64,000 bases of DNA, from the NCBI GenBank assembly GCA_047495785.1, contig JBLDXI010000013.1:3348001-3412000 (forward strand). Direction: 5' to 3'. The position numbers were made by a program, and so were the translations under genes. Position 1 is the first letter of the stretch, and each line of letters opens with the position of its first letter. This DNA is from Lepidodermella squamata (Eukaryota; Animalia; Gastrotricha). Positions 1 through 64,000 of this stretch are shown piece by piece. The notes beneath the pieces were generated by a model. The model made no database searches, was not told the origin of the DNA, and saw nothing but the letters and a program-made list of their open reading frames with translations.

Positions 1-2
1 AC

Positions 3-1013
3 TACCGGCCTCATTCCGATACTGAAGAAGAATACTTCGAACCCGTCGCTCGTAGACAGGTTCGCTTCCGACGAGACTTTCGCCACCATTCACCCGAGAG
101 GGTGATTGAAGATCCGCGCGACCGGTTGATCCAAGAACCCGACTCGCCCTTGATGTCGGAAGATAGCGAAGATCTCGAATACATGTTACGCCCGAACAGT
201 TTGCCGTTCTTCACGCCGAGAGGCGCTTCGTCACCGCAATCTCAATCAGACAGTGAAGCCAGTCGAAATATTCCGTTTTATCAAGATTCGCCAATCTCGG
301 AACCTTCCGAACACTACAACGACCCTTCGCCCATTTCCGAGGCTTCCGACTACGACGATGCACTTTTCGGCAATTATCAACACGGAAATCAACAGCATTA
401 CGCGGATGAACCCTCGCCGATTTCTGAAGATGGGTATGATGGTCGTTATTCGAGAGTGGAACAAGATCTTTACACGCCTAGCGCCTCTGAAGATAACAAC
501 CCTAACTGGATGAATGATGCTGTTCTGTCTGAAAATGAAAAAGAAACTACGGTTGATTGGATGCAGCAGCGCCGTGAGCCTGATGAAGCTTCTATCACTT
601 CCGGAGATTCTAGGGCAAACCATGGCTTGCCGCAAAGTCGTAGATCTTCATTGGTCCAGGCCACGATTTCTCCCCCACTTTCGCCTATTGAGTCAGAAAT
701 TAGTGGTAGAAATACGACTGCTGCTGCAACTGGCTATTCAAGCGAGGTCTCAACGCCGATGAGTGAATTGACGGATATTTCAGTTGTTTCTTCGGCTGGC
801 ACCGACGTTGAGCGGGGCTGGTCTCGCTACACGCGGATGGGCATCCAATTCATGAATGCAGTGCGTAATGTGTTCAGCGAAACCGATTGGCGGCAGTTCT
901 TGACTGGGCATCCTGAAATCCGTGACCGGCCTGAAAACACTCAGCCTGAATCTGTGATTGCGGCGGCTCTCCAGGAAGATGAAAACAGGTCCATGGCTTT
1001 GATTCCGCAATAA
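3..1013 (+). CDS. 3' part of an acidic, Ser/Pro-rich low-complexity protein of unknown function (5'-truncated by the window edge)
   Basis: The frame of ORF 102..1013 is open back to position 3 (YRPHSDTEEEYFEP...). It contains repeated SPISE-like motifs and ends at TAA 1011-1013. Confidence 0.6.
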   Translation, partial: YRPHSDTEEEYFEPVARRQVRFRRDFRHHSPERVIEDPRDRLIQEPDSPLMSEDSEDLEYMLRPNSLPFFTPRGASSPQSQSDSEASRNIPFYQDSPISEPSEHYNDPSPISEASDYDDALFGNYQHGNQQHYADEPSPISEDGYDGRYSRVEQDLYTPSASEDNNPNWMNDAVLSENEKETTVDWMQQRREPDEASITSGDSRANHGLPQSRRSSLVQATISPPLSPIESEISGRNTTAAATGYSSEVSTPMSELTDISVVSSAGTDVERGWSRYTRMGIQFMNAVRNVFSETDWRQFLTGHPEIRDRPENTQPESVIAAALQEDENRSMALIPQ

Positions 1014-1484
1014 AATTACGAAAAAACTGGTTGTTATTGAAGTATACTCATAGAATAAGTAAAAACTCGTTAGATTTTTTGTATGGGATGTTGCGTTTTA
1101 CTGTTTTTAATCACTTATTCGTAATTTTCAGCACAATATCAGAGTTCTGGGAGATTAAAAGAAAATTCAGCCTGTTCTAAACACTACCAAGTTGTTATCG
1201 GTACATGCAGGTCGCTGCGTAGCCATATTATTAGTTTGACCTATATAATGCGTTGATGACCTGCAATGCCTGCGACTGACCTGCGATTGTTGAGACCTTC
1301 GTTTTATTACTTTTTACGGATGAGACCCATAATATAGGCAACTAATAATTTGAGGTCATTACAACGATAATAACAAAGCGAATGTGACTTCCGTCTGCGC
1401 GATAGCGTGTAATCGACTTAGGAAGATCGAATGACACGTAGGTATGGAAAGTTCAAATTGCCTGAATTTTTCTCGTTTCAAATG

Positions 1485-3833
1485 TTATGACTTGCTGGTT
1501 GCAGCCATCACAGCAGAAGTTATTAAAGTGAGCATCAATCCTATAGCTGCCATCGCTATCCGCTGCGAGGAAGTTCGTTCGCCAAGTACGAACATCACGA
1601 GCAACCCTCCAAGTAGCAAGCAGGCTGAATTCGCCACTACCCACCTTTTGAAATGCACTTTATATGTTGCGCAGTGATGTCGGAAATCAGCTCTTTTAGT
1701 AATTTGATAGGCTGCCGCTGCTCCAAATAGCAAAATGACGAGGTGGAACAGAGCAATTGACAACGTCCAAATCGTTATAGATCCTATTTCAGAAACACAG
1801 GTGAACTGCCACGTTTCGAGAAAGACGTCATCATCCGCGTTGTCAACAGTCCTAACGAGACGAGAATAGCAGGTAACTCCGTCAAAGCCAGCTAACCAAA
1901 TCGCTAAAATCGCGGCGTTTATAATTAAAAAAATAAATACAAGTAGACCTGTTGTTCGATCAACATTTTTGAGAGAGGATTCCTCATTTTCCTCAATCGC
2001 GTCATACATATTACGAACTGGCGAAGCTCTTTGATGAGACTGAGACCTTTTTGTTATTGTCTTAGTCAAACGCGTGCGAGCTGAAAACTGTGCCGTATCA
2101 GTTGTAGAACCATTCGTTCGCCGCTGAATCGTCATCTTCCCTAGCGTTCGTTTCATTTCTAGGAATTGAAGGGCAAGAGTTCCATTAATTAAAGATGTTC
2201 CCAAGACAAAGGTTACTAATGACCCTGTCCAAGTTATTTTCGAATCTCCCCAGTCGCCAGGTAACGCAAATAAGCAGGAAGAAATGTTGACAATAATGCC
2301 TCCGATAAGAGTTGAAGTGTCTATTAATCGGAGTCCATCAGTGTTCTTCACAGTCCTTACTATCAAATAAACCGTAAAGAGCGCAATACAACCAGCCAAA
2401 GCGACTACGGCGATGAAGAACGGCTGAGAAGTGGCGTCGATGATCTTCACGGTTGGTCTCGAGTCAAATTTTGGCAAGTCGAAGAATTTGAGATTTTTAA
2501 ACTGGGGCATCATCTCAATGAAATAGCTTTCGTATTCGAAATCAACCGAGTTAGGTTTCTGTAGCAGCCGGGCGAAGTCAAACGGTTCGCCGAGCTTTTC
2601 TGAGTAGTATGCGATAACTTTGTTGTCTCGATCGGGCAGTCCTCCTTTCGAATAGGTCATTAGGCCAACCCTAAGCCCGATGGCTCTCGAATTCAAAACC
2701 GACTGATTTGCGATCTTCATCACTAGCTCTGGGTACTGAGGATAGTCCTTAAGGGTGAGATTTAGCTTGTTCAGCTCAGTTTCAGTATTGTTCAGAGCCA
2801 TGATTGCAAGCAGCAAGCTGTCATGAGTTGCAGAATGAACTTCTGTTATAGATCCATTGGTCCGCTGGCTTAAGGCGCTACTGAACTCTGCTGCGGTATA
2901 TCCTAACTCCGACTTCAAGTTCTGATCTATAGGTTTACTAGATAGACCAAACCAAAACGTGCTCGGCATTTGTTTTTCATAGTCTTCATCTGAACAAAAT
3001 TTGGGCCTAACGTTGGCGGGTTGATATGACTCGAGATTGAGGATGAAGACGTATTTAGGTCCAGTTATTCCGAACTTGAAAGCTTTGCACATGAACGACG
3101 TAATCATCGGTTGATCGGAGATGTAAGCGACTATAATTCTCGCGTCGGATTTCTTCAGGGAGATGACCGTTTCGTCACTCATAGAGTCCCCACTTTCCAG
3201 GTCAAACCATACTACAGTGAAGTTAGCCTTGACTGCCTTTTGGTGAATGAATAGAGCATTCGAATTGTCGTTTACCGAACCAGTGTGGGAGATGATCGCA
3301 ATTTTGTTCCATTTACCCCACTCCCTGATGAAGTTCAGTATAGGCTGAGCTGTGAATTTGTCTGTTGTTTGCGTGAGGTACAAGTTGCGGAATAGATAGT
3401 GCTCGCTCAGGACAGGTGACGTGCAAGTCGTCGCAATGACAACTTGATCGATGTAGTGCATGAATCTTCCGATTTGGCGGCATCCGGTCGAGAAAAACGG
3501 GCCGACGACAATAGGGGATCGAACAATGTTTCCAGGTTGAACATCGCCTTCAAATTGACGGTTGAAAGCGATTACCTTACGCGCTGCCAATCTGCCGACT
3601 TCCTCTTCCTCTGGCTGAACTTCCAGCTTGTAGTTCGGTAAAATGTCTCGTCTGGAATTGACGATCGTGGCGAGTAAATCGCTATTATTGGTGAATTGCC
3701 AAGTCATTGGCATCATATTCAGCAGTTTGATCGTGAATGTTTTATTAATGGGCCGCAGTTCATTCAAGCTGAGCTGATAAGTTGGTACCAGCACGATTAC
3801 CAGAAATAGCAAAATGACTGAAAGCAGAGGCAT
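1485..3833 (-). CDS. Intronless class C GPCR-like protein (GABA-B-type: Venus-flytrap/ANF-receptor ectodomain plus 7TM)
   Basis: The 782-aa ORF has a signal peptide and VFT motifs (NSRRDILPNYKL, VVGPFFS, SPVLS, WGKWNKIAII, LKKSDARIIV, FMCKAFKFGITGPKYVFIL). Seven hydrophobic segments follow about aa 470, and there is no Cys-rich linker. Confidence 0.85.
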   Translation of the reverse strand: MPLLSVILLFLVIVLVPTYQLSLNELRPINKTFTIKLLNMMPMTWQFTNNSDLLATIVNSRRDILPNYKLEVQPEEEEVGRLAARKVIAFNRQFEGDVQPGNIVRSPIVVGPFFSTGCRQIGRFMHYIDQVVIATTCTSPVLSEHYLFRNLYLTQTTDKFTAQPILNFIREWGKWNKIAIISHTGSVNDNSNALFIHQKAVKANFTVVWFDLESGDSMSDETVISLKKSDARIIVAYISDQPMITSFMCKAFKFGITGPKYVFILNLESYQPANVRPKFCSDEDYEKQMPSTFWFGLSSKPIDQNLKSELGYTAAEFSSALSQRTNGSITEVHSATHDSLLLAIMALNNTETELNKLNLTLKDYPQYPELVMKIANQSVLNSRAIGLRVGLMTYSKGGLPDRDNKVIAYYSEKLGEPFDFARLLQKPNSVDFEYESYFIEMMPQFKNLKFFDLPKFDSRPTVKIIDATSQPFFIAVVALAGCIALFTVYLIVRTVKNTDGLRLIDTSTLIGGIIVNISSCLFALPGDWGDSKITWTGSLVTFVLGTSLINGTLALQFLEMKRTLGKMTIQRRTNGSTTDTAQFSARTRLTKTITKRSQSHQRASPVRNMYDAIEENEESSLKNVDRTTGLLVFIFLIINAAILAIWLAGFDGVTCYSRLVRTVDNADDDVFLETWQFTCVSEIGSITIWTLSIALFHLVILLFGAAAAYQITKRADFRHHCATYKVHFKRWVVANSACLLLGGLLVMFVLGERTSSQRIAMAAIGLMLTLITSAVMAATSKS

Positions 3834-3886
3834 TGTGAAAAAGTGACATAAACTAGATGTCGATGGATGATTTCAACTCGCAAGTA

Positions 3887-3892
3887 TTTATA
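3887..3892 (-). promoter_or_regulatory. Candidate TATA box of the GPCR gene
   Basis: TATAAA on the minus strand about 55 nt upstream of the ATG at 3833. Confidence 0.35.
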
Positions 3893-4793
3893 TCCTATGT
3901 TTTGTACAATGTCAAAGTGGAGTTACATTACACACCACGCTGTTCTTCGGAAGGAAATGAAAGCCTGACCTAATGCGTGCGAATTCTTTTAAATTCTTCA
4001 CCCGATGATGCCGTGTCGAATGATGTTGTTTACGCATCTAAACCTAAATCTAAACCGCAGGGACAAGCTTTCAGGATATTTTTCAAATCGACAAATGCTG
4101 CTTTCAATCAAATTCCTCATCCACAACCAAAGTCGTGGAAGGTTCGCTCTGCACCTTGAGACGACTTGATGCTGTCCATCGTTCGACCTTCATCTCGATA
4201 GTTATCAGCCGGAATGAATCAGACTATGAAAGGAAAAACAAGATACATTTCAGATTGTTTTATTAATATAGTCTTCTCAGTCGAGAGAATAACCCTCCTC
4301 CTTTTCATTTCTTGTCAGCATCATACCTAGTACCTAGTCGAACTTGAAATCAAATACTATAACCAAGGCGAAAAAACTTGGCTCTCCAGTCCTTAATAAT
4401 GAGCAACGCATGGTTGCCTGGTGATATCGGCGTTTCGGATCTCCTTAGAGAACAATATTGTTATTTGGATACGACCTACGGATAAGAATCACTGTGCGCG
4501 TGCCGACGCTGGACCGGAACCTGGGTAAAACTAGCAAATTCCTTTTTTATGTATCGAAATACTACATCACACGGCACCATACTCAAATAATCGAAAATTT
4601 TCTATTTCCAGTGTATTTTCATTCAGCGTTAGGTGCCATTTATAGTTGATAGTACTCAATCCTGAGAACAATCTCTTTCGCAAAAATTTTCGACAAATAT
4701 TAACAGTCTCGGCGCGTTTGTTTACCGCAGTTTATATCGGATGAAATTTTCGTTCAAATCGTTTACTCGCCCCACTTGTTATTTGCATAAAGG

Positions 4794-6122
4794 ATGAAAG
4801 ACAGCGCAGATACATATTTTTGGCGTTGCTGGTCCGGAACAGCAATTTTACTAGGGCGGATATTCGCGTAGAATTCGAGTAAACAACGCCATTATTAGAC
4901 GATATTTATGACTTCCTCTAAATATATCGAAAATTTTTGCCATCACACATGTCTCAATATATTATTTCTATTGGTTTTTTTCTCTGCACAGTATTTCATA
5001 AAGATGTCGAAAAAATTGGGCATTCCAGCACTGGTGGAATCACAAGCTCGCTGTAATTGCCGATCTTCATCTTCTAATAATATTTTTCGGCCGAATAAAC
5101 TTGGCGAGTTCGGCTCGCTAGCTGTATTATTGGCGATTTTCGATATTTTCAGAAAAGTTCAACCTGCTGAAAGCCTTATTTGCTACAACTACACATCGAC
5201 AACATCTAATCAGCTGCCTACCAATCCGCCATTCGCCACGGGCTGTAAAAGCTGCACGGTTAGTGGCTGACTAAACATTACGAAAATTGATTGTAAAATG
5301 TAAAATCATCCAACCTAAAATCAAATACCTAGATTTTTTTACGGTTGAATTTAAGGTTAATTTTTTTGTTTTCAATACGTCAGAAAATGTTTCTAATTCT
5401 TCCGAAAATTCCCAACATATTATAAAAATTTTTATTTTTCTTTCAGCGCGGTGTTTACTCAGCTCAGTGGCCTGGTCGGTTTGGTTCTCCTGAGGTTCGC
5501 ATCAAGTTTTAGAGACTGGCCCAGTTTAAATTATTTTTTGTGTAGCCTGATACATACACGTGGATGTGCAGCAGTTTAGCTGTTCAACTACCTACGCCCT
5601 CGGTTGGCACTTCGCAGAGCGATTACCCAAAAGATCAGGAGTGCGCAATGGGATCCTACGAACTCGCAAGGTAATTTTCCACGGGCTTACTCTCAATTTA
5701 ACAGGGAATGGAGCAAAAGGAGATCGCCTATTTACGTTGCTTGTTGCCATTTTTTTATTAATTTGTTTTTTGTGTTCTTTTCAGTCCATCTGCCGGCTAT
5801 ATGGTTAGTGGAAACTGATTATATTTTATGATGCAGCCTTAAATATTTTGTAAAGGCTCTATGTACTTGCTGCACGGACTTTTGCAACGCAGTAGCAACT
5901 TGCCGGACCTACCCAACAGAACGGCAGGCAGCTTTCCCCCTCAATTTGTACATAAACAGCAATCGCCAGCGGAACATCGAACCAAGCAATTACGTAGACA
6001 CAAGTAGCAGTGCGTTCAAAACGAATGGAAATTACAATAGAAATTCATCGCCGTTATTAGCAGTCGATCGGCTGGCGCTGAGTAGCATTGCCGTGTCTTT
6101 GCTATCGTTGTTATCTCTCTGA
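4794..6122 (+). CDS. Multi-exon Ly6/uPAR (three-finger, quiver/sleepless-like) GPI-anchored protein; internal exon joins only partly resolved
   Basis: Exon 5153-5258 reads KVQPAESLICYNY...CKSCT. Several small GT-AG-flanked exons lie at about 5447-5803. The last exon 5856-6122 reads ALCTCCTDFCN...LALSSIAVSLLSLLSL*, i.e. a CCxDxCN-type signature plus a hydrophobic GPI-like tail. The ATG at 4794 is tentative. Confidence 0.6.
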
Positions 6123-6445
6123 ATACAATTAGCCACCATAGTTTTGTTGTTGAAATCAATTTTGTAATGAAATATGCCCGAGTTATAAAGTGATCGAAAG
6201 TGACCTGCGTTATTTAAGTTGTTGCGTTGGAACTGGGGACAACGGCACAATGGCTATCTGTCTGTAAAAAGGCCAACATTCGCGAGTGGAAAGACAGGCT
6301 GTAGTTTGGAGATGAAAGCTGAATGATCAGTGGTACCAAACTTGCCCAATAGTTATTACAACAGAAATTGCTTCCTAGAATAATGATCAAGAGACAGTCG
6401 TGGGTGCCACCAGCACAGATAGGGAGAATTTATTAAATCACCATA

Positions 6446-8882
6446 TCAAATCCCGCAAACTTCTGACTTGGAATTAAAATAACATGCATTCAATGAAACG
6501 TCGCTATAATCGTTTCCATTCGAAGACAGAAGGACAAAAGTGTATGTGCCATGAGGGGGGCATTCGATTACAAGTTGTACGGATTCAGATTGACCCTGAA
6601 CACCTGTGTCGAATTCGCTGTAGTCGACAGTGACATTGTCTCGAGAAAAGTTCTTGATGCCGTAATATATGAGAAAATCAACTTCCATTATATCTTTGTC
6701 GAGACCATCATCATTTTCATCGTCATCGTCAGTCCCATCACCATTGTCCTTCTCATTATCGTCATCGTCCTTGTTAAACGAAATTTCTCCACTGTCTATT
6801 ACAGTCACAGGTAATCGCAATGAAATGATGAGTTTCGATGGAGCCGGCTTGCCAGGCCTTTGCTTTACTTCGAAAACAAATTGATAGATTGCATCTCCCG
6901 TTCCGGCAATATTTCCTTGAGTAACGCAGTTGTTGAGCTGGACGATATCTCCAGTAGGATCGTCCCCCATATAGTCTGAAATATCACATTTGGTGCGGTT
7001 GGCAACAACTCCGACTCTACGGAAGGCGTCTTCAATATCTCCAATTTGTTTTAGAGACATCCTTGAGATTGCAGCATATTTCAAGATTCCACATAACCCA
7101 TCTGCCATTTTGAGAAATGAACCCCACAAAAATCTGTTTGCGCCATAGAAAACTTTGTACGCCTCGTAAATATTCCACCCTCGCATTTGGGACAGCAAGT
7201 AGAAAGCGTGGTTGTAAATTCCACTGCAGATGTGCGCGTCCATCCTCGGCGTGTACTCGCTATATTTCTTTATTTGCTGAGCATCCGACGTCGGCTTTTT
7301 CAGATTCCGAACAAGATTACGACTCGCAGCATCCCGGGACTTCTGCGCATCGATGTCGAATAGCCAATCAGTTGAACCTCGGGCACAGGCACGGACCATC
7401 ATAGCGGTGATGTCGCTAAAGGCTGGATATATATAGTTTTTAATAACTGTTGTAGCGATCTTTTACCCACCTTCATTGATACATCCCATTTCTCCAGAGT
7501 AGTACATTTCGGAGAAGCGGGCGGTTAAAGCGTGGGCGATTTCGTGGGAAACAGAGTCTATGCTTGAGCAAGACGGGTACTCGTTTCTTAAGTCTCCGTT
7601 GCCTTAAAACAGAAGAGTTTTTTCATTCTGAGCAAAATCGATGTGTTTTCCTCACCAAAAAAAACTCCGTTCTCGTTCCAGAATGCCATAGCTCTCATCT
7701 GACCATAGTTTATGTGAACCCGCAAAGGTTTTCCTCCCGTGATAAGACCGAAATCGCGCAGATTCACTGTGAGCAAGCATCTCAGATGTAAGAATCTTTG
7801 TGAAAAAGTGGGTCCTACCATGTTCCGCCAGACATTTTTGCGTTTGAATAGCATAGTCTATGCAATCTGCGGCAACGCCATAACCTCCATTCACCTATAT
7901 CATCAGTAACGAATATTATGAAGCATTAGTTGGATCATGAAGATGATACCTCATCCTCAACAAGAGAACCGCATGGATAAGCAAATAGCTTGCTGTTGAC
8001 ACTGGAAGTATTGCCTTCCATATCGTAAATACTGAAAAATCCTTTGGAATGCTCAACTATGCACTCATCCAGTTCAGTGTGTCTATCTGTAAGATCGAGC
8101 TTGACTTTACGCTTGCCGATTTTTCTGTTGCCCCCTGAAGCGTCGACAGCAAATGCCGAGGTTGGTGTTATTACTATCATGGTGTCGTTTAATATGTCGT
8201 GCAAACAGACTATAAAGAAACGATTCAGTGATGTATCAATGCTTAAAAAATCATACAGTATCTCTGAGCTTCGTCGAGTTCGTTGATAATTGCGATATTT
8301 TCGTGCATTGTCATGAATGTCTGCTCCTCGAGCCATAAGGTTCGGTATGAAAAATTCCATAATTTAACACCAATTCCCTGTAAAATATCTGGCTTCGTCA
8401 TCATTCAGTTACGCTTCAAATCAGAAAAATACCTCCGTGAAGTTGTATTGTTCGGCAAGTCCCGCCATGCAAGCGATGTAGCCTTTAGAACTGCTGATAT
8501 TTTTCGCTGATTCGATTACTTGCTTGGCTAATTCGTCAAAACGAGGTATGTCGTCCAGTATTTGGCCACTCAATGCGTATTGTATGGCTTCTGTTTCGTC
8601 TTCCGTGAACACGAGATTGTAATTGTCCAGGCTATAGCCGCCAAAGACGAGATTGAACGTGAGCAAGCGTCGACCATCAGGCAGTTCCTCTTTATCAGCT
8701 AAAGTGAGGTTGCTATTCGGTGATAAGGCCAACAATTGCTCGATTGTCGGCCTTTCAGTGATATCGTCATTTTGTAGAACAGTGATATTCAGCCGATCGG
8801 AATTTTGTATCAAAAAGATTCCACTGGCATAGGTTTGTGAACAAATCCATGCCAATCCAACTACAATCAAGCTAAGTTTCAT
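6446..8882 (-). CDS. Secreted M4-family (thermolysin/vibriolysin/LasB-like) zinc metalloprotease, copy A, 7 exons, about 708 aa
   Basis: Signal peptide MKLSLIVVGLAWICSQTYA; FTP/PepSY-like propeptide; mature-like start VDASGGNRKIGK; HEIAH at 7546-7532; GCINEAFSD; DAHICSGIYNHAFYLL; AFRRVGV; C-terminal PPC-like domain. GT-AG introns at 8432-8378, 8256-8210, 7949-7895, 7818-7767, 7655-7603 and 7470-7423 give one continuous frame. Confidence 0.9.
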
Positions 8883-9214
8883 TGTTGGAACGATACAATA
8901 TGTGTTACATGGGCTTAAGCTGCGACGCATGCCACATTCTCACCTACTTGACAATGGGCTGGTATTCGAATAAAAGCGAGCTGCATTATTCTACCGCCTA
9001 GATAGACTTCAGCTAAAAGCTGCAGCAGTGGAACCAAACAGTAGAGTTGTTGCACGTCTTAGAACTATTAAAATGCCCCTTTCCTTGCCCTGTAAACTAT
9101 TCCATGATTATATGACTGATGGCTGACTCATCCGAATGAACATTTTTCTATGAAAGTTCAAACGATCGATGAGCGCGTTCCAAACAGAAGACCTCTACCG
9201 TCTTCGGAAATGCA

Positions 9215-9420
9215 TAGCGTTAGCGATGCGCCAAAACAACCACTTTATTCTTTACAGCTTTTTTATGGAAAGGTACGATCGACCCTTGAACGTCTATTCA
9301 AATTACGATAAGTACGATCAGTGTCAAATAGGCCGAATGTACTCCTTCTTTACGTTCGGCTCGTCAAAGTACGATCGAATGAGTCATCAAAGTGGTTGTT
9401 TTGGCGCGTCGCTAACGATA
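9215..9420. mobile_element. 206-bp MITE (TA-flanked, about 30-bp TIRs), copy 1
   Basis: Ends (t)agcgttagcgatgcgccaaaacaaccacttt and aaagtggttgttttggcgcgtcgctaacgata are inverted repeats; a near-identical copy lies at 14481-14686. Confidence 0.85.
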
Positions 9421-10375
9421 GGTAATATTAGGCCGGTACGGTGTTGAATTGAAATTGAAATGAAAGGGTTGGAAAACGTTTCCTGAAAACCTTAAGAATC
9501 AACTTTCTGGGAAGGGTGGCATACGGGCAACCTTTATCACGGCAGAAATGGTGATGAATCGCGACGGCTGGCAGAGGAAGACGCATTTAGCGGACAGAAC
9601 GTGTGTACCGATCCGTGCGTACAGATCAGGGCTGCTCTTTCACAAACATCACCCTGAGCAAGCAACCAGGTATCACCAAACCCGCAGCAGCGAGCAATAG
9701 CGAGCCGAAGGAGGAGCAGTTTTCTGCCACAATTTTTCGCAATCAATCAAAGCCGAGATAATCAAGCAACATTGGGCCGATCCAGTGGAGGAAGAACTTA
9801 ATGCTTCGTAGTAAAAAATACCGGTTGCTCGTTAAGAGCGACTGAACGCTAGACAGTAATGAGTAGCTGGACTTTGGCAATGAAAATCGAACAGCTAGTA
9901 TTCTGTTGTTGACGAATTGACCGATCGACGAAGCGACGCATCGACGGGGCAATAAAAAACGAATGATAAACAGCTATAGGCACAAACATGAATGCACTTG
10001 CTGCGCAGCAAAAATAGCAATGATTCATTTGCTCGGCAAAACCGACCTATCATGCATCTGTCTCGGACGCAAATAAACCTTGAATGAGACTTGAAATGTT
10101 TGCACCCTCAGCTTCGGCCCCGGACGACCGGAAAAAATTCCTCAGGCACTAGATTGGTCGATACGAGTCAACTCACTTCTCACATCTAGCTCCCTGGACG
10201 TGGTCGTCAAATCAAAATCCGATCTCACTAACACTTTATTACAAAAATAACGGGTCTGAGGGCATTTTGCATGGATCATCCTGTGATATTCTAGAACAAA
10301 AGCAGACTGATAAAAAATGGAGATGAATAGGTTATTCGTGAAGCAGATATGATGGAAAACATGACATCGATACAT

Positions 10376-11938
10376 CTATCGACGTTCGACTCTCACTCGC
10401 ACGGGCCCCTTCGGGATCATCACCAAATGAACAGTCACTGGTAAGGTTCTCGGCGCATCATCACTGTGAGGCTTAAACCGGTATTTTCGTAAAAGGTGGA
10501 TCAACGCCATTTCCAATTCGAGCATTGCAAACAGCTGGCCGGAACAGCGCCTCGGGCCGAGTCCGAACGCCAGGAAGGCACTTGCTGGTCGATTGCTGGT
10601 TGGGTAGTCATCGAGAAATCGATCCGGGTGGAATTCACGTGGACTAACCGGGCCCCAGAGCTCCTCGTTCATATGAATGCTCCACATGTCTACAAGGACG
10701 GAGTTTAACGTCGGGTCTACTTGATAACCGCCCAGCGATGTTTCTTCCAGAATTTGTCTGTTAACGATATTCAGGCCCTCAGGGTTCAGCCTAACTGTTT
10801 CCTTACAAACAGCGTTCAGAAACGTCATCTTGTTCATAACCGTGTCGTAATCTAGCGGTGTTGAAGGGTCGGGGTAAAACTGCAGAATTTCTTCGAGTAG
10901 ACGATCCTGAACATCTGGGTACATTGCAAGGTTGTACAACGCAAATGCCAGTGTAGTCGATGTTGTTTCATAACCAGCCATCAAAAACATATTGATATTA
11001 GTCTTCAGTTGGTCCATTGTCAGGCTTGGCCGGTTATTAACGCTGTCCTCCGCGAAATTCGTGACATTGATCAAGCTTTGCAGTAAATCCTTAGGTCTGT
11101 GAGTTTGATTCAGTAACCGCCTTCCCTGAACCATTTGATTAGTCCAACTTCGAAGCCATTCGTAGGGGGCAAGTGGACCGACGGCAACTTTCATCATGCC
11201 ATGCACGAATGCTTTGACAGATTGGCGAAGTGACGGGAAGATGTTGACCAGTTTAAACATCCATGATGAAGAAATAACGCCAGTCTGCACCATTTCTCGC
11301 GCCTCCTGGTAGACCTTCATTCCATGTTTATGATTCGGATGATCGCGGTCCATAAGGTGCAGTTCCGCGCCGAAAGCTGCTCTGCATAAGGCACTCATCG
11401 CAAAGCGCTGGGAAGGTTCGCGAACGTCAAACGCATGCTGGCCATTGCCAGAAATTTCAGCCACCAGATCGGATAGGCAATTCAGCTTTAGTTCGATGTT
11501 TGGCATGGCTTGCTTCATTGTCTCCCGATTGAAGAACTGACCAGCAGCGGTTCTCAGAATCCGCCAAAATTGTGTTGTTGCGATCAACATATTTATCATT
11601 GGATGCTTAGGTTCGGAGTCGCTGTTTGGTCGAATTGGGGCTAAATCCCGGCCGTTGAAGGCAGAGGTTTGTTTCAAACAAATTTGCTCAGCTAGGTCGA
11701 TGTGCGAGACGACGAGAGTTGGAATCATTCCTTCGTAAAATCCAAAAACATGGCCATATTTTTCTCTCCAAGCTTTGATGACCTCGTGTCGATTATCCCC
11801 TCTCAGCTCCAGTGAGTTGCCGAGTAGCCAGTGGGGCGCTGGTCCGGGAATGCCGAGCCTCTTGAATTCTTTGAAACAGAAATATTTCCTCCAGATGTAG
11901 AAGACAGCTGCAGCGAGAAGTAGAGCGATGAAAATCAT
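10376..11938 (-). CDS. Cytochrome P450, CYP3-clan-like, intronless, copy A
   Basis: N-terminal anchor, PGPAP hinge, I-helix AGYETT, K-helix ETVR, PDRF and heme motif FGLGPRRCSG. The first ATG is at 11938. Confidence 0.95.
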   Translation of the reverse strand: MIFIALLLAAAVFYIWRKYFCFKEFKRLGIPGPAPHWLLGNSLELRGDNRHEVIKAWREKYGHVFGFYEGMIPTLVVSHIDLAEQICLKQTSAFNGRDLAPIRPNSDSEPKHPMINMLIATTQFWRILRTAAGQFFNRETMKQAMPNIELKLNCLSDLVAEISGNGQHAFDVREPSQRFAMSALCRAAFGAELHLMDRDHPNHKHGMKVYQEAREMVQTGVISSSWMFKLVNIFPSLRQSVKAFVHGMMKVAVGPLAPYEWLRSWTNQMVQGRRLLNQTHRPKDLLQSLINVTNFAEDSVNNRPSLTMDQLKTNINMFLMAGYETTSTTLAFALYNLAMYPDVQDRLLEEILQFYPDPSTPLDYDTVMNKMTFLNAVCKETVRLNPEGLNIVNRQILEETSLGGYQVDPTLNSVLVDMWSIHMNEELWGPVSPREFHPDRFLDDYPTSNRPASAFLAFGLGPRRCSGQLFAMLELEMALIHLLRKYRFKPHSDDAPRTLPVTVHLVMIPKGPVRVRVERR

Positions 11939-12656
11939 TTTCAAAGTTTCTAAAAATTATTTTTTTTAAATGCAGGAAAATTGTAAAATTAAAGTCACGG
12001 CCCTCTACAGTACCCCTTACCCTTTCAAGCTCGTCATGTGATTCATTTGGAATTAGGAAACAGATCAATTTGAATCATTTTTACCCAATTTCTCACTTCG
12101 AAATACCATAAATGAAGGTGTTTATACCCTCTATTATCTATTAGGATGCGTTGGGTAGGGTGTCCGCCCATATTCGTTATATTTCTACACAGGTAGCCTT
12201 TTCATTGTCATAAGCTCTTCAGAACTCAAGATGAATCAGAGTCGCTCTTCCCGTAGTGAGCGTTCAAACTTTTTTCGTGATTGAACCTCAAGATTGTGTA
12301 TTTTATATCAGAAATTATGATGGTTTCTTTTTTGCCAGCTTGCCAAGACGAAGTTTCAGAATAGCGTATGTGTTTTTAACAATAAGGTTCATTCCCTCAG
12401 TCATTATAACGCGCTTGCCGTTATCTTCCTGCTCCCGCTACTTGCGTCAAATGATTTTTAAACATTTTCTGCCTTAGGATGTATAAAGTTCGCTTCCTTT
12501 TATTCAACTGTCGGCGCAAATACAGTAATGCGAAGTTAGTCATAACCATGTCATCCCCGCTTTTTTTATTGCTCATATCAAAGACACGTTTTCGGTGATT
12601 ACATTTCATTCACGGTTTTTTTAAGTTAGAAATGAGTCATGAGGTGTGTGCAAACG

Positions 12657-12860
12657 TGATTCACATTGATCTGCCTCCAAATTAATCATATGCCGAGCTT
12701 GAAAAGGTAAATGGTAGAGGGTCGTGACTTGAATTTTACAATTTCCTGCATTTAAAAAAACAGCTCTTAGAACCTTTGAAAATTATTTTCATCAATCTAC
12801 TTCTCGCTGCAGCTGTCTTCTACATCTGGAGGAAATATTTCTGTTTTAAAGAATTTATAA
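12657..12860 (+). pseudogene. Inverted duplicate of the CYP 5' flank and first ~25 codons (start codon changed to ATT)
   Basis: Reverse complement of about 11862-12077, e.g. ctacttctcgctgcagctgtcttctacatctggaggaaatatttctgtt. Confidence 0.85.
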
Positions 12861-13016
12861 GGGTACCATGTGCGGTTTTTTATCTGCTGAGTTAGGATTT
12901 CGATCGGGCCCCATGGCAACCGCCTTACTTGTCGAATGGATGATCCGGCCGTGCTGGCACCTCCACAAGTGACTGAAGTGCGACATCCCACTTGAACATG
13001 ACGCAGCTATTATTGC

Positions 13017-14447
13017 GTGCGTTTCTTTATTACCAGCCATTTTTTATTTTAAAGTTAAAATTAAACACTGACATTTCTTTATTATTTTATATTTTGAAAG
13101 GGTTCTCCAGTTAGCGGAATTGACGGTGAGCGGAACCAAATTTGCTGTAGCGGAACCAAATTTTAGACTTTTCTAGTGGTCTGAAATCGCTTTTCGAATA
13201 TATATCGCAGGTCAAGATTGGCCAATATATATATATATATAATTCTAGAAAATTCACCAGTGAATTCAGGGCAATATTCACTATAAGACGGAGTGTTCAA
13301 TTCAGAATTTATGCTTAGCCTAAAATTCGTAGGAATATTCAAAAAATGACTCTTGGCATACCTATTTCGAATTTGGTTCCGCTAAAAGATATTCCGTATT
13401 TTGAAATTAAAGTAAAAATCATTTCTTTATTCGATTTTTTCATCTTATTTTATAAAATAAAATGTCATTTCTTTATCACGTTTTTTGCATGATTTCGGAA
13501 AAGAAAATGTGAATGAAACAACACGTTTTGTTTAAAAACTACACACTGATAAAGAAATGAAAAAATGTGTTGTGGTTATTTTGAACGCATGAACGTGATT
13601 GCCCTAGACCCATAGGAGCATGAGAGCACCCGTGTGAACGCCGATCTCGAATTCGTCCCATCCACACATTATAGGTTGTCGGAAAGTTCAGTAGAACTTC
13701 GTTCAGCGACGTCACCTCAGCGGTGACGATTAAGCATGCGACACTTCAGCAACTGCCACTTCCGCAGAAGATTTGCAATCACATATTTCTGGGCAGTAGA
13801 CGTTTTCAGTAGGCGCAAATGTCGTTACACACTTTTTGTCTCGTTTGTCGTTGGCGCAAATGTGTTTGGCAGAGTAAAATTAAAGTCTAATGTGATACTA
13901 ATTTTCACTTGAACGCATGACAATATTATAATCATCTGGCTGAACTGGCATCTGCTGAAATTTCGCTAGTTTCATTTTTTCTTCAAACAACACGCTCCAC
14001 ACTATGACTGGATGTCGTAAGACCTCAGCTGAAATGACGTATGCTCTATAGTTGTGTTGCTGAATAGCACAACTGCCATAGTGGCAGTTGCTGAAGTGTC
14101 GCTGCACAAACATCGCCCTCGTATGTGACGTTGTTGAGCAAAGTTCTGCTGACCACTTTTCGAAGCCTAATTCTTTAGGGAGACATGAAGACTGCTTTCT
14201 CTGCAGAAAAGCCTCAGAATACATGCATAAAATTAGACCAGAACAGCTCATCCCCTGTTTTTCCTTGAGCTAAAAAATGAATTTTGTCGATGAACCGCGT
14301 GCTTTATTTACTCCATTTTATAAAATAAAATGATGAATAGAAACGTGAAAACACAAACAATTTATATACGATGAATATGGATGAAACAACCATTTTATTT
14401 TCATTTTATGTTAAAAAATGAAATAAAATTAGGATAAAGAAACGCAC
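13017..14447. mobile_element. Possible degenerate non-autonomous DNA transposon
   Basis: 14-bp terminal inverted repeat gtgcgtttctttat / ataaagaaacgcac, recurring atttctttat motifs, and an internal 23-bp inverted repeat (13739-13760 / 14080-14102). No TSD or transposase was found. Confidence 0.35.
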
Positions 14448-14480
14448 CCGAAGTCTCCTAATTCAGAAGCTTCTATGTTA

Positions 14481-14686
14481 TATCGTTAGCGACGCGCCAA
14501 AACAACCACTTTACTATTTATAGCTTTTTTTATGGAAAGTACGTTCGACTCTTGAACGTAAATTCAAATTACGATGAGTACGATCAGTGCTCAAAAAGCC
14601 GAATGTACTCCTTCTTTACGTTCGGCTCGTCAAAGTACGATCAAATGAGTCATCAAAGTGGTTGTTTTGGCGCGTCGCTAACGATA
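14481..14686. mobile_element. 206-bp MITE (TA-flanked), copy 2
   Basis: TA-tcgttagcgacgcgccaaaacaaccacttt ... aaagtggttgttttggcgcgtcgctaacga-TA forms a perfect TIR pair; the interior matches 9215-9420. Confidence 0.9.
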
Positions 14687-15079
14687 TTGTCTTTTGAAAA
14701 AATATTTATTTGAAAATTCAATTTAATAATTAGCAACTCGAAAAATGGCAGGAAGGATCGGATATTCAATTCTACTTCGATTTCTGGCCTCTGAATCATT
14801 GACGTTTCTGTGGGTTGTCGTCATAACTCAACGGCCGGCCGGGTTGGCCATCTTGGCCCAGTATTTCACAATTACGCAGCAAAAGCTGGCTTTGCAGCTT
14901 GTTGTGGTGTGTTGAGATGCAACAGTCGTCACGTTTGTCACAGAGCGTCGGACAGGGGTGTTGCGCGGAATGGCGTAGCACGAGCAGCGCGGCTGCCAAC
15001 GCAGGTTTGCGAAATTTCAAGATCCACTCTTTGTTGCCGAGAATGAGGAAATATGTTTTGGAAAGCATATTGAATACTA

Positions 15080-15996
15080 CACTACTGGACAAAATGTTTT
15101 GCGCATGCCCATTTTTGGAGTTTTTCGTTGATGTCGACGAGATCCTTCTAATATTCATCAATTATGCTTATGAATTCTTATTCTTTACATTGTGGGGAGT
15201 AGTTTGAGCCCAAGAACTTAATGATACGAGTCAGGGGGGCGTCTGGGCAATTAAGTTTAGGTCAATCGATCTAGGCTGGTTTCGGTTATCGATTGATTGA
15301 ATATCGGCCAATATTAAGGTATTATAGAATTTTTGATTCAGTAAAATGTGGCATTCTTTAACAATACGACCTAGCTGATCAATATTTTGAAAGCGGAGTT
15401 CAAATCCGAAAATCCGCCAAAAAGTTATTCAGTGATTTCTGATTTATCGATTTGTGATTTTTCCGATATTGGTGAAATCAGTCGATATTTCCGGGAAGGG
15501 ATATTCGATCGACACTGTTTAAAGAGTATTCGCCCATTATATATCTGGGTCTTTATAATAGCTTTCCTCTGGTTGAAATGTAACCTAAATTTATGTATCG
15601 ATCGATTATCGATAGAATGAAGGGAATCGATAAATCAGAAATCACTCATTAACTTCTTAACGGAAGTCCGGATTAGGATTCCGCTTTGAAAATATTGATT
15701 AGCTTGGCCATATTGATTAATCATCTCATATTTTGCTGCGTTGATAATTCGATTTCTTCTTTTATTGGCCGATATTCAATCAATCGATAACCGAAACCAG
15801 CCTAGATCGATTGACCTAAACTTAATTGCCCAGACGCCCCCCTGACTCGTATCATTAAGTTCTTGGGCTCAAACTACTCCCCACAATGTAAAGAATAAGA
15901 ATTCATAAGCATAATTGATGAATATTAGAAGGATCTCGTCGACATCAACGAAAAACTCCAAAAATGGGCATGCGCAAAACATTTTGTCCAGTAGTG
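15080..15996. mobile_element. 917-bp foldback element, Tc1/mariner-like, non-autonomous, with TA target duplication
   Basis: TA|CACTACTGGAC...GTCCAGTAGTG|TA. The ~235-bp arms (15080-15313 vs 15763-15996) appear perfectly inverted, with further degenerate inner arms (about 15370-15452 vs 15625-15705). Confidence 0.9.
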
Positions 15997-18193
15997 TATT
16001 TCCGACGGGTTCTTCAACAAGTCACGGTCAGGCAATTGGTTTTTCAGTCGCGTGAGATCCAATGGCACGGCACGACCGTCGCTAAAAATGCTTGATACAT
16101 AATCGCTACAACTCCACTCCATTTTCTCAACGGTTTTCTTCACATTAAAGCCGGCAACATAACAAACGATAGAGAGATAAACATTTATTAAAAATGTGGA
16201 CTGCCTAATTCAGTAATAATTAGGTTGCCTTGCGACACAGTGAGTATACATTATATTTTAAAAAAAATTGTGTTTTTTGTGGTTGAAATAGATATGGATT
16301 GAATCTTTAAGAATCGATTTTGTAATGTCAGAAAGTAGTTGTTTTGGTAATTGCCATTCCTTAAAAAGTTTCAATGTTTGTTTAGTTATAGTTCCACGGC
16401 TACCCAGGTAGAGTCCTTGCACGGTAACTTCGTCCAGCTTCCATTGTTCACAGACTTGTCAACTTCAATAAGGGGCAATTCGAAAAGTGCCTGCACTTTC
16501 TAGCAAACTACATCCAATTCGACTGCCTCAATCTCTTTTTCGACCTTCGCCATATCTCTTCATCCACGTCTGATTTCGGCGGAATTAGAAATAATGATTG
16601 ATCATCGCGTAGCGACGGAGGCCGGTCGTATTAGTTTGCGACGTTTTTAATGAAAAGCAATCGAACCTGGTCAGTTTTTATTAGAAACCCAATGTAAAAC
16701 TTGTGAACTTGTAACTTGTGATTAACTGGTGAAAATCCAGCCATCAAAAATAAACCAAGCAGTCTAGAATTCTCTGCTCTACCAACAGACTGAAAATTCG
16801 AAAAGAAATAATAAAAATTGGCAAGGCTAGGTGGTGGCGACTAGTGCTGGGCTCTCTTTTGGCGTTACAATGCGAAGATGCATGATTTGATCACTTTATT
16901 ATTGTAAAAATGACCATGTTTTGCCTCACTCGATCAAACGACTTTTTGGCCACAGGCTGGGCAGGAAATGCATTATTCAGTGTATCTTTATATTCAGCCC
17001 GGCCTGCTCGACCGCAAAAAAGCCGGGCAGTGCCCATGAACATTTTTTTTTATTCTGCCCGCACAGCCCGATTAGCCCGTATCGTCCGCAGAGCATTCAG
17101 CAATTTTCTCTGGTTTCCCGCACTTCCCGGCCAGCCCGTAACGCCCGGCCTTTTGAGACCGGGCGAAGCCGGGCGATGAAGCAAAACATTGACCAGGCCC
17201 GCGATTTCACAGCAAATAATCATAAAAATGACTTAATTAAATAACTTGAATACGCGATTAATCATCTCAGCCTAACGCCTAACCTAATCTGTGATCGCGT
17301 TATACCGATTTTCCAATTACGGAAGCGATTTTTCGAATTTTCCTGGGGTTACGACTTGGAAAAGGGCCAGCGGTATCGCGGTGAACGACCTTGACGAGCG
17401 CGAAGGAGATAAAGTAGTCCATGAAAAACTCATCGGTACCGAAAACAAACGATTACAAATCACAAAATTAGCATTTGACAGAGCTAATTAGTGTCAACTT
17501 GAACAATCCACATTATCGACAGAGTAAAACGATGTGCATTAAATTATCATCTTTTTCAATTCATTATAAAATTGCGGATTAGCATGAATCACGCGCATTG
17601 TCAAAAACGTGCTCAGGCGAAGTAATTTTCCGGATTTGCCCGATAACATTCAACAATTTTTCCGCGTTTCCCCGCTTTCCCGCGGGAGAGTTGGGCTGTA
17701 TTGCTGAATGTATTTGGGCGCCCGCGTTTCCCGGAGTTTTTTATTGCTTTTTTCCTGCGATTCCCAGAAAATCCTAGCTCATCCGCACCAAAACATGGGC
17801 GAAAAAAAATGTATGCTCATTGAACGCCCAGCCCGGATTTCTTATTGTTTTCCCGTGAAATCCGACGGGCTGCCCCGGGCGAGACGGGGAATAAAAAAAT
17901 ACACCCTAGTGTCGAGTTCATAAAGTATTAGTCCCAAGCCCGGACGACCGGAATAATCACTCAGTCACAAGATTGCCTGAATTGGCTTGCGCGGTCGCAT
18001 AAATTCGGGCGATCCAACTCACTTCTCAAACGCAGGTCATGGTCGTCAAATCGAAATTTGGTCTCAATAAAACTTTATTAAAAAAATAACTGGTCATCCT
18101 CTGATATTCTAGAACAAAAACAGACTGATACAAAATGGAGATGAATAGGTTATTTGTGAAGGAGAGTTAAGGTAAAACATGAGATAGAGACAT

Positions 18194-19756
18194 CTATCGA
18201 CGTTCGACTCTCACTCGCACGGGCCCCTTCGGGATCATCACTAAATGAACAGTCACCGGTAAGGTTCTCGGCGCATCATCACTGTGAGGCTTGAACCGGT
18301 ATTTTCTTAAAAGGTGGATCAACGCCATTTCCAATTCGAGCATTGCAAATAGCTGGCCGGAACAGCGCCTCGGGCCGAGTCCGAAAGCCAGGAAGGCACT
18401 TGCGGGTCGATTGCTGGTTGGGTAGTCGTCGAGGAATCGATCCGGGTGGAATTCGCGTGGGCTAACCGGGCCCCAGAGCTCCTCATTCATATGAATGCTC
18501 CACATGTCTACAAGGACGGAGTTTAACGTCGGGTCTACTTGATAACCGCCGAGCGATGTTTCTTCCAGAATTTGTCTGTTAACGATATTCAGGCCCTCAG
18601 GGTTCAGCCTAACTGTTTCCTTACAAACAGCGTTCAGAAACGTCATCTTGTTCATAACCGTGTCGTAATCTAGCGGTGTTGAAGGGTCGGGGTAAAACTG
18701 CAGAATTTCTTCGAGTAGACGATCCTGAACATCTGGGTACATTGCAAGGTTGTACAGCGCAAATGCCAATATAGTCGAAGTTGTTTCATAGCCAGCCATC
18801 AAAAACATATTGATATTTGTCTTCAGTTGGTCCATTGTCAGGCTTGGCCGGTTATTAACGCTGTCATCCGCGAAATTCGTGACATTGACCAAGTTTTGCA
18901 GCAAATCCTTAGGTCTGTGAGTTTGATTCAGTAACCGCCTTCCCTGAACCATTTGATTAGTCCAACTTCGAAGCCATTCGTAGGGGGCAAGTGGACCGAC
19001 GGCAACTTTCATCATGCCATGCACGAATGCTTTGACAGATTGGCGAAGTGACGGGAAGATGTTGACCAGTTTAAACATCCATGATGAAGAAATAACGCCA
19101 GTCTGCACCATCTCTCGCGCCTCCTGGTAGACCTTCATACCATGTTTGTGATTCGGATGATCGCGGTCCATAAGGTGGAGTTCCGCGCCGAAAGCTGCTC
19201 TGCATAGGGCACTCATCGCAAAGCGCTGTGATGGTTCGCGGACATCAAACGCATGCTGGCCCTCGCCAGAAATTTCAGCCACCAGATCGGATAGGCAATT
19301 CAACTTTAGTTCGATGTTTGGCATGGCTTGCTTCAGTGTCTCTCGATTGAAGAACTGACCAGCAGCGGTTCTCAGAATCCGCCAAAATTTTGTTGTTGCG
19401 ATCAACATATTGTTCATAGGATGCTTAGGTTCGGAGTCGCTGTTTGGTTGAATTGGGGCGAAATCCCGGCCGTTGAAGGCAGAGGTTTGTTTCAAACAAA
19501 TTTGCTCAGCTAGGTCGATGTGCGAGACGACGAGAGTTGGAATCATTCCTTCGTAATATCCAAAAACATGGCCATGTTTTTCTCCCCAAGCTTTGATGAC
19601 CTCGTGTCGATTATCCCCTCTCAGCTCCAGTGAGTTGCCGAGTAGCCAGTGGGGCGCTGGTCCGGGAATGCCGAGCCTCTTGAATTCTTTGAAACAGAAA
19701 AACTTCCTCCAGATGTAGAAAGCAGATGCAGCGAGAAGTAGAGCGGTAAAAATCAT
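18194..19756 (-). CDS. Cytochrome P450, CYP3-clan-like, intronless, copy B
   Basis: Same length and motifs as copy A (AGYETT, ETVR, PDRF, FGLGPRRCSG); differences cluster in the N-terminal third. Confidence 0.95.
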   Translation of the reverse strand: MIFTALLLAASAFYIWRKFFCFKEFKRLGIPGPAPHWLLGNSLELRGDNRHEVIKAWGEKHGHVFGYYEGMIPTLVVSHIDLAEQICLKQTSAFNGRDFAPIQPNSDSEPKHPMNNMLIATTKFWRILRTAAGQFFNRETLKQAMPNIELKLNCLSDLVAEISGEGQHAFDVREPSQRFAMSALCRAAFGAELHLMDRDHPNHKHGMKVYQEAREMVQTGVISSSWMFKLVNIFPSLRQSVKAFVHGMMKVAVGPLAPYEWLRSWTNQMVQGRRLLNQTHRPKDLLQNLVNVTNFADDSVNNRPSLTMDQLKTNINMFLMAGYETTSTILAFALYNLAMYPDVQDRLLEEILQFYPDPSTPLDYDTVMNKMTFLNAVCKETVRLNPEGLNIVNRQILEETSLGGYQVDPTLNSVLVDMWSIHMNEELWGPVSPREFHPDRFLDDYPTSNRPASAFLAFGLGPRRCSGQLFAMLELEMALIHLLRKYRFKPHSDDAPRTLPVTVHLVMIPKGPVRVRVERR

Positions 19757-20389
19757 TATCAAGGTTTCTCAGAAATTTCTTTTTATATGCAGGAAAATTT
19801 ATTTTTAATTCACCAGAAGAAGGCTGTTATTTATACCCTTTATTATCTATCAGGATTTGTTGGGTAGGATGTCCGCCCGCATTTGTTTGATTTCTACAGG
19901 TAACCTTTACATCGTCATAAGCCCTTTAGAACATTAAATGAATCAGAGGCGCTCTTCCGGTGGTGTGCCTTTGTTCACACTTTTTCGTCATTCAACCTAA
20001 CTATATCGTGTTTTTTATATCAGTTTTTTGTTAGCTGTCCTAGACAACATGTCAAAATAACGTGTGTTTTACACAATAAGGTTCTTTTTCTCGGTCATTC
20101 TGACCTTTTTGCCGTAATCTGATCTTCCTGCTTCCGCTACATGCGTCAAATAATTTGTTAACATAATTTTCTGCTGCAGAATGTATAACGTGTGCATCCG
20201 CTAATTCATCTTTCCTCTCAAATACTGTTATACGAACGTATCATTTGTGTTAGTCATAACCAGTCATCCCAGCTCTTATTAATGCACGTTAACGTTAACT
20301 GTGGTGCACGTTTTCTGTGAATGAGTTTCATTCACGGATTCACGGTACCTATTTCAAAGTTGGAAAAGAGGCGGTGTGTGCAAAAATGG

Positions 20390-20590
20390 TTTAAATTGAG
20401 CTACTTTTGAAGTCGAATTTGAAATGGTATAGGGTACTGTAAACGTTGAGGGGGTCGTGACTCAAATTAAACAATTTTCCTGCATTTGAAAATATAATTA
20501 TTTGAAGAAACTTTTAGAATGATCATCGCTGCACCTGTCTTCTATACATCGGGAGGGAATATTTCTGTTTCAAAGACGTTATAAGGGTTC
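20390..20590 (+). pseudogene. Second, more decayed inverted CYP 5' fragment
   Basis: ggggtcgtgactc...ttttcctgcattt...gctgcacctgtcttctatacatcgggagggaatatttctgtttcaaaga is homologous to 12657-12860. Confidence 0.75.
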
Positions 20591-20792
20591 CCCTGTGGTT
20601 TTTTATCTGAGGAGTTGATATTTTGAGGGCCCCATTGACAACTCCCCAACTTGCCCAAAGGAGGATTGCGGGCACCTCCTCAAGGGACTTGGGCTTGAAT
20701 TGGGCGATATTAGGCTTGAACCTAACACAGATATTATAGAAGCTAATCAACGGAAAATTATTTTCATCAGGAGCAGTTATTTAATCACTATA

Positions 20793-23284
20793 TCAAGTCC
20801 CGCAAACGTCTGACTCGGAGTTAAAATAACAGGCATTCAATGAAACGTCACTATAATCCATTCCATTCGAAGATAGAAGAATAAAAGTGTATGTGCCAAT
20901 AGGAGGACATTCAATTACAAGTTTTATGGATTCAGATTGATGCTGCACGCCTGCGTCGAATTCGCCGTAGTCGATGACGACATGTCGTGAATAGTTTTTG
21001 AAGCCATAATATATGAGAAAATCAACTTCCATTAGATCTTCATCGATACAATCATCATTTTCATCTACATCGTCATCGTCATTCGCATCATCTTCATCGT
21101 CATTCTCATCGCCACTGTCCATCTCATCATCGTCGCAATCTTGGCATTTTGAGCAGTCATCGCCCTTGCTCAACGGAATTTCTCCGTCATCTATTCCAGA
21201 CACAGGTAATTGCAACGATATTATGAGTTTCGATGGAGCCGGTTTGCCAGGCCTTTGCTTTACTTCGAAAACAAATTGAAACATTTGTTCGCCTGTTCCA
21301 GCAATATTTTCCTGAGTAACGCAGTTGTTGAGCTGAACGTTGTCTCCAGGAGGGTCCCCCAAATAGTCCGAAATATCACATTTGGTGCGGTTGATAACTA
21401 CCCCGACTCTACTGAAGGCGTCTTCAATATCTTCGACTTCTTTAGATGTCATCCCTGTGACTGCAGCGTATTCCATGATTCCACATAAGCCATCTGCCAT
21501 TTTCAAAAATCCACTCCAGAAAAATCTGTTTCCGCCGTAGAAAACCTTGTAAGCCTTGTAAATGTTCCACCCTCGCATTTGAGACAGCAAGTAGAAAGCG
21601 TGGTTGTAAATTCCGCTGCAGATGTGTACGTCCACCCTCGGCGTGTACTCGCTATATTTCTTTATTTGCTGAGCATCCGACGTCGGTTTTTTCAGATTCC
21701 GAACTAAATTACGGCTCGCAGCGTCCCGGGACTTCTGGGCATCGATGTCGAAGAGCCAGTCAGTTGAACCTCGGACACAAGCACGGACCATCATTGCGGT
21801 GATGTCGCTGAAAGCTGATTTCAAATCGTTTTCATAGTGTGTATCATTATTTCATTTACCTTCGTTCATACAGCCCATTTCGCTCGAGTAAAATAGTTCA
21901 GAGAAGCGGGCGGTTAAAGCGTGGCCGATTTCGTGGGAAACAGAGTCAATGCTCGAGCAAGACGGGTACTCGTTTGAGAAATCTCCATTCCCTGATTTCG
22001 AACATTTAAGCAGCACCGCTGCATGCCAGAATACTGCTTACCGAAAAAAAGGCCATTCTCGTTCCAGAAAGCTATTGCTCGCATTCTACCGTAATTGATA
22101 TGAATTCGCAACGGTTCACCATCCGTTATTAAACCAAAATCATTCAACCCCACTGGATAACCTTTGTATCAGCAGTGTTTTGTTTTTATGAGATTGGCTC
22201 TTACCATGCTTTGCGAGACATTTCTGCGTCTGAATAGCGTAATCGATGCAATCTGCGGCAATGCCGTAGCCTCCATTCACCTATATTACGAAAATTAAGA
22301 ATTCTGAATTAGATCATAAAGATGATACCTCGTTCTCTATAAGAGCTCCGCAGGGATATGCTAATGGCTTACTATCGACACTCGAAGTGTTGCCTTCCAT
22401 ATCGTAAACACTGAAAAATCCTTTGGAGTGTTCAACAATACACTCATCCAGTTCAGTGTGCCTATCCGTAAGATCGAGCTTCACTTTACGCTTGCCAATT
22501 CTTCTGTTGCCCCCTGTAGCGTCGACAGCAAAAGTCGAGGTTGGTGATATTAGTAGCATGGTATCGTTTAATATGTCGTACATACAGACTATTAAGATGG
22601 AGATGATAGAGTAACGATTCATTGAAGTATATAAACACTGAAGAAATCATACAATATCTCTGTGCTTCGTCGAGTTCGTTGATAATCACGATATTTTCGT
22701 GCATTGTCATGGATGTCCTGAACTCATCGAGCCATAAAGATCTGTCGGAATCGTTACTCAATTCAACCCCAATCCCCTGTAAAATGTCGCTTCGTCATCA
22801 TCCTGCCATGCTTCACAATTAGGAAAGCTACCTCCGTGAAGTTGTATTGCTCGGCAAGTCCCGCCATGCAAGCGATGTAGGCTGTCTGACTGCTTATATT
22901 CTGCGCGGCTTCGATTACTCGTTTGGCTAATTCGTCAAAACGAGGTATTTCGTCCAGTATTTGGCCACTCAATGCGTATTGTATGGCTTCTGTTTCGTCT
23001 TCCGTGAACACGAGATTGTAATTGTCCAGGTTATAGCCGCCAAAGACGAGATTGAACGTGAGTAAGCGTCGACCATCAGGCAGTTCTTCGTCATCGGCTA
23101 ACGTAAGGTTGCTATTCGGTGATAAGTCCAGCAATTCCTCGATCGTCGGCTTTTCGAAGATATAGTCATTTAGAATTGTGACATTCAGCCGATCGGAATT
23201 TTTTATCAAAAAGATTCCACTGGCTTTGGTTTCTAAACAAATCCAAATTAACACGGGAAAAGCTTGAACCAAGCTAAGTTTCAT
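20793..23284 (-). CDS. Secreted M4-family (vibriolysin/LasB-like) zinc metalloprotease, copy B, 7 exons, about 725 aa
   Basis: Signal peptide; HEIGH at 21935-21921; GCMNEAFSD; DVHICSGIYNHAFYLL; PPC-like C-terminus. GT-AG introns at 22831-22777, 22652-22589, 22328-22281, 22204-22153, 22041-21992 and 21859-21815 sit at the same positions as in copy A and give an intact frame. Confidence 0.9.
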
Positions 23285-24450
23285 TGTTGGAACGATGCGA
23301 TGCAATGCACGCGACACCACCTTCACAATAGGCTGTTATTCAAATAATGGCGAGCTGCATTATTCTCCCACCCCGATAAACTTCAGCTGCAGAAATGGAA
23401 CCTACAATGAGGGTGACTATTTTCGCCTAGCAGCAGCGGAGTTTTTGCTATCATACTTGTCATAAGTATTGTTAATGCCCTATTTTCTGCCTTTGAAATG
23501 TTTCAATCGTCATTTCACCTAGGGCTGACTCATCCAATTGTTGTCAAATTTCGAACCATTGGGGAACATGTTCGATTTTTTTAGACGGAAGAATATATAT
23601 GTTTTATGCAGCTTTTTACGCTGAAGACAACAGCTCAAAGAATTCGGAGAAAAGAATTAGCAGACTGCTTATTTTGCCTGTATGAAAATATCCACTTTTA
23701 AGGTGGTATTAAAAATCTGAAAAATTCTAAATTGGATATTTCAAGCCGAGATGATTTTCGTAAAAGTGACCAACTTTAAGAAAATTAAAAAAAAAGTTAG
23801 AAAAAAACCGTCTCATGAGACGAGAGACGAGACTCATTCGATAGAGGAGCGCTTCTAGTATTCCGGAAAATGTGTTTGAAATTTGTGGGAAATGAAACAT
23901 TTTTTCTGTGAATTTTAGAAAATAATTACAAATCGGAAAAATTACAATGGGCGGATAGGGCGATGAGTGAATAAAAATGAAGATCGCGTGCCCACTTTTT
24001 CACGTTTAGGTGTGAATTTATTTACTATAGGAAGATCGCTATAGTATATATTTCTGATCTGTATAGAGTTGTCTATGACTCCTGTAATTCTCGTGACTTT
24101 AGGAAAGGTCACCATGTTTCCTCAAGAAAAAAAACATTTTTCTATCAAGAGGCGAAACGCCTACTAAAATCTTGCTTTGCGGATCCAAAATTTGCGGTAA
24201 ACGTCGTCCATGTTCATAAAACAAGAGCTATGAACCGAGCTTATCCCGACCAGAGTCTCCAAAATTGGCAGATCGACCCACTCGGTGAAAAAAAAAATAA
24301 TACCAGTTAAATTTTGTGATTTATTGCTTTGATTTCAGATCAGTAAAAAAAGAAAGCAGCAAAGGTGGAGATGTTCGAAATTTGTTTTAGAAACTCGCGT
24401 CGAACCAAGTAAATTGAGCACAACAACAAATGAAAATTTGGCCACACATT

Positions 24451-25626
24451 TTACAGTTGAATATTATAATCTTGATGATCAGTGGTGCCGGTATTAGCAG
24501 CAGTATTCAGCTCGTCATAAGAGCCTCCTGTTTGGCCCGCCTGCTGGGCCGTCTCGTCGCCAACAATCTGCAGCGAATCTTCTCCTCCATTGTCCGCGCC
24601 GTTATTCGAGTTGATAGGCGCCGCTTTTGTCGTAGTTCTCCCGCTTCGCCCGCCAAGGTAATACCCAGCATTAGGGTCAACCATGCCTCCATTGAAACCA
24701 GGTTGATAGCCAGGTCCAGGTGGCATCATTCCAGGGTTACCCATTGCCATACCGGGGTTCGGGCCCATCATGCCTTGGTTCGGCGCGCCCATATACCCAG
24801 GGTTGCCACCCATTCCAACATTGGGCCCCATCATTCCGGGATTACCACCCATTCCAACATTGGGTCCCATCATTCCCGGGTTACCACCCATTCCCATTCC
24901 GGGGTTAGCACCCATTCCACCATTGGGCCCCATCATGCCTGGATTACCGCCCATTCCCATTCCAGGGTTCCCCATCATACCCGAGTTAGGCCCCATCATT
25001 CCGGCATTGCCCATACCAGCATTGGGACCATACCCTTGATTCCCGTACATACCGCCAGGCTGCTGATATCCGCCGCCCATTGGCTGGTTGTAACCTCCCA
25101 TGCCGCCTATAAATTGATACAAAATTAAGGTTGATTCATCGGATTTTTCTTTCAATTTCTTACCCATTCCAGGCCTCGGTCCATAACCAGGTCCCATTGG
25201 CTGCTGCATGTCGGGTTGATAGCCACCATTGTCCCAATTATTGTTACCAGTGGAAATCATCGCTCCTGGTTTGTTATGAGTCTCCATGCCGGTGTTCAGG
25301 TCCCATGTTTGTTTTTTCTTATCTGCTGAGAAGATGTCAGCAATGGCGCCAAGCGCCCCCAACAAACCGCCGCCATTATTCGGCGGCCGGTTATTCGGAT
25401 AGTTGTTGTTGTTGTAGCCGTAGTTGTCATTGCCATAGTAACGACCCTGCGCCGAGCCATGGCGCCTAAACCGAAGCTTGAACAGGGGCGATTTAACGGA
25501 TTCGGACGTAATGGGTATCGGTGTCGACGCAGTGGTTCCTAACGTGGTCATTAGCGCGTAATCCGGCGGCGCCGGCATCGCGTCGACGCAAAGAACCGCA
25601 CAAATCGCAACAATTACCGCCAACAT
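24451..25626 (-). CDS. Secreted Gly/Met/Pro/Asn-rich repetitive protein
   Basis: Signal peptide MLAVIVAICAVLCVDA (ATG 25626), RFRR basic site, GMGGNPGMMGPNx repeats, and a likely 57-nt in-frame GT-AG intron at 25163-25107. Confidence 0.75.
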   Translation of the reverse strand: MLAVIVAICAVLCVDAMPAPPDYALMTTLGTTASTPIPITSESVKSPLFKLRFRRHGSAQGRYYGNDNYGYNNNNYPNNRPPNNGGGLLGALGAIADIFSADKKKQTWDLNTGMETHNKPGAMISTGNNNWDNGGYQPDMQQPMGPGYGPRPGMGKKLKEKSDESTLILYQFIGGMGGYNQPMGGGYQQPGGMYGNQGYGPNAGMGNAGMMGPNSGMMGNPGMGMGGNPGMMGPNGGMGANPGMGMGGNPGMMGPNVGMGGNPGMMGPNVGMGGNPGYMGAPNQGMMGPNPGMAMGNPGMMPPGPGYQPGFNGGMVDPNAGYYLGGRSGRTTTKAAPINSNNGADNGGEDSLQIVGDETAQQAGQTGGSYDELNTAANTGTTDHQDYNIQL

Positions 25627-25675
25627 CTGTTTCGTTTTAAAGTAACACGCACCTAGAAACACGAAATTTGAACCG

Positions 25676-25682
25676 TTTTATA
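25676..25682 (-). promoter_or_regulatory. Candidate TATA box of the Gly/Met-rich gene
   Basis: TATAAAA on the minus strand 50 nt upstream of the ATG at 25626. Confidence 0.4.
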
Positions 25683-27959
25683 GCGAGAGGGTGTCATTAT
25701 ACAGCGACCGGCGCCTCTGGGGCCAGATAAAGGGAGTAATCTGGTCTAATGAGACAAAGCTCGCCGACCCGAAGCTTGTTATTTCTCGGCGTCACGAGCT
25801 GGTAGCAGGTAAACAATAATACTAATATTGTTATGTATTATAAGCGGGTGAGGTATGCGTGAGAACTAGCGCTTGCGGGCGGAAGTCAGCTAACTGAGCA
25901 AATACTTCTCGTCTTCGAAAGTGTTGATGCAGAGTGTGGCACGAGTAGCCGCGCCCGCCCCTCATACGAAATAATAATGGCTTACGAACGAACCGCAAAC
26001 ACAACAAAATCTGTTGCACGTTTGCGTATTATGATTCCGTGTCAAACAAAAATATTATAACAAAAATGTATCCTCCTCTCGAGCCAACAACAGAAAGGCG
26101 ACAACAGTCGTCTCGCTATTCGGTGTTGAAGCAGAGCACAAATATTTGAGTGGTAAGGGCGGAAAGCTTTTGGCGCCACACGGTTTACTCAAGACGGTAC
26201 ATTTTTCAGCAGCTACCTTAAAATATGACGCCATATTACGCTGACTTGGCCGGAAAAACACGAGACACGAAATTCCTTCGAGTGATTTTATTATCGATTT
26301 TTCTGGAACGATGCAAGTGACCTATTTAATTTTTCATACGATCAACCCTGATTGTTTTGCGATTATTGATTTTCTCCCAGTGCAAATCCTGGACATTATG
26401 TCGGTGCAGTTTTATAGATTTATAAGTTACGGTAATATGCTTTGAAATCACCTAGGAGCTCAACAGTCGTCTCGCCTTTCATCGTATTGAGGCGTCGGTG
26501 CTGAAATAATTACCTTTAAAACTTTGATGAGCCTTTCTCACACCCGTTCTATTTTGTTTTGTCTGTTTTGGCAATAAATTCGCGGCGTATTGGCATCGTA
26601 AAAGCACAGGAAAAAAAATAATCGCACCGATTGATCCTCTCGCTTGCTTTTGATTGATATACGTTTTTTTCGCACACAGATGAACCTTGCGTGCTGCCAC
26701 TATACAAAATGGCTTCTTCATTTTTTTGCGCACGCTCCGTGTTTTATTATTACTCGCACGCGCGCTGTGCGTTTTCAATAAGGCCTCACGATACGTGCAG
26801 TATTATAATTGCGCCAATTTTTTGTTCGTTCTATGTGCCCTGTGCTTTTAAACCCTGAGTACATTTTTTACTTAGTTTTTTTTCGCGTTGAACCGGCGTA
26901 GTGTTACCCCATCGTCCTCGACGTCGATCTGCCTTATACACGTGTACAAAACGTGCAGACAATAATGAAGCGGGAGAAACGAGGCCTTCGTGCAAATTCA
27001 TGAAAAAAACTCGCCGCCGTAGTAGTTGTTGCTGCTTGATAAAAGCGAAAAGCCGCGTTTTGACATCGACACCTAGAATCAGCGGCTTGAGCGCGAAAAA
27101 AATGAAACCTGGCGACCATTGAGTGCCCACCACTCGAGTAATAAAAAAACATCACCAATCTCCGGATTATTAATATATCTTTTTTATTATTCAACAGAAA
27201 CGTAGAATATGCGCCGCTTCTAATGCGCGTATAAAACTCCTTGTTGTTCAGAAGTTTACTTCTTCTTTCTTTCCATCAGTCAATCAATCAACTCGACGAA
27301 ATTGATATAGATATATAGATGTAGTGTGACGTGAATGCGGTTATAAATGATGATGATAATGGATATATAACGAATGCGGATAACATACTTTTTCCATCAT
27401 TCCAGCTTAATGTGTGTTTATCTGTTACACCTACAACACGCCACAGTTAGATTCCGATCAACTCTTCTACCGGTGAAGCGCGACGGTTGGTAGATGTACG
27501 AAGCAAGAATGCGCGATGAATTTTAAACGTAGTCTCAGTCTCACAGGTTACGTAAGCACAAAAAGTAGAATGACGCAAGAATTTTTTTTTTCGAAAAAAT
27601 CCGCCTTAAAAAATTAATGTTATAATCCACTCATCTTCTGATCGTTCAGTCAGTTCAGGCATATCATTTAAATAGCCACCCTATCGCGTTTGAATCAATT
27701 CGTTAAATAACATTCATATAATTGTAACAATCAAATTTTAAAAGAGCTAGGAGAAAGTACTTGTTGAACATTGAAGCGAAGGAGCGAGAGGTCGGACAAT
27801 TTTTTGTATATTATTATTTTGCTTTCAAGTTTCAAAACATGTATAAAAACGAAGTAGGTAACAGTTTAGTTGCAAAAAGCACGCTGATTTTTTTCGCTGA
27901 AGAGTTGCAGGAAAACGTTCAGATTTTCATCATTTCCATCATCATTACTTCATCAACTA

Positions 27960-27980
27960 AGTAGTAGTAGTAGTAGTAGT
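27960..27980. repeat. (AGT)7 microsatellite
   Basis: agtagtagtagtagtagtagt read directly from the sequence. Confidence 0.9.
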
Positions 27981-29963
27981 TTAATACAATTGCAGGGCAG
28001 GTTTAAGTAGCTCGCTTTGCTGTCGGGAGATTTCGCGCGCGCGGTAAAAAATTAGATAAAATTACGAGATTAAAATGACAGAAAATTCACAGATAAATAT
28101 GACACGGATGGCTAGTAGTGAATGAAACGTACAAAAAATCGGGTATAAAAAAAGAGAAATTTTTGCTTTTAGCATATTTTTTTTCGTTGATTATCTGAAT
28201 TGGCAGGGTGCAATGTGAACTGCAAATTAGGATGGCATTTTCTTCTATTACTAAAATCGACTACCACATAACAGCAGATAGCATATTGCGGACTGAGAGA
28301 GAGAGAGAAAGGAAACAGCTATCAGGTGATATATATGAAAATTTGTCTCGCCGTATAAAAACAACTCGAATTAAACAGAAAAGCACTCAAACGAACGATT
28401 GAACGAATAATACGACACCAGGCATACAAATGAGAGAACAATGATAGCAAATAAAAACATCGTCAGTAGGTATAAAAATTGAATTTTCAATCACTAGCTT
28501 ATTCTACTCATTATTTTCTAAACCCCAGGACATCAAAACAAGTACAAAATTAAATACCACGAAACTAAATATCATATATATAATATATAACGATAAATTC
28601 AGTGCAAGAGACAACGCAGAGAGAGATTAACAAACGACGATTAACATCAATAATTTGAAAGAAAATATGTAGAGACGAGACCGCGGCATATACACATACG
28701 AAAACTAACGTTGTATGTGATATTAAATTTTCAATTTTAATCAGGTATACAAAATAGTGTACTTAGAGAAGAAACGAAACAATCGTTCAGGAGGCGATGA
28801 AATTTTTTTGATACTGTTGTTTCATTTATTCAGGTGGAGAAAAACAACACAAAGCGAGCACGTGGGTGCATCAGAAAAGGCTTGGTTTCTTTCTCTCGCT
28901 TAGCAATAAATTGAAAGTACGTCGTTATTTTTCAATTCCTTTCAGTCGTTGTCGTTAATCGATATAAATAAAAACATTATAATTTTTTCGCGAAGAAAAA
29001 ACTTGGCAGCTTTTGTTGATTCGAGATAAATTTCCGAGTGAAATTCTGCATAATCATTTCAATCGTTCGATGAAGGTAGTAATCAAGTAAAAGAGAATAA
29101 ATATCGATACTGCTTCATTCTCCATCTTTCTTATTCAATCGTGACGCGAATATCAAATGTCTGAGAAGAGATGACGTCGTTGCTTTTCATTACCAGTATT
29201 ATTATTATTATATTTATTAAACATCAGATGGCACCATGAAGCGACTAGTGTGTATTTAGATGCGGCTGTTTGTAGGCTAGGCTATCTACTTCTTATTCGT
29301 ATAAGACGTCCCCTTTGCAATTCGCAGAAGCAAAAAGTAGTACGACGTGCGCACGCAGTAGACAACATGCATGTAGAGTAAGAAGCCAGAGAGCGCAGGT
29401 AGGTTCTGTTTGTTTGCATACAGATTTCGTCAGAGTGAGAAAAAACCAAGGAAAGCTGCGTTGCGCAGCGCTACAAAAAACCGTAGCGCGCTTCCAAGTG
29501 GTCGGTCTGGTTTTTTTTCACAGACAGCGTATATCAAGAGCGAGTAACTCAGTCTTGTACAGCAAAAGGCAGGCAGGTCTTCACTTATCAAAAATGAAAG
29601 GAAATAAATCTCTTAGTCGATCATCAATCTTCTTTCAGGTGAAACAATCAGAGGTTTTTTGAACATTGAAGGCGATCATCAAGTAGTTGAAGCACACGAA
29701 GACAATGTGTCACAAACCTATGCCGCATTACATTCAATCCAGATTTTTCTAAAAGGTGAATTGAAATTCGAACAGAATTCACACTTCACGTTCACCAGAG
29801 TAATGTTGTTTGTTGTTTTTTCAATATAATAATAACAATAGTCCAAGTGGATAAATTCGAGTAAAAAACTAATGAATTACGAAGTATAACGGTGACAAAT
29901 AAAATCAGGACGATCCAAGTCGGGTGCCGTCAAGTTGATTGAAGACACTGGTGCGGAAATAAT

Positions 29964-30869
29964 TTAACGACCTGTACCGCACGGCTTGGGCTGGAACAGC
30001 GGTGGACCGCGTTTGCCCTTGTTGTTGGCGTTGGCCGCACGGCTCATCCTGCGGAAGGCTTGGCGTGAGAGAAGCCATGGAGGAGTGTTGCCATCATGAG
30101 GCGACGGGCGCACTCCCTGGTTCGCTGCAAGGCGCGCATTACGAGCAGCTGAGCGGGTATTACGCGATGGCGTGGTATTGTTAGCAACTTGGCGGTTATG
30201 ACGAGCAGGTGGCGAATTTTCATGAGCTCGTGTCGACGCTATTATTAACGCATGATTAAAGCAACAGAATTAAACAGTGATTAAAAGCTTACAGTTTTCA
30301 GTTTCCATTCCCTCATCGCCGTATTCAGAGTTAACAGCAGAAATAGCGTCAATAATTGCATTACGACAAACATTAACGGCAGCTTCAGGTGAAACGTAAA
30401 CAGACATGCTTGGGTGCTCGATCAATAAATTATCCATAGGGCTCGCTGCAATCGGGGGCAGCGGGCGACGAGTCACGAAACAAGCAGGCGGTGTTACTAG
30501 CCAGCCACTGGCATCAGAGTCAGCCGAATTCGGAGTGGCTGGAGGTGACTGGCTAGATCTTGAGGCCAAACCCGGCACGAATTCCTCAGGCTTAGTTTTA
30601 ACAGCTTCGCTGCAACCTTGCGGTTCAATATCTACATTTTTATTGAGGACGTCCACAAAAACCCAATCCTCCTGGCCTCGATTTTCTTCATCAAAGGAGA
30701 AATTGGCTGGCAACTGACTACTTCGCATTGGACAGTGAGCGTTAGTTACGAGGTTAGCGCATGTCGAGGTATTATTAACCGCCTCGACCTCGGCTTTCTG
30801 AGTTGTGCCTTGAGGAACGTCATCGTTCGGATTGCTTCCGAAAACAAAAGCTGACAGCCGGGTAATCAT
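29964..30869 (-). CDS. DOR / TP53INP family autophagy adaptor, 2 coding exons
   Basis: LIR-like EDWVFVD, family motifs SGWLVTPPACF and SPMDNLLIEHPSMSVY, intron 30292-30239, and a basic C-terminus LSRQAFRRMSR...FQPKPCGTGR*. Confidence 0.88.
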
Positions 30870-31856
30870 AAAGTCTACGTAAAGAACAAAATAATTGATA
30901 AATTGAAAGCATCTAATGACGTTGACCCGAGGAATAATCATTGCTATTGGAATCACACAGCTGAGGCATATTACAACATAGAGAATGGAGAGATATTTTG
31001 TTCTGCCTAATCATAAGCATCTATGATAAACCCATGACCTCCGAGTTTGATTGCAAAGTCTCACGAGAGTGAAAGGTGTTCAAATGGCAATGGAAAAGGC
31101 CATAAAAGGGAATGAGAGAAAGGAACACAAAGGAACGATACGAGACTTTTCTGCACCCAACGACCAAAACCTCAAACAAAGAAGGAGCGCGGGCCAAACA
31201 AAAACTATTCTTCCGCAACCTTTTATAAATTTATACGAATAATCAAATTTATTATATATGACATTTCAGAAATATTTTATTACATCATACGTGAAAATAA
31301 TCATATGATCAAAATTGGGCACCGTCGCCAATGAAAACATCTTAGCTCCGCCCATTTCTCAAGTTGGTTGGCAGACCAAGGCTCTGAACCAGCTTCTAAC
31401 CTGGCTGACGGATGACCGATGCTAGAATATTAGCATCAAGATGAAGCGGGATGTCGAAGACCTTTTGGGCTAACTGTTTTAGTCGTAAACCGGTGACTGA
31501 AGTTTGTGAGTTGTTCGTTCGGCATGAAAACGATTTTCTGCAATCAATTGCCCAACGGCACTCGACCCGTTTCCCATTTGCCCAGTGCCCATCGTGCTAA
31601 ATCGACTTATTAAAGATGGCGACAAATGGTTGGATTAAATGATTGACGATAATGAGTGGTTTAAGGTGCAATATGCCGAAGATTGAGTTATTCTTGCAGT
31701 TAATTCAGTGTGCATGGACATGGTGATGATTGTGTACAATATACATCTACCAGAGCAATCGAAATGCTACCCTTTAGACCTACCGATTTGCTATTGTTTC
31801 TGCTTTCTCGGCTGCAGAATCCATTCTTTGTCTTATAGACATTTAAAAGAGGCAGA

Positions 31857-32364
31857 ATGTCACTACTTACGATTACAACGCGCCGTTGTCTTTTAAATCA
31901 GTCAATTGCCTCGGCTCGGCATTTGAGCAGCACCGGTGGTGTGAAAGATCCGAAATTGATGGAAAAATTATGCCCGAAAGTTGCTCAATACGCTCCTTTT
32001 AAAATTGAAGATCTCAAGGAGGGCGAAGAAAAGCGATGGTGTCGTTGTGGATTATCTTCGAAACAAGTAAACATTAGAATTTGTGCTGACGATTTCTTGA
32101 ATTATGTGAACAATCTAGCCGTGGTGTGACGGTAGCCATAAAGGTACTGGTTATGGCTCGATGAAATGGATAGTTCCGGCGAATAAGGGAAAACCGTTCT
32201 TTCTATGTGGGTGTAAGCATAGCAAGCATGCACCTCTATGTGACGGCCGACACTCCAAAATCACCGACTTGATCGCTGAGCGCCAACATAAGTGTTCAGA
32301 CAAAGCTAAACACGTCGAAACTCTGAAATTATGTACATCTTGTGGATGGTCCCCTACCCTTTAA
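31857..32364 (+). CDS. CISD3: CDGSH iron-sulfur protein, CISD3/MiNT-like, copy 1 (with a mitochondrial presequence-like N-terminus)
   Basis: WCRCGLSSKQ|PWCDGSH and LCGCKHSKHAPLCDGRH form two CDGSH motifs; GT-AG intron 32067-32118. Confidence 0.9.
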
Positions 32365-32476
32365 CTTCAACGATATCTATTATCGCCACCACTTTAGTCA
32401 AAATGTGTTACTCCAGCCTCACTTTGTGGTTTGGCTATAAATGGAGCTAATTATATGCAGCTTTTCCTCCTATAGA

Positions 32477-32935
32477 ATGTTACTTGCATTAGCTACTCTG
32501 TCAAAATGGGCAGGAGGGGAGCCTAAACTTTGCGCTCACGTTGCTCAATATTCTCCTTACATGGTTGAAGGTATAAAGGAAGGAGACACAAAATACTGGT
32601 GTGCCTGTGGACTCTCGAAGAAGCAGGTATAGTCTTTTATCTTTAACTCGGATCTTTAACTCGATAAAATCATTTATTGATAATGTTTTCAGCCATTTTG
32701 CGACGGGTCTCACAAGGAGACTGGCCTTTGCCCTCAAAAGTGGACTGCTCCGAAGACAGACGACGGCAAGTTTTACTTTTGCGGCTGCAAGCATACTAAC
32801 AACGCACCGCTATGCGATGGGCAGCATTGCAAAATCCCAGACATGGTCAAAGACCGCCAGGCTAACTGCAAGGCTAAGGACATCCATGTTAAAGGCACTA
32901 AGCTTTGCACTCACTGCGGCTGGGCTGATTTTTGA
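32477..32935 (+). CDS. CDGSH iron-sulfur protein, CISD3-like, copy 2
   Basis: WCACGLSKKQ|PFCDGSH...FCGCKHTNNAPLCDGQH...LCTHCGWADF*; GT-AG intron 32627-32692. The start codon is tentative. Confidence 0.85.
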
Positions 32936-33114
32936 TCTAACAATCCTGATCTTGCCAAAAATCATCATCACGCTCTTTAGCTTTCACTGCATAATATAGT
33001 GTTACTTAACTGAGCACTTCTTGATAACACAGCCTCATTATAGTCTTCCCGCTGGTTTGTGGAATAAAATACTGTTTTGTTCAATAGTTTTTACTCAGTT
33101 TATTTTGTTATTGC

Positions 33115-33542
33115 ATGGCATCGGGTGGTGAGAATGAGTCAAAAGCTGAACTGCATCCTCGAGTGGCAATGTATGCCCCGTATTTGGTCGAGGGCTTGAA
33201 AGAGGGCGAAGTTAAATACTGGTGCCGATGTGGCTTATCCAAAAAACAGGCAAGAAAACTCACACCTATCAAGAGCGATAAACCCAAATTTGATTTCAAC
33301 AGCCGTGGTGTGACGGATCTCACAAAGGAACAGGCTTTACCGCCCTAAAATGGACCGTTCCGGCTAACCAGGAGAAATATTACTTGTGTGGCTGTAAGTA
33401 TACGAGAGGACCTCCACTTTGTGACGGCAGACATTGTGACATTCCGTTAGAGGTTAAAGAACGCAAAGAAAAATGTGCGAATAAGGATGCTCACGTCGAA
33501 GGAACTAAACTTTGCACTAATTGCGGTTGGGCTGATTTCTGA
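33115..33542 (+). CDS. CDGSH iron-sulfur protein, CISD3-like, copy 3
   Basis: WCRCGLSKKQ|PWCDGSH...LCGCKYTRGPPLCDGRH...LCTNCGWADF*; requires a GC-AG intron 33250-33302 at the homologous position. Confidence 0.85.
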
Positions 33543-34008
33543 TTACTAACGTTCTCAAATAATCTCATGTTCGTAAGCACTTATCGGAACGTCGAGTGTA
33601 GTTGATTGAAAATTCGATTTCGATGGGATGGCTAGGTATTCAAGAGACCTATCGTCAGCATCGGCGCTAAATTTGAGGCTCATAACTCAATTATGAAATG
33701 TGTTTTGCGATTTTAAAAGTTATGAAACTCATTCTCATCAAATTTTTCATCCTTGTGTCGCATATTTTCCAGAAAAGTATTGTTGGACCGTTGTTAGGAA
33801 TTATTTGAACTTTGCTCCTTTATCACCGTCTTGGGTGCTGGATTGTTCTGATGATTCATTTTACTATGAATCATGTGATATTATTTTTTGCCGCCAATTC
33901 ATAACGCTGTGTCAGTATTACTACTTATAAAGTTATTGTTAGCGCTTCTTTTTCACTGCTCTTATTTTACCATTAGATCGTGTTTATTAAATCGAAGCAT
34001 CTTTTCCC

Positions 34009-34523
34009 ATGCCTCTCGATACACCGGCGGTTCTTCGGCTACTTGAGCTGCTGTCAGCTAACGACGCCATCCGTGCGAACGTCAAACACTCGATTCGAAA
34101 CGGCGTGATTGTTGGCGCCTGCGTTACTGGCGCCAGTATGCTGCTAGGCCCGCCCGGCATCGCAGTCGGTTTGTTTGCGTTAAATTTAAAATTGAGCCGC
34201 ATTGTCAAGTACTCACACAATCGATACTTTTGTTGAAAACAGGCGCGGCCGTAGGAACGGGCATTGTTTACAGGCGCGGCAACGACTACGTCTCGCTAAT
34301 TACGGCCGTCGGGCAGCTGCGCCCAGACGAGCGCGCGCGTCTGGTCCAAGAAATTAACAATGTCTACGCGGCGCTGTCTTACGACGACGTAATGATCTTA
34401 CAAGGCGCCCTGGTGGGCTCAACACTTCTAACCGGGCTGTCTATGGCCGGGCGGGCTGCCCTCCTCGCCGCCATTCGCGCCTTCTTCAGCAGTAACACGT
34501 CGTTTATCGTCGACGGCTGCTAG
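34009..34523 (+). CDS. C19orf12: C19orf12 (MPAN) family membrane protein, 2 exons
   Basis: NVKHS..G..V.G....LLGPPGIAVG|AAVG glycine zipper followed by L.PDERARL; intron 34169-34242. Confidence 0.85.
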
Positions 34524-35905
34524 ACATTGTTGCGCCTTATTGCGTGTTTTTGATCGAGAAATAATGACCATACAGTTAACAGATTTGCGAAATTTTCGAC
34601 ATTTTATAATGCGGTAACGAATTCCAATGGAGCGAATTATAATCTGAAATCAGTCTAATCTCTGAAATAATCCGTGAGAATGATCTGACATATGTATGCG
34701 GAGACGGCAAAATGATCGAAATAATGACAGCTTCGTCACCTCAAACGAAAAGAATTAATCACTGTTTTCCGAATTTTTTTTGAGAGAAACCCAAAACGTC
34801 GCGCAACGTAATTTAAAATGTCGCGCTAGTGCGTAATTAGGTGTCGCGCTTGGTTTTATTTGCGCGCACCTTTCTGTTTTGCGCGATGTAATTTTATTTG
34901 CGCGACGCCTGTCTAAAATCCAAAATTTTTGCCATTAGAATACTTTTTTGGCTTATTGAATGTTTCTATCTGACAAAATTTGGTTTTTCCAGAATTTTTT
35001 CAGTTTCATTTTCGGCCTTAAAATCCTCAAAAATTCGGAAAATAATTGTTGCCTTAAATTTATCCTTGAAATTCGGTTCCGCATGAGGCGAGTTCGTTTG
35101 AATGTGACTCTTAACTTTTGTTCTGATTTTCAATTTGTTGATAACTCCTGGTTGCTCTTTCTGGTCATTTTCTCGTTTTTTTCCGTGTGAAGTCGCATAA
35201 TGCACGCTGCTATGATATTTAGCTCAATTGACATGAATTTATTGTAATAATTATTATATCATCATATTAATATTTGTGACCGGTTCATTAGTTTTTCGCT
35301 GTTATCCAAGCTTGAACAAACATGAGTGCTAAAATATTATACGTATAGTCAAAAATTGACGAAAAAAACAATTACTGTATATAATCCATTCTCTCTGTCC
35401 TTCAATGTACATGATGTAAAACGGAAAGGCGACAATAAAAGCATTATTTTCACCTGAGATGATCATGATTATAGAAGGTATATAATTTTGCTTAGTTTTC
35501 CGCTAAACTAAAACAATAAATATTTTTATGATTTATTGCCATTTTGGTAGACCTAATGCGCTAATGTATACACACCTAAAATATAGCGAAAACGAACGAA
35601 ACACCAATTATATATAAGACTACCACCGTGATTGATGAAAATATACAAGAAAGAAGAAGAAGACGCTGTTTTCATTCTTAATAGAAGACTCTCACGCGCA
35701 ATAACACGAGGGCAGGGTGTCTCCATTCGCAAAAAAATCACCTATAAAAATCCATCCATACCTCCTGATGTAAAATGATCGCAAAAATGAGGTAGCCCAC
35801 GAGCGAGAATATAATCGACAAAAATATGGCAGACAATTAAAACCCTAAACATCTCTAAAAAATAGCCCACGTTTTTTTGGGTAATATAATTATTCAATCA
35901 ACAAT

Positions 35906-36626
35906 CTATTGATAAAAGTCGTATTTTTTGGTCCAAGCCAGGTGGAAAATCGGACGCTGCGGCGATGAGTGCGGGCTCGGCATATTTTCATCGGCCGAGT
36001 GGCCCGGGTAGCTAACTCGCCGAAGGGCAGTCATGTAACGGCCACGGTGGGAAGATCCTCGATAAGGGTGCAGCCACGCGGCTGGAACCGTCGATCGAAT
36101 GGGGCGCTGATCATAATAATTTGGCACATCGCCATATTGCGAGGCATCTACACAAAAATAAGTTCATCCTAGTTTCGGACAGGTGAAGATGTGTCTTACA
36201 GTCTTTAGCCTCGAAATCTAGATCCCCAGTTGAGTCATCACGGCCTATAACGGCGACAGTCAACATTCGCTGAGACTCGCGAGGTTCGTAAAATGAAATT
36301 TCGCCAGCTTTTTTGTAGCTATATCGGCAAACAGAGTCTAGCGAACGGAAGCGGCGTTTGCTAACATGTCTCGGCTTGTTGCTATTGTTATTATTCGATG
36401 AAAGCACATCGGGCGACTTTGAAAGCTGCTTCCTATTGACGCGCTTGAACAGGTAAGACTTGCTCGACTTGGGCTTACTGTTGCTGTCTTCGTCCTTTTG
36501 TATTACAAACACCCAATCGTCTTTGACAAAAGAGTGGAAAACAGCTTTTCGAGCCTCGTCGTCGATGCTTAAAATTTCAAAATCCGCTTGCAGGTGGGCA
36601 GGTAAATCGTTATCTCCTGCCAGCAT
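35906..36626 (-). CDS. Unknown spliced protein (probably lacks upstream exon(s))
   Basis: ORFs 36111..36626 and 35906..36127 join in frame through a 52-nt GT-AG intron 36199-36148 (EAKD|YASQYGDVPNYY). An acceptor-like tag lies just upstream of the ATG. Confidence 0.5.
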
Positions 36627-38249
36627 GTTTCCCTATATTATATACACGGGTCTATGTATGGAGCAAGAGAAATTCTTGAACAATGAATAATAATAATAAC
36701 GAGCTAACGAAAAAACGCAGGGACGAGAAAGCTATATTGAAAAATCTACAAAGAAGATATTATTGTATTATGCTATATTATTGGCACAGGGCCGCGTTTT
36801 GTCTCTGCTTTTTCCTATATATTACATCAGCCGAAGCGCGGAGCAAGAGACTCTATTCATCGAAAAAGCCGCACATCGAAGCTATATGTCGCTCTTATAT
36901 TATATGAGTTTGCACCCAAAAAATTATTACGAAAAGCTATTTTTTACGCGCTCGTATGCGTATATAGCACAAAAAATGTTTTAACATGCATCGACTCTGC
37001 GCTTGGCTGATATTATGCATGCGCGCTTTTGCCGCAGTTCCATATAGAAAAAAACCGCAAAACACTCATCAAGTGAAAAGGCTGCACTAGACAAAAATGT
37101 TCGCGAAAATTTAAATCATTATTATTATTACTTGAATCCTCCACGAGTATAATATTATAAGGAAATGCTAATATATATTCATATCAAAAATCTAAATTAA
37201 GCTGCATTACATGCGATAATAGTAGAGATCAAGCTGGCGATTTCTTGATATCGCAGCGAAATAAAATTTCCGCGATAAGAAAACCCCTTTTTAACGTGAC
37301 AGCGCGTATATAACGGCGTTGGCTCTAGAACCGCACCATGTAATAATATGAAAGCGTGTTAAAAAAACGCCATCAAAACGCAACTAATATAACGTAAATA
37401 TACGGCGTCGTTAAATTAGGCTGCCGATATCCAGAGCGGTTTTTCCTGCCAAGATCCGAGGTATATAACGCCAACATGGAGGTTGTAGATAATTCGCTGG
37501 TTTCTATAAATTATAACGTGTTCACGCAACGTTTGATATGACTGCCGATTATAGCTGCTGGGTAGTTAAATAAAAAACTGGAGCGAAAGTAACGGACTTT
37601 GCCCTCTCTGTACAAATATACAGTTAATCCTCCACCTGGCCATGAATAATAAACGCCAACTTATAGTTTCATTTCATCAATTTTTATTACTTTTCAACGC
37701 TAGAGCTTTTTTCATCGTCAAGACAACATCAATAATTATATGGCATTTATATGACAATATATCTTCTCAAGTTGTTGTTTAGGAAAAGGTCACATATATT
37801 TACACGTGTCAGTGCAAAATTGTATTAGAAGTATACACAGGAGATGTTTATTTTTCATTTTATAAGCGCGCGACCTCAAAAATTGCAGCGATTTTAAACA
37901 CAAAAAAATGCAAAAATTAAAACGAAAAACACGAGTTTCAACATGATGGCAAGTCTTCGTATTATCATTCACCTGTACATATCAATAAATATTTTCGGGT
38001 TGATTTTTATTCGATTTTTTTGTTGACTTCGACGTTTTTTGTTCGAAAAGCTAGGGCTTCATTACTTTGATTTGAAAGACTGTAAGAATTTCGTCGTGTT
38101 TTGCTATAACCTGATGTATAGTATGCACATTTTTTAAATGCAAAAAAACCAATCAAACACACAATAAAAGAGCGAGTGCTGGCGGTAAGAAAGAGAAGAA
38201 AAGAAGCGCGTAGAAAAAAAAGAAGACACTTCGATGATGATGATTTTTT

Positions 38250-41200
38250 TCAACGTTTTCGCTGCGCTAGATAGCGCTCTTTCGCGTTGACCCCATAATG
38301 CACCGTAAATATGTGGCTGGGAGACGTTTGAATGACGAATGCGTTGCGTGAACAGTCGGCTCGAACGTCGAAATTCGAGCCGAAATTAGCCCGATCTGTA
38401 CAGCTGACTTGGTGGCCGGATAGAAGGCCCAGATCGGATTGCAGAGTTGCGGTTTCGTTCGCTTTCAACAAATCGTATTGCAGCAGATCGGGCAATTTTC
38501 GAGTCTGAAATTTCAAAAATAAAAAATTAGGATTTTTCTAAAAGTCAAAATAAGGAGAAAAATCAATTTTGAATTTCAGGTTCCAGAACTGAATTTCAAA
38601 AAAAATTAAATTTAAAATTTGAAATTTTTCAAATTTTTTCGAAATTTCGATTTTTTTTACAATTTTTCAATTTTAATAAAATTCAAGACTTGCCTGATCG
38701 GTCGAATCAGGAGAGATGACGTAGATCGTTCCATTCAGGATTGTGTTGACAATTTTCAACAACGATTGGTACTGATTGCCGGCGGATGTTAGCGCCTTGC
38801 CGGAAACAACGAGTTCAAACGCCTGAATTTGAGCATTGGCTATGACAAGTTGCCGGCTGGCGGTCAGCGACATGCGGGATAGGGCAGGGTGAGCAAATAA
38901 CGGCGTGGTGAAAGGCGGCGGGATGAAAACAGGCCACTGCGAATCGCCGTCCTCCGAAAACTGCGGCGACGATGAAGAGGACGCGACTAGGCTCGACAAC
39001 GAGTTCAGCCTCGATTTCGCAGCCAGCTCAGCTCGGGAGGTGACTCCGAACTTCCTAGCGTGGTGTTTGGTTAGGGTGGCTAGAACTTGACCATTCGCAA
39101 TCGAAGAGTCTTGTTCCAATAACGTGGCGTCGTTATTAAGGTGGGACAAGGAGATCGGGGCAAGAATTTTGGCCAACCAAGCTCGGGATGAGCCAGCGAA
39201 ATTTTCGCTCGTAGGGTCATCAAGACCAAGGAGATGGAAATTCGTCTGGGAAGCATCTGGGCCGGAATACTGGAACAAATTGATCGAATCTTTGCCTGAT
39301 TGGGCGATTTCTCGGCCGAAAGCCAAGCTCGGCAAGGGCTGGGAAGGATCGTCTGCGAGTAGTTGGGCAAAATCAGGGCACAAAATTCGACCGGATAAGG
39401 TATCGATTGCTCGAGATTGATCGGCGAATAGCAGACCGTACTGGCGAAGTTGGACAAAGCCATGATAGCCTGTTATGAGTAGATCACTCTCCTTAATCGA
39501 AGGTTGCTGTCCGGCGAAAGCAGCTGATCCGGTTAGACTTGGGAATAGAATTCGAGTGCCGTCAGGTTTGAGGCCGAGAATGGGGGAGCACCAAGCATCT
39601 GTTACTATGGCTAACATTGGACCGTCTAGATCTTCTTGAATACCATCAATGCAGCCGGTGACAGGAGAATAGTGATAGCGTTGAACTTTTCCTGTTGAAA
39701 TAGAAAATTAAAATTAAAAAAAATTAAAAACCAAAATAATTCCCCAACCCCTCGAAAATTTCTATCGATATTTTCAAAATTTTCAAAATTTAGAAGTTCC
39801 AAGTTACCACTAAAAATCTAGAACCTCAAAAAATATTTTTTTTATCCGTTTCTATAATTTTGGTATTCAGTCATAAATTTTACGAAGTCAACAAAAATTT
39901 CAAATTCAATTTTCAATTTTTCAAAAATTTTCGAATGAAAATACCCGTGTCTGTAGGCAAACTTAGCTAATTTCTATTTCTAGTTCCCCTTCAAATCTCA
40001 AAAAATCGCAAAAAAGCTGAAACATTTAGCGCTTGAAGCTTAATTTTAGTAGTAAAAATGTCAAATAATTAGACCCTTAATACATTCAATAAAAATGTTT
40101 TGTTAAATGCTCAATTCCCAGTTTTCAATATAATTGTTAAAATTTCCTTGATTCTAAATTTTTCATTTGTTTCTATACCTGTTTTGACATCAGCCGTAAG
40201 AAGAACTTGGCCAGCCTTGGACGAAATCGATCGTTCATACAGAATCGCCAAATGAGTATCTCCATCAATTATCTGAGAAATTCGACCAAACGCGTCGTAG
40301 GTGAATTTAGCCGCGTTCATCGCTACAAGTTGCCTCAATGAATTGTACGCGAAATTTCTCGATCCAATCTGCGCAATACAGCCATTCGCGTCGTAAGTAA
40401 CTGACCCAACACCAGTGATTGAAACCAGCTGGTCTTGCGGGCCGGTTTTGAAGATCATATCAGCCGAAGTCAACGTGTCGGTTGCGCTCGAAGTCGCAGA
40501 TTTCACCTCGGCTAGGTTGCCACTCGGCATCGACCAAGTGAGCCCGGTCGATGTGCCGAAGCTCTTCGCCTTCTCATTCTGAAGACTCCGCTCGATTTTA
40601 ACGCTCTTAAGCAGGCTGTTGTCAGTCAACGGCGACCATTCGTAGATATGGGCGTACAACTCGTTGCTGGCTAAAACGTGCCAGAGACTTCGCTGAATAC
40701 GCCACGGTGATCGCGTGGGCGATTCAAGGTCATCCTGATGCACGATTTCATAGAAGGTCGTCGATTGAAGCAACGGACGGCGAGTGTTTGGTTCATAGAC
40801 CGTGACGTGAACCAACCGGCCATGCGTGTCCAATTCGTAGAGAATAGTCCAATTTCCGATCATTATTTTCTCAATTTTGCCGAATTCGGTAACTTTCAGG
40901 CCGGACATTGCTGGTTGGCTGTGGGAATTCGACGTCAAAATTCGGCCAGAAGCGGGCATTGCGACTTCAATTGACGAGGTATTTCGCGAAAAAGATAGAA
41001 CAATCGACGAATTGACGGAAAATTTCGCATGAAGCAACGAGCCGGAAGTTTTTGATGACGACAAAACAACCTTAAATAAAAAATTTGAAAATTAGTCTGA
41101 ATAAAAATTAACAATTAAAATTGTTTGAACATGAATTTTTTATAAAAACAGAATTAAGAATAATAATTTTTCAAAAATTTCAAAAATTGTATTACCTCTC

Positions 41201-44200
41201 GATTGAAATTTTTGTAACTTGACGATGCCACCGTGCGATGGAGGGCTGATTTTGAGATATCTACCTCGCCGTCAGAAAACGTGATTTTCATCGGCCCATT
41301 CGGCGAAAAAATCGCGTTCGCATTGCTACCAGGTGAGCTGACCGAAAAGGTCCGGGCGAAGCCCAGGCCCGAATCCAGGACGACCTCCAGATCTTTTTTC
41401 GAGGCCGCGAAAAATTCAGGTAGAGTTAAAATTCTCCGCGAAAATTCAAGGCCCTGAACGGCTCGGAAGTTGAATTTAACTAGGTTGTTCTGCCGAACAG
41501 CAGCTAGGCCATTATCGTAGCGTAGACTCATCATTTCCAACCCTCCGACAACTGAAATCGATTGAAGGATAGTTGAATTCGGGAGATAGCTGAACTGAAG
41601 GCTTCGGCCATCGGCGAAATTTCGCAGTTTCAACTGGCCGCGTTGATCAGGCTGCCATTGCGACTCGACATCGCCGAATTTTGCTGAAGTCAGCCGGCCG
41701 CGGCGCGAGTTGGCGACGTAGCCCAGCCGGACGGTTGGAAATTTGTGATGTGCTGGTTTGACTTGCATGGCTCGATCGGCATCGTCGTAGGTTACAAACA
41801 GCAACTGAACAGCGGCTTGTTGTTGCAGGGATGAATTCACAGCCGGCGTTTGCAAATTGAAAAATGTCTCGCGCTGAGGTTGCGAGGTTCGATTCAAATG
41901 CGCGATCAACACAATATTTTGAGCCACCTTAAAAAAAAACGGAATTTTTTGAAGGATTTATCGTGGATTTTTCGAAAATTAGTGGGGTAAATATGTTAAT
42001 TAATAATATGGTAAAAAATAAACAGCACAGCACAGCACCTACCGAGCTAACTAGTGAGTGATGATCAACAACTGATCTACTAGCCATCATGCTACTGCTC
42101 AGCTGAGCAGTACTAACTTGATGATCATCACGGTAAAAACCACGCATTTGATTTTGCATGCGGCCACGCGATATTGTCGTGCTGGCGCTCAGCAGAGAGC
42201 GCGGTTCAGTTACCCGAAGCTGTCGTAGAAGCTGGCCGACGCTGGTTAGCACGGCGCCCGAGGACGGCGGTGAAGTTCGACGCCATTCAACCGATAAATT
42301 GCCGTTAAGAGCCACCTGAAAAAAATGAAAAAATTACAATAAAAATGTCAATTTCTATTAAAAATCATAAATTCATATAAACAGAAGCAGGATGATTTAT
42401 CAACTGGTTTCTATAACACCGTTTTTCACTGCCTCTAAAATTCTGTAAAATTCATTCCATTTTTTGCCTCTATCTTCAAGTGATTCTGAAATTTCAAAGT
42501 TAGGCGCTCATTTTAATTAAAAATTGCAATATTTCAGAGATTTCAACCTTCAAACATTTCTGAAATTCAGGAAAATTTAATATTTATGAATTTTAAGGTT
42601 CAATTCGAAAGAATCGAGACCATTTTAAATTTGCGGCCTCGGAGACCACTTAGAGCTTGAGTAACTAGGTCGTAACCACCTTGATAATTTTTTTCAAAGA
42701 TCTATCAATTTTACCGCAAATGTGAGAATATTAGAGCTCAAGGAAAATTCTTGAAATCCCAAGTAAAAATGCCAATATTCAAAATTCTGATTCGAAAATT
42801 TCATGATTAATTTAAAATAAAAAATGAAAAGTTAATTAGAATAAATTATCGTAAAATGCTGCGTGATTCTCAGTACAAGTTCTGATCATCACTTAACCAT
42901 GGTGCAACAAAATTTTCCGAAAAATGAATTTCATTGGCTTTGTTTGGTGCCGAATTCTGAGATTATTTTCCTAGAAGTTTAATATTCCAGAAATGTAATG
43001 GCTGAGAAACTTGGTCTGTTTGCCATGATTTTTTGGTAAAAATTTGAAATCTTACGTAAACTTACCCAATTTCGGCCATCCAAACCAGCCAAACCCGAGC
43101 TTCGGCTATCAACCAAAGACATCTGGCTCACGGCGCCCGATTCGTCGCGACTCGTAATCGTCCAAACCGAAGACGATAACCTATCGATTTTCCTCTCGTT
43201 CTCGCCTTCAATCAGCAACTGATCACCCAAAACGCCGTAATTAAGAGTCTCCAACGGCGATACCGAGCTTTTCAAACGAGTAACCGCCCCTTTCCCACCC
43301 GAAACCTTAGTTTCCAGGGCAATGAAACTCGTCGATCCGGATGACGTCGCTCGGACGAGCCGGGTATTGCTGTCGTAATCGTAGACAACCCACTGCCCGT
43401 CCGGTTTTTGAACCGAGCGTAGCAAAAGCGACTCAGGGGTGTAGGTAAAAACGGTCGTGCGGTTGTTCGCATCGACAAAAACGTCCATAGGCGTCGAGGC
43501 GTCTACAACCCGGGCTGAGAACTGCTGTGAGCCAATGTTCGACGTAATGACGGATAAAAACGAGTTTTCAACAAAATTTCTCGTGAACGTCAACTCGTAA
43601 CCAGTCGCTGGGTTGGTCACCTTACTCAACGGGGCCTGCAGCGAACCTTCCGTGTGGTAGGTGAATGACAGCAGGGTGACCCCGGTACTGGCTGATACGG
43701 TCATTTTATGATTCCCAACCGCGTCGAAACGATGAATTTGGTCTAAATCTGCGTCGTAGACATCATAATGGCTATCCCCAGGCTGCGGGGTAGGGACAAA
43801 CGGCTCTAGGATATAAATCGCGTTGTCCCGTGAATCAGCCACAAAAATTCCGTTGTTGGGTAGAACGGCGAGACTGGTCGGTTCTGTGAAGGTTAAATCG
43901 CCCGCGGAGGCTGGCGATGAACTCATCAGGGCCTGGGAGGTTCGGTTAAAGGCCGGGATACACGACAATTGCGAGCATCTGAACCCAGTCACTGATTTCA
44001 CCTGCAACCTATCCGCTGATAACACCAGAACTTCAGCCGGTCTCGATTGTAATATAAACAAATCGCCGGTTAGTGAGAAGTAAATATCGGTAATCGCCCG
44101 GAAACGGTGGTTATTACCCGCCTGGTTACACCCTGATTGACGCCCGGCGACCAACACGACCTGGTCGTCGTGAGTGACGTGGTATATCACGTTGTTAACA

Positions 44201-47200
44201 TCGACAACGTACAACGAATCGTCGAATGGGTTAACCGCGACGTGGGTAGGCCATTCGATTAATTGGTTAGCCTGTTTCCTCGAGATAGGCCGGTCCCAGC
44301 ACCTTGAAACTACCGGCTCTTCAACCTCCAATTGGCCAAGGTAGGTTTCAATGATTTTCGAATCGTTCGAGATTCTGCGAACCACGTGGCCATCGGCAAT
44401 GAATAAATTGCCGTATTTGTCAAAGGCCAAGCTTTTAGGCTGGATTAGTAAGGCTTCACTACTCGAAAAACCGTCCCCACAAACATTTTGCTGTTCCGGA
44501 GCCGAACAGCCCAGGCCATTTGCGTTACCAGCAACTAATTGCAGACCCTTCTGGCTGTTACTAGGCATTAAAGAGCTCGGTAGATTGATCTTATAAACCC
44601 GTCTGCCTCGTTTATCAGCTAGATAAACCGCATCCTCAGTAGGATGAACAGCAATTCCCGATAAATCGATCATTTCACTGTTCGATAAATCGGCTGTTAA
44701 ATCGTAGAGGAGGCGCGAATCTGGCGTGGATGATGACGCGGCAATTTTTAGCAGTGCATTATCGTCTAGAACGATGAGATTCCCAGCCCGGTCTAGGGTG
44801 ATATCCCGCGGCCGGGATAGCCGAATCGCGTCAATCGCGCCTTCGCATTTGCATTCAGGGCTGTTTAGACAGCTCGAACAGCTCGTCAGAACTCGACGCC
44901 GGCCAGATTGGCCGATAATTCGGCGTAGGTACAGGTCTTCTGTGAAAATCCGGACAGAACCATCCGATCGGTATAAAATCGAGTTGTGCGGGTCGTAGTG
45001 GTGCTGCCCGGACAAGAACCAACCGGCGAAGGGCGGCGAGACCGGGGCGCAGATTGGCGATAGAATCCTGGCCCGTCTCGCGATCCAAACCGGGCTATCC
45101 GAGCAGTTTTGATAGACGTAGCCAACCCGAACCGTCGCGTAAACAACACCGGCTGATTCGGAATTGAACCGGTTTTTACCCGACCAGCTGAAGGTGTAGG
45201 TAAGACCCGGTTCGGCCTCGAAACTCCGCTCCTCAACCACGCCTTCAATCGAAATTCTCAATTTGACGAACAGCAAATTTTCAGGGACGAAATCTGACGT
45301 CATTTTGACAACGACATTCGCCAATCGAGTCCTAGCGAAATTTCCGAGCCATAACAGCCGGAAACCAGTATCGCCGATGGGTAACACCTCAACAGGATCG
45401 TTCATTTCCGGCAGAATTGTCGAGTCATGCGCGAAACCAACCGCGCCATTTTCAGCCGCCTGCCAAGTCGTGAAAACTGATGGGTTGATTTTCGAGTGAT
45501 CGTGCTGGATTTCGCAGATTTTCTCCGGTTTCTTCTCGCAGGGCGATGCTTCGATCAAAACTGGCGCTTCGAGCGTTTTAAACTCATTCCAGCCGACGTT
45601 AATTGCTAATTGCTGTGGGCATAGAGTTTTTGATGGGTGTTCGAATCGCAGCCAAACTACCCCGCCGCCCTCGACTAGTAGATCGAAGGCCCCGCCCTGT
45701 TCTCGGCTTAAGGTGTAGCCGAGATGGATGTTACTCTGAGAGCCTCCAACAGCCATTTGGTAGATTTTAACCCCAACCAAATGCGAGTTATCCTTCGCCA
45801 GTAGGACGTTACCAGCTACGACTGAGACGCGTTTTTGATCCAACCAGGCCATAGCATCGTCCCCACCCGATGGCAGTTGAGGAATGCCACGTTGGACGCC
45901 CCTTAATAGGAACGACACCCGGTCTGGGAACGGCGAGTTTGGCGGTAGGACTGGTAGAGATAACAGCTCTAAAATCGGGTTAGGAACCGTGGCGCAGGTT
46001 GGCGATTGGGAGCACAGAGCTCGAGTGCAACAGTCCGGGTCTTGACAGTCGATCAACGAATCGCCGTCTTCATCGACGCCGCCCGAGCATTTCTCACGTT
46101 GCGTTGAGCAGTCAGCGTCCTTCCAGCCTGATTCGCAGTGGCAGGCGAATTGCTGTAGCTGCGATGAATGGCCCAGCATTGCGGCTTTAACGCATTTACC
46201 GTGGGATGAACAGTTTTTCGGACAGCCTTCGATCGAGCAGAACCGGCCGTTGTAGCCGTGGAAACACTCGCAATTCGACGATTTCTCCCCGACACATCGG
46301 CCGTTTTTACAACGACTCTGGCATAGAAGAGTATCAGGATCTGGTTCTTCAGCCTTAATTTCCTCAGTTTTGCCAGGTTTTAGGGGAGATTTTTCGCCAG
46401 TTTGAAGCAGCTGATTACCGTTTTTGTCGAAAACTTCGACTGAACAAGTAGGCCCGGCGTAATTTTGCTGGCAGTAGCATTTTCCGTCAACGCAAACGCC
46501 GCGAGGTGACGAGCACCCGGCTGGACAAGCTGCCTTCTCGCAATTTGACCCGGAATAGCCAGACTGGCACCGGCAAGTTCCATCGACGCATTGGCCGTGG
46601 TTGGAACAGGCCGGATCGTCGCAGGAATTTTGCGGAGTTTGACACTCGGCGCCTTTCCAGCCAATGTCGCAAAAACATTTTGGCCCGGCGATGAGACGAC
46701 CGCGGCCGGAACAAACAACGGGACAAATCGCTAAAAATTAAACAAAAATCGTAATTAAAAAAAATAAAAATTCCTCCTTAAAAAAATTTATTTTCTCAAT
46801 TTTCAAATTAATTTCAACTATTTTTAAAAAATTTAAATTTTATTATAAATTAATTAAAAAAAAAATTGTTGAATTATTTATTTTGAGAGAATAACTTACG
46901 CATAGAGCAATCGTAGCCAGTGTAATCAGACCGACATTGACAGGTGCTTTTGCCATTTTGACCCGCCCCACAGAATCCGCGACCGTGGCAGTCATTCGGG
47001 CAACCGGTGGTTATCGACCCATGACGGAAAATTTTGACACCCAACTCGGAAACCTTAGTCTGCTTGTAGTCACCCTCTGAATAGCTCGCCGGCCTTGCGT
47101 TATCGTCATCGTTAGAAAACATGACAAACCACTGGCCTTCGTCGAGATACTCGACAAAGCCGACTGTTGAGTTATCCAGGCGATAGATGACAGATGATTG

Positions 47201-48784
47201 CTGACCGCCAGTTGACGATAATATTGAGTTATCGATCAGCTTGAAAAAATCGTAGCGGAAACGGGTTGGAGGCGCGAATCTTCGGCCGTAGATTCCGATG
47301 AGACCGTACGGTGCCGCCCCTCGAACGACATCTATCGCTACAAAATCGGCGCTATTCATGTAGAACTGAAGGCCGGATGGTGATGTTGGAGCTAGGTTGA
47401 CAGCTATCTCATTCGCGGCCGATCTAGAACTAGCAAGACCGGAGGTTAGGTTCGCAAATTCAGCCGATTTGCACGAGGTAATAGGCGAGAAATTTGTCAG
47501 GAAGCCGAAATAGGGAAGAGCGAAATAAACGAGTAAAAACGAGGTTGAAAGTAGAGCGAAAATAAGTAGAATCAACAAAATTATCGCGAAACATCTCCAC
47601 GACCCACGGCACGATAGTCGGCGGGTAACTTTCGATAACAGGGCTGAATAGGACCGAAAATCTGTGTGGTAAAGAAGGGGTCGCGTCGCCCCGGTAGCCG
47701 GGTCGTAAGACATTTGAATATTAGCGAGGCGGATAGGCACGTTTTCGAACATTTTCTCCTGAAATTTGTTGCGCTGTTTTGTTCGAGACGACATAGTGCC
47801 CAGGCCGGTTGTCGCTGTTGTCGCAACAGCCGAGTCGTGGCTCATCGATGTGCCGAAATGGCCGTGTAACGGCGTGATTTCTGTCATGATATTACCGCCT
47901 CCGACTGAGGTTCGCATAGTTTCAGGCGAATCTACCAGCCCGCCGTTGTTACTCGGGGGAGATATGAACAGATTTCCGCTATCAGTTCGCATCAGATAGC
48001 CACCCTGGGTGTCGGCTAGTGACGACGAATGGGCCGAGGATGAGTCGCCACCGTTTGGCGAGTGCGATGCCGAACGCAGTTTCCGACCCGTTGCCAGCCT
48101 AGTCCCACCACTACTGCTTCCAGTCGATGAGCTTTCAGTCGCTATTAACAAGCTACCACTGTTGTGTAAAGCAGCGAGGTTCGGCGCCATGAATGTCCCA
48201 GTCGTTGAGGCTGAGTAGACTGAGGGGGGTGTGACTGATGTTGGGGGCGATGAGGTCTTTTTCTTGCTGTTTCGGCTGTTGGGACCCGGTGACATTGATT
48301 GTTCGGAACGAGGCGGTAATGGGGGCGGAGATCGCTGCTTTTTACCCGATTTGTTCACCGAAGATACGAAGGGTTTCGGTATTAGACCTGAAAATTAAAA
48401 AAAATTAAATTGATTATAAAATTTAAAAAATTGAAATTAAATTGAATTCAAATTTTAAATTTAAATAAATTTTCAAACTTAATAAAAAATTCGTATAGTT
48501 ATTAAATTTAATATAAAATTATTAAAAAATTAATTAAATTTTAAATAATTTAATATAAAATGCAAATTCAAGTTATTCTATTATTTGAAAAATAATGTAC
48601 TATTTATATTATCCGGGAGCATGAGATACTCCTCGTTCGAGTATGTTGCATCGGGTCTGGGTAACTCTTCGTAAGACGGCGGCCTGTAAAAGCCGCCCTG
48701 ATCTTCATCTAGCCGGCGCGGGTTGTTGTACGAGTGAAATTGATGCGGCGGCACGTGGCCACCACGGCCCCAATGATCACTCAT
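38250..48784 (-). CDS. Teneurin (type II transmembrane, EGF, Cys-rich, NHL, YD/RHS repeats), 8 exons, about 2,828 aa, no Tox-GHH tail
   Basis: Exons 48784-48601, 48387-46900, 46730-43066, 42315-42043, 41927-41196, 41070-40179, 39691-38694 and 38504-38250 join in frame. Motifs include the TM segment FAIILLILLIFALL, YGRRFAPPT..YDF, EGF repeats, DEDGDSLIDCQDPDCC, FEAEPGLTYTFSW, NHL repeats and YD repeats. Confidence 0.92.
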
Positions 48785-51700
48785 AATTGCGGTGTGTAAC
48801 TTTCAAAAATGTAACCAACATTCAAAAATGCATCCTAAAAAGTAGCAATCGAAAAATAAGCTGCTGTAACACCTATGCATGAAAAATTATAAGGAGGCGG
48901 CTGGTATGAAGCGTAATTTTTGGCGAACAACGCTATCTTCGCCCGGACATGTACACTATCAAGGCATGTCGAGCGCAAAATCGGCAGCGCTTGCTGTGAC
49001 AAATCGCTGCTGGTCAGTCTTATAATAATAAAGGGAGTTCGATAGCCAGTTAATTCAGCTTGTTATACATGGCGCGTCCGTAAAGTGTGTAATAGATGGG
49101 CGATCGAGTGGGCGCCACTCTGGTGGCGGCCGCCGCGAGTGCCAGACGCAGTATAGCGGGCGAATTTTCATAACAAAATTAGGCCGACTGAAAAATTCGG
49201 CCGCGGCTAACAAATAAATGATTGGATTTGCGTCTAGATTGCAGCTGTAAATAATAATTTTTAAATAATAATAGTAACGCGAAGCTTTTACGACTGCATA
49301 AAATGACTTTTCAAAATCTTGTTGACGGCCGTTGGTCACTAAAATTTTTGCGCGGCTAAGCTATTGTTATTATACGCGAATATTTCCCTTAAAAACCACC
49401 CGCCCATCCGGCAGTTAAGACGTGTTGAGAGCTTCCGCGAAAAATTATATTAAAATAATGTCATGATGTCTCGGACAACGGCCTTCCGACCTTCAAGCGC
49501 GATGAATGACGAGCGGATTTATTTAATAGCCGAGACTTAACGCCTGAAAAACGCTGCTATAATAATAGGGCGAAGGAAAATGAAAAACAGCCGTCTTCAT
49601 ATTATATAAAATACCTGGATAATAAATTATTTTTATATAATGAAGTTAATCGGTGGGTATACAAATCGCAGCGGGGTGTGGTAACGCTGATTTGCCGCCA
49701 GCCGCAGTAATATAACCGAGCAAATAATATTTCACATGGCTTGAATAACGTAAACAAACTCGCATATAAAGCGCAAAAAACGCACGGTTGCGCATCGCAA
49801 AAAAATTATTATATAAGGTGGATTTATTTTCATAATAAGGCAAAATAATAAAGAAAGTGCTGATATATGTAACGCATATTGCTAGGGGTTAAACTTTTGG
49901 TTGGAAAAAGTCGAAATATAGTCAATATTGAAACTGTAAATAACACGAAAAGGGCGCCTATTAACGAGCCATCGGTGCGCTCATCTTTCAAGTCGTACCG
50001 AGTGCAAGCTGTCTGATTTGATCTGGTGATCTCTTGAGCCACGGCCAGAAACTCCCTTCCTATATATCGAAATACCACTAGGCCGTTTTATATTGTTGTT
50101 ATTATTATTGTTATTCGCCTCACCGTGGTGTTTGCTCTTTAATAACAGCGTTATAGGCGTTAGAGGCCAAGGCGAAGATGCTTTAATAGCCACTACAAGA
50201 AACGATGAGGCAATCGAGGGCTATAAGAACAGGGTCATTGAACGTAGGGTGCGCGCAACAGATGATGCGCGTTCATTTCAGAATCGATGGGCTAATAACG
50301 CCCGGCAATCTGCTGCAGCAGCCGCGCGCGTGTGTGTGTGCCAAAATTTGATACAAGATTTGATAAATAATTACATTCGACAAGAAAATCGCAACACGTG
50401 CGCGTGAATTCAGAATATATATATAGCGCCGGCCTCAAAGGCGCGGTCTTACGCAACAGCAAGTTGCCGGTCAAATATGTCGCGGCAATTTATTTGCACT
50501 GGTCATTTTGTATTTGCATTTTTAAGGAGGAATTTAAGATAGCAAGAAAATTGGATTATCGTTAATAGCCCGTCTTATTACAGTAGTAACGAGTTCTCAC
50601 GAATGAAATAATGTGTCAATAATGACAAACAAATAATGATAATAAACACGCGTAAATTTTTTGGAAAAAATAATGCGCGCGTCTGTTGTTGTTGTTATGC
50701 GCTGCGATCGAAAAGGTGCCAAACTGCGCGCGCTGAAAAATTTTCTGTGGCGAAATATAATTAGGCGACGCGCGTCGCGTGCGCGCATTATCATTTTGAA
50801 AATTGAAAAATATATTTTATGCGCAAAATTTTTACTACTTATCACTTTTGCTGTGCGCGCTCGCACACACACACGCCAACACCAATAACGCGCTGGCTGC
50901 CACTGGCGCATATACATAACGTATTTTGCGCTGGTATTTTTAATTATTCGATGAGCTATAAGAATAAAAAGACAAGCGGCGCGCGTCGTTGTGAATAATA
51001 TTTCAACGTTCCTTGTTATTGTTTTGTGGGACGGGCGTGTTTTTGTTGCTGCTCCCTTTGTTTTATTGTGAACAGACCCAATCGATGCGAGACCAGGAAA
51101 AATATAGGCGATTTCCAGTATAAGTATTATTCGCTAACAAGTACCTTCCTCGCTAGGATTATGCACTTGTTTTGTTATTTTTACATCGAGGTAAAGAAGT
51201 TGGACTATTGTTCGTATATCATCAAATTATTCGAGGGTCTATACGTGGCTTTGCATTGAGGTGAACACGATCAGTAGGCAAAACACTGGCCGCACCTGGT
51301 GTGATGGTGGCTGTGGAAAAGGCGAGCACGCGCAAATACGCGAAAATCAACATAAGCCAAAAGAGCGAGTGAGCTAAAAGGTGCGAGAAAATTTATATTA
51401 TTATTATTAGACCCTATCAAAGTGTAATAATATATTATCGCGCGGTGATATACGATGAGCTGGTCGAGACGCGCGAGCGCGGGCGGCTTGGAACAACATG
51501 AAGCTACAAACAAAGCGAGCGTTCACTTGTTTTCTACGTCGAAATCAGGCGCGGCGATTGGCGCGCGAAGTCAACAAGCATAATTGGTGATGTGGCGGCG
51601 GGGTTATGCTTATGATGATGATGAGCTGCCGAAACAACGGTTCACACTGCTGTAATAAACGCGATGCAATAATCATTATCACCTTCCAATAAAAGGTTCA

Positions 51701-52299
51701 ACCGCGAGATATCGCACATCACCTTTTAACGCGTTTTTGAAGGCCGTTAAACGTCGAAAGCAACAACAAACAAGATTATGATATTACAGCTATTATAGCC
51801 ACGGCATAACAAGCGAAAACAGATGAATATGATAAGAAAACAAAGATGCAAATATTTGCTCTAGGTTATTAGACCCTCGAAAATACAAAACTAATCGCAT
51901 TAGGTATCCTGGATGAGAGGTAACTTAATAAAATTTTAAAAATTTGTAAAAATTTAGATTAGTGCCAGGTTAAAGCTATAAATATTTACCATCTCGAGGC
52001 TAAATTCCATACCACTTCTCCTTCAACAGATTCAATCAAAGATGACCCAGTTTTAATCACTTGCAAAAGCGAATCAGAAAAATAAAATGTCCGCAATATC
52101 GCAGAAAAAATCAAGTGCTCTTCCTTAAATTCTCCCAGGATTTTGGAAAAATAGATTAAATTATTGGTATCAATACAAAATTTAATGAAATTGGTACTGA
52201 AAACCAAATCAGCAGAAAGCTGAACTTTGCCGCGTAACGAAGCATTGTAAATTAACCTAATAATAAAATCCTATAAAACGAATCAAAATGTTTGTATAA

Positions 52300-52549
52300 C
52301 CTTGACTGGCTGCTTGATCAGAATCGGAGAAAATTGGCTCCTCCTCCGAGAGGACACTTGTAATTAGGACGTCGTCGATGGTTTCGTAAACGCGGCTCGT
52401 TTTACTGCAGTCGTCGCCGCCGGCGGGCAACGGCATGAGGCCGATGGCGATGCTATCACCGTTGTTGCCTTTCATTCGATCGCTGCTGCTTCGAATATCG
52501 TAAACTCGGTCGATTGACGACACATTAAAACCAGCAGAAGGAAGTCGGG
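52300..52549 (-). CDS. Candidate upstream or alternative exon, possibly of the teneurin intracellular domain
   Basis: GC-rich open frame (…RVYETIDDVL…AASQ) ending in a phase-1 donor CAAG|gttata, compatible with the phase-1 acceptor at 48387. Confidence 0.35.
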
Positions 52550-54267
52550 CTAATTATTTCTTTTAAAATTTCTACGGAGTGCAAAAACAATTCAGTGCGC
52601 GGGTGAAATCAGACACCGGCGAGTGGTAATTAAGCCCCTCGGGCCGCGCAGGCCGGTGCAATAAAATTCGCTGTGACGACGATCGGGTTGCGGAAGGCCA
52701 ACCGCCGGCCAAGATGTCTGTCGTCGCGCCACTCGACAAAGCACGCGCCTTTTAGGAGTGAAATTTTACGAAATAATCAGCTCAATAATACGCATCACGC
52801 CCGGCCGGTCGCGTGTTTATCAATTGTAATAGCTGGTAAATTTTGCAGCTTTTCCAGCCGCAAAAATAACACCTAAATGTGTCGTCCTAAATGTCCTAAA
52901 TGTGTAATTAAAAAGCTGTCTGGTGTTTTCAGAAATCTCTCGCTTCGTTTATCTCGAGACAAAAGCTGGTGGTGAATCACCTAATTACGAAGCTATTTTT
53001 GATGCGATAGTAATATAAAGGTTTTTCAGAAGTAAAATCTACGACGTGTTGGCGGCTAAAACATCGCATTTAAGCGTATTATTCATCGCGCGTTTACCTA
53101 AACTTGAAATTTATAACAAGTAGCAGCGTATTCATACCTTCTTCATAAGTGTGCAATATAGCGTTGTTGTTGTGACGAGGTCAAACTAAGCTATGCGCTT
53201 TTAGCAGCAGCAGCAGAAAATTTTCAGCAGGTTTTAATCACACTAGACTATAATAATGCTACTAGTATACCTGGTACATACAACATTTTTGCAGTAGTAA
53301 TAATAAAATTCGTCGGCAATAATATGAACAGCGCGGCGCGTGGTGGTCATCCTTCACAACCTAGACGACGGCGGATTAAAAGGTGTAAAACTTCTCAACG
53401 AGTTTACACAATAAAAACGGAAGATATCCATGATAGGCCGCGTTTGTACAAAGCGGCGGCAGGCAGTGGCGCTGGTGGTGTAATTTTCAATCTCGTGCGG
53501 TAATTTAAACGCCCTTAAAATGCAGCACAACAATTTCCAGGTAAAACGCAGGTCAGTTTTAGACCATTAACACCTCAACGTAGCGATAAAATCGCTCCCT
53601 GCTCGCGCCCAATTATCGCAAACAGCGTCTGATTGCCCTCGCCAAATACGTGTATATAGATATATCAACAGCAATTCATCGCGTGCTGAGATAGATGGAT
53701 GATGCGTCATGCATCGCAACAAAATGAAACGATGATGATGCATACCTGGCGGTTTTTTTTTGTTCCGCAAGCGCACCCACGTGCTATAATAAAATAGAAA
53801 TAAAAAACAAAACGAAAGCCCCCGAGCTAGTAAACAAAATTGATATAAAAAACCTGGCTGAGGCATTTTTTAACGTGGAAGTAATTGTCGACGCATAAAA
53901 ATGCGTTCTGATTCTAGTACAAATTTGATGAGGCTGCAAAAACCTGAACAAAGAACATGAATTGGAACAAATTCCTAAGCAAACGGTGCGGATCGACAAG
54001 AAATTGAAGGAACAAGATTAACTGAAATTCCTTTGCTAAGGAATGGTTCTTTTTATAACATCTCGATCTTCGGGGATATGTAAAAAAGTTTTTCGAATTT
54101 TCCACCACACCTTTCGGTTCATCATTGTAACACGAGTAGTGAAAAAATTAATTCGAAATATGCAAATTAGCCGGTGTGCATTTTATTAGACCAAGATTAC
54201 CGAAATTATGATCGGGTATATTTGTAATTTATATCCCAATTCTTTATAAAATTGATGATGAACTATA

Positions 54268-54400
54268 AAATCCTTATGCTACCAAAAGGATGTCGAATTT
54301 TACTGCGCGCGCCAAATTTAGAACTGATCGGTTTCTTCTATGAAAAAATACAAGTAAAATAGCGCGAAAATTCTACTTCCTTTTGGTAGCATAAAGAATT
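54268..54400. repeat. Short inverted repeat (about 34-bp arms), MITE-like hairpin
   Basis: aaatccttatgctaccaaaaggatgtcgaatttt pairs with aaaattctacttccttttggtagcataaagaatt with about 4 mismatches. Confidence 0.75.
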
Positions 54401-55386
54401 GCGGGAAAAACCAAGTTCGAATCTCGCGCAATTTTCGTCATATAATTAAGATGAAAAACACGAGTTTCTTCGCATTATAACTGGTAAATTTTGAAAAAAT
54501 CGTGAGAATGTGCCTCATTCGAGTGCTGAAATCCAGTGGCTAACATAAACGATCCACTCATTTTCGCACATTTCATGGTCTATACTCGCATAAAACACCG
54601 CAGTGATGGAGGTTGAGCTTTCTAGTTTTGAGGCACTCAGAAATGGCTATATCGTAGATCATGTGATGTATAACACGCCCTCTACTACCAGCTACTTTTA
54701 CTCTTGTTGTGCATAATGTTTACAGGCGTTAAAGCCTGTGAGCCATGTTGTAGTATACAACAAACCGCTGTCAGGCGAAAGCAAAAATGAAACTGGGCTG
54801 AATAATGATGAAAGCTGAAGGCTGAAAGCCGGAACAAGGCAGCTAAAATCATCGGTTGTTTGTAGGTGGGCCTGGCTAGATATTTTCTCGTGTATTTTAC
54901 GGCAGCTAATACCGGTCTAATATCCATCGCCACTGCCATAATACCTTGCTCTTATCAAAATATATCGGTTTATAAATAGGCCTGTTTAGTATGAAAATAG
55001 CCGAGCGCTATAATGAGACGCGAGATTTATTGATGCGTACAAAAATCTGGGGTCATTTAATGAATAACCCACGTGTTCGGGCGCATCCCTACAGCAGTTG
55101 GATACCAGTATAGCCGTAGAGTCCGATTACACCTCGCCTGGTGTTGAACTAATTTGTCAGTACCGCCGGTATATATACGGATGCGATGATTCAGCGTAAA
55201 AATATTGCACCTGATTGGAAGTTTTAGATGAAATAAACAAAAATGAAGCAAAAATATTTTATTGCCGATATAAATTATCGTTTAACAGCCGATGAATCGT
55301 GCCCCGTTTGAATTTACCTATAACTATAATATAGCGCAATTTTCGATTATAAAAGCGTGGTGATGGTAGGAGGCGGAGAGAAAAAG

Positions 55387-55937
55387 CTAGTATTTATCAG
55401 TTTTATCAGCAATTTTGACAGGAAATTGAACGCAGACGAGGCTCTCTTTTTCAGTCGGGTAATTGTCGTCGTGGAGCTGCAGTTCGACAGTTACGGGGAT
55501 CTTCGGGTACCAGCTTGCTACCGGCATCGAAAGGCCGTAGACGTGCTTTTGGCCGGCCTTTATCGGGCACGACAGCTCGGGTGAAGTCAAGCATCCATTG
55601 CTTGGCACCGGGAACGCAATTTTTTGATTGAATAGAACTCCATAAACCAGAGCTGAAAAAATCGGGATTAAATACACTGAGTAATATCGAAATTACTACC
55701 TTTCAGATTTTCGGAGGTGGTGTAATCCTGAGGCGTCTCAAAATTGATGCGAATTGAGGCATTCTGGCCTCGGTAAAGCGGGCAAGCGTCGGAACTTTCT
55801 GGGCAGCCCAAAATTTGGACGTTAATCTTCGACTTGTCAACATGCGATTTGCAATCCTGAAACCTGAAGGCCGAAGCGCCGTGATCGAAAAACGAAATCA
55901 CTGCGATGGTCGCAAGCGTAAGACACGCGATTTTCAT
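55387..55937 (-). CDS. NPC2 / ML-domain secreted lipid-binding protein, 2 exons
   Basis: Signal peptide, FQDC, GC....CPLYRG, NGC....SCPIKAG, YP..PVTVELQL and VCVQFPVKI; 47-nt intron 55699-55653. Confidence 0.92.
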
Positions 55938-58900
55938 TGCGCTGCTACAATCTGATTAATCTGAGAATCTGAGTAACGGAAATAGATTGTTACGTCTTAT
56001 ACCTATTAAATATAGAGGGGGACTATTAAAAAGGACTAAATGCGCGTCTTTTTTCCTGTCGCATCAGCACGACGGTTGGTTCTTTTGTCCGCCGGCTGCA
56101 GCGCACATTTTCGATACGCTTGGGCGCAAATTTATGATAATGTATCCATTTTCATTGTTCAAACGTCATGCCCGGTAAATAGAAAATTATTTAGTCCACG
56201 AAAAATAAGAATTGTTTTTTTCGCATCTTACAGCGGCTAATGTTGCAGGTATAGATTGTCCCATATATGAAAAAATAGGTGTATGAAACGGGCGCAGAGA
56301 CCGCAAATCACGAATCAAACAAGTAGTCGCATCATTACGATAACGTTCACGGATCAGAAAGACAAGAGCTAGTGAACAGTTTTGAATAAAACTGCTTTTG
56401 CGGACCACAAAGCCAGCAGGAAAAAAATGGCGTGAAGAACCCATCGAAAAAATAAGAAATTATGTATTTCCATACCCTAAAGCAGCTTTTTGTTGAAATC
56501 ACTCATCTTATGATTGACGATAATTTTCAGGTACAAACCAGTATGCAGCCTGAGGCAAGAAATCAGCTTTCATGTGGAATTTTAAGAAAAAATACAAGCT
56601 GAAGACGACTCTAGTAATTCGTCATTTATTCCTTTTTTACCTTTTCTTTCGGGTAAGCGTTGAAGTATCGTTAAAGTATCCGCAACCATCTCAGGATTCC
56701 CATCGGAACTTTTCTGATATGGGGTTAATATCCTATTCTCATCCTCGCCAACATTCGGCTGAATATTACCTACAGGATGCGGTAGCTTGACCTTGAATTC
56801 TGAGGCATTTTCTCAGGATTAACGGCACCGCTTGAGACCGTGTCGGATATTCTAGATTGGGACCACGTTTTGGTTTTTATACTAATAAAAATTAAACTGT
56901 TTTACCTACACTATTCGCGCGAAGGTTTTATATGTGTATGTACAAGTTGCGTTTTTATATGGTGCCCGGGCAGCAATTGTACGACACTGCGATCATTTTT
57001 TCGGGCACCACCGCAACACAAAAATAATAATCAACTAATTAGCCTTGAGCTGCCTGACCATAATAAAAACCGAAACTCAGACGGCGGCTTATTTCCGCGC
57101 ACCCAATTAGCGAACAGCAGTCACGCAGCAACAGAACACGGCGGTGTGGTCATTATTTAAATTTTTGTGCCTTTTACACTTTACACTTGGGTTTTTCGCC
57201 CAACTTTCTCTTTTCTGTGAATTTTTTGATAACCTTGTGTATTTTTGTCTTTAGAGGTTCGAGATATCCTCTTAAATATATATAAGATTTGGTCTATGTG
57301 AATGGGCCCACGCATGAGTCCTTGCTAATACATATTGGGATATTTGGGAGAGATTTATTAAATATATTGATTGGGTGATTTTTTGGGTGATTTTGGGAAA
57401 TTGAGGTGGTTGAGGAAGAATTATAGATTCAGTAAAAACAGATTGATTTTTTGGGATTATCGGATAAAATGTGGTCAAGCAATGATTTTCCTTATATTGA
57501 ACATTTATCAGTCAATATCTGCGTTCTCTATGCTGAGAAGGAACGCTGCCTGCGTCGTTTCTGCAGTAATATTCCTGACGATTGACGATAAGTATACCTA
57601 ATACCGGCTTATTCAGCATAATATTAAATCCAAACGGTTTCGTTTCGTAAGATTCAGTATGAATTATGATGCGTTAGTGGAATTTGAAGCTTAATTTCTT
57701 TAAGACTTCGGTTATTGAAATTCGGGCGATATCTGTGTGCTATCGGCGCCATAGCGTCTGCTGCTCAAGGTTGAGTAGTTTTGAGATTGAGAACAAATGC
57801 AAGTTATGCGTAGTTTTCAAGTTTACATATTGGCTATTTCTGCACATGATTCGAATCGCCCCTCGCCGCAACCGTCGGCCGTTGGCCGATGTTTGTTGGC
57901 TTCAGTGACAGGCGTCATTTTCTTGGACAGACCTCCGATATGGTCCATAGGAAGTTTTATGTCGACGCTATTGTCGCTGAATAATTATCGGCGGCACGTT
58001 AGAAACAGCCCGTTTCGCCGCTTTCGCTCTTTCTTGGATTTAAAAAATAGCTTTCTTGGATTTTGAGGCTTTGAACCCTCCCACACCTTCAACGCTGTTT
58101 TATCAGGATTGTTCTCCCACAAAATTTCAACAATGGTGTACGTTTTTGCACGCGTGCACGAAAATTCAGCGAATGTCAGGGCCAGTCAGGGCTAATTCGT
58201 AGAACTTAGATTTTAGAAGTATTAGCGGGTGTTAGCCGGGTGGGGTAGTATAAGGATATGACGCGTGCATATGTGGCATATTTCTTATGGCGACAATTTT
58301 CTGTGGTGAGTTTTCATATTTTCTAATTTTGCATATATTCATTGTGTTTTCTCATCGCAGATCATGACTCGTGCCAGCTTCGAAGAGCTGTCGAAGTGAG
58401 TAACCTGGCCCTAGCGAGACTTCGCAGTCAGCCTTTACTGGGTACTACTATCAGATCGATCTCTAACTGTATTGTTATCCGCTCGTATTCATTGATCATA
58501 CCAATAAATTTTGAATTTGAATATTTGTCCCATTTTTCAATGAATTACGGGCAGGGTCGCTGATTTTCAGACAAAAAAAGACAATTGGGTCAGGACTCAG
58601 ACCCGAAAAAAATTTAGATTGTACAATATCGAGACATGGCTGCAATTAACTTACGACATCGACCTTTTAGAACCTCATTGATTTCTCAGGTCATGTCTTA
58701 CGTGGCATGGCAAGTGTCTTTTTCGTGGCCACTGTGGCCGGTTCTCCGCGAGTGTGATCTGAACCATTGCTATGTACTCTGAGAATTGATATCAGTATAT
58801 TACAACGCGGATTGAAACCGAAATGTTCATCAGGGTAAGAATAACCAAGCAGCAATTCGCAGGACCTAAAGCCCAAGATATTAACCAAACGATCGGTTAT

Positions 58901-59214
58901 TTGTAAATTAAAAGTGTTATTTAAATTAATAAATCTCTTGGCTTAATATAATATGGAGGTAACAGGAAATGAGATCGTCTTGGAAATATAAGAGATGATT
59001 AAACTTATCAGAATAGCACGGTCGAGGAGTGGGGAGAAATAACTGGAAAGAAAGAAAGGACTAGAGTTAGGCTTACCTACTATGCGACTCCAACGGTGAT
59101 AGATATTATGTGGACTATCCATCATCCATGAGTCGATCGAAGCATTAAACTCGGAAAGCAATAAAAGCATGTTTTTCACTGTCATTTCTCTTTTTGCGTG
59201 TCTTTTTGCGGTGA

Positions 59215-61292
59215 TCACGGAGCTGCGTAGAGCAAAACGTTCGCATCACCAACGCCCAGCATGCCGGCGTCGCCATTCCAACGATAATAGTTCGGCCTGC
59301 AAAATATGTCAATGGTGCAAAACTTCTTCATTCTTTATTCCTTCTTTTTGCGTTGTTGCTTTATTAGAAAAGTGTGGAATGCTTTGTCATGTTATGCTCC
59401 GAACACTTACGAAGCTGAACAGGTGTAGCAGCACTGCCAAGTATCAGCGAAGTTACTCGTCATCCACCACCCACCTCCTAGAGATTCCGAAATTAGGAAT
59501 GGAACGCCATAGCCGTACAAGGGAGGATATACATTGCCATAGGTAATAGTTCCACATGTAGCTGGCTTTTGGGCAAAACCAATGTCAAATTATTTGATTG
59601 GTTTGACGCCTTCCTTTGGATTTTAATCTTACCTGGCCATAAGGTTGCTGACAGATTTTGTAACCATCATCTTCGGAAAACATGGCTGAAGCTTTGAATG
59701 AAAACGATGGGTACTTCCCAGTAGCGATTTTCATTTGGTAAACAATGGTCCAACGTGCTACGATATGAAAGCGATCAAAAAGCCTTAAAAAGCTGAAAGC
59801 AGATAGGAGACTCACGAAACAGCTTCGACCATGCAGTAACCGACAGTGTTGCAGCCGGAAGACCTTGAACAGGCATGTTAGCAGTTGGTGATAACCCACT
59901 GTAGGTCCAGTATCGCAGTGGCTCCACACTTATTGGAGGGTCGTAAATTTCCATTATGACACCTCTTTTCTCATAACGATACTTAACACCCGAGAGACAT
60001 TGTAAAACTAAAGTAAAATTTTTTATACAACCTTGCCCATTCCTGGTGTATTGCAACCGCAAAGAATGAGATGATTGCTGTTGGGATCTTTGCATACACA
60101 GATCGATCGAGTCGCCAGCATCAGACGACCCTGGCGGTGGGTGAAAACAGCACAGTCGGTAACGGCTGTTTCCGAATTCAAGATAAGCTGAGCTTGGGCA
60201 CCACCTGATGATAGCTGCACACACCACGTTGGCGATGTCGTGAGAATTAATGCGAAATCTAGTTCGAAATACCAATAAAAGTCATCAATATTGAAGACCA
60301 TAGAAACCTCCTGCAGTCAATTGGTTGCCGATTTCGAGACCAATCCATTTGGTAGCATTAGTTTTGGACGCGAAACCTATACCGATACATGCCCCAAATC
60401 AACAAACAATTGGTTTAGTTGCTGCAACCATTACCCCATTTGTATTCGTAGTATACTTTAGTGGTGAAGTCGAAGTCGGCAATAGCTTTTCGGATTTAAA
60501 CATAAAAAGTGCCTGAAGTGAAATCACTGTAAAAGCAAAAAAGCGAACCCAAGCGCCGAAAGAAAACCATAGAAACTGTTGAAAAAAATGCATTACTTCC
60601 ACAGTATTCAGGTATTTAAGATGGTTTACGGTCATTGACGCCAATCGCTGTACTATGAAAAGTAGAACATTGATGACGTGCTATTATTGATTCTATTATT
60701 ATACCCTGATCTCAAGGTATAATTTGCATCTGGTGTTCGATAGGTGCATTCTGAATTAAAGGCCTTGCTGCCGATTTCAGTTTGAAACGAATAATTCCCA
60801 GCACCTTTTCCCAGCTTGACCACGGTGGAGCAATCTTTTCAGGTTCCATAATTAAACTCTCAATACATAGTAAAACTCATACCGTGATATGTATTCTCTT
60901 TGCAAGGCATTGGCTCTTGATATACTTCCTAATGAACGGCAATGTGCTTTAGAAAAATGTTCGACATAACTAGGACTTGCTTTGTGGTAGTAGTACCACC
61001 CCTTTTGGTACTCAAGGCCATCCCAAAGTTCGTTGGTATGGCCGTAGTTCAGCCAGCACGTCGCCGTAACTGGGTAGTACGAGAACGATCGGCACATTTT
61101 GTAAGCTGTTTGATTACATGCGTCGGCACACGATCGGATGTCAGTGTTGCTCATCTGCTTGAAAGAGTCAGCAATTATCAACCGATAATTCCGACCGCAA
61201 TTTTTCGGCGAGAAGAAATCGCCATATCCCAGCGCCAGGCCAAAGTACCCTATTGATAAGCTGACCCACGTTAGGTGACTTATCCGGAGCAT
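59215..61292 (-). CDS. Multi-exon secreted protein with an N-terminal PAN/apple domain and a possible degenerate C-type-lectin-like segment; exon chain only partly resolved
   Basis: Exon 1 has a signal peptide plus SCADACNQTAYKMCRSFSYYPVTATCWL...WYYYHK (PAN). Downstream short exons contain KWIGL and DCAVF motifs; the last plausible exon ends ...VLLYAAP* at 59215. Confidence 0.55.
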
Positions 61293-62589
61293 TTTGTAAG
61301 TAGCTACGACGTTCCAGATATTTGCAATATTTTGATTTTAATATTTCGTCGATATCCTAATTTTCCTACCGAAGCTAATTCAGCTAGGATAACGTGGGCT
61401 TGGGAGTGCGAGAATCGTTTACGTGTTACCCTGGTTGCACAGCTATATTGAGGCACCACTCGCTGCTCGCTGCTGGATTTTCCTCAAATCTCGCAATTAT
61501 CAATTTATCGCACGCATGAAGACTAACAAACCCAACATTCTGTTATTCCGGCAAACTTCATTTTTTCCAACCAGCTATAGCTGTGTCATTAGATTGACGC
61601 GAGATGTGACAAACTCGCTGTTTGCCTTATTTCGACCGGCATAACTACCGGCATAACTACTGTAGTTGCTTGGCTATAACATTATTCGAAAACCTGGCTC
61701 CCCAACTGATACATCAATAATAAATTACATCCTGTTTTTTTGCTATACTCGACAGCAAATAAAATTCAATAATTCGGCAAGAATTTATTACCTGGCAATA
61801 TTTTCGTATCGGAAAAACGAAAGATTCAATCCTTTCATTATTTTCCTCCATGTGACATTTTGGCCATAGTAATACCGAAATGAATCAAACTGTTAACTTT
61901 GGGATTATATAATAAGCTAACGTTCTTAAAATCTGTGTACTTCTTCATACTTTTCATCATTTTTCAAAACATGATCCAATGGAAGAGTCATCCAACATTC
62001 AAATCATCGATTTGTAGCTGTTTCAAACTTGATTAATCGCTTCTTCATGTCAGCATGACTGAGAATTTCCTATTTTCCAAGCTGCCGCAAAAATGACCTG
62101 ATCGAGGACTGGCGAAAAGGGAATCATGAGTATGAACAGGAGTACGCTAGGCTTAGTTTGCATGGTAATTACCTCTTCAATGCAAGCCCGTATATTTACA
62201 GACGTGCTATTGACAACCGGGTAGGTACACACAGCTGCTGGCTTCTTATAGCAGCAATAACCGCTAAATGCCTAATTACATATTCTCGGAGCCATTCACC
62301 TGAACGCTAATCGTGCCGTCATCTTTTAGCTGTGACATACAAAAAACGCGGCTGCATGACACGGCAAAAGCATGAATGACTGCGGTCAAAGTTCAACCTT
62401 AACGCCATCGCATTATTGTTATTATGAATGAAACAACATGTCAAACAGCACCGAATGGCCTTGCATTTGTGGACACTGGCCACTACTCGCGGCATGTTTA
62501 CTTTATTGAATCCACACGAATTGGTGTTATGATCAGAAGAAAAATAAATAAATTTGAGCAAAAAAAATCAAAATAAATTGAGTATCTCA

Positions 62590-63051
62590 TTAGACAATTT
62601 GAACCGGAATAATGACACAGACCAGAGAAACGCCCTCGTCATCCTTGAGCTGGTACTGAAAATCCAGACTAGCTTGAGGGACCCAATCAAAAACTTCTAT
62701 AGTCATTTTCGGCGTGAATTTCGTGTTCGATTTCAACGGGCATTTCACGCCTTGGAAAGTGCACGCGTTCGGCTCGGGCAGCGGAAAAGGCACCTTGATG
62801 AAGTCTTCTACAATACCCATGCCAACGGCGGTCAATGAAGCGGAGCCTTTGTAAGATGCGTGGGTTGCGAATTCACCGTCAATTGTTACTTTGGACCCGC
62901 GCGCGAACCGGCATGCCGACGTGCCGCAACCTGCTATGGAAAATTTGACGGAGGCCGGCACGGCTGAGCCGCAGTCTTTGTACGGAACCGCGTGAACAAT
63001 GGCCAACAGCACTGAGTAGACGGTTGTGAATAATAAAGACGGTGGCGCCAT
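62590..63051 (-). CDS. NPC2 / ML-domain secreted lipid-binding protein, intronless
   Basis: Signal peptide, YKDCGS, GC....CRFARG, FPLPEPNAC..GVKCPLK and LVCVIIPVQIV. Confidence 0.93.
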   Translation of the reverse strand: MAPPSLLFTTVYSVLLAIVHAVPYKDCGSAVPASVKFSIAGCGTSACRFARGSKVTIDGEFATHASYKGSASLTAVGMGIVEDFIKVPFPLPEPNACTFQGVKCPLKSNTKFTPKMTIEVFDWVPQASLDFQYQLKDDEGVSLVCVIIPVQIV

Positions 63052-64000
63052 TTACCAGCCACGTTTACACGACCTTTTTATGAATGGATGAAGCTTTTTA
63101 CAACGGCTTATTGGAAAAACAATCTTCACCCACGCTAAATTTGAAACAAAAAAAATACGACTAAAATTATGAATGCCCTGAAGGTAGACAAGAGATGGAC
63201 CCTTTTATTCGTTGTTCAGATCGAAAATCCAACGATCAAACTGCATAAATTAGCATGTGATATTAAGTTAGTTAAAACATCAGTGAGCCGAGCACAACTT
63301 TCTTCAAATGGAAATGTCTACGCTTTCTGTCATTGTAAATCAATTTAATAGCGACCAATAAGATTTCTCTTTCAAGCTGCCTCAAGAAAATACGGGGCGA
63401 TTGCACACCTGGACGCCGTGCCGAGAGAAGAAAGAGATATAAATGTGAGTATAGAACAATAGGAGCACAACCGTGATTAGCGAATTAAATTTCTTTTTAT
63501 AAAATTTTAAGATTTCTTTATAATAAATATATCACGATAAATTAGGCGAATCAATTTACAATAAATTATAATCACTTTTCACTTAAATTTTAAATGCGTA
63601 GCTGAAGACAACCGTGCAACATCAACGGGTAAAGGTGATGTGATTTCAAGGAAGAGCAGAGTTAAAACATTTTAGTGTCGAATTCACAAGAAATATAGAG
63701 TGAAAACTCCGGAATTACAAAATTATTAGCTCCTTTGTGTCGACGAATAGCAACCAGATGATAGCAAAAGAACATCAACTCGCAAGTAATATATATAAAA
63801 TTTACCACTACAATGAGCTTTGAAGAAGATTTAAAGCGTAGACAGTTGTTTGGCTTATGAGTTTGAAAAGCACACAGTTACTTGTATTTGTAATTTGGAA
63901 AATCTGTGCCGAATGGAAAATCGAGGATATTCGATGAAACACCGAAGCCATTGTTCCAATCAATGTAATGATGCCTGATGTGCCATTTCTTCAAGCGTCC

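What the first reader, a model, noticed from the sequence alone, without database searches (positions are those of the whole stretch)
6446..23284. Two intron-containing bacterial-type M4 (vibriolysin/LasB-like) proteases in an animal genome: candidate domesticated horizontal transfer
Seen: two minus-strand genes (6446-8882 and 20793-23284), fragmented in the ORF track, rebuild into intact ~708- and ~725-aa proteins through six 45-64-nt GT-AG introns at identical positions. Both keep HExxH (HEIAH/HEIGH), the third zinc ligand (NEAFSD), and Tyr, Arg and His at positions matching the thermolysin catalytic helpers. Known: signal-FTP-PepSY-M4-PPC is the architecture of secreted gammaproteobacterial proteases, and several segments track Pseudomonas LasB as I recall it (GGNRKIGK vs GGNQKIGK; VNGGY vs VNGAY; SGIYNHAFYLL vs SGVYNRAFYLL; AFRRVGV vs AFSTVGV). 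M4 is not part of the standard animal peptidase repertoire. Inference: an old bacterial-to-animal transfer gained introns before duplicating and is kept as a secreted digestive, defensive or matrix-remodelling enzyme. Introns and flanking animal genes argue against contamination.
Basis: partly seen in the sequence, partly recalled or inferred. Interest (0 to 1): 0.92.

Follow-up and report, generated by a model that had tools for sequence, protein, structure and literature searches.

The report
Intron-bearing vibriolysin-type proteases in an invertebrate
Two intact neighbouring genes in an animal genome encode secreted zinc proteases of a family otherwise almost entirely bacterial (M4, vibriolysin/LasB type); they carry animal-style introns and are under purifying selection, so they are most likely an old, domesticated bacterial gift, although the donor and the date of the transfer cannot be resolved.

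Summary
Both minus-strand genes (6446-8882 and 20793-23284) splice through six GT-AG introns of 45-64 nt, at identical positions and phases, into intact proteins of 708 and 725 aa that are 82% identical. Splicing rebuilds a continuous M4 catalytic core. All zinc ligands, all catalytic residues and both LasB-type disulfide pairs are kept. dN/dS between the copies is 0.24.

The architecture is signal peptide, FTP propeptide, M4, M4_C, then a PPC-type beta-sandwich with a 29- or 46-residue acidic insert. PepSY was not detected.

The flanking genes are animal genes: teneurin, a class C GPCR and CYP3-clan P450s. This rules out contamination.

A bacterial origin is the best reading, for three reasons: the whole prepro-M4-PPC layout is bacterial, the nearest relatives are overwhelmingly Gamma- and Betaproteobacteria, and the family is patchy in animals.

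- The genes sit on a branch of 3 substitutions per site.
- No protein among 15 billion exceeds about 41% identity.
- No donor stands out.
- AU tests reject neither a bacterial placement nor a common origin with a RefSeq-annotated gastropod M4 clade (Aplysia, Elysia, Haliotis).

So M4 in animals is not unique. Verdict: a real, new, very divergent member of a known family and a known kind of event. Interest is moderate.

The parts
6446..8882 (-). M4 protease gene 1 (708 aa). It has 7 exons: 8882-8433, 8377-8257, 8209-7950, 7894-7819, 7766-7656, 7602-7471 and 7422-6446 (stop codon included).
   Evidence: Splicing gives an intact ORF. Peptidase_M4_C scores 1.5e-16 in exon 7. The spliced core matches M4 proteins at about 1e-48.
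20793..23284 (-). M4 protease gene 2 (725 aa). It has 7 exons: 23284-22832, 22776-22653, 22588-22329, 22280-22205, 22152-22042, 21991-21860 and 21814-20793.
   Evidence: Splicing gives an intact ORF that is 82% identical to gene 1, with the same intron positions and phases.
8823..8882 (-). Predicted signal peptide of gene 1 (MKLSLIVVGLAWICSQTYA|SG). The equivalent stretch in gene 2 is at about 23284-23219.
   Evidence: Hydrophobic core with mean Kyte-Doolittle value 2.5 over residues 3-13, followed by small residues at -3 and -1. This rests on inspection only; no signal-peptide predictor was available.
8634..8684 (-). FTP propeptide motif LPDGRRLLTFNLVFGGY of gene 1 (gene 2: 23083-23033).
   Evidence: A profile built from 77 M4 pro-regions hits the N-terminus at E 2e-8 for g1 and 1e-5 for g2. 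hhalign gives P 1.2e-5, probability 81%. Pfam's own FTP model does not reach threshold.
7532..7546 (-). HEIAH zinc-binding and catalytic motif of gene 1 (gene 2, HEIGH: 21935-21921).
   Evidence: Aligned to thermolysin H142-E143-x-x-H146, with Y157 and E166 also matched.
7412..7477 (-). NEAFSD motif of gene 1 (third zinc ligand Glu383 and Asp387), split by intron 6 (7470-7423). In gene 2 it lies at 21866-21804 and is split by 21859-21815.
   Evidence: FSD aligns to pseudolysin residues 166-168.
7199..7240 (-). DAHICSGIYNHAFY of gene 1: Asp445 and His447, the equivalents of pseudolysin Asp221 and His223 (thermolysin Asp226 and His231). Gene 2: 21632-21591.
   Evidence: Alignment to 1ezm_A.
6449..6985 (-). 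C-terminal PPC-type beta-sandwich domain of gene 1 (gene 2: 20796-21377).
   Evidence: hhalign against a PPC profile from homologues gives P 0.0014 and covers the whole profile. The AF2 model made with a 31-row alignment has pLDDT 71.5. Vibriolysin, HapA and EmpA align over model residues 2-312, whereas LasB, which lacks PPC, aligns only over 2-140. The PDB PPC domain 5sv5 and the ColG collagen-binding domain match the C-terminal part.
6692..6778 (-). Acidic Asp/Glu/Asn-rich insert inside the PPC domain of gene 1 (29 aa). In gene 2 it is 46 aa, at 21036-21173, and contains CxxCxxC.
   Evidence: It is disordered in both models and absent from all aligned homologues.
6423..9014 (.). Duplicated DNA block holding gene 1. 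Its partner is 20770-23388, at 80% identity.
   Evidence: blastn of the window against itself.

Best explanation
These are two expressed-looking paralogues of a secreted zinc metalloprotease zymogen of the M4 family, vibriolysin/pseudolysin subgroup. The ancestor of the gene came whole from a bacterium, most likely a Gamma- or Betaproteobacterium, into the germ line of this invertebrate's lineage.

After the transfer the gene took on host codon usage and a polyadenylation signal. It gained six short spliceosomal introns and diverged strongly. Only then did it duplicate, giving these two copies and, according to unchecked notes of this scan, at least three more elsewhere in the genome.

Inferred mechanism, by homology with vibriolysin and LasB:
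- The signal peptide directs secretion.
- The FTP-containing propeptide folds and inhibits the enzyme until it is cut off by the enzyme itself.
- The mature enzyme cleaves peptide bonds with a zinc ion held by His359, His363 and Glu383. Glu360 acts as the base, and Tyr374 and His447 stabilise the transition state.
- The C-terminal PPC-type sandwich, here with a long acidic loop, targets or regulates the enzyme.

What is shown: gene structure, intactness, conserved residues, fold, purifying selection and the animal context.
What is inferred: the transfer itself, secretion, autoprocessing, activity and the physiological role (digestion, defence or matrix remodelling).
For: - Gene models and identical intron positions.
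- dN/dS is 0.24, with dS 0.42.
- Introns are 63% identical against 86% for exons.
- AATAAA or ATTAAA lies just after the stop codons.
- GC3 and codon usage are host-like.
- Of 59 columns that are at least 90% conserved in 102 homologues, 46 are kept in both copies. These include every zinc and catalytic residue and the four cysteines of the two LasB disulfides.
- PDB alignments confirm the catalytic residues.
- The FTP pro-region is supported at E 2e-8.
- PPC is supported by hhalign P 0.0014 and by fold matches.
- Among 1.84 billion cluster representatives the 632 hits are M4 proteins. Every one whose context I read on a dense contig is bacterial.
- The best 80 matches among 185,579 prokaryotic species genomes are all Gamma- or Betaproteobacteria, at 30-38% identity.
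- The flanking genes are animal genes: teneurin, an ANF-receptor GPCR, CYP3-clan P450, ML and PAN.
- None of the 14 introns of the Elysia M4 gene coincides with the six here, and the Aplysia copy has no intron. Introns were therefore gained separately.
Against: - No donor can be named. Identity to every relative is only 28-38%, and the pair sits on a branch of 3.0 substitutions per site.
- AU tests leave the placement open: p 0.34 with the gastropod clade and p 0.50 within the bacterial core.
- In the free tree the nearest rows are M4 genes from eukaryote-like, sparsely coding contigs (P0046, P0114, P0072/P0398). This could mean an older eukaryotic lineage rather than a lineage-specific transfer.
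- The PPC fold model was made with an alignment that contains PPC-bearing homologues, which could bias it.
- Some conserved positions differ, for example the Asp of the FGDGD calcium site is Asn. Activity is therefore not guaranteed.
Confidence: 0.72

Rival explanations
1. The genes belong to an older M4 lineage that has lived in animals for a long time, for example in spiralians. It would have been acquired once, or inherited, before this lineage and the gastropods split, and then lost in most phyla. On this reading the genes are not a lineage-specific transfer.
For: - A strongly supported gastropod M4 clade exists (Aplysia, Elysia, Haliotis and unnamed relatives).
- The AU test does not reject joining the window pair to it (p 0.34).
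- The rows nearest to the window pair in the free tree lie on eukaryote-like contigs.
Against: - No intron position is shared with Elysia (0 of 6), and the Aplysia copy is intronless.
- The gastropod proteins are much closer to Aeromonas and Vibrio enzymes (42-53% identity) than to the window proteins (about 31%).
- The bacterial-core placement is just as likely (log-likelihood difference 0.08, p 0.50).
- The distribution in animals is very patchy.
- The branch is long, which makes attraction to other divergent rows likely.
Confidence: 0.2
2. The copies are catalytically dead or re-purposed M4-like proteins, for example binding proteins or inhibitors, or they are untranscribed relics that merely look intact.
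For: - 13 of 59 highly conserved columns differ, including a probable calcium-site Asp to Asn change.
- The sequences are extremely divergent.
- There is no expression evidence.
- The PPC domain carries an unusual acidic insert.
Against: - All zinc ligands, the catalytic Glu, Tyr, His, Asp and Arg, and both disulfide pairs are kept in both copies.
- dN/dS is 0.24 overall and 0.12 in the catalytic N-domain.
- All 12 splice sites and both ORFs are intact at dS 0.42, which is not expected of relics.
Confidence: 0.06
3. Bacterial contamination or a chimeric assembly placed bacterial genes among animal genes.
For: The family is bacterial, and no close relative of this genome exists in public data to cross-check.
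Against: - Both copies carry six spliceosomal GT-AG introns.
- Host-like GC3 and codon usage, and polyadenylation signals.
- Animal P450 genes lie 1.0-1.5 kb away on the same strand.
- The duplicated blocks contain both the M4 and the P450 genes.
- No bacterial protein is more than about 41% identical.
Confidence: 0.01

Closest known systems
Vibriolysin-type M4 proteases: Vibrio proteolyticus neutral protease (Q00971), V. cholerae hemagglutinin/protease HapA (P24153), V. anguillarum EmpA (P43147)
   Same: - Same order of parts: signal peptide, FTP propeptide, M4 catalytic domain, helical M4_C domain, C-terminal PPC domain.
- These are the best whole-length fold matches, covering model residues 2-312 at E 5e-16 to 3e-14.
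- All catalytic residues are shared.
   Different: - Only 22-23% identity in the fold alignments, and at most 38% to any bacterial genome.
- No detectable PepSY.
- A 29- or 46-residue acidic insert inside the PPC domain.
- Encoded in an animal genome with six introns.
Pseudolysin / LasB elastase of Pseudomonas aeruginosa (PDB 1ezm; MEROPS family M4)
   Same: - Best solved-structure match by sequence, 1.7e-18 over the M4_C domain.
- The motifs SGxYNxAFYLL and AFxxVGV are shared.
- Asp221, His223, Arg198 and the Cys270 disulfide position are conserved.
   Different: - LasB has no PPC domain. Its fold alignment stops at model residue 140.
- About 33% identity in that domain.
Gastropod 'elastase-like' / 'hemagglutinin-proteinase-like' M4 genes (Aplysia californica XP_012937926 and paralogues; Elysia chlorotica EGW08_018134; Haliotis asinina XP_067678922)
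   Same: - M4 vibriolysin-like genes resident in animal genomes.
- Some carry introns: Elysia has 14.
- They occur as several paralogues.
- A common origin with the window genes is not rejected (AU p 0.34).
   Different: - They are much closer to Aeromonas and Vibrio enzymes (42-53% identity) than to the window proteins (about 31%).
- No intron position is shared.
- Pfam does not see PPC in them, and they have no acidic insert.
- They form their own 100/100 clade that excludes the window pair in the free tree.
Thermolysin (Bacillus thermoproteolyticus; PDB 1kei), type enzyme of family M4
   Same: HExxH, Tyr157 and Glu166 align residue for residue. The two-lobe fold is the same.
   Different: It is a more distant subgroup: fold E about 1e-4 against 1e-8 to 1e-9 for LasB, ProA and MCP-02. 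It has no PPC domain.

Membership tests
Peptidase family M4 (thermolysin family) | HExxH motif that supplies two zinc ligands and the catalytic Glu | tested here: met
   HEIAH (g1 359-363) and HEIGH (g2 361-365) align to thermolysin H142, E143 and H146.
Peptidase family M4 (thermolysin family) | Third zinc ligand: a Glu 20 residues after the second His, in the motif NExxSD (the Glu-zincin signature) | tested here: met
   NEAFSD in both copies. Glu383 aligns to thermolysin E166, and FSD to pseudolysin 166-168. The motif is rebuilt only after removal of intron 6.
Peptidase family M4 (thermolysin family) | Transition-state helpers Tyr157 and His231, with Asp226 and the substrate-binding Arg203 (thermolysin numbering) | tested here: met
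   Tyr374, His447, Asp445 and Arg422 align to thermolysin Y157 and to pseudolysin H223, D221 and R198.
Peptidase family M4 (thermolysin family) | Significant match to both Pfam domains, Peptidase_M4 (PF01447) and Peptidase_M4_C (PF02868) | tested here: inconclusive
   M4_C is met at 1.5e-16, with 61 bits against a cutoff of 24. PF01447 could not be scanned on the spliced protein, because exons 3-6 are too short one by one and a spliced sequence has no reference. As a substitute, the spliced core aligns over residues ~200-545 to proteins that carry both domains, at about 1e-48.
Peptidase family M4 (thermolysin family) | Zinc-dependent, phosphoramidon-sensitive endopeptidase activity | not testable with these tools
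   This needs a recombinant enzyme assay.
Vibriolysin-type prepro-architecture (signal-FTP-PepSY-M4-PPC) | N-terminal FTP propeptide motif | tested here: met
   Pfam FTP is not significant. A profile of 77 homologous pro-regions gives E 2e-8 and 1e-5, and hhalign gives P 1.2e-5, centred on LPDGRRLLTFNLVFGGY.
Vibriolysin-type prepro-architecture (signal-FTP-PepSY-M4-PPC) | PepSY domain between FTP and the catalytic domain | tested here: not met
   No Pfam hit. hhalign of residues 112-212 against the pro-region profile gives P 0.28, no better than shuffled sequences. About 90 residues occupy the place of PepSY, so a diverged PepSY is not excluded.
Vibriolysin-type prepro-architecture (signal-FTP-PepSY-M4-PPC) | C-terminal PPC (bacterial pre-peptidase C-terminal) domain | tested here: met
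   No Pfam hit, and an HMM search is not significant. hhalign gives P 0.0014 over the full PPC profile. The fold model matches PPC-bearing vibriolysins over both domains, and also the PDB PPC domain 5sv5 and the ColG CBD 1nqj (TM by target 0.53-0.66). Caveat: the model's alignment contained PPC homologues. A language-model lead to calpain domain III was not borne out by any fold hit.
Bacterium-to-animal horizontal gene transfer, domesticated | Physical integration in host DNA with host gene features | tested here: met
   Six spliceosomal introns, polyadenylation signals, host-like GC3 and codon usage, and animal genes on both sides of each copy.
Bacterium-to-animal horizontal gene transfer, domesticated | A phylogeny that nests the gene within a bacterial clade with support | tested here: inconclusive
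   The pair lies on a branch of 3.0 substitutions per site. AU tests reject neither the bacterial core (p 0.50) nor the gastropod clade (p 0.34).
Bacterium-to-animal horizontal gene transfer, domesticated | Evidence of function in the host (selection, expression) | tested here: inconclusive
   Purifying selection is shown: dN/dS 0.24 overall and 0.12 in the catalytic N-domain.

The most novel reading that the evidence does not exclude
Vibriolysin-type M4 proteases may form an unrecognised, long-resident protease family of invertebrates. On this reading they were acquired once early in a protostome (spiralian) ancestor and kept only in scattered lineages: gastropods, this animal, and the unidentified eukaryotes behind P0046, P0114 and P0072. 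In this genome the family would have expanded to five or more genes plus a stand-alone propeptide gene, which could act as a cognate protease-inhibitor system with an acidic-loop PPC domain as a new targeting module.
Probability: 0.15. Interest if true: 0.7.

Novelty: new member of a known kind. Interest (0 to 1): 0.5.

Why it matters
Functional bacterial genes in animal genomes show how animals gain new biochemistry. A complete secreted bacterial protease zymogen that gained introns, then multiplied and stayed under selection would add a major protease family (M4) to the short list of domesticated transfers.

M4 enzymes such as LasB, HapA and vibriolysin are bacterial virulence and nutrient-scavenging proteases. 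An animal using one could be digesting protein, remodelling matrix or attacking microbes with a borrowed tool.

The work also shows that M4 genes sit unremarked in gastropod RefSeq annotations and on several eukaryote-like contigs, and I found no paper describing them. A systematic survey of M4 in invertebrates therefore looks worthwhile.

The value is tempered in two ways. Transfers of this kind are already well documented for other enzyme families. And here neither the donor nor the timing nor the expression can yet be established.

Tried and rejected
- **Pfam on single exons.** Only exon 7 hits, with M4_C. Exons 1-6 and the C-terminal domain give nothing, even at E up to 10.
- **PDB searches.** Exons 3 and 5, and the C-terminal profile, gave only chance or low-complexity matches.
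- **ESM Atlas.**
  - Exon 1 gave noise (score 0.69).
  - The C-terminal domain pointed to calpain domain III (score 0.90). I rejected this lead because no calpain appeared in the fold searches, whereas PPC and collagen-binding domains did.
- **AF2 of the C-terminal domain with only the two paralogues.** pLDDT was 49, too poor to search with.
- **A plain HMM of PPC against the window proteins.** Not significant. Only hhalign, which tolerates the acidic insert, gave a signal.
- **PepSY.** Not detectable.
- **Naming the organism.**
  - The P450 finds only about 30% identity to an annelid, a nemertean and ticks, and 43% to an unnamed ENA protein.
  - Searching papers for the accession of one eukaryote-like assembly found nothing.
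  - Pfam on ORFs next to the eukaryote-like M4 genes found nothing useful.
- **Literature.** Five searches found no description of M4 transfer into animals.
- **Earlier findings by sequence.** Blank.
- Scanning the spliced full-length protein against Pfam, and predicting its whole structure, were not done. A spliced sequence has no reference and may not be typed in.

Full report
**1. What is in the sequence**

Reading the minus strand of 6400-9000 and 21780-23340 and translating it in three frames shows the coding sequence hopping between frames at short GT...AG intervals.

- Joining seven exons of gene 1 gives 2127 nt with no internal stop, that is 708 aa. The exons are 8882-8433, 8377-8257, 8209-7950, 7894-7819, 7766-7656, 7602-7471 and 7422-6446.
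- The same procedure for gene 2 gives 2178 nt, 725 aa. The exons are 23284-22832, 22776-22653, 22588-22329, 22280-22205, 22152-22042, 21991-21860 and 21814-20793.
- Introns are 55/47/55/52/53/48 nt in gene 1 and 55/64/48/52/50/45 nt in gene 2, all GT-AG.
- Intron positions and phases are the same in the two genes (after residues 150, 190, 277, 302, 339 and 383 of gene 1; phases 0,1,0,1,1,1).
- Each intron, if retained, would shift the frame or bring in a stop.
- The proteins are 82% identical. Exons are 86% identical in DNA and introns 63%.
- AATAAA (gene 1) or ATTAAA (gene 2) lies 10-15 nt after the stop codon.

Gene 1 also has an in-frame ATG 48 nt upstream (8930) that gene 2 lacks. The shared MKLSL start, followed at once by a hydrophobic signal-like segment, is the likely initiator.

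**2. It is an M4 protease, and it looks functional**

Pfam finds Peptidase_M4_C in exon 7 (1.5e-16). In the sandbox, however, the spliced protein aligns without breaks over residues ~200-545 to proteins that carry both M4 Pfam domains, at E about 1e-48 against a 150-sequence database.

Conserved motifs are rebuilt only by splicing:
- Intron 6 cuts NE|AFSD.
- Intron 5 cuts the FG|NGD segment that matches FGDG of the family.

Alignments printed by the PDB search show:
- HExxH, Tyr157 and Glu166 of thermolysin;
- Asp168, Arg198, Asp221, His223 and Cys270 of pseudolysin.

Of 59 alignment columns that are at least 90% conserved in 102 homologues, 46 are kept in both copies. These include every zinc and catalytic residue and four cysteines at the positions of the two LasB disulfides. 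The departures include the first Asp of FGDGD, a calcium-site residue in thermolysin to my knowledge, which is Asn here.

The Nei-Gojobori dN/dS between the copies is 0.24 (dS 0.42, dN 0.10). It is 0.12 in the catalytic N-domain. Both genes have therefore been under purifying selection since the duplication.

**3. Architecture**

- *N-terminus.* It has a hydrophobic signal-like segment.
- *FTP.* Pfam does not see FTP or PepSY. A profile built from the pro-regions of 77 homologues does hit the N-terminus, at E 2e-8 for gene 1 and 1e-5 for gene 2. hhalign gives P 1.2e-5, centred on LPDGRRLLTFNLVFGGY, the counterpart of the FTP core (...RyqQtYkGiPVwG).
- *PepSY.* The following ~90 residues, where PepSY would lie, show no similarity (P 0.28, the same as shuffled sequences).
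- *C-terminal domain, first attempts.* The C-terminal 179 or 194 residues have no Pfam hit. A model made from the two paralogues alone was poor (pLDDT 49, all beta). A language-model search suggested calpain domain III.
- *C-terminal domain, PPC support.*
  - hhalign against a PPC profile from bacterial homologues covers the whole profile at P 0.0014 and places the acidic stretch as an insert before the 'DaDLYv' strand (here MEVDFLIYYG).
  - A second model of exon 7, made with a 31-row alignment, reached pLDDT 71.5, with the sandwich strands at 71-90.
  - Vibriolysin, HapA and EmpA align to it over residues 2-312, that is both domains, at E 5e-16 to 3e-14. LasB, which has no PPC, aligns over 2-140 only.
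  - In the PDB the helical part matches LasB, ProA and MCP-02, and the C-terminal part matches a PPC domain (5sv5) and the ColG collagen-binding domain (1nqj, 2o8o). No calpain appears.

I accept PPC, with one caveat: the alignment used for the model held PPC-bearing rows.

The acidic insert is 29 aa in gene 1 and 46 aa with CxxCxxC in gene 2. It is absent from all homologues and is the least conserved part of the proteins.

**4. Host context**

The window is animal DNA:
- a teneurin gene (38.6-48.4 kb; Teneurin NHL, TTR, FN-plug, GBD and RHS domains) with AT-rich GT-AG introns of 125-165 nt;
- a class C GPCR with an ANF-receptor domain (1485-3833);
- two single-exon P450s (10376-11944 and 18194-19762);
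- an ML-domain gene and a PAN-domain gene.

The P450 is of the CYP3 clan. Its best named relatives (an annelid, a nemertean, ticks) are only about 30% identical, so the animal belongs to a poorly sampled group that I could not name.

M4 GC3 (0.46-0.48) and codon usage fall within the range of the neighbouring genes.

The M4 genes lie in duplicated blocks together with the P450s:
- M4: 6423-9014 ~ 20770-23388, 80% identical;
- P450: 10169-11982 ~ 18015-19799, 94% identical;
- spacer: 12121-12974 ~ 19830-20689, 69% identical.

Contamination is excluded.

**5. Where the genes come from**

An exhaustive HMMER search with exon 7 against representatives of about 15 billion proteins found 632 hits. 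None was better than E 4e-23 or about 41% identity. Neither this genome nor any close relative is in public protein space.

Hits whose contigs I could read fall into two kinds.
- *Bacterial, densely coding:* P0001, P0002, P0008.
- *Eukaryote-like, sparsely coding:* P0010/P0153, P0046, P0114 and P0398, the last from NCBI assembly GCA_022702875.1.

Named animal members exist:
- Aplysia californica 'elastase-like' (intronless, on a 1.2-Mb scaffold);
- Elysia chlorotica EGW08_018134 (15 exons; I mapped 14 introns);
- Haliotis asinina 'hemagglutinin/proteinase-like'.

A careful ML tree (69 rows, 316 columns, LG+C20 PMSF) recovers a gastropod clade at 100/100. It puts the window pair on a branch of 3.0 substitutions per site, next to other divergent rows, several of them from eukaryote-like contigs.

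AU tests show the placement is unresolved:
- holding the pair with the gastropod clade costs 5.1 log-likelihood units (p 0.34);
- holding it with the 43-row bacterial core costs 0.08 units (p 0.50).

Pairwise identity of the core to every group is 28-34%. A scan of one genome per prokaryotic species returns only Gamma- and Betaproteobacteria (Burkholderiaceae, Vibrio, Aeromonas, Shewanella, Pseudoalteromonas, Rheinheimera and others) at 30-38% identity, with none standing out.

None of the six introns coincides with any of Elysia's fourteen. The nearest are two columns away and in a different phase.

**6. Reading**

The complete bacterial prepro-M4-PPC layout, the overwhelmingly proteobacterial family and the patchy animal distribution make bacterial ancestry by horizontal transfer the best explanation.

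Shared intron positions show that the introns were gained before the two copies arose. The long branch, the host-like composition and dS 0.42 between the paralogues show that the gene has been resident for a long time.

It remains open whether the transfer was specific to this lineage (my preference, because no introns are shared and the gastropod genes are far closer to Aeromonas and Vibrio) or shared with gastropods or other invertebrates.

The mechanism (secreted zymogen, propeptide-assisted folding and inhibition, autoprocessing, zinc-dependent endopeptidase, PPC as a targeting or regulatory module) is inferred from what is known of vibriolysin, LasB and thermolysin. The physiological role is unknown.

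**7. Novelty and limits**

Five literature searches found no account of M4 genes acquired by animals. RefSeq does already annotate such genes in gastropods, so the statement that M4 is absent from animals is too strong.

Other first-stage notes on this genome were not checked here. They report a tandem triplet of M4 genes, a stand-alone M4 propeptide gene and several other candidate transfers. So the scan has met this family before, on other DNA of the same genome.

The whole spliced protein could be neither scanned with Pfam nor folded, because it has no reference.

I rate this as a new, highly divergent member of a known enzyme family and of a known kind of event. Interest is moderate.

Noticed in passing
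window 10376-11944 and 18194-19762 (minus strand): Two single-exon CYP3-clan cytochrome P450 genes of 522 aa each. Their DNA is 94% identical, far more alike than the adjacent M4 copies (80%) or the spacer (69%). This suggests a later duplication or gene conversion. The gene order is M4-P450-spacer ... P450-spacer-M4, all on one strand, which is not a simple tandem repeat.
   Followed up: partly
window 24451-25662 (minus strand): An ORF of 403 aa with a signal-like N-terminus and long runs of GGNPGMMGPN-type Gly/Met/Pro/Asn repeats. It has no Pfam family. It may be a secreted low-complexity structural or adhesive protein.
   Followed up: no
window 38673-48358 (minus strand): A teneurin gene in a few very large exons (Teneurin GBD, TTR, FN-plug, NHL, RHS/YD), interrupted by AT-rich GT-AG introns of 125 and 165 nt. 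This gives the host's ordinary intron style. The M4 introns are shorter (45-64 nt).
   Followed up: partly
window 1485-3833 (minus strand): A single-exon class C GPCR of 782 aa with an ANF-receptor ligand-binding domain. It matches the scan's note of an expanded GABA-B-like receptor family in this genome.
   Followed up: no
window 21036-21173 (gene 2) and 6692-6778 (gene 1): The acidic insert in the PPC domain differs in length between the copies (46 against 29 aa). It carries CxxCxxC only in gene 2. It is the fastest-changing part of the proteins.
   Followed up: partly
L001 and L006 (ENA ERZ25071447), L009 (ENA ERZ24900295), L010 (NCBI GCA_022702875.1, contig JAKGBN010044113.1); the P0046 contig of ENA ERZ26052378 (no locus held): Intronless, full-length M4 genes (FTP-M4-M4_C, some with PPC) lie on long, sparsely coding, AT-rich contigs that look eukaryotic. 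Vibriolysin-like genes therefore seem to have entered several unidentified eukaryotes besides gastropods.
   Followed up: partly
L008 (Elysia chlorotica RQTK01000865.1) against L007 (Aplysia californica KB941583.1): Within the gastropod M4 clade one gene has 14 introns spread over 11.8 kb, while a 51-61% identical relative in Aplysia is a single exon. Either many introns were gained or the gene was retrocopied within the clade.
   Followed up: partly
window 8930: Gene 1 has an extra in-frame ATG 16 codons upstream of the conserved MKLSL start. Gene 2 has none, so the true start of gene 1 is uncertain by 16 residues.
   Followed up: no
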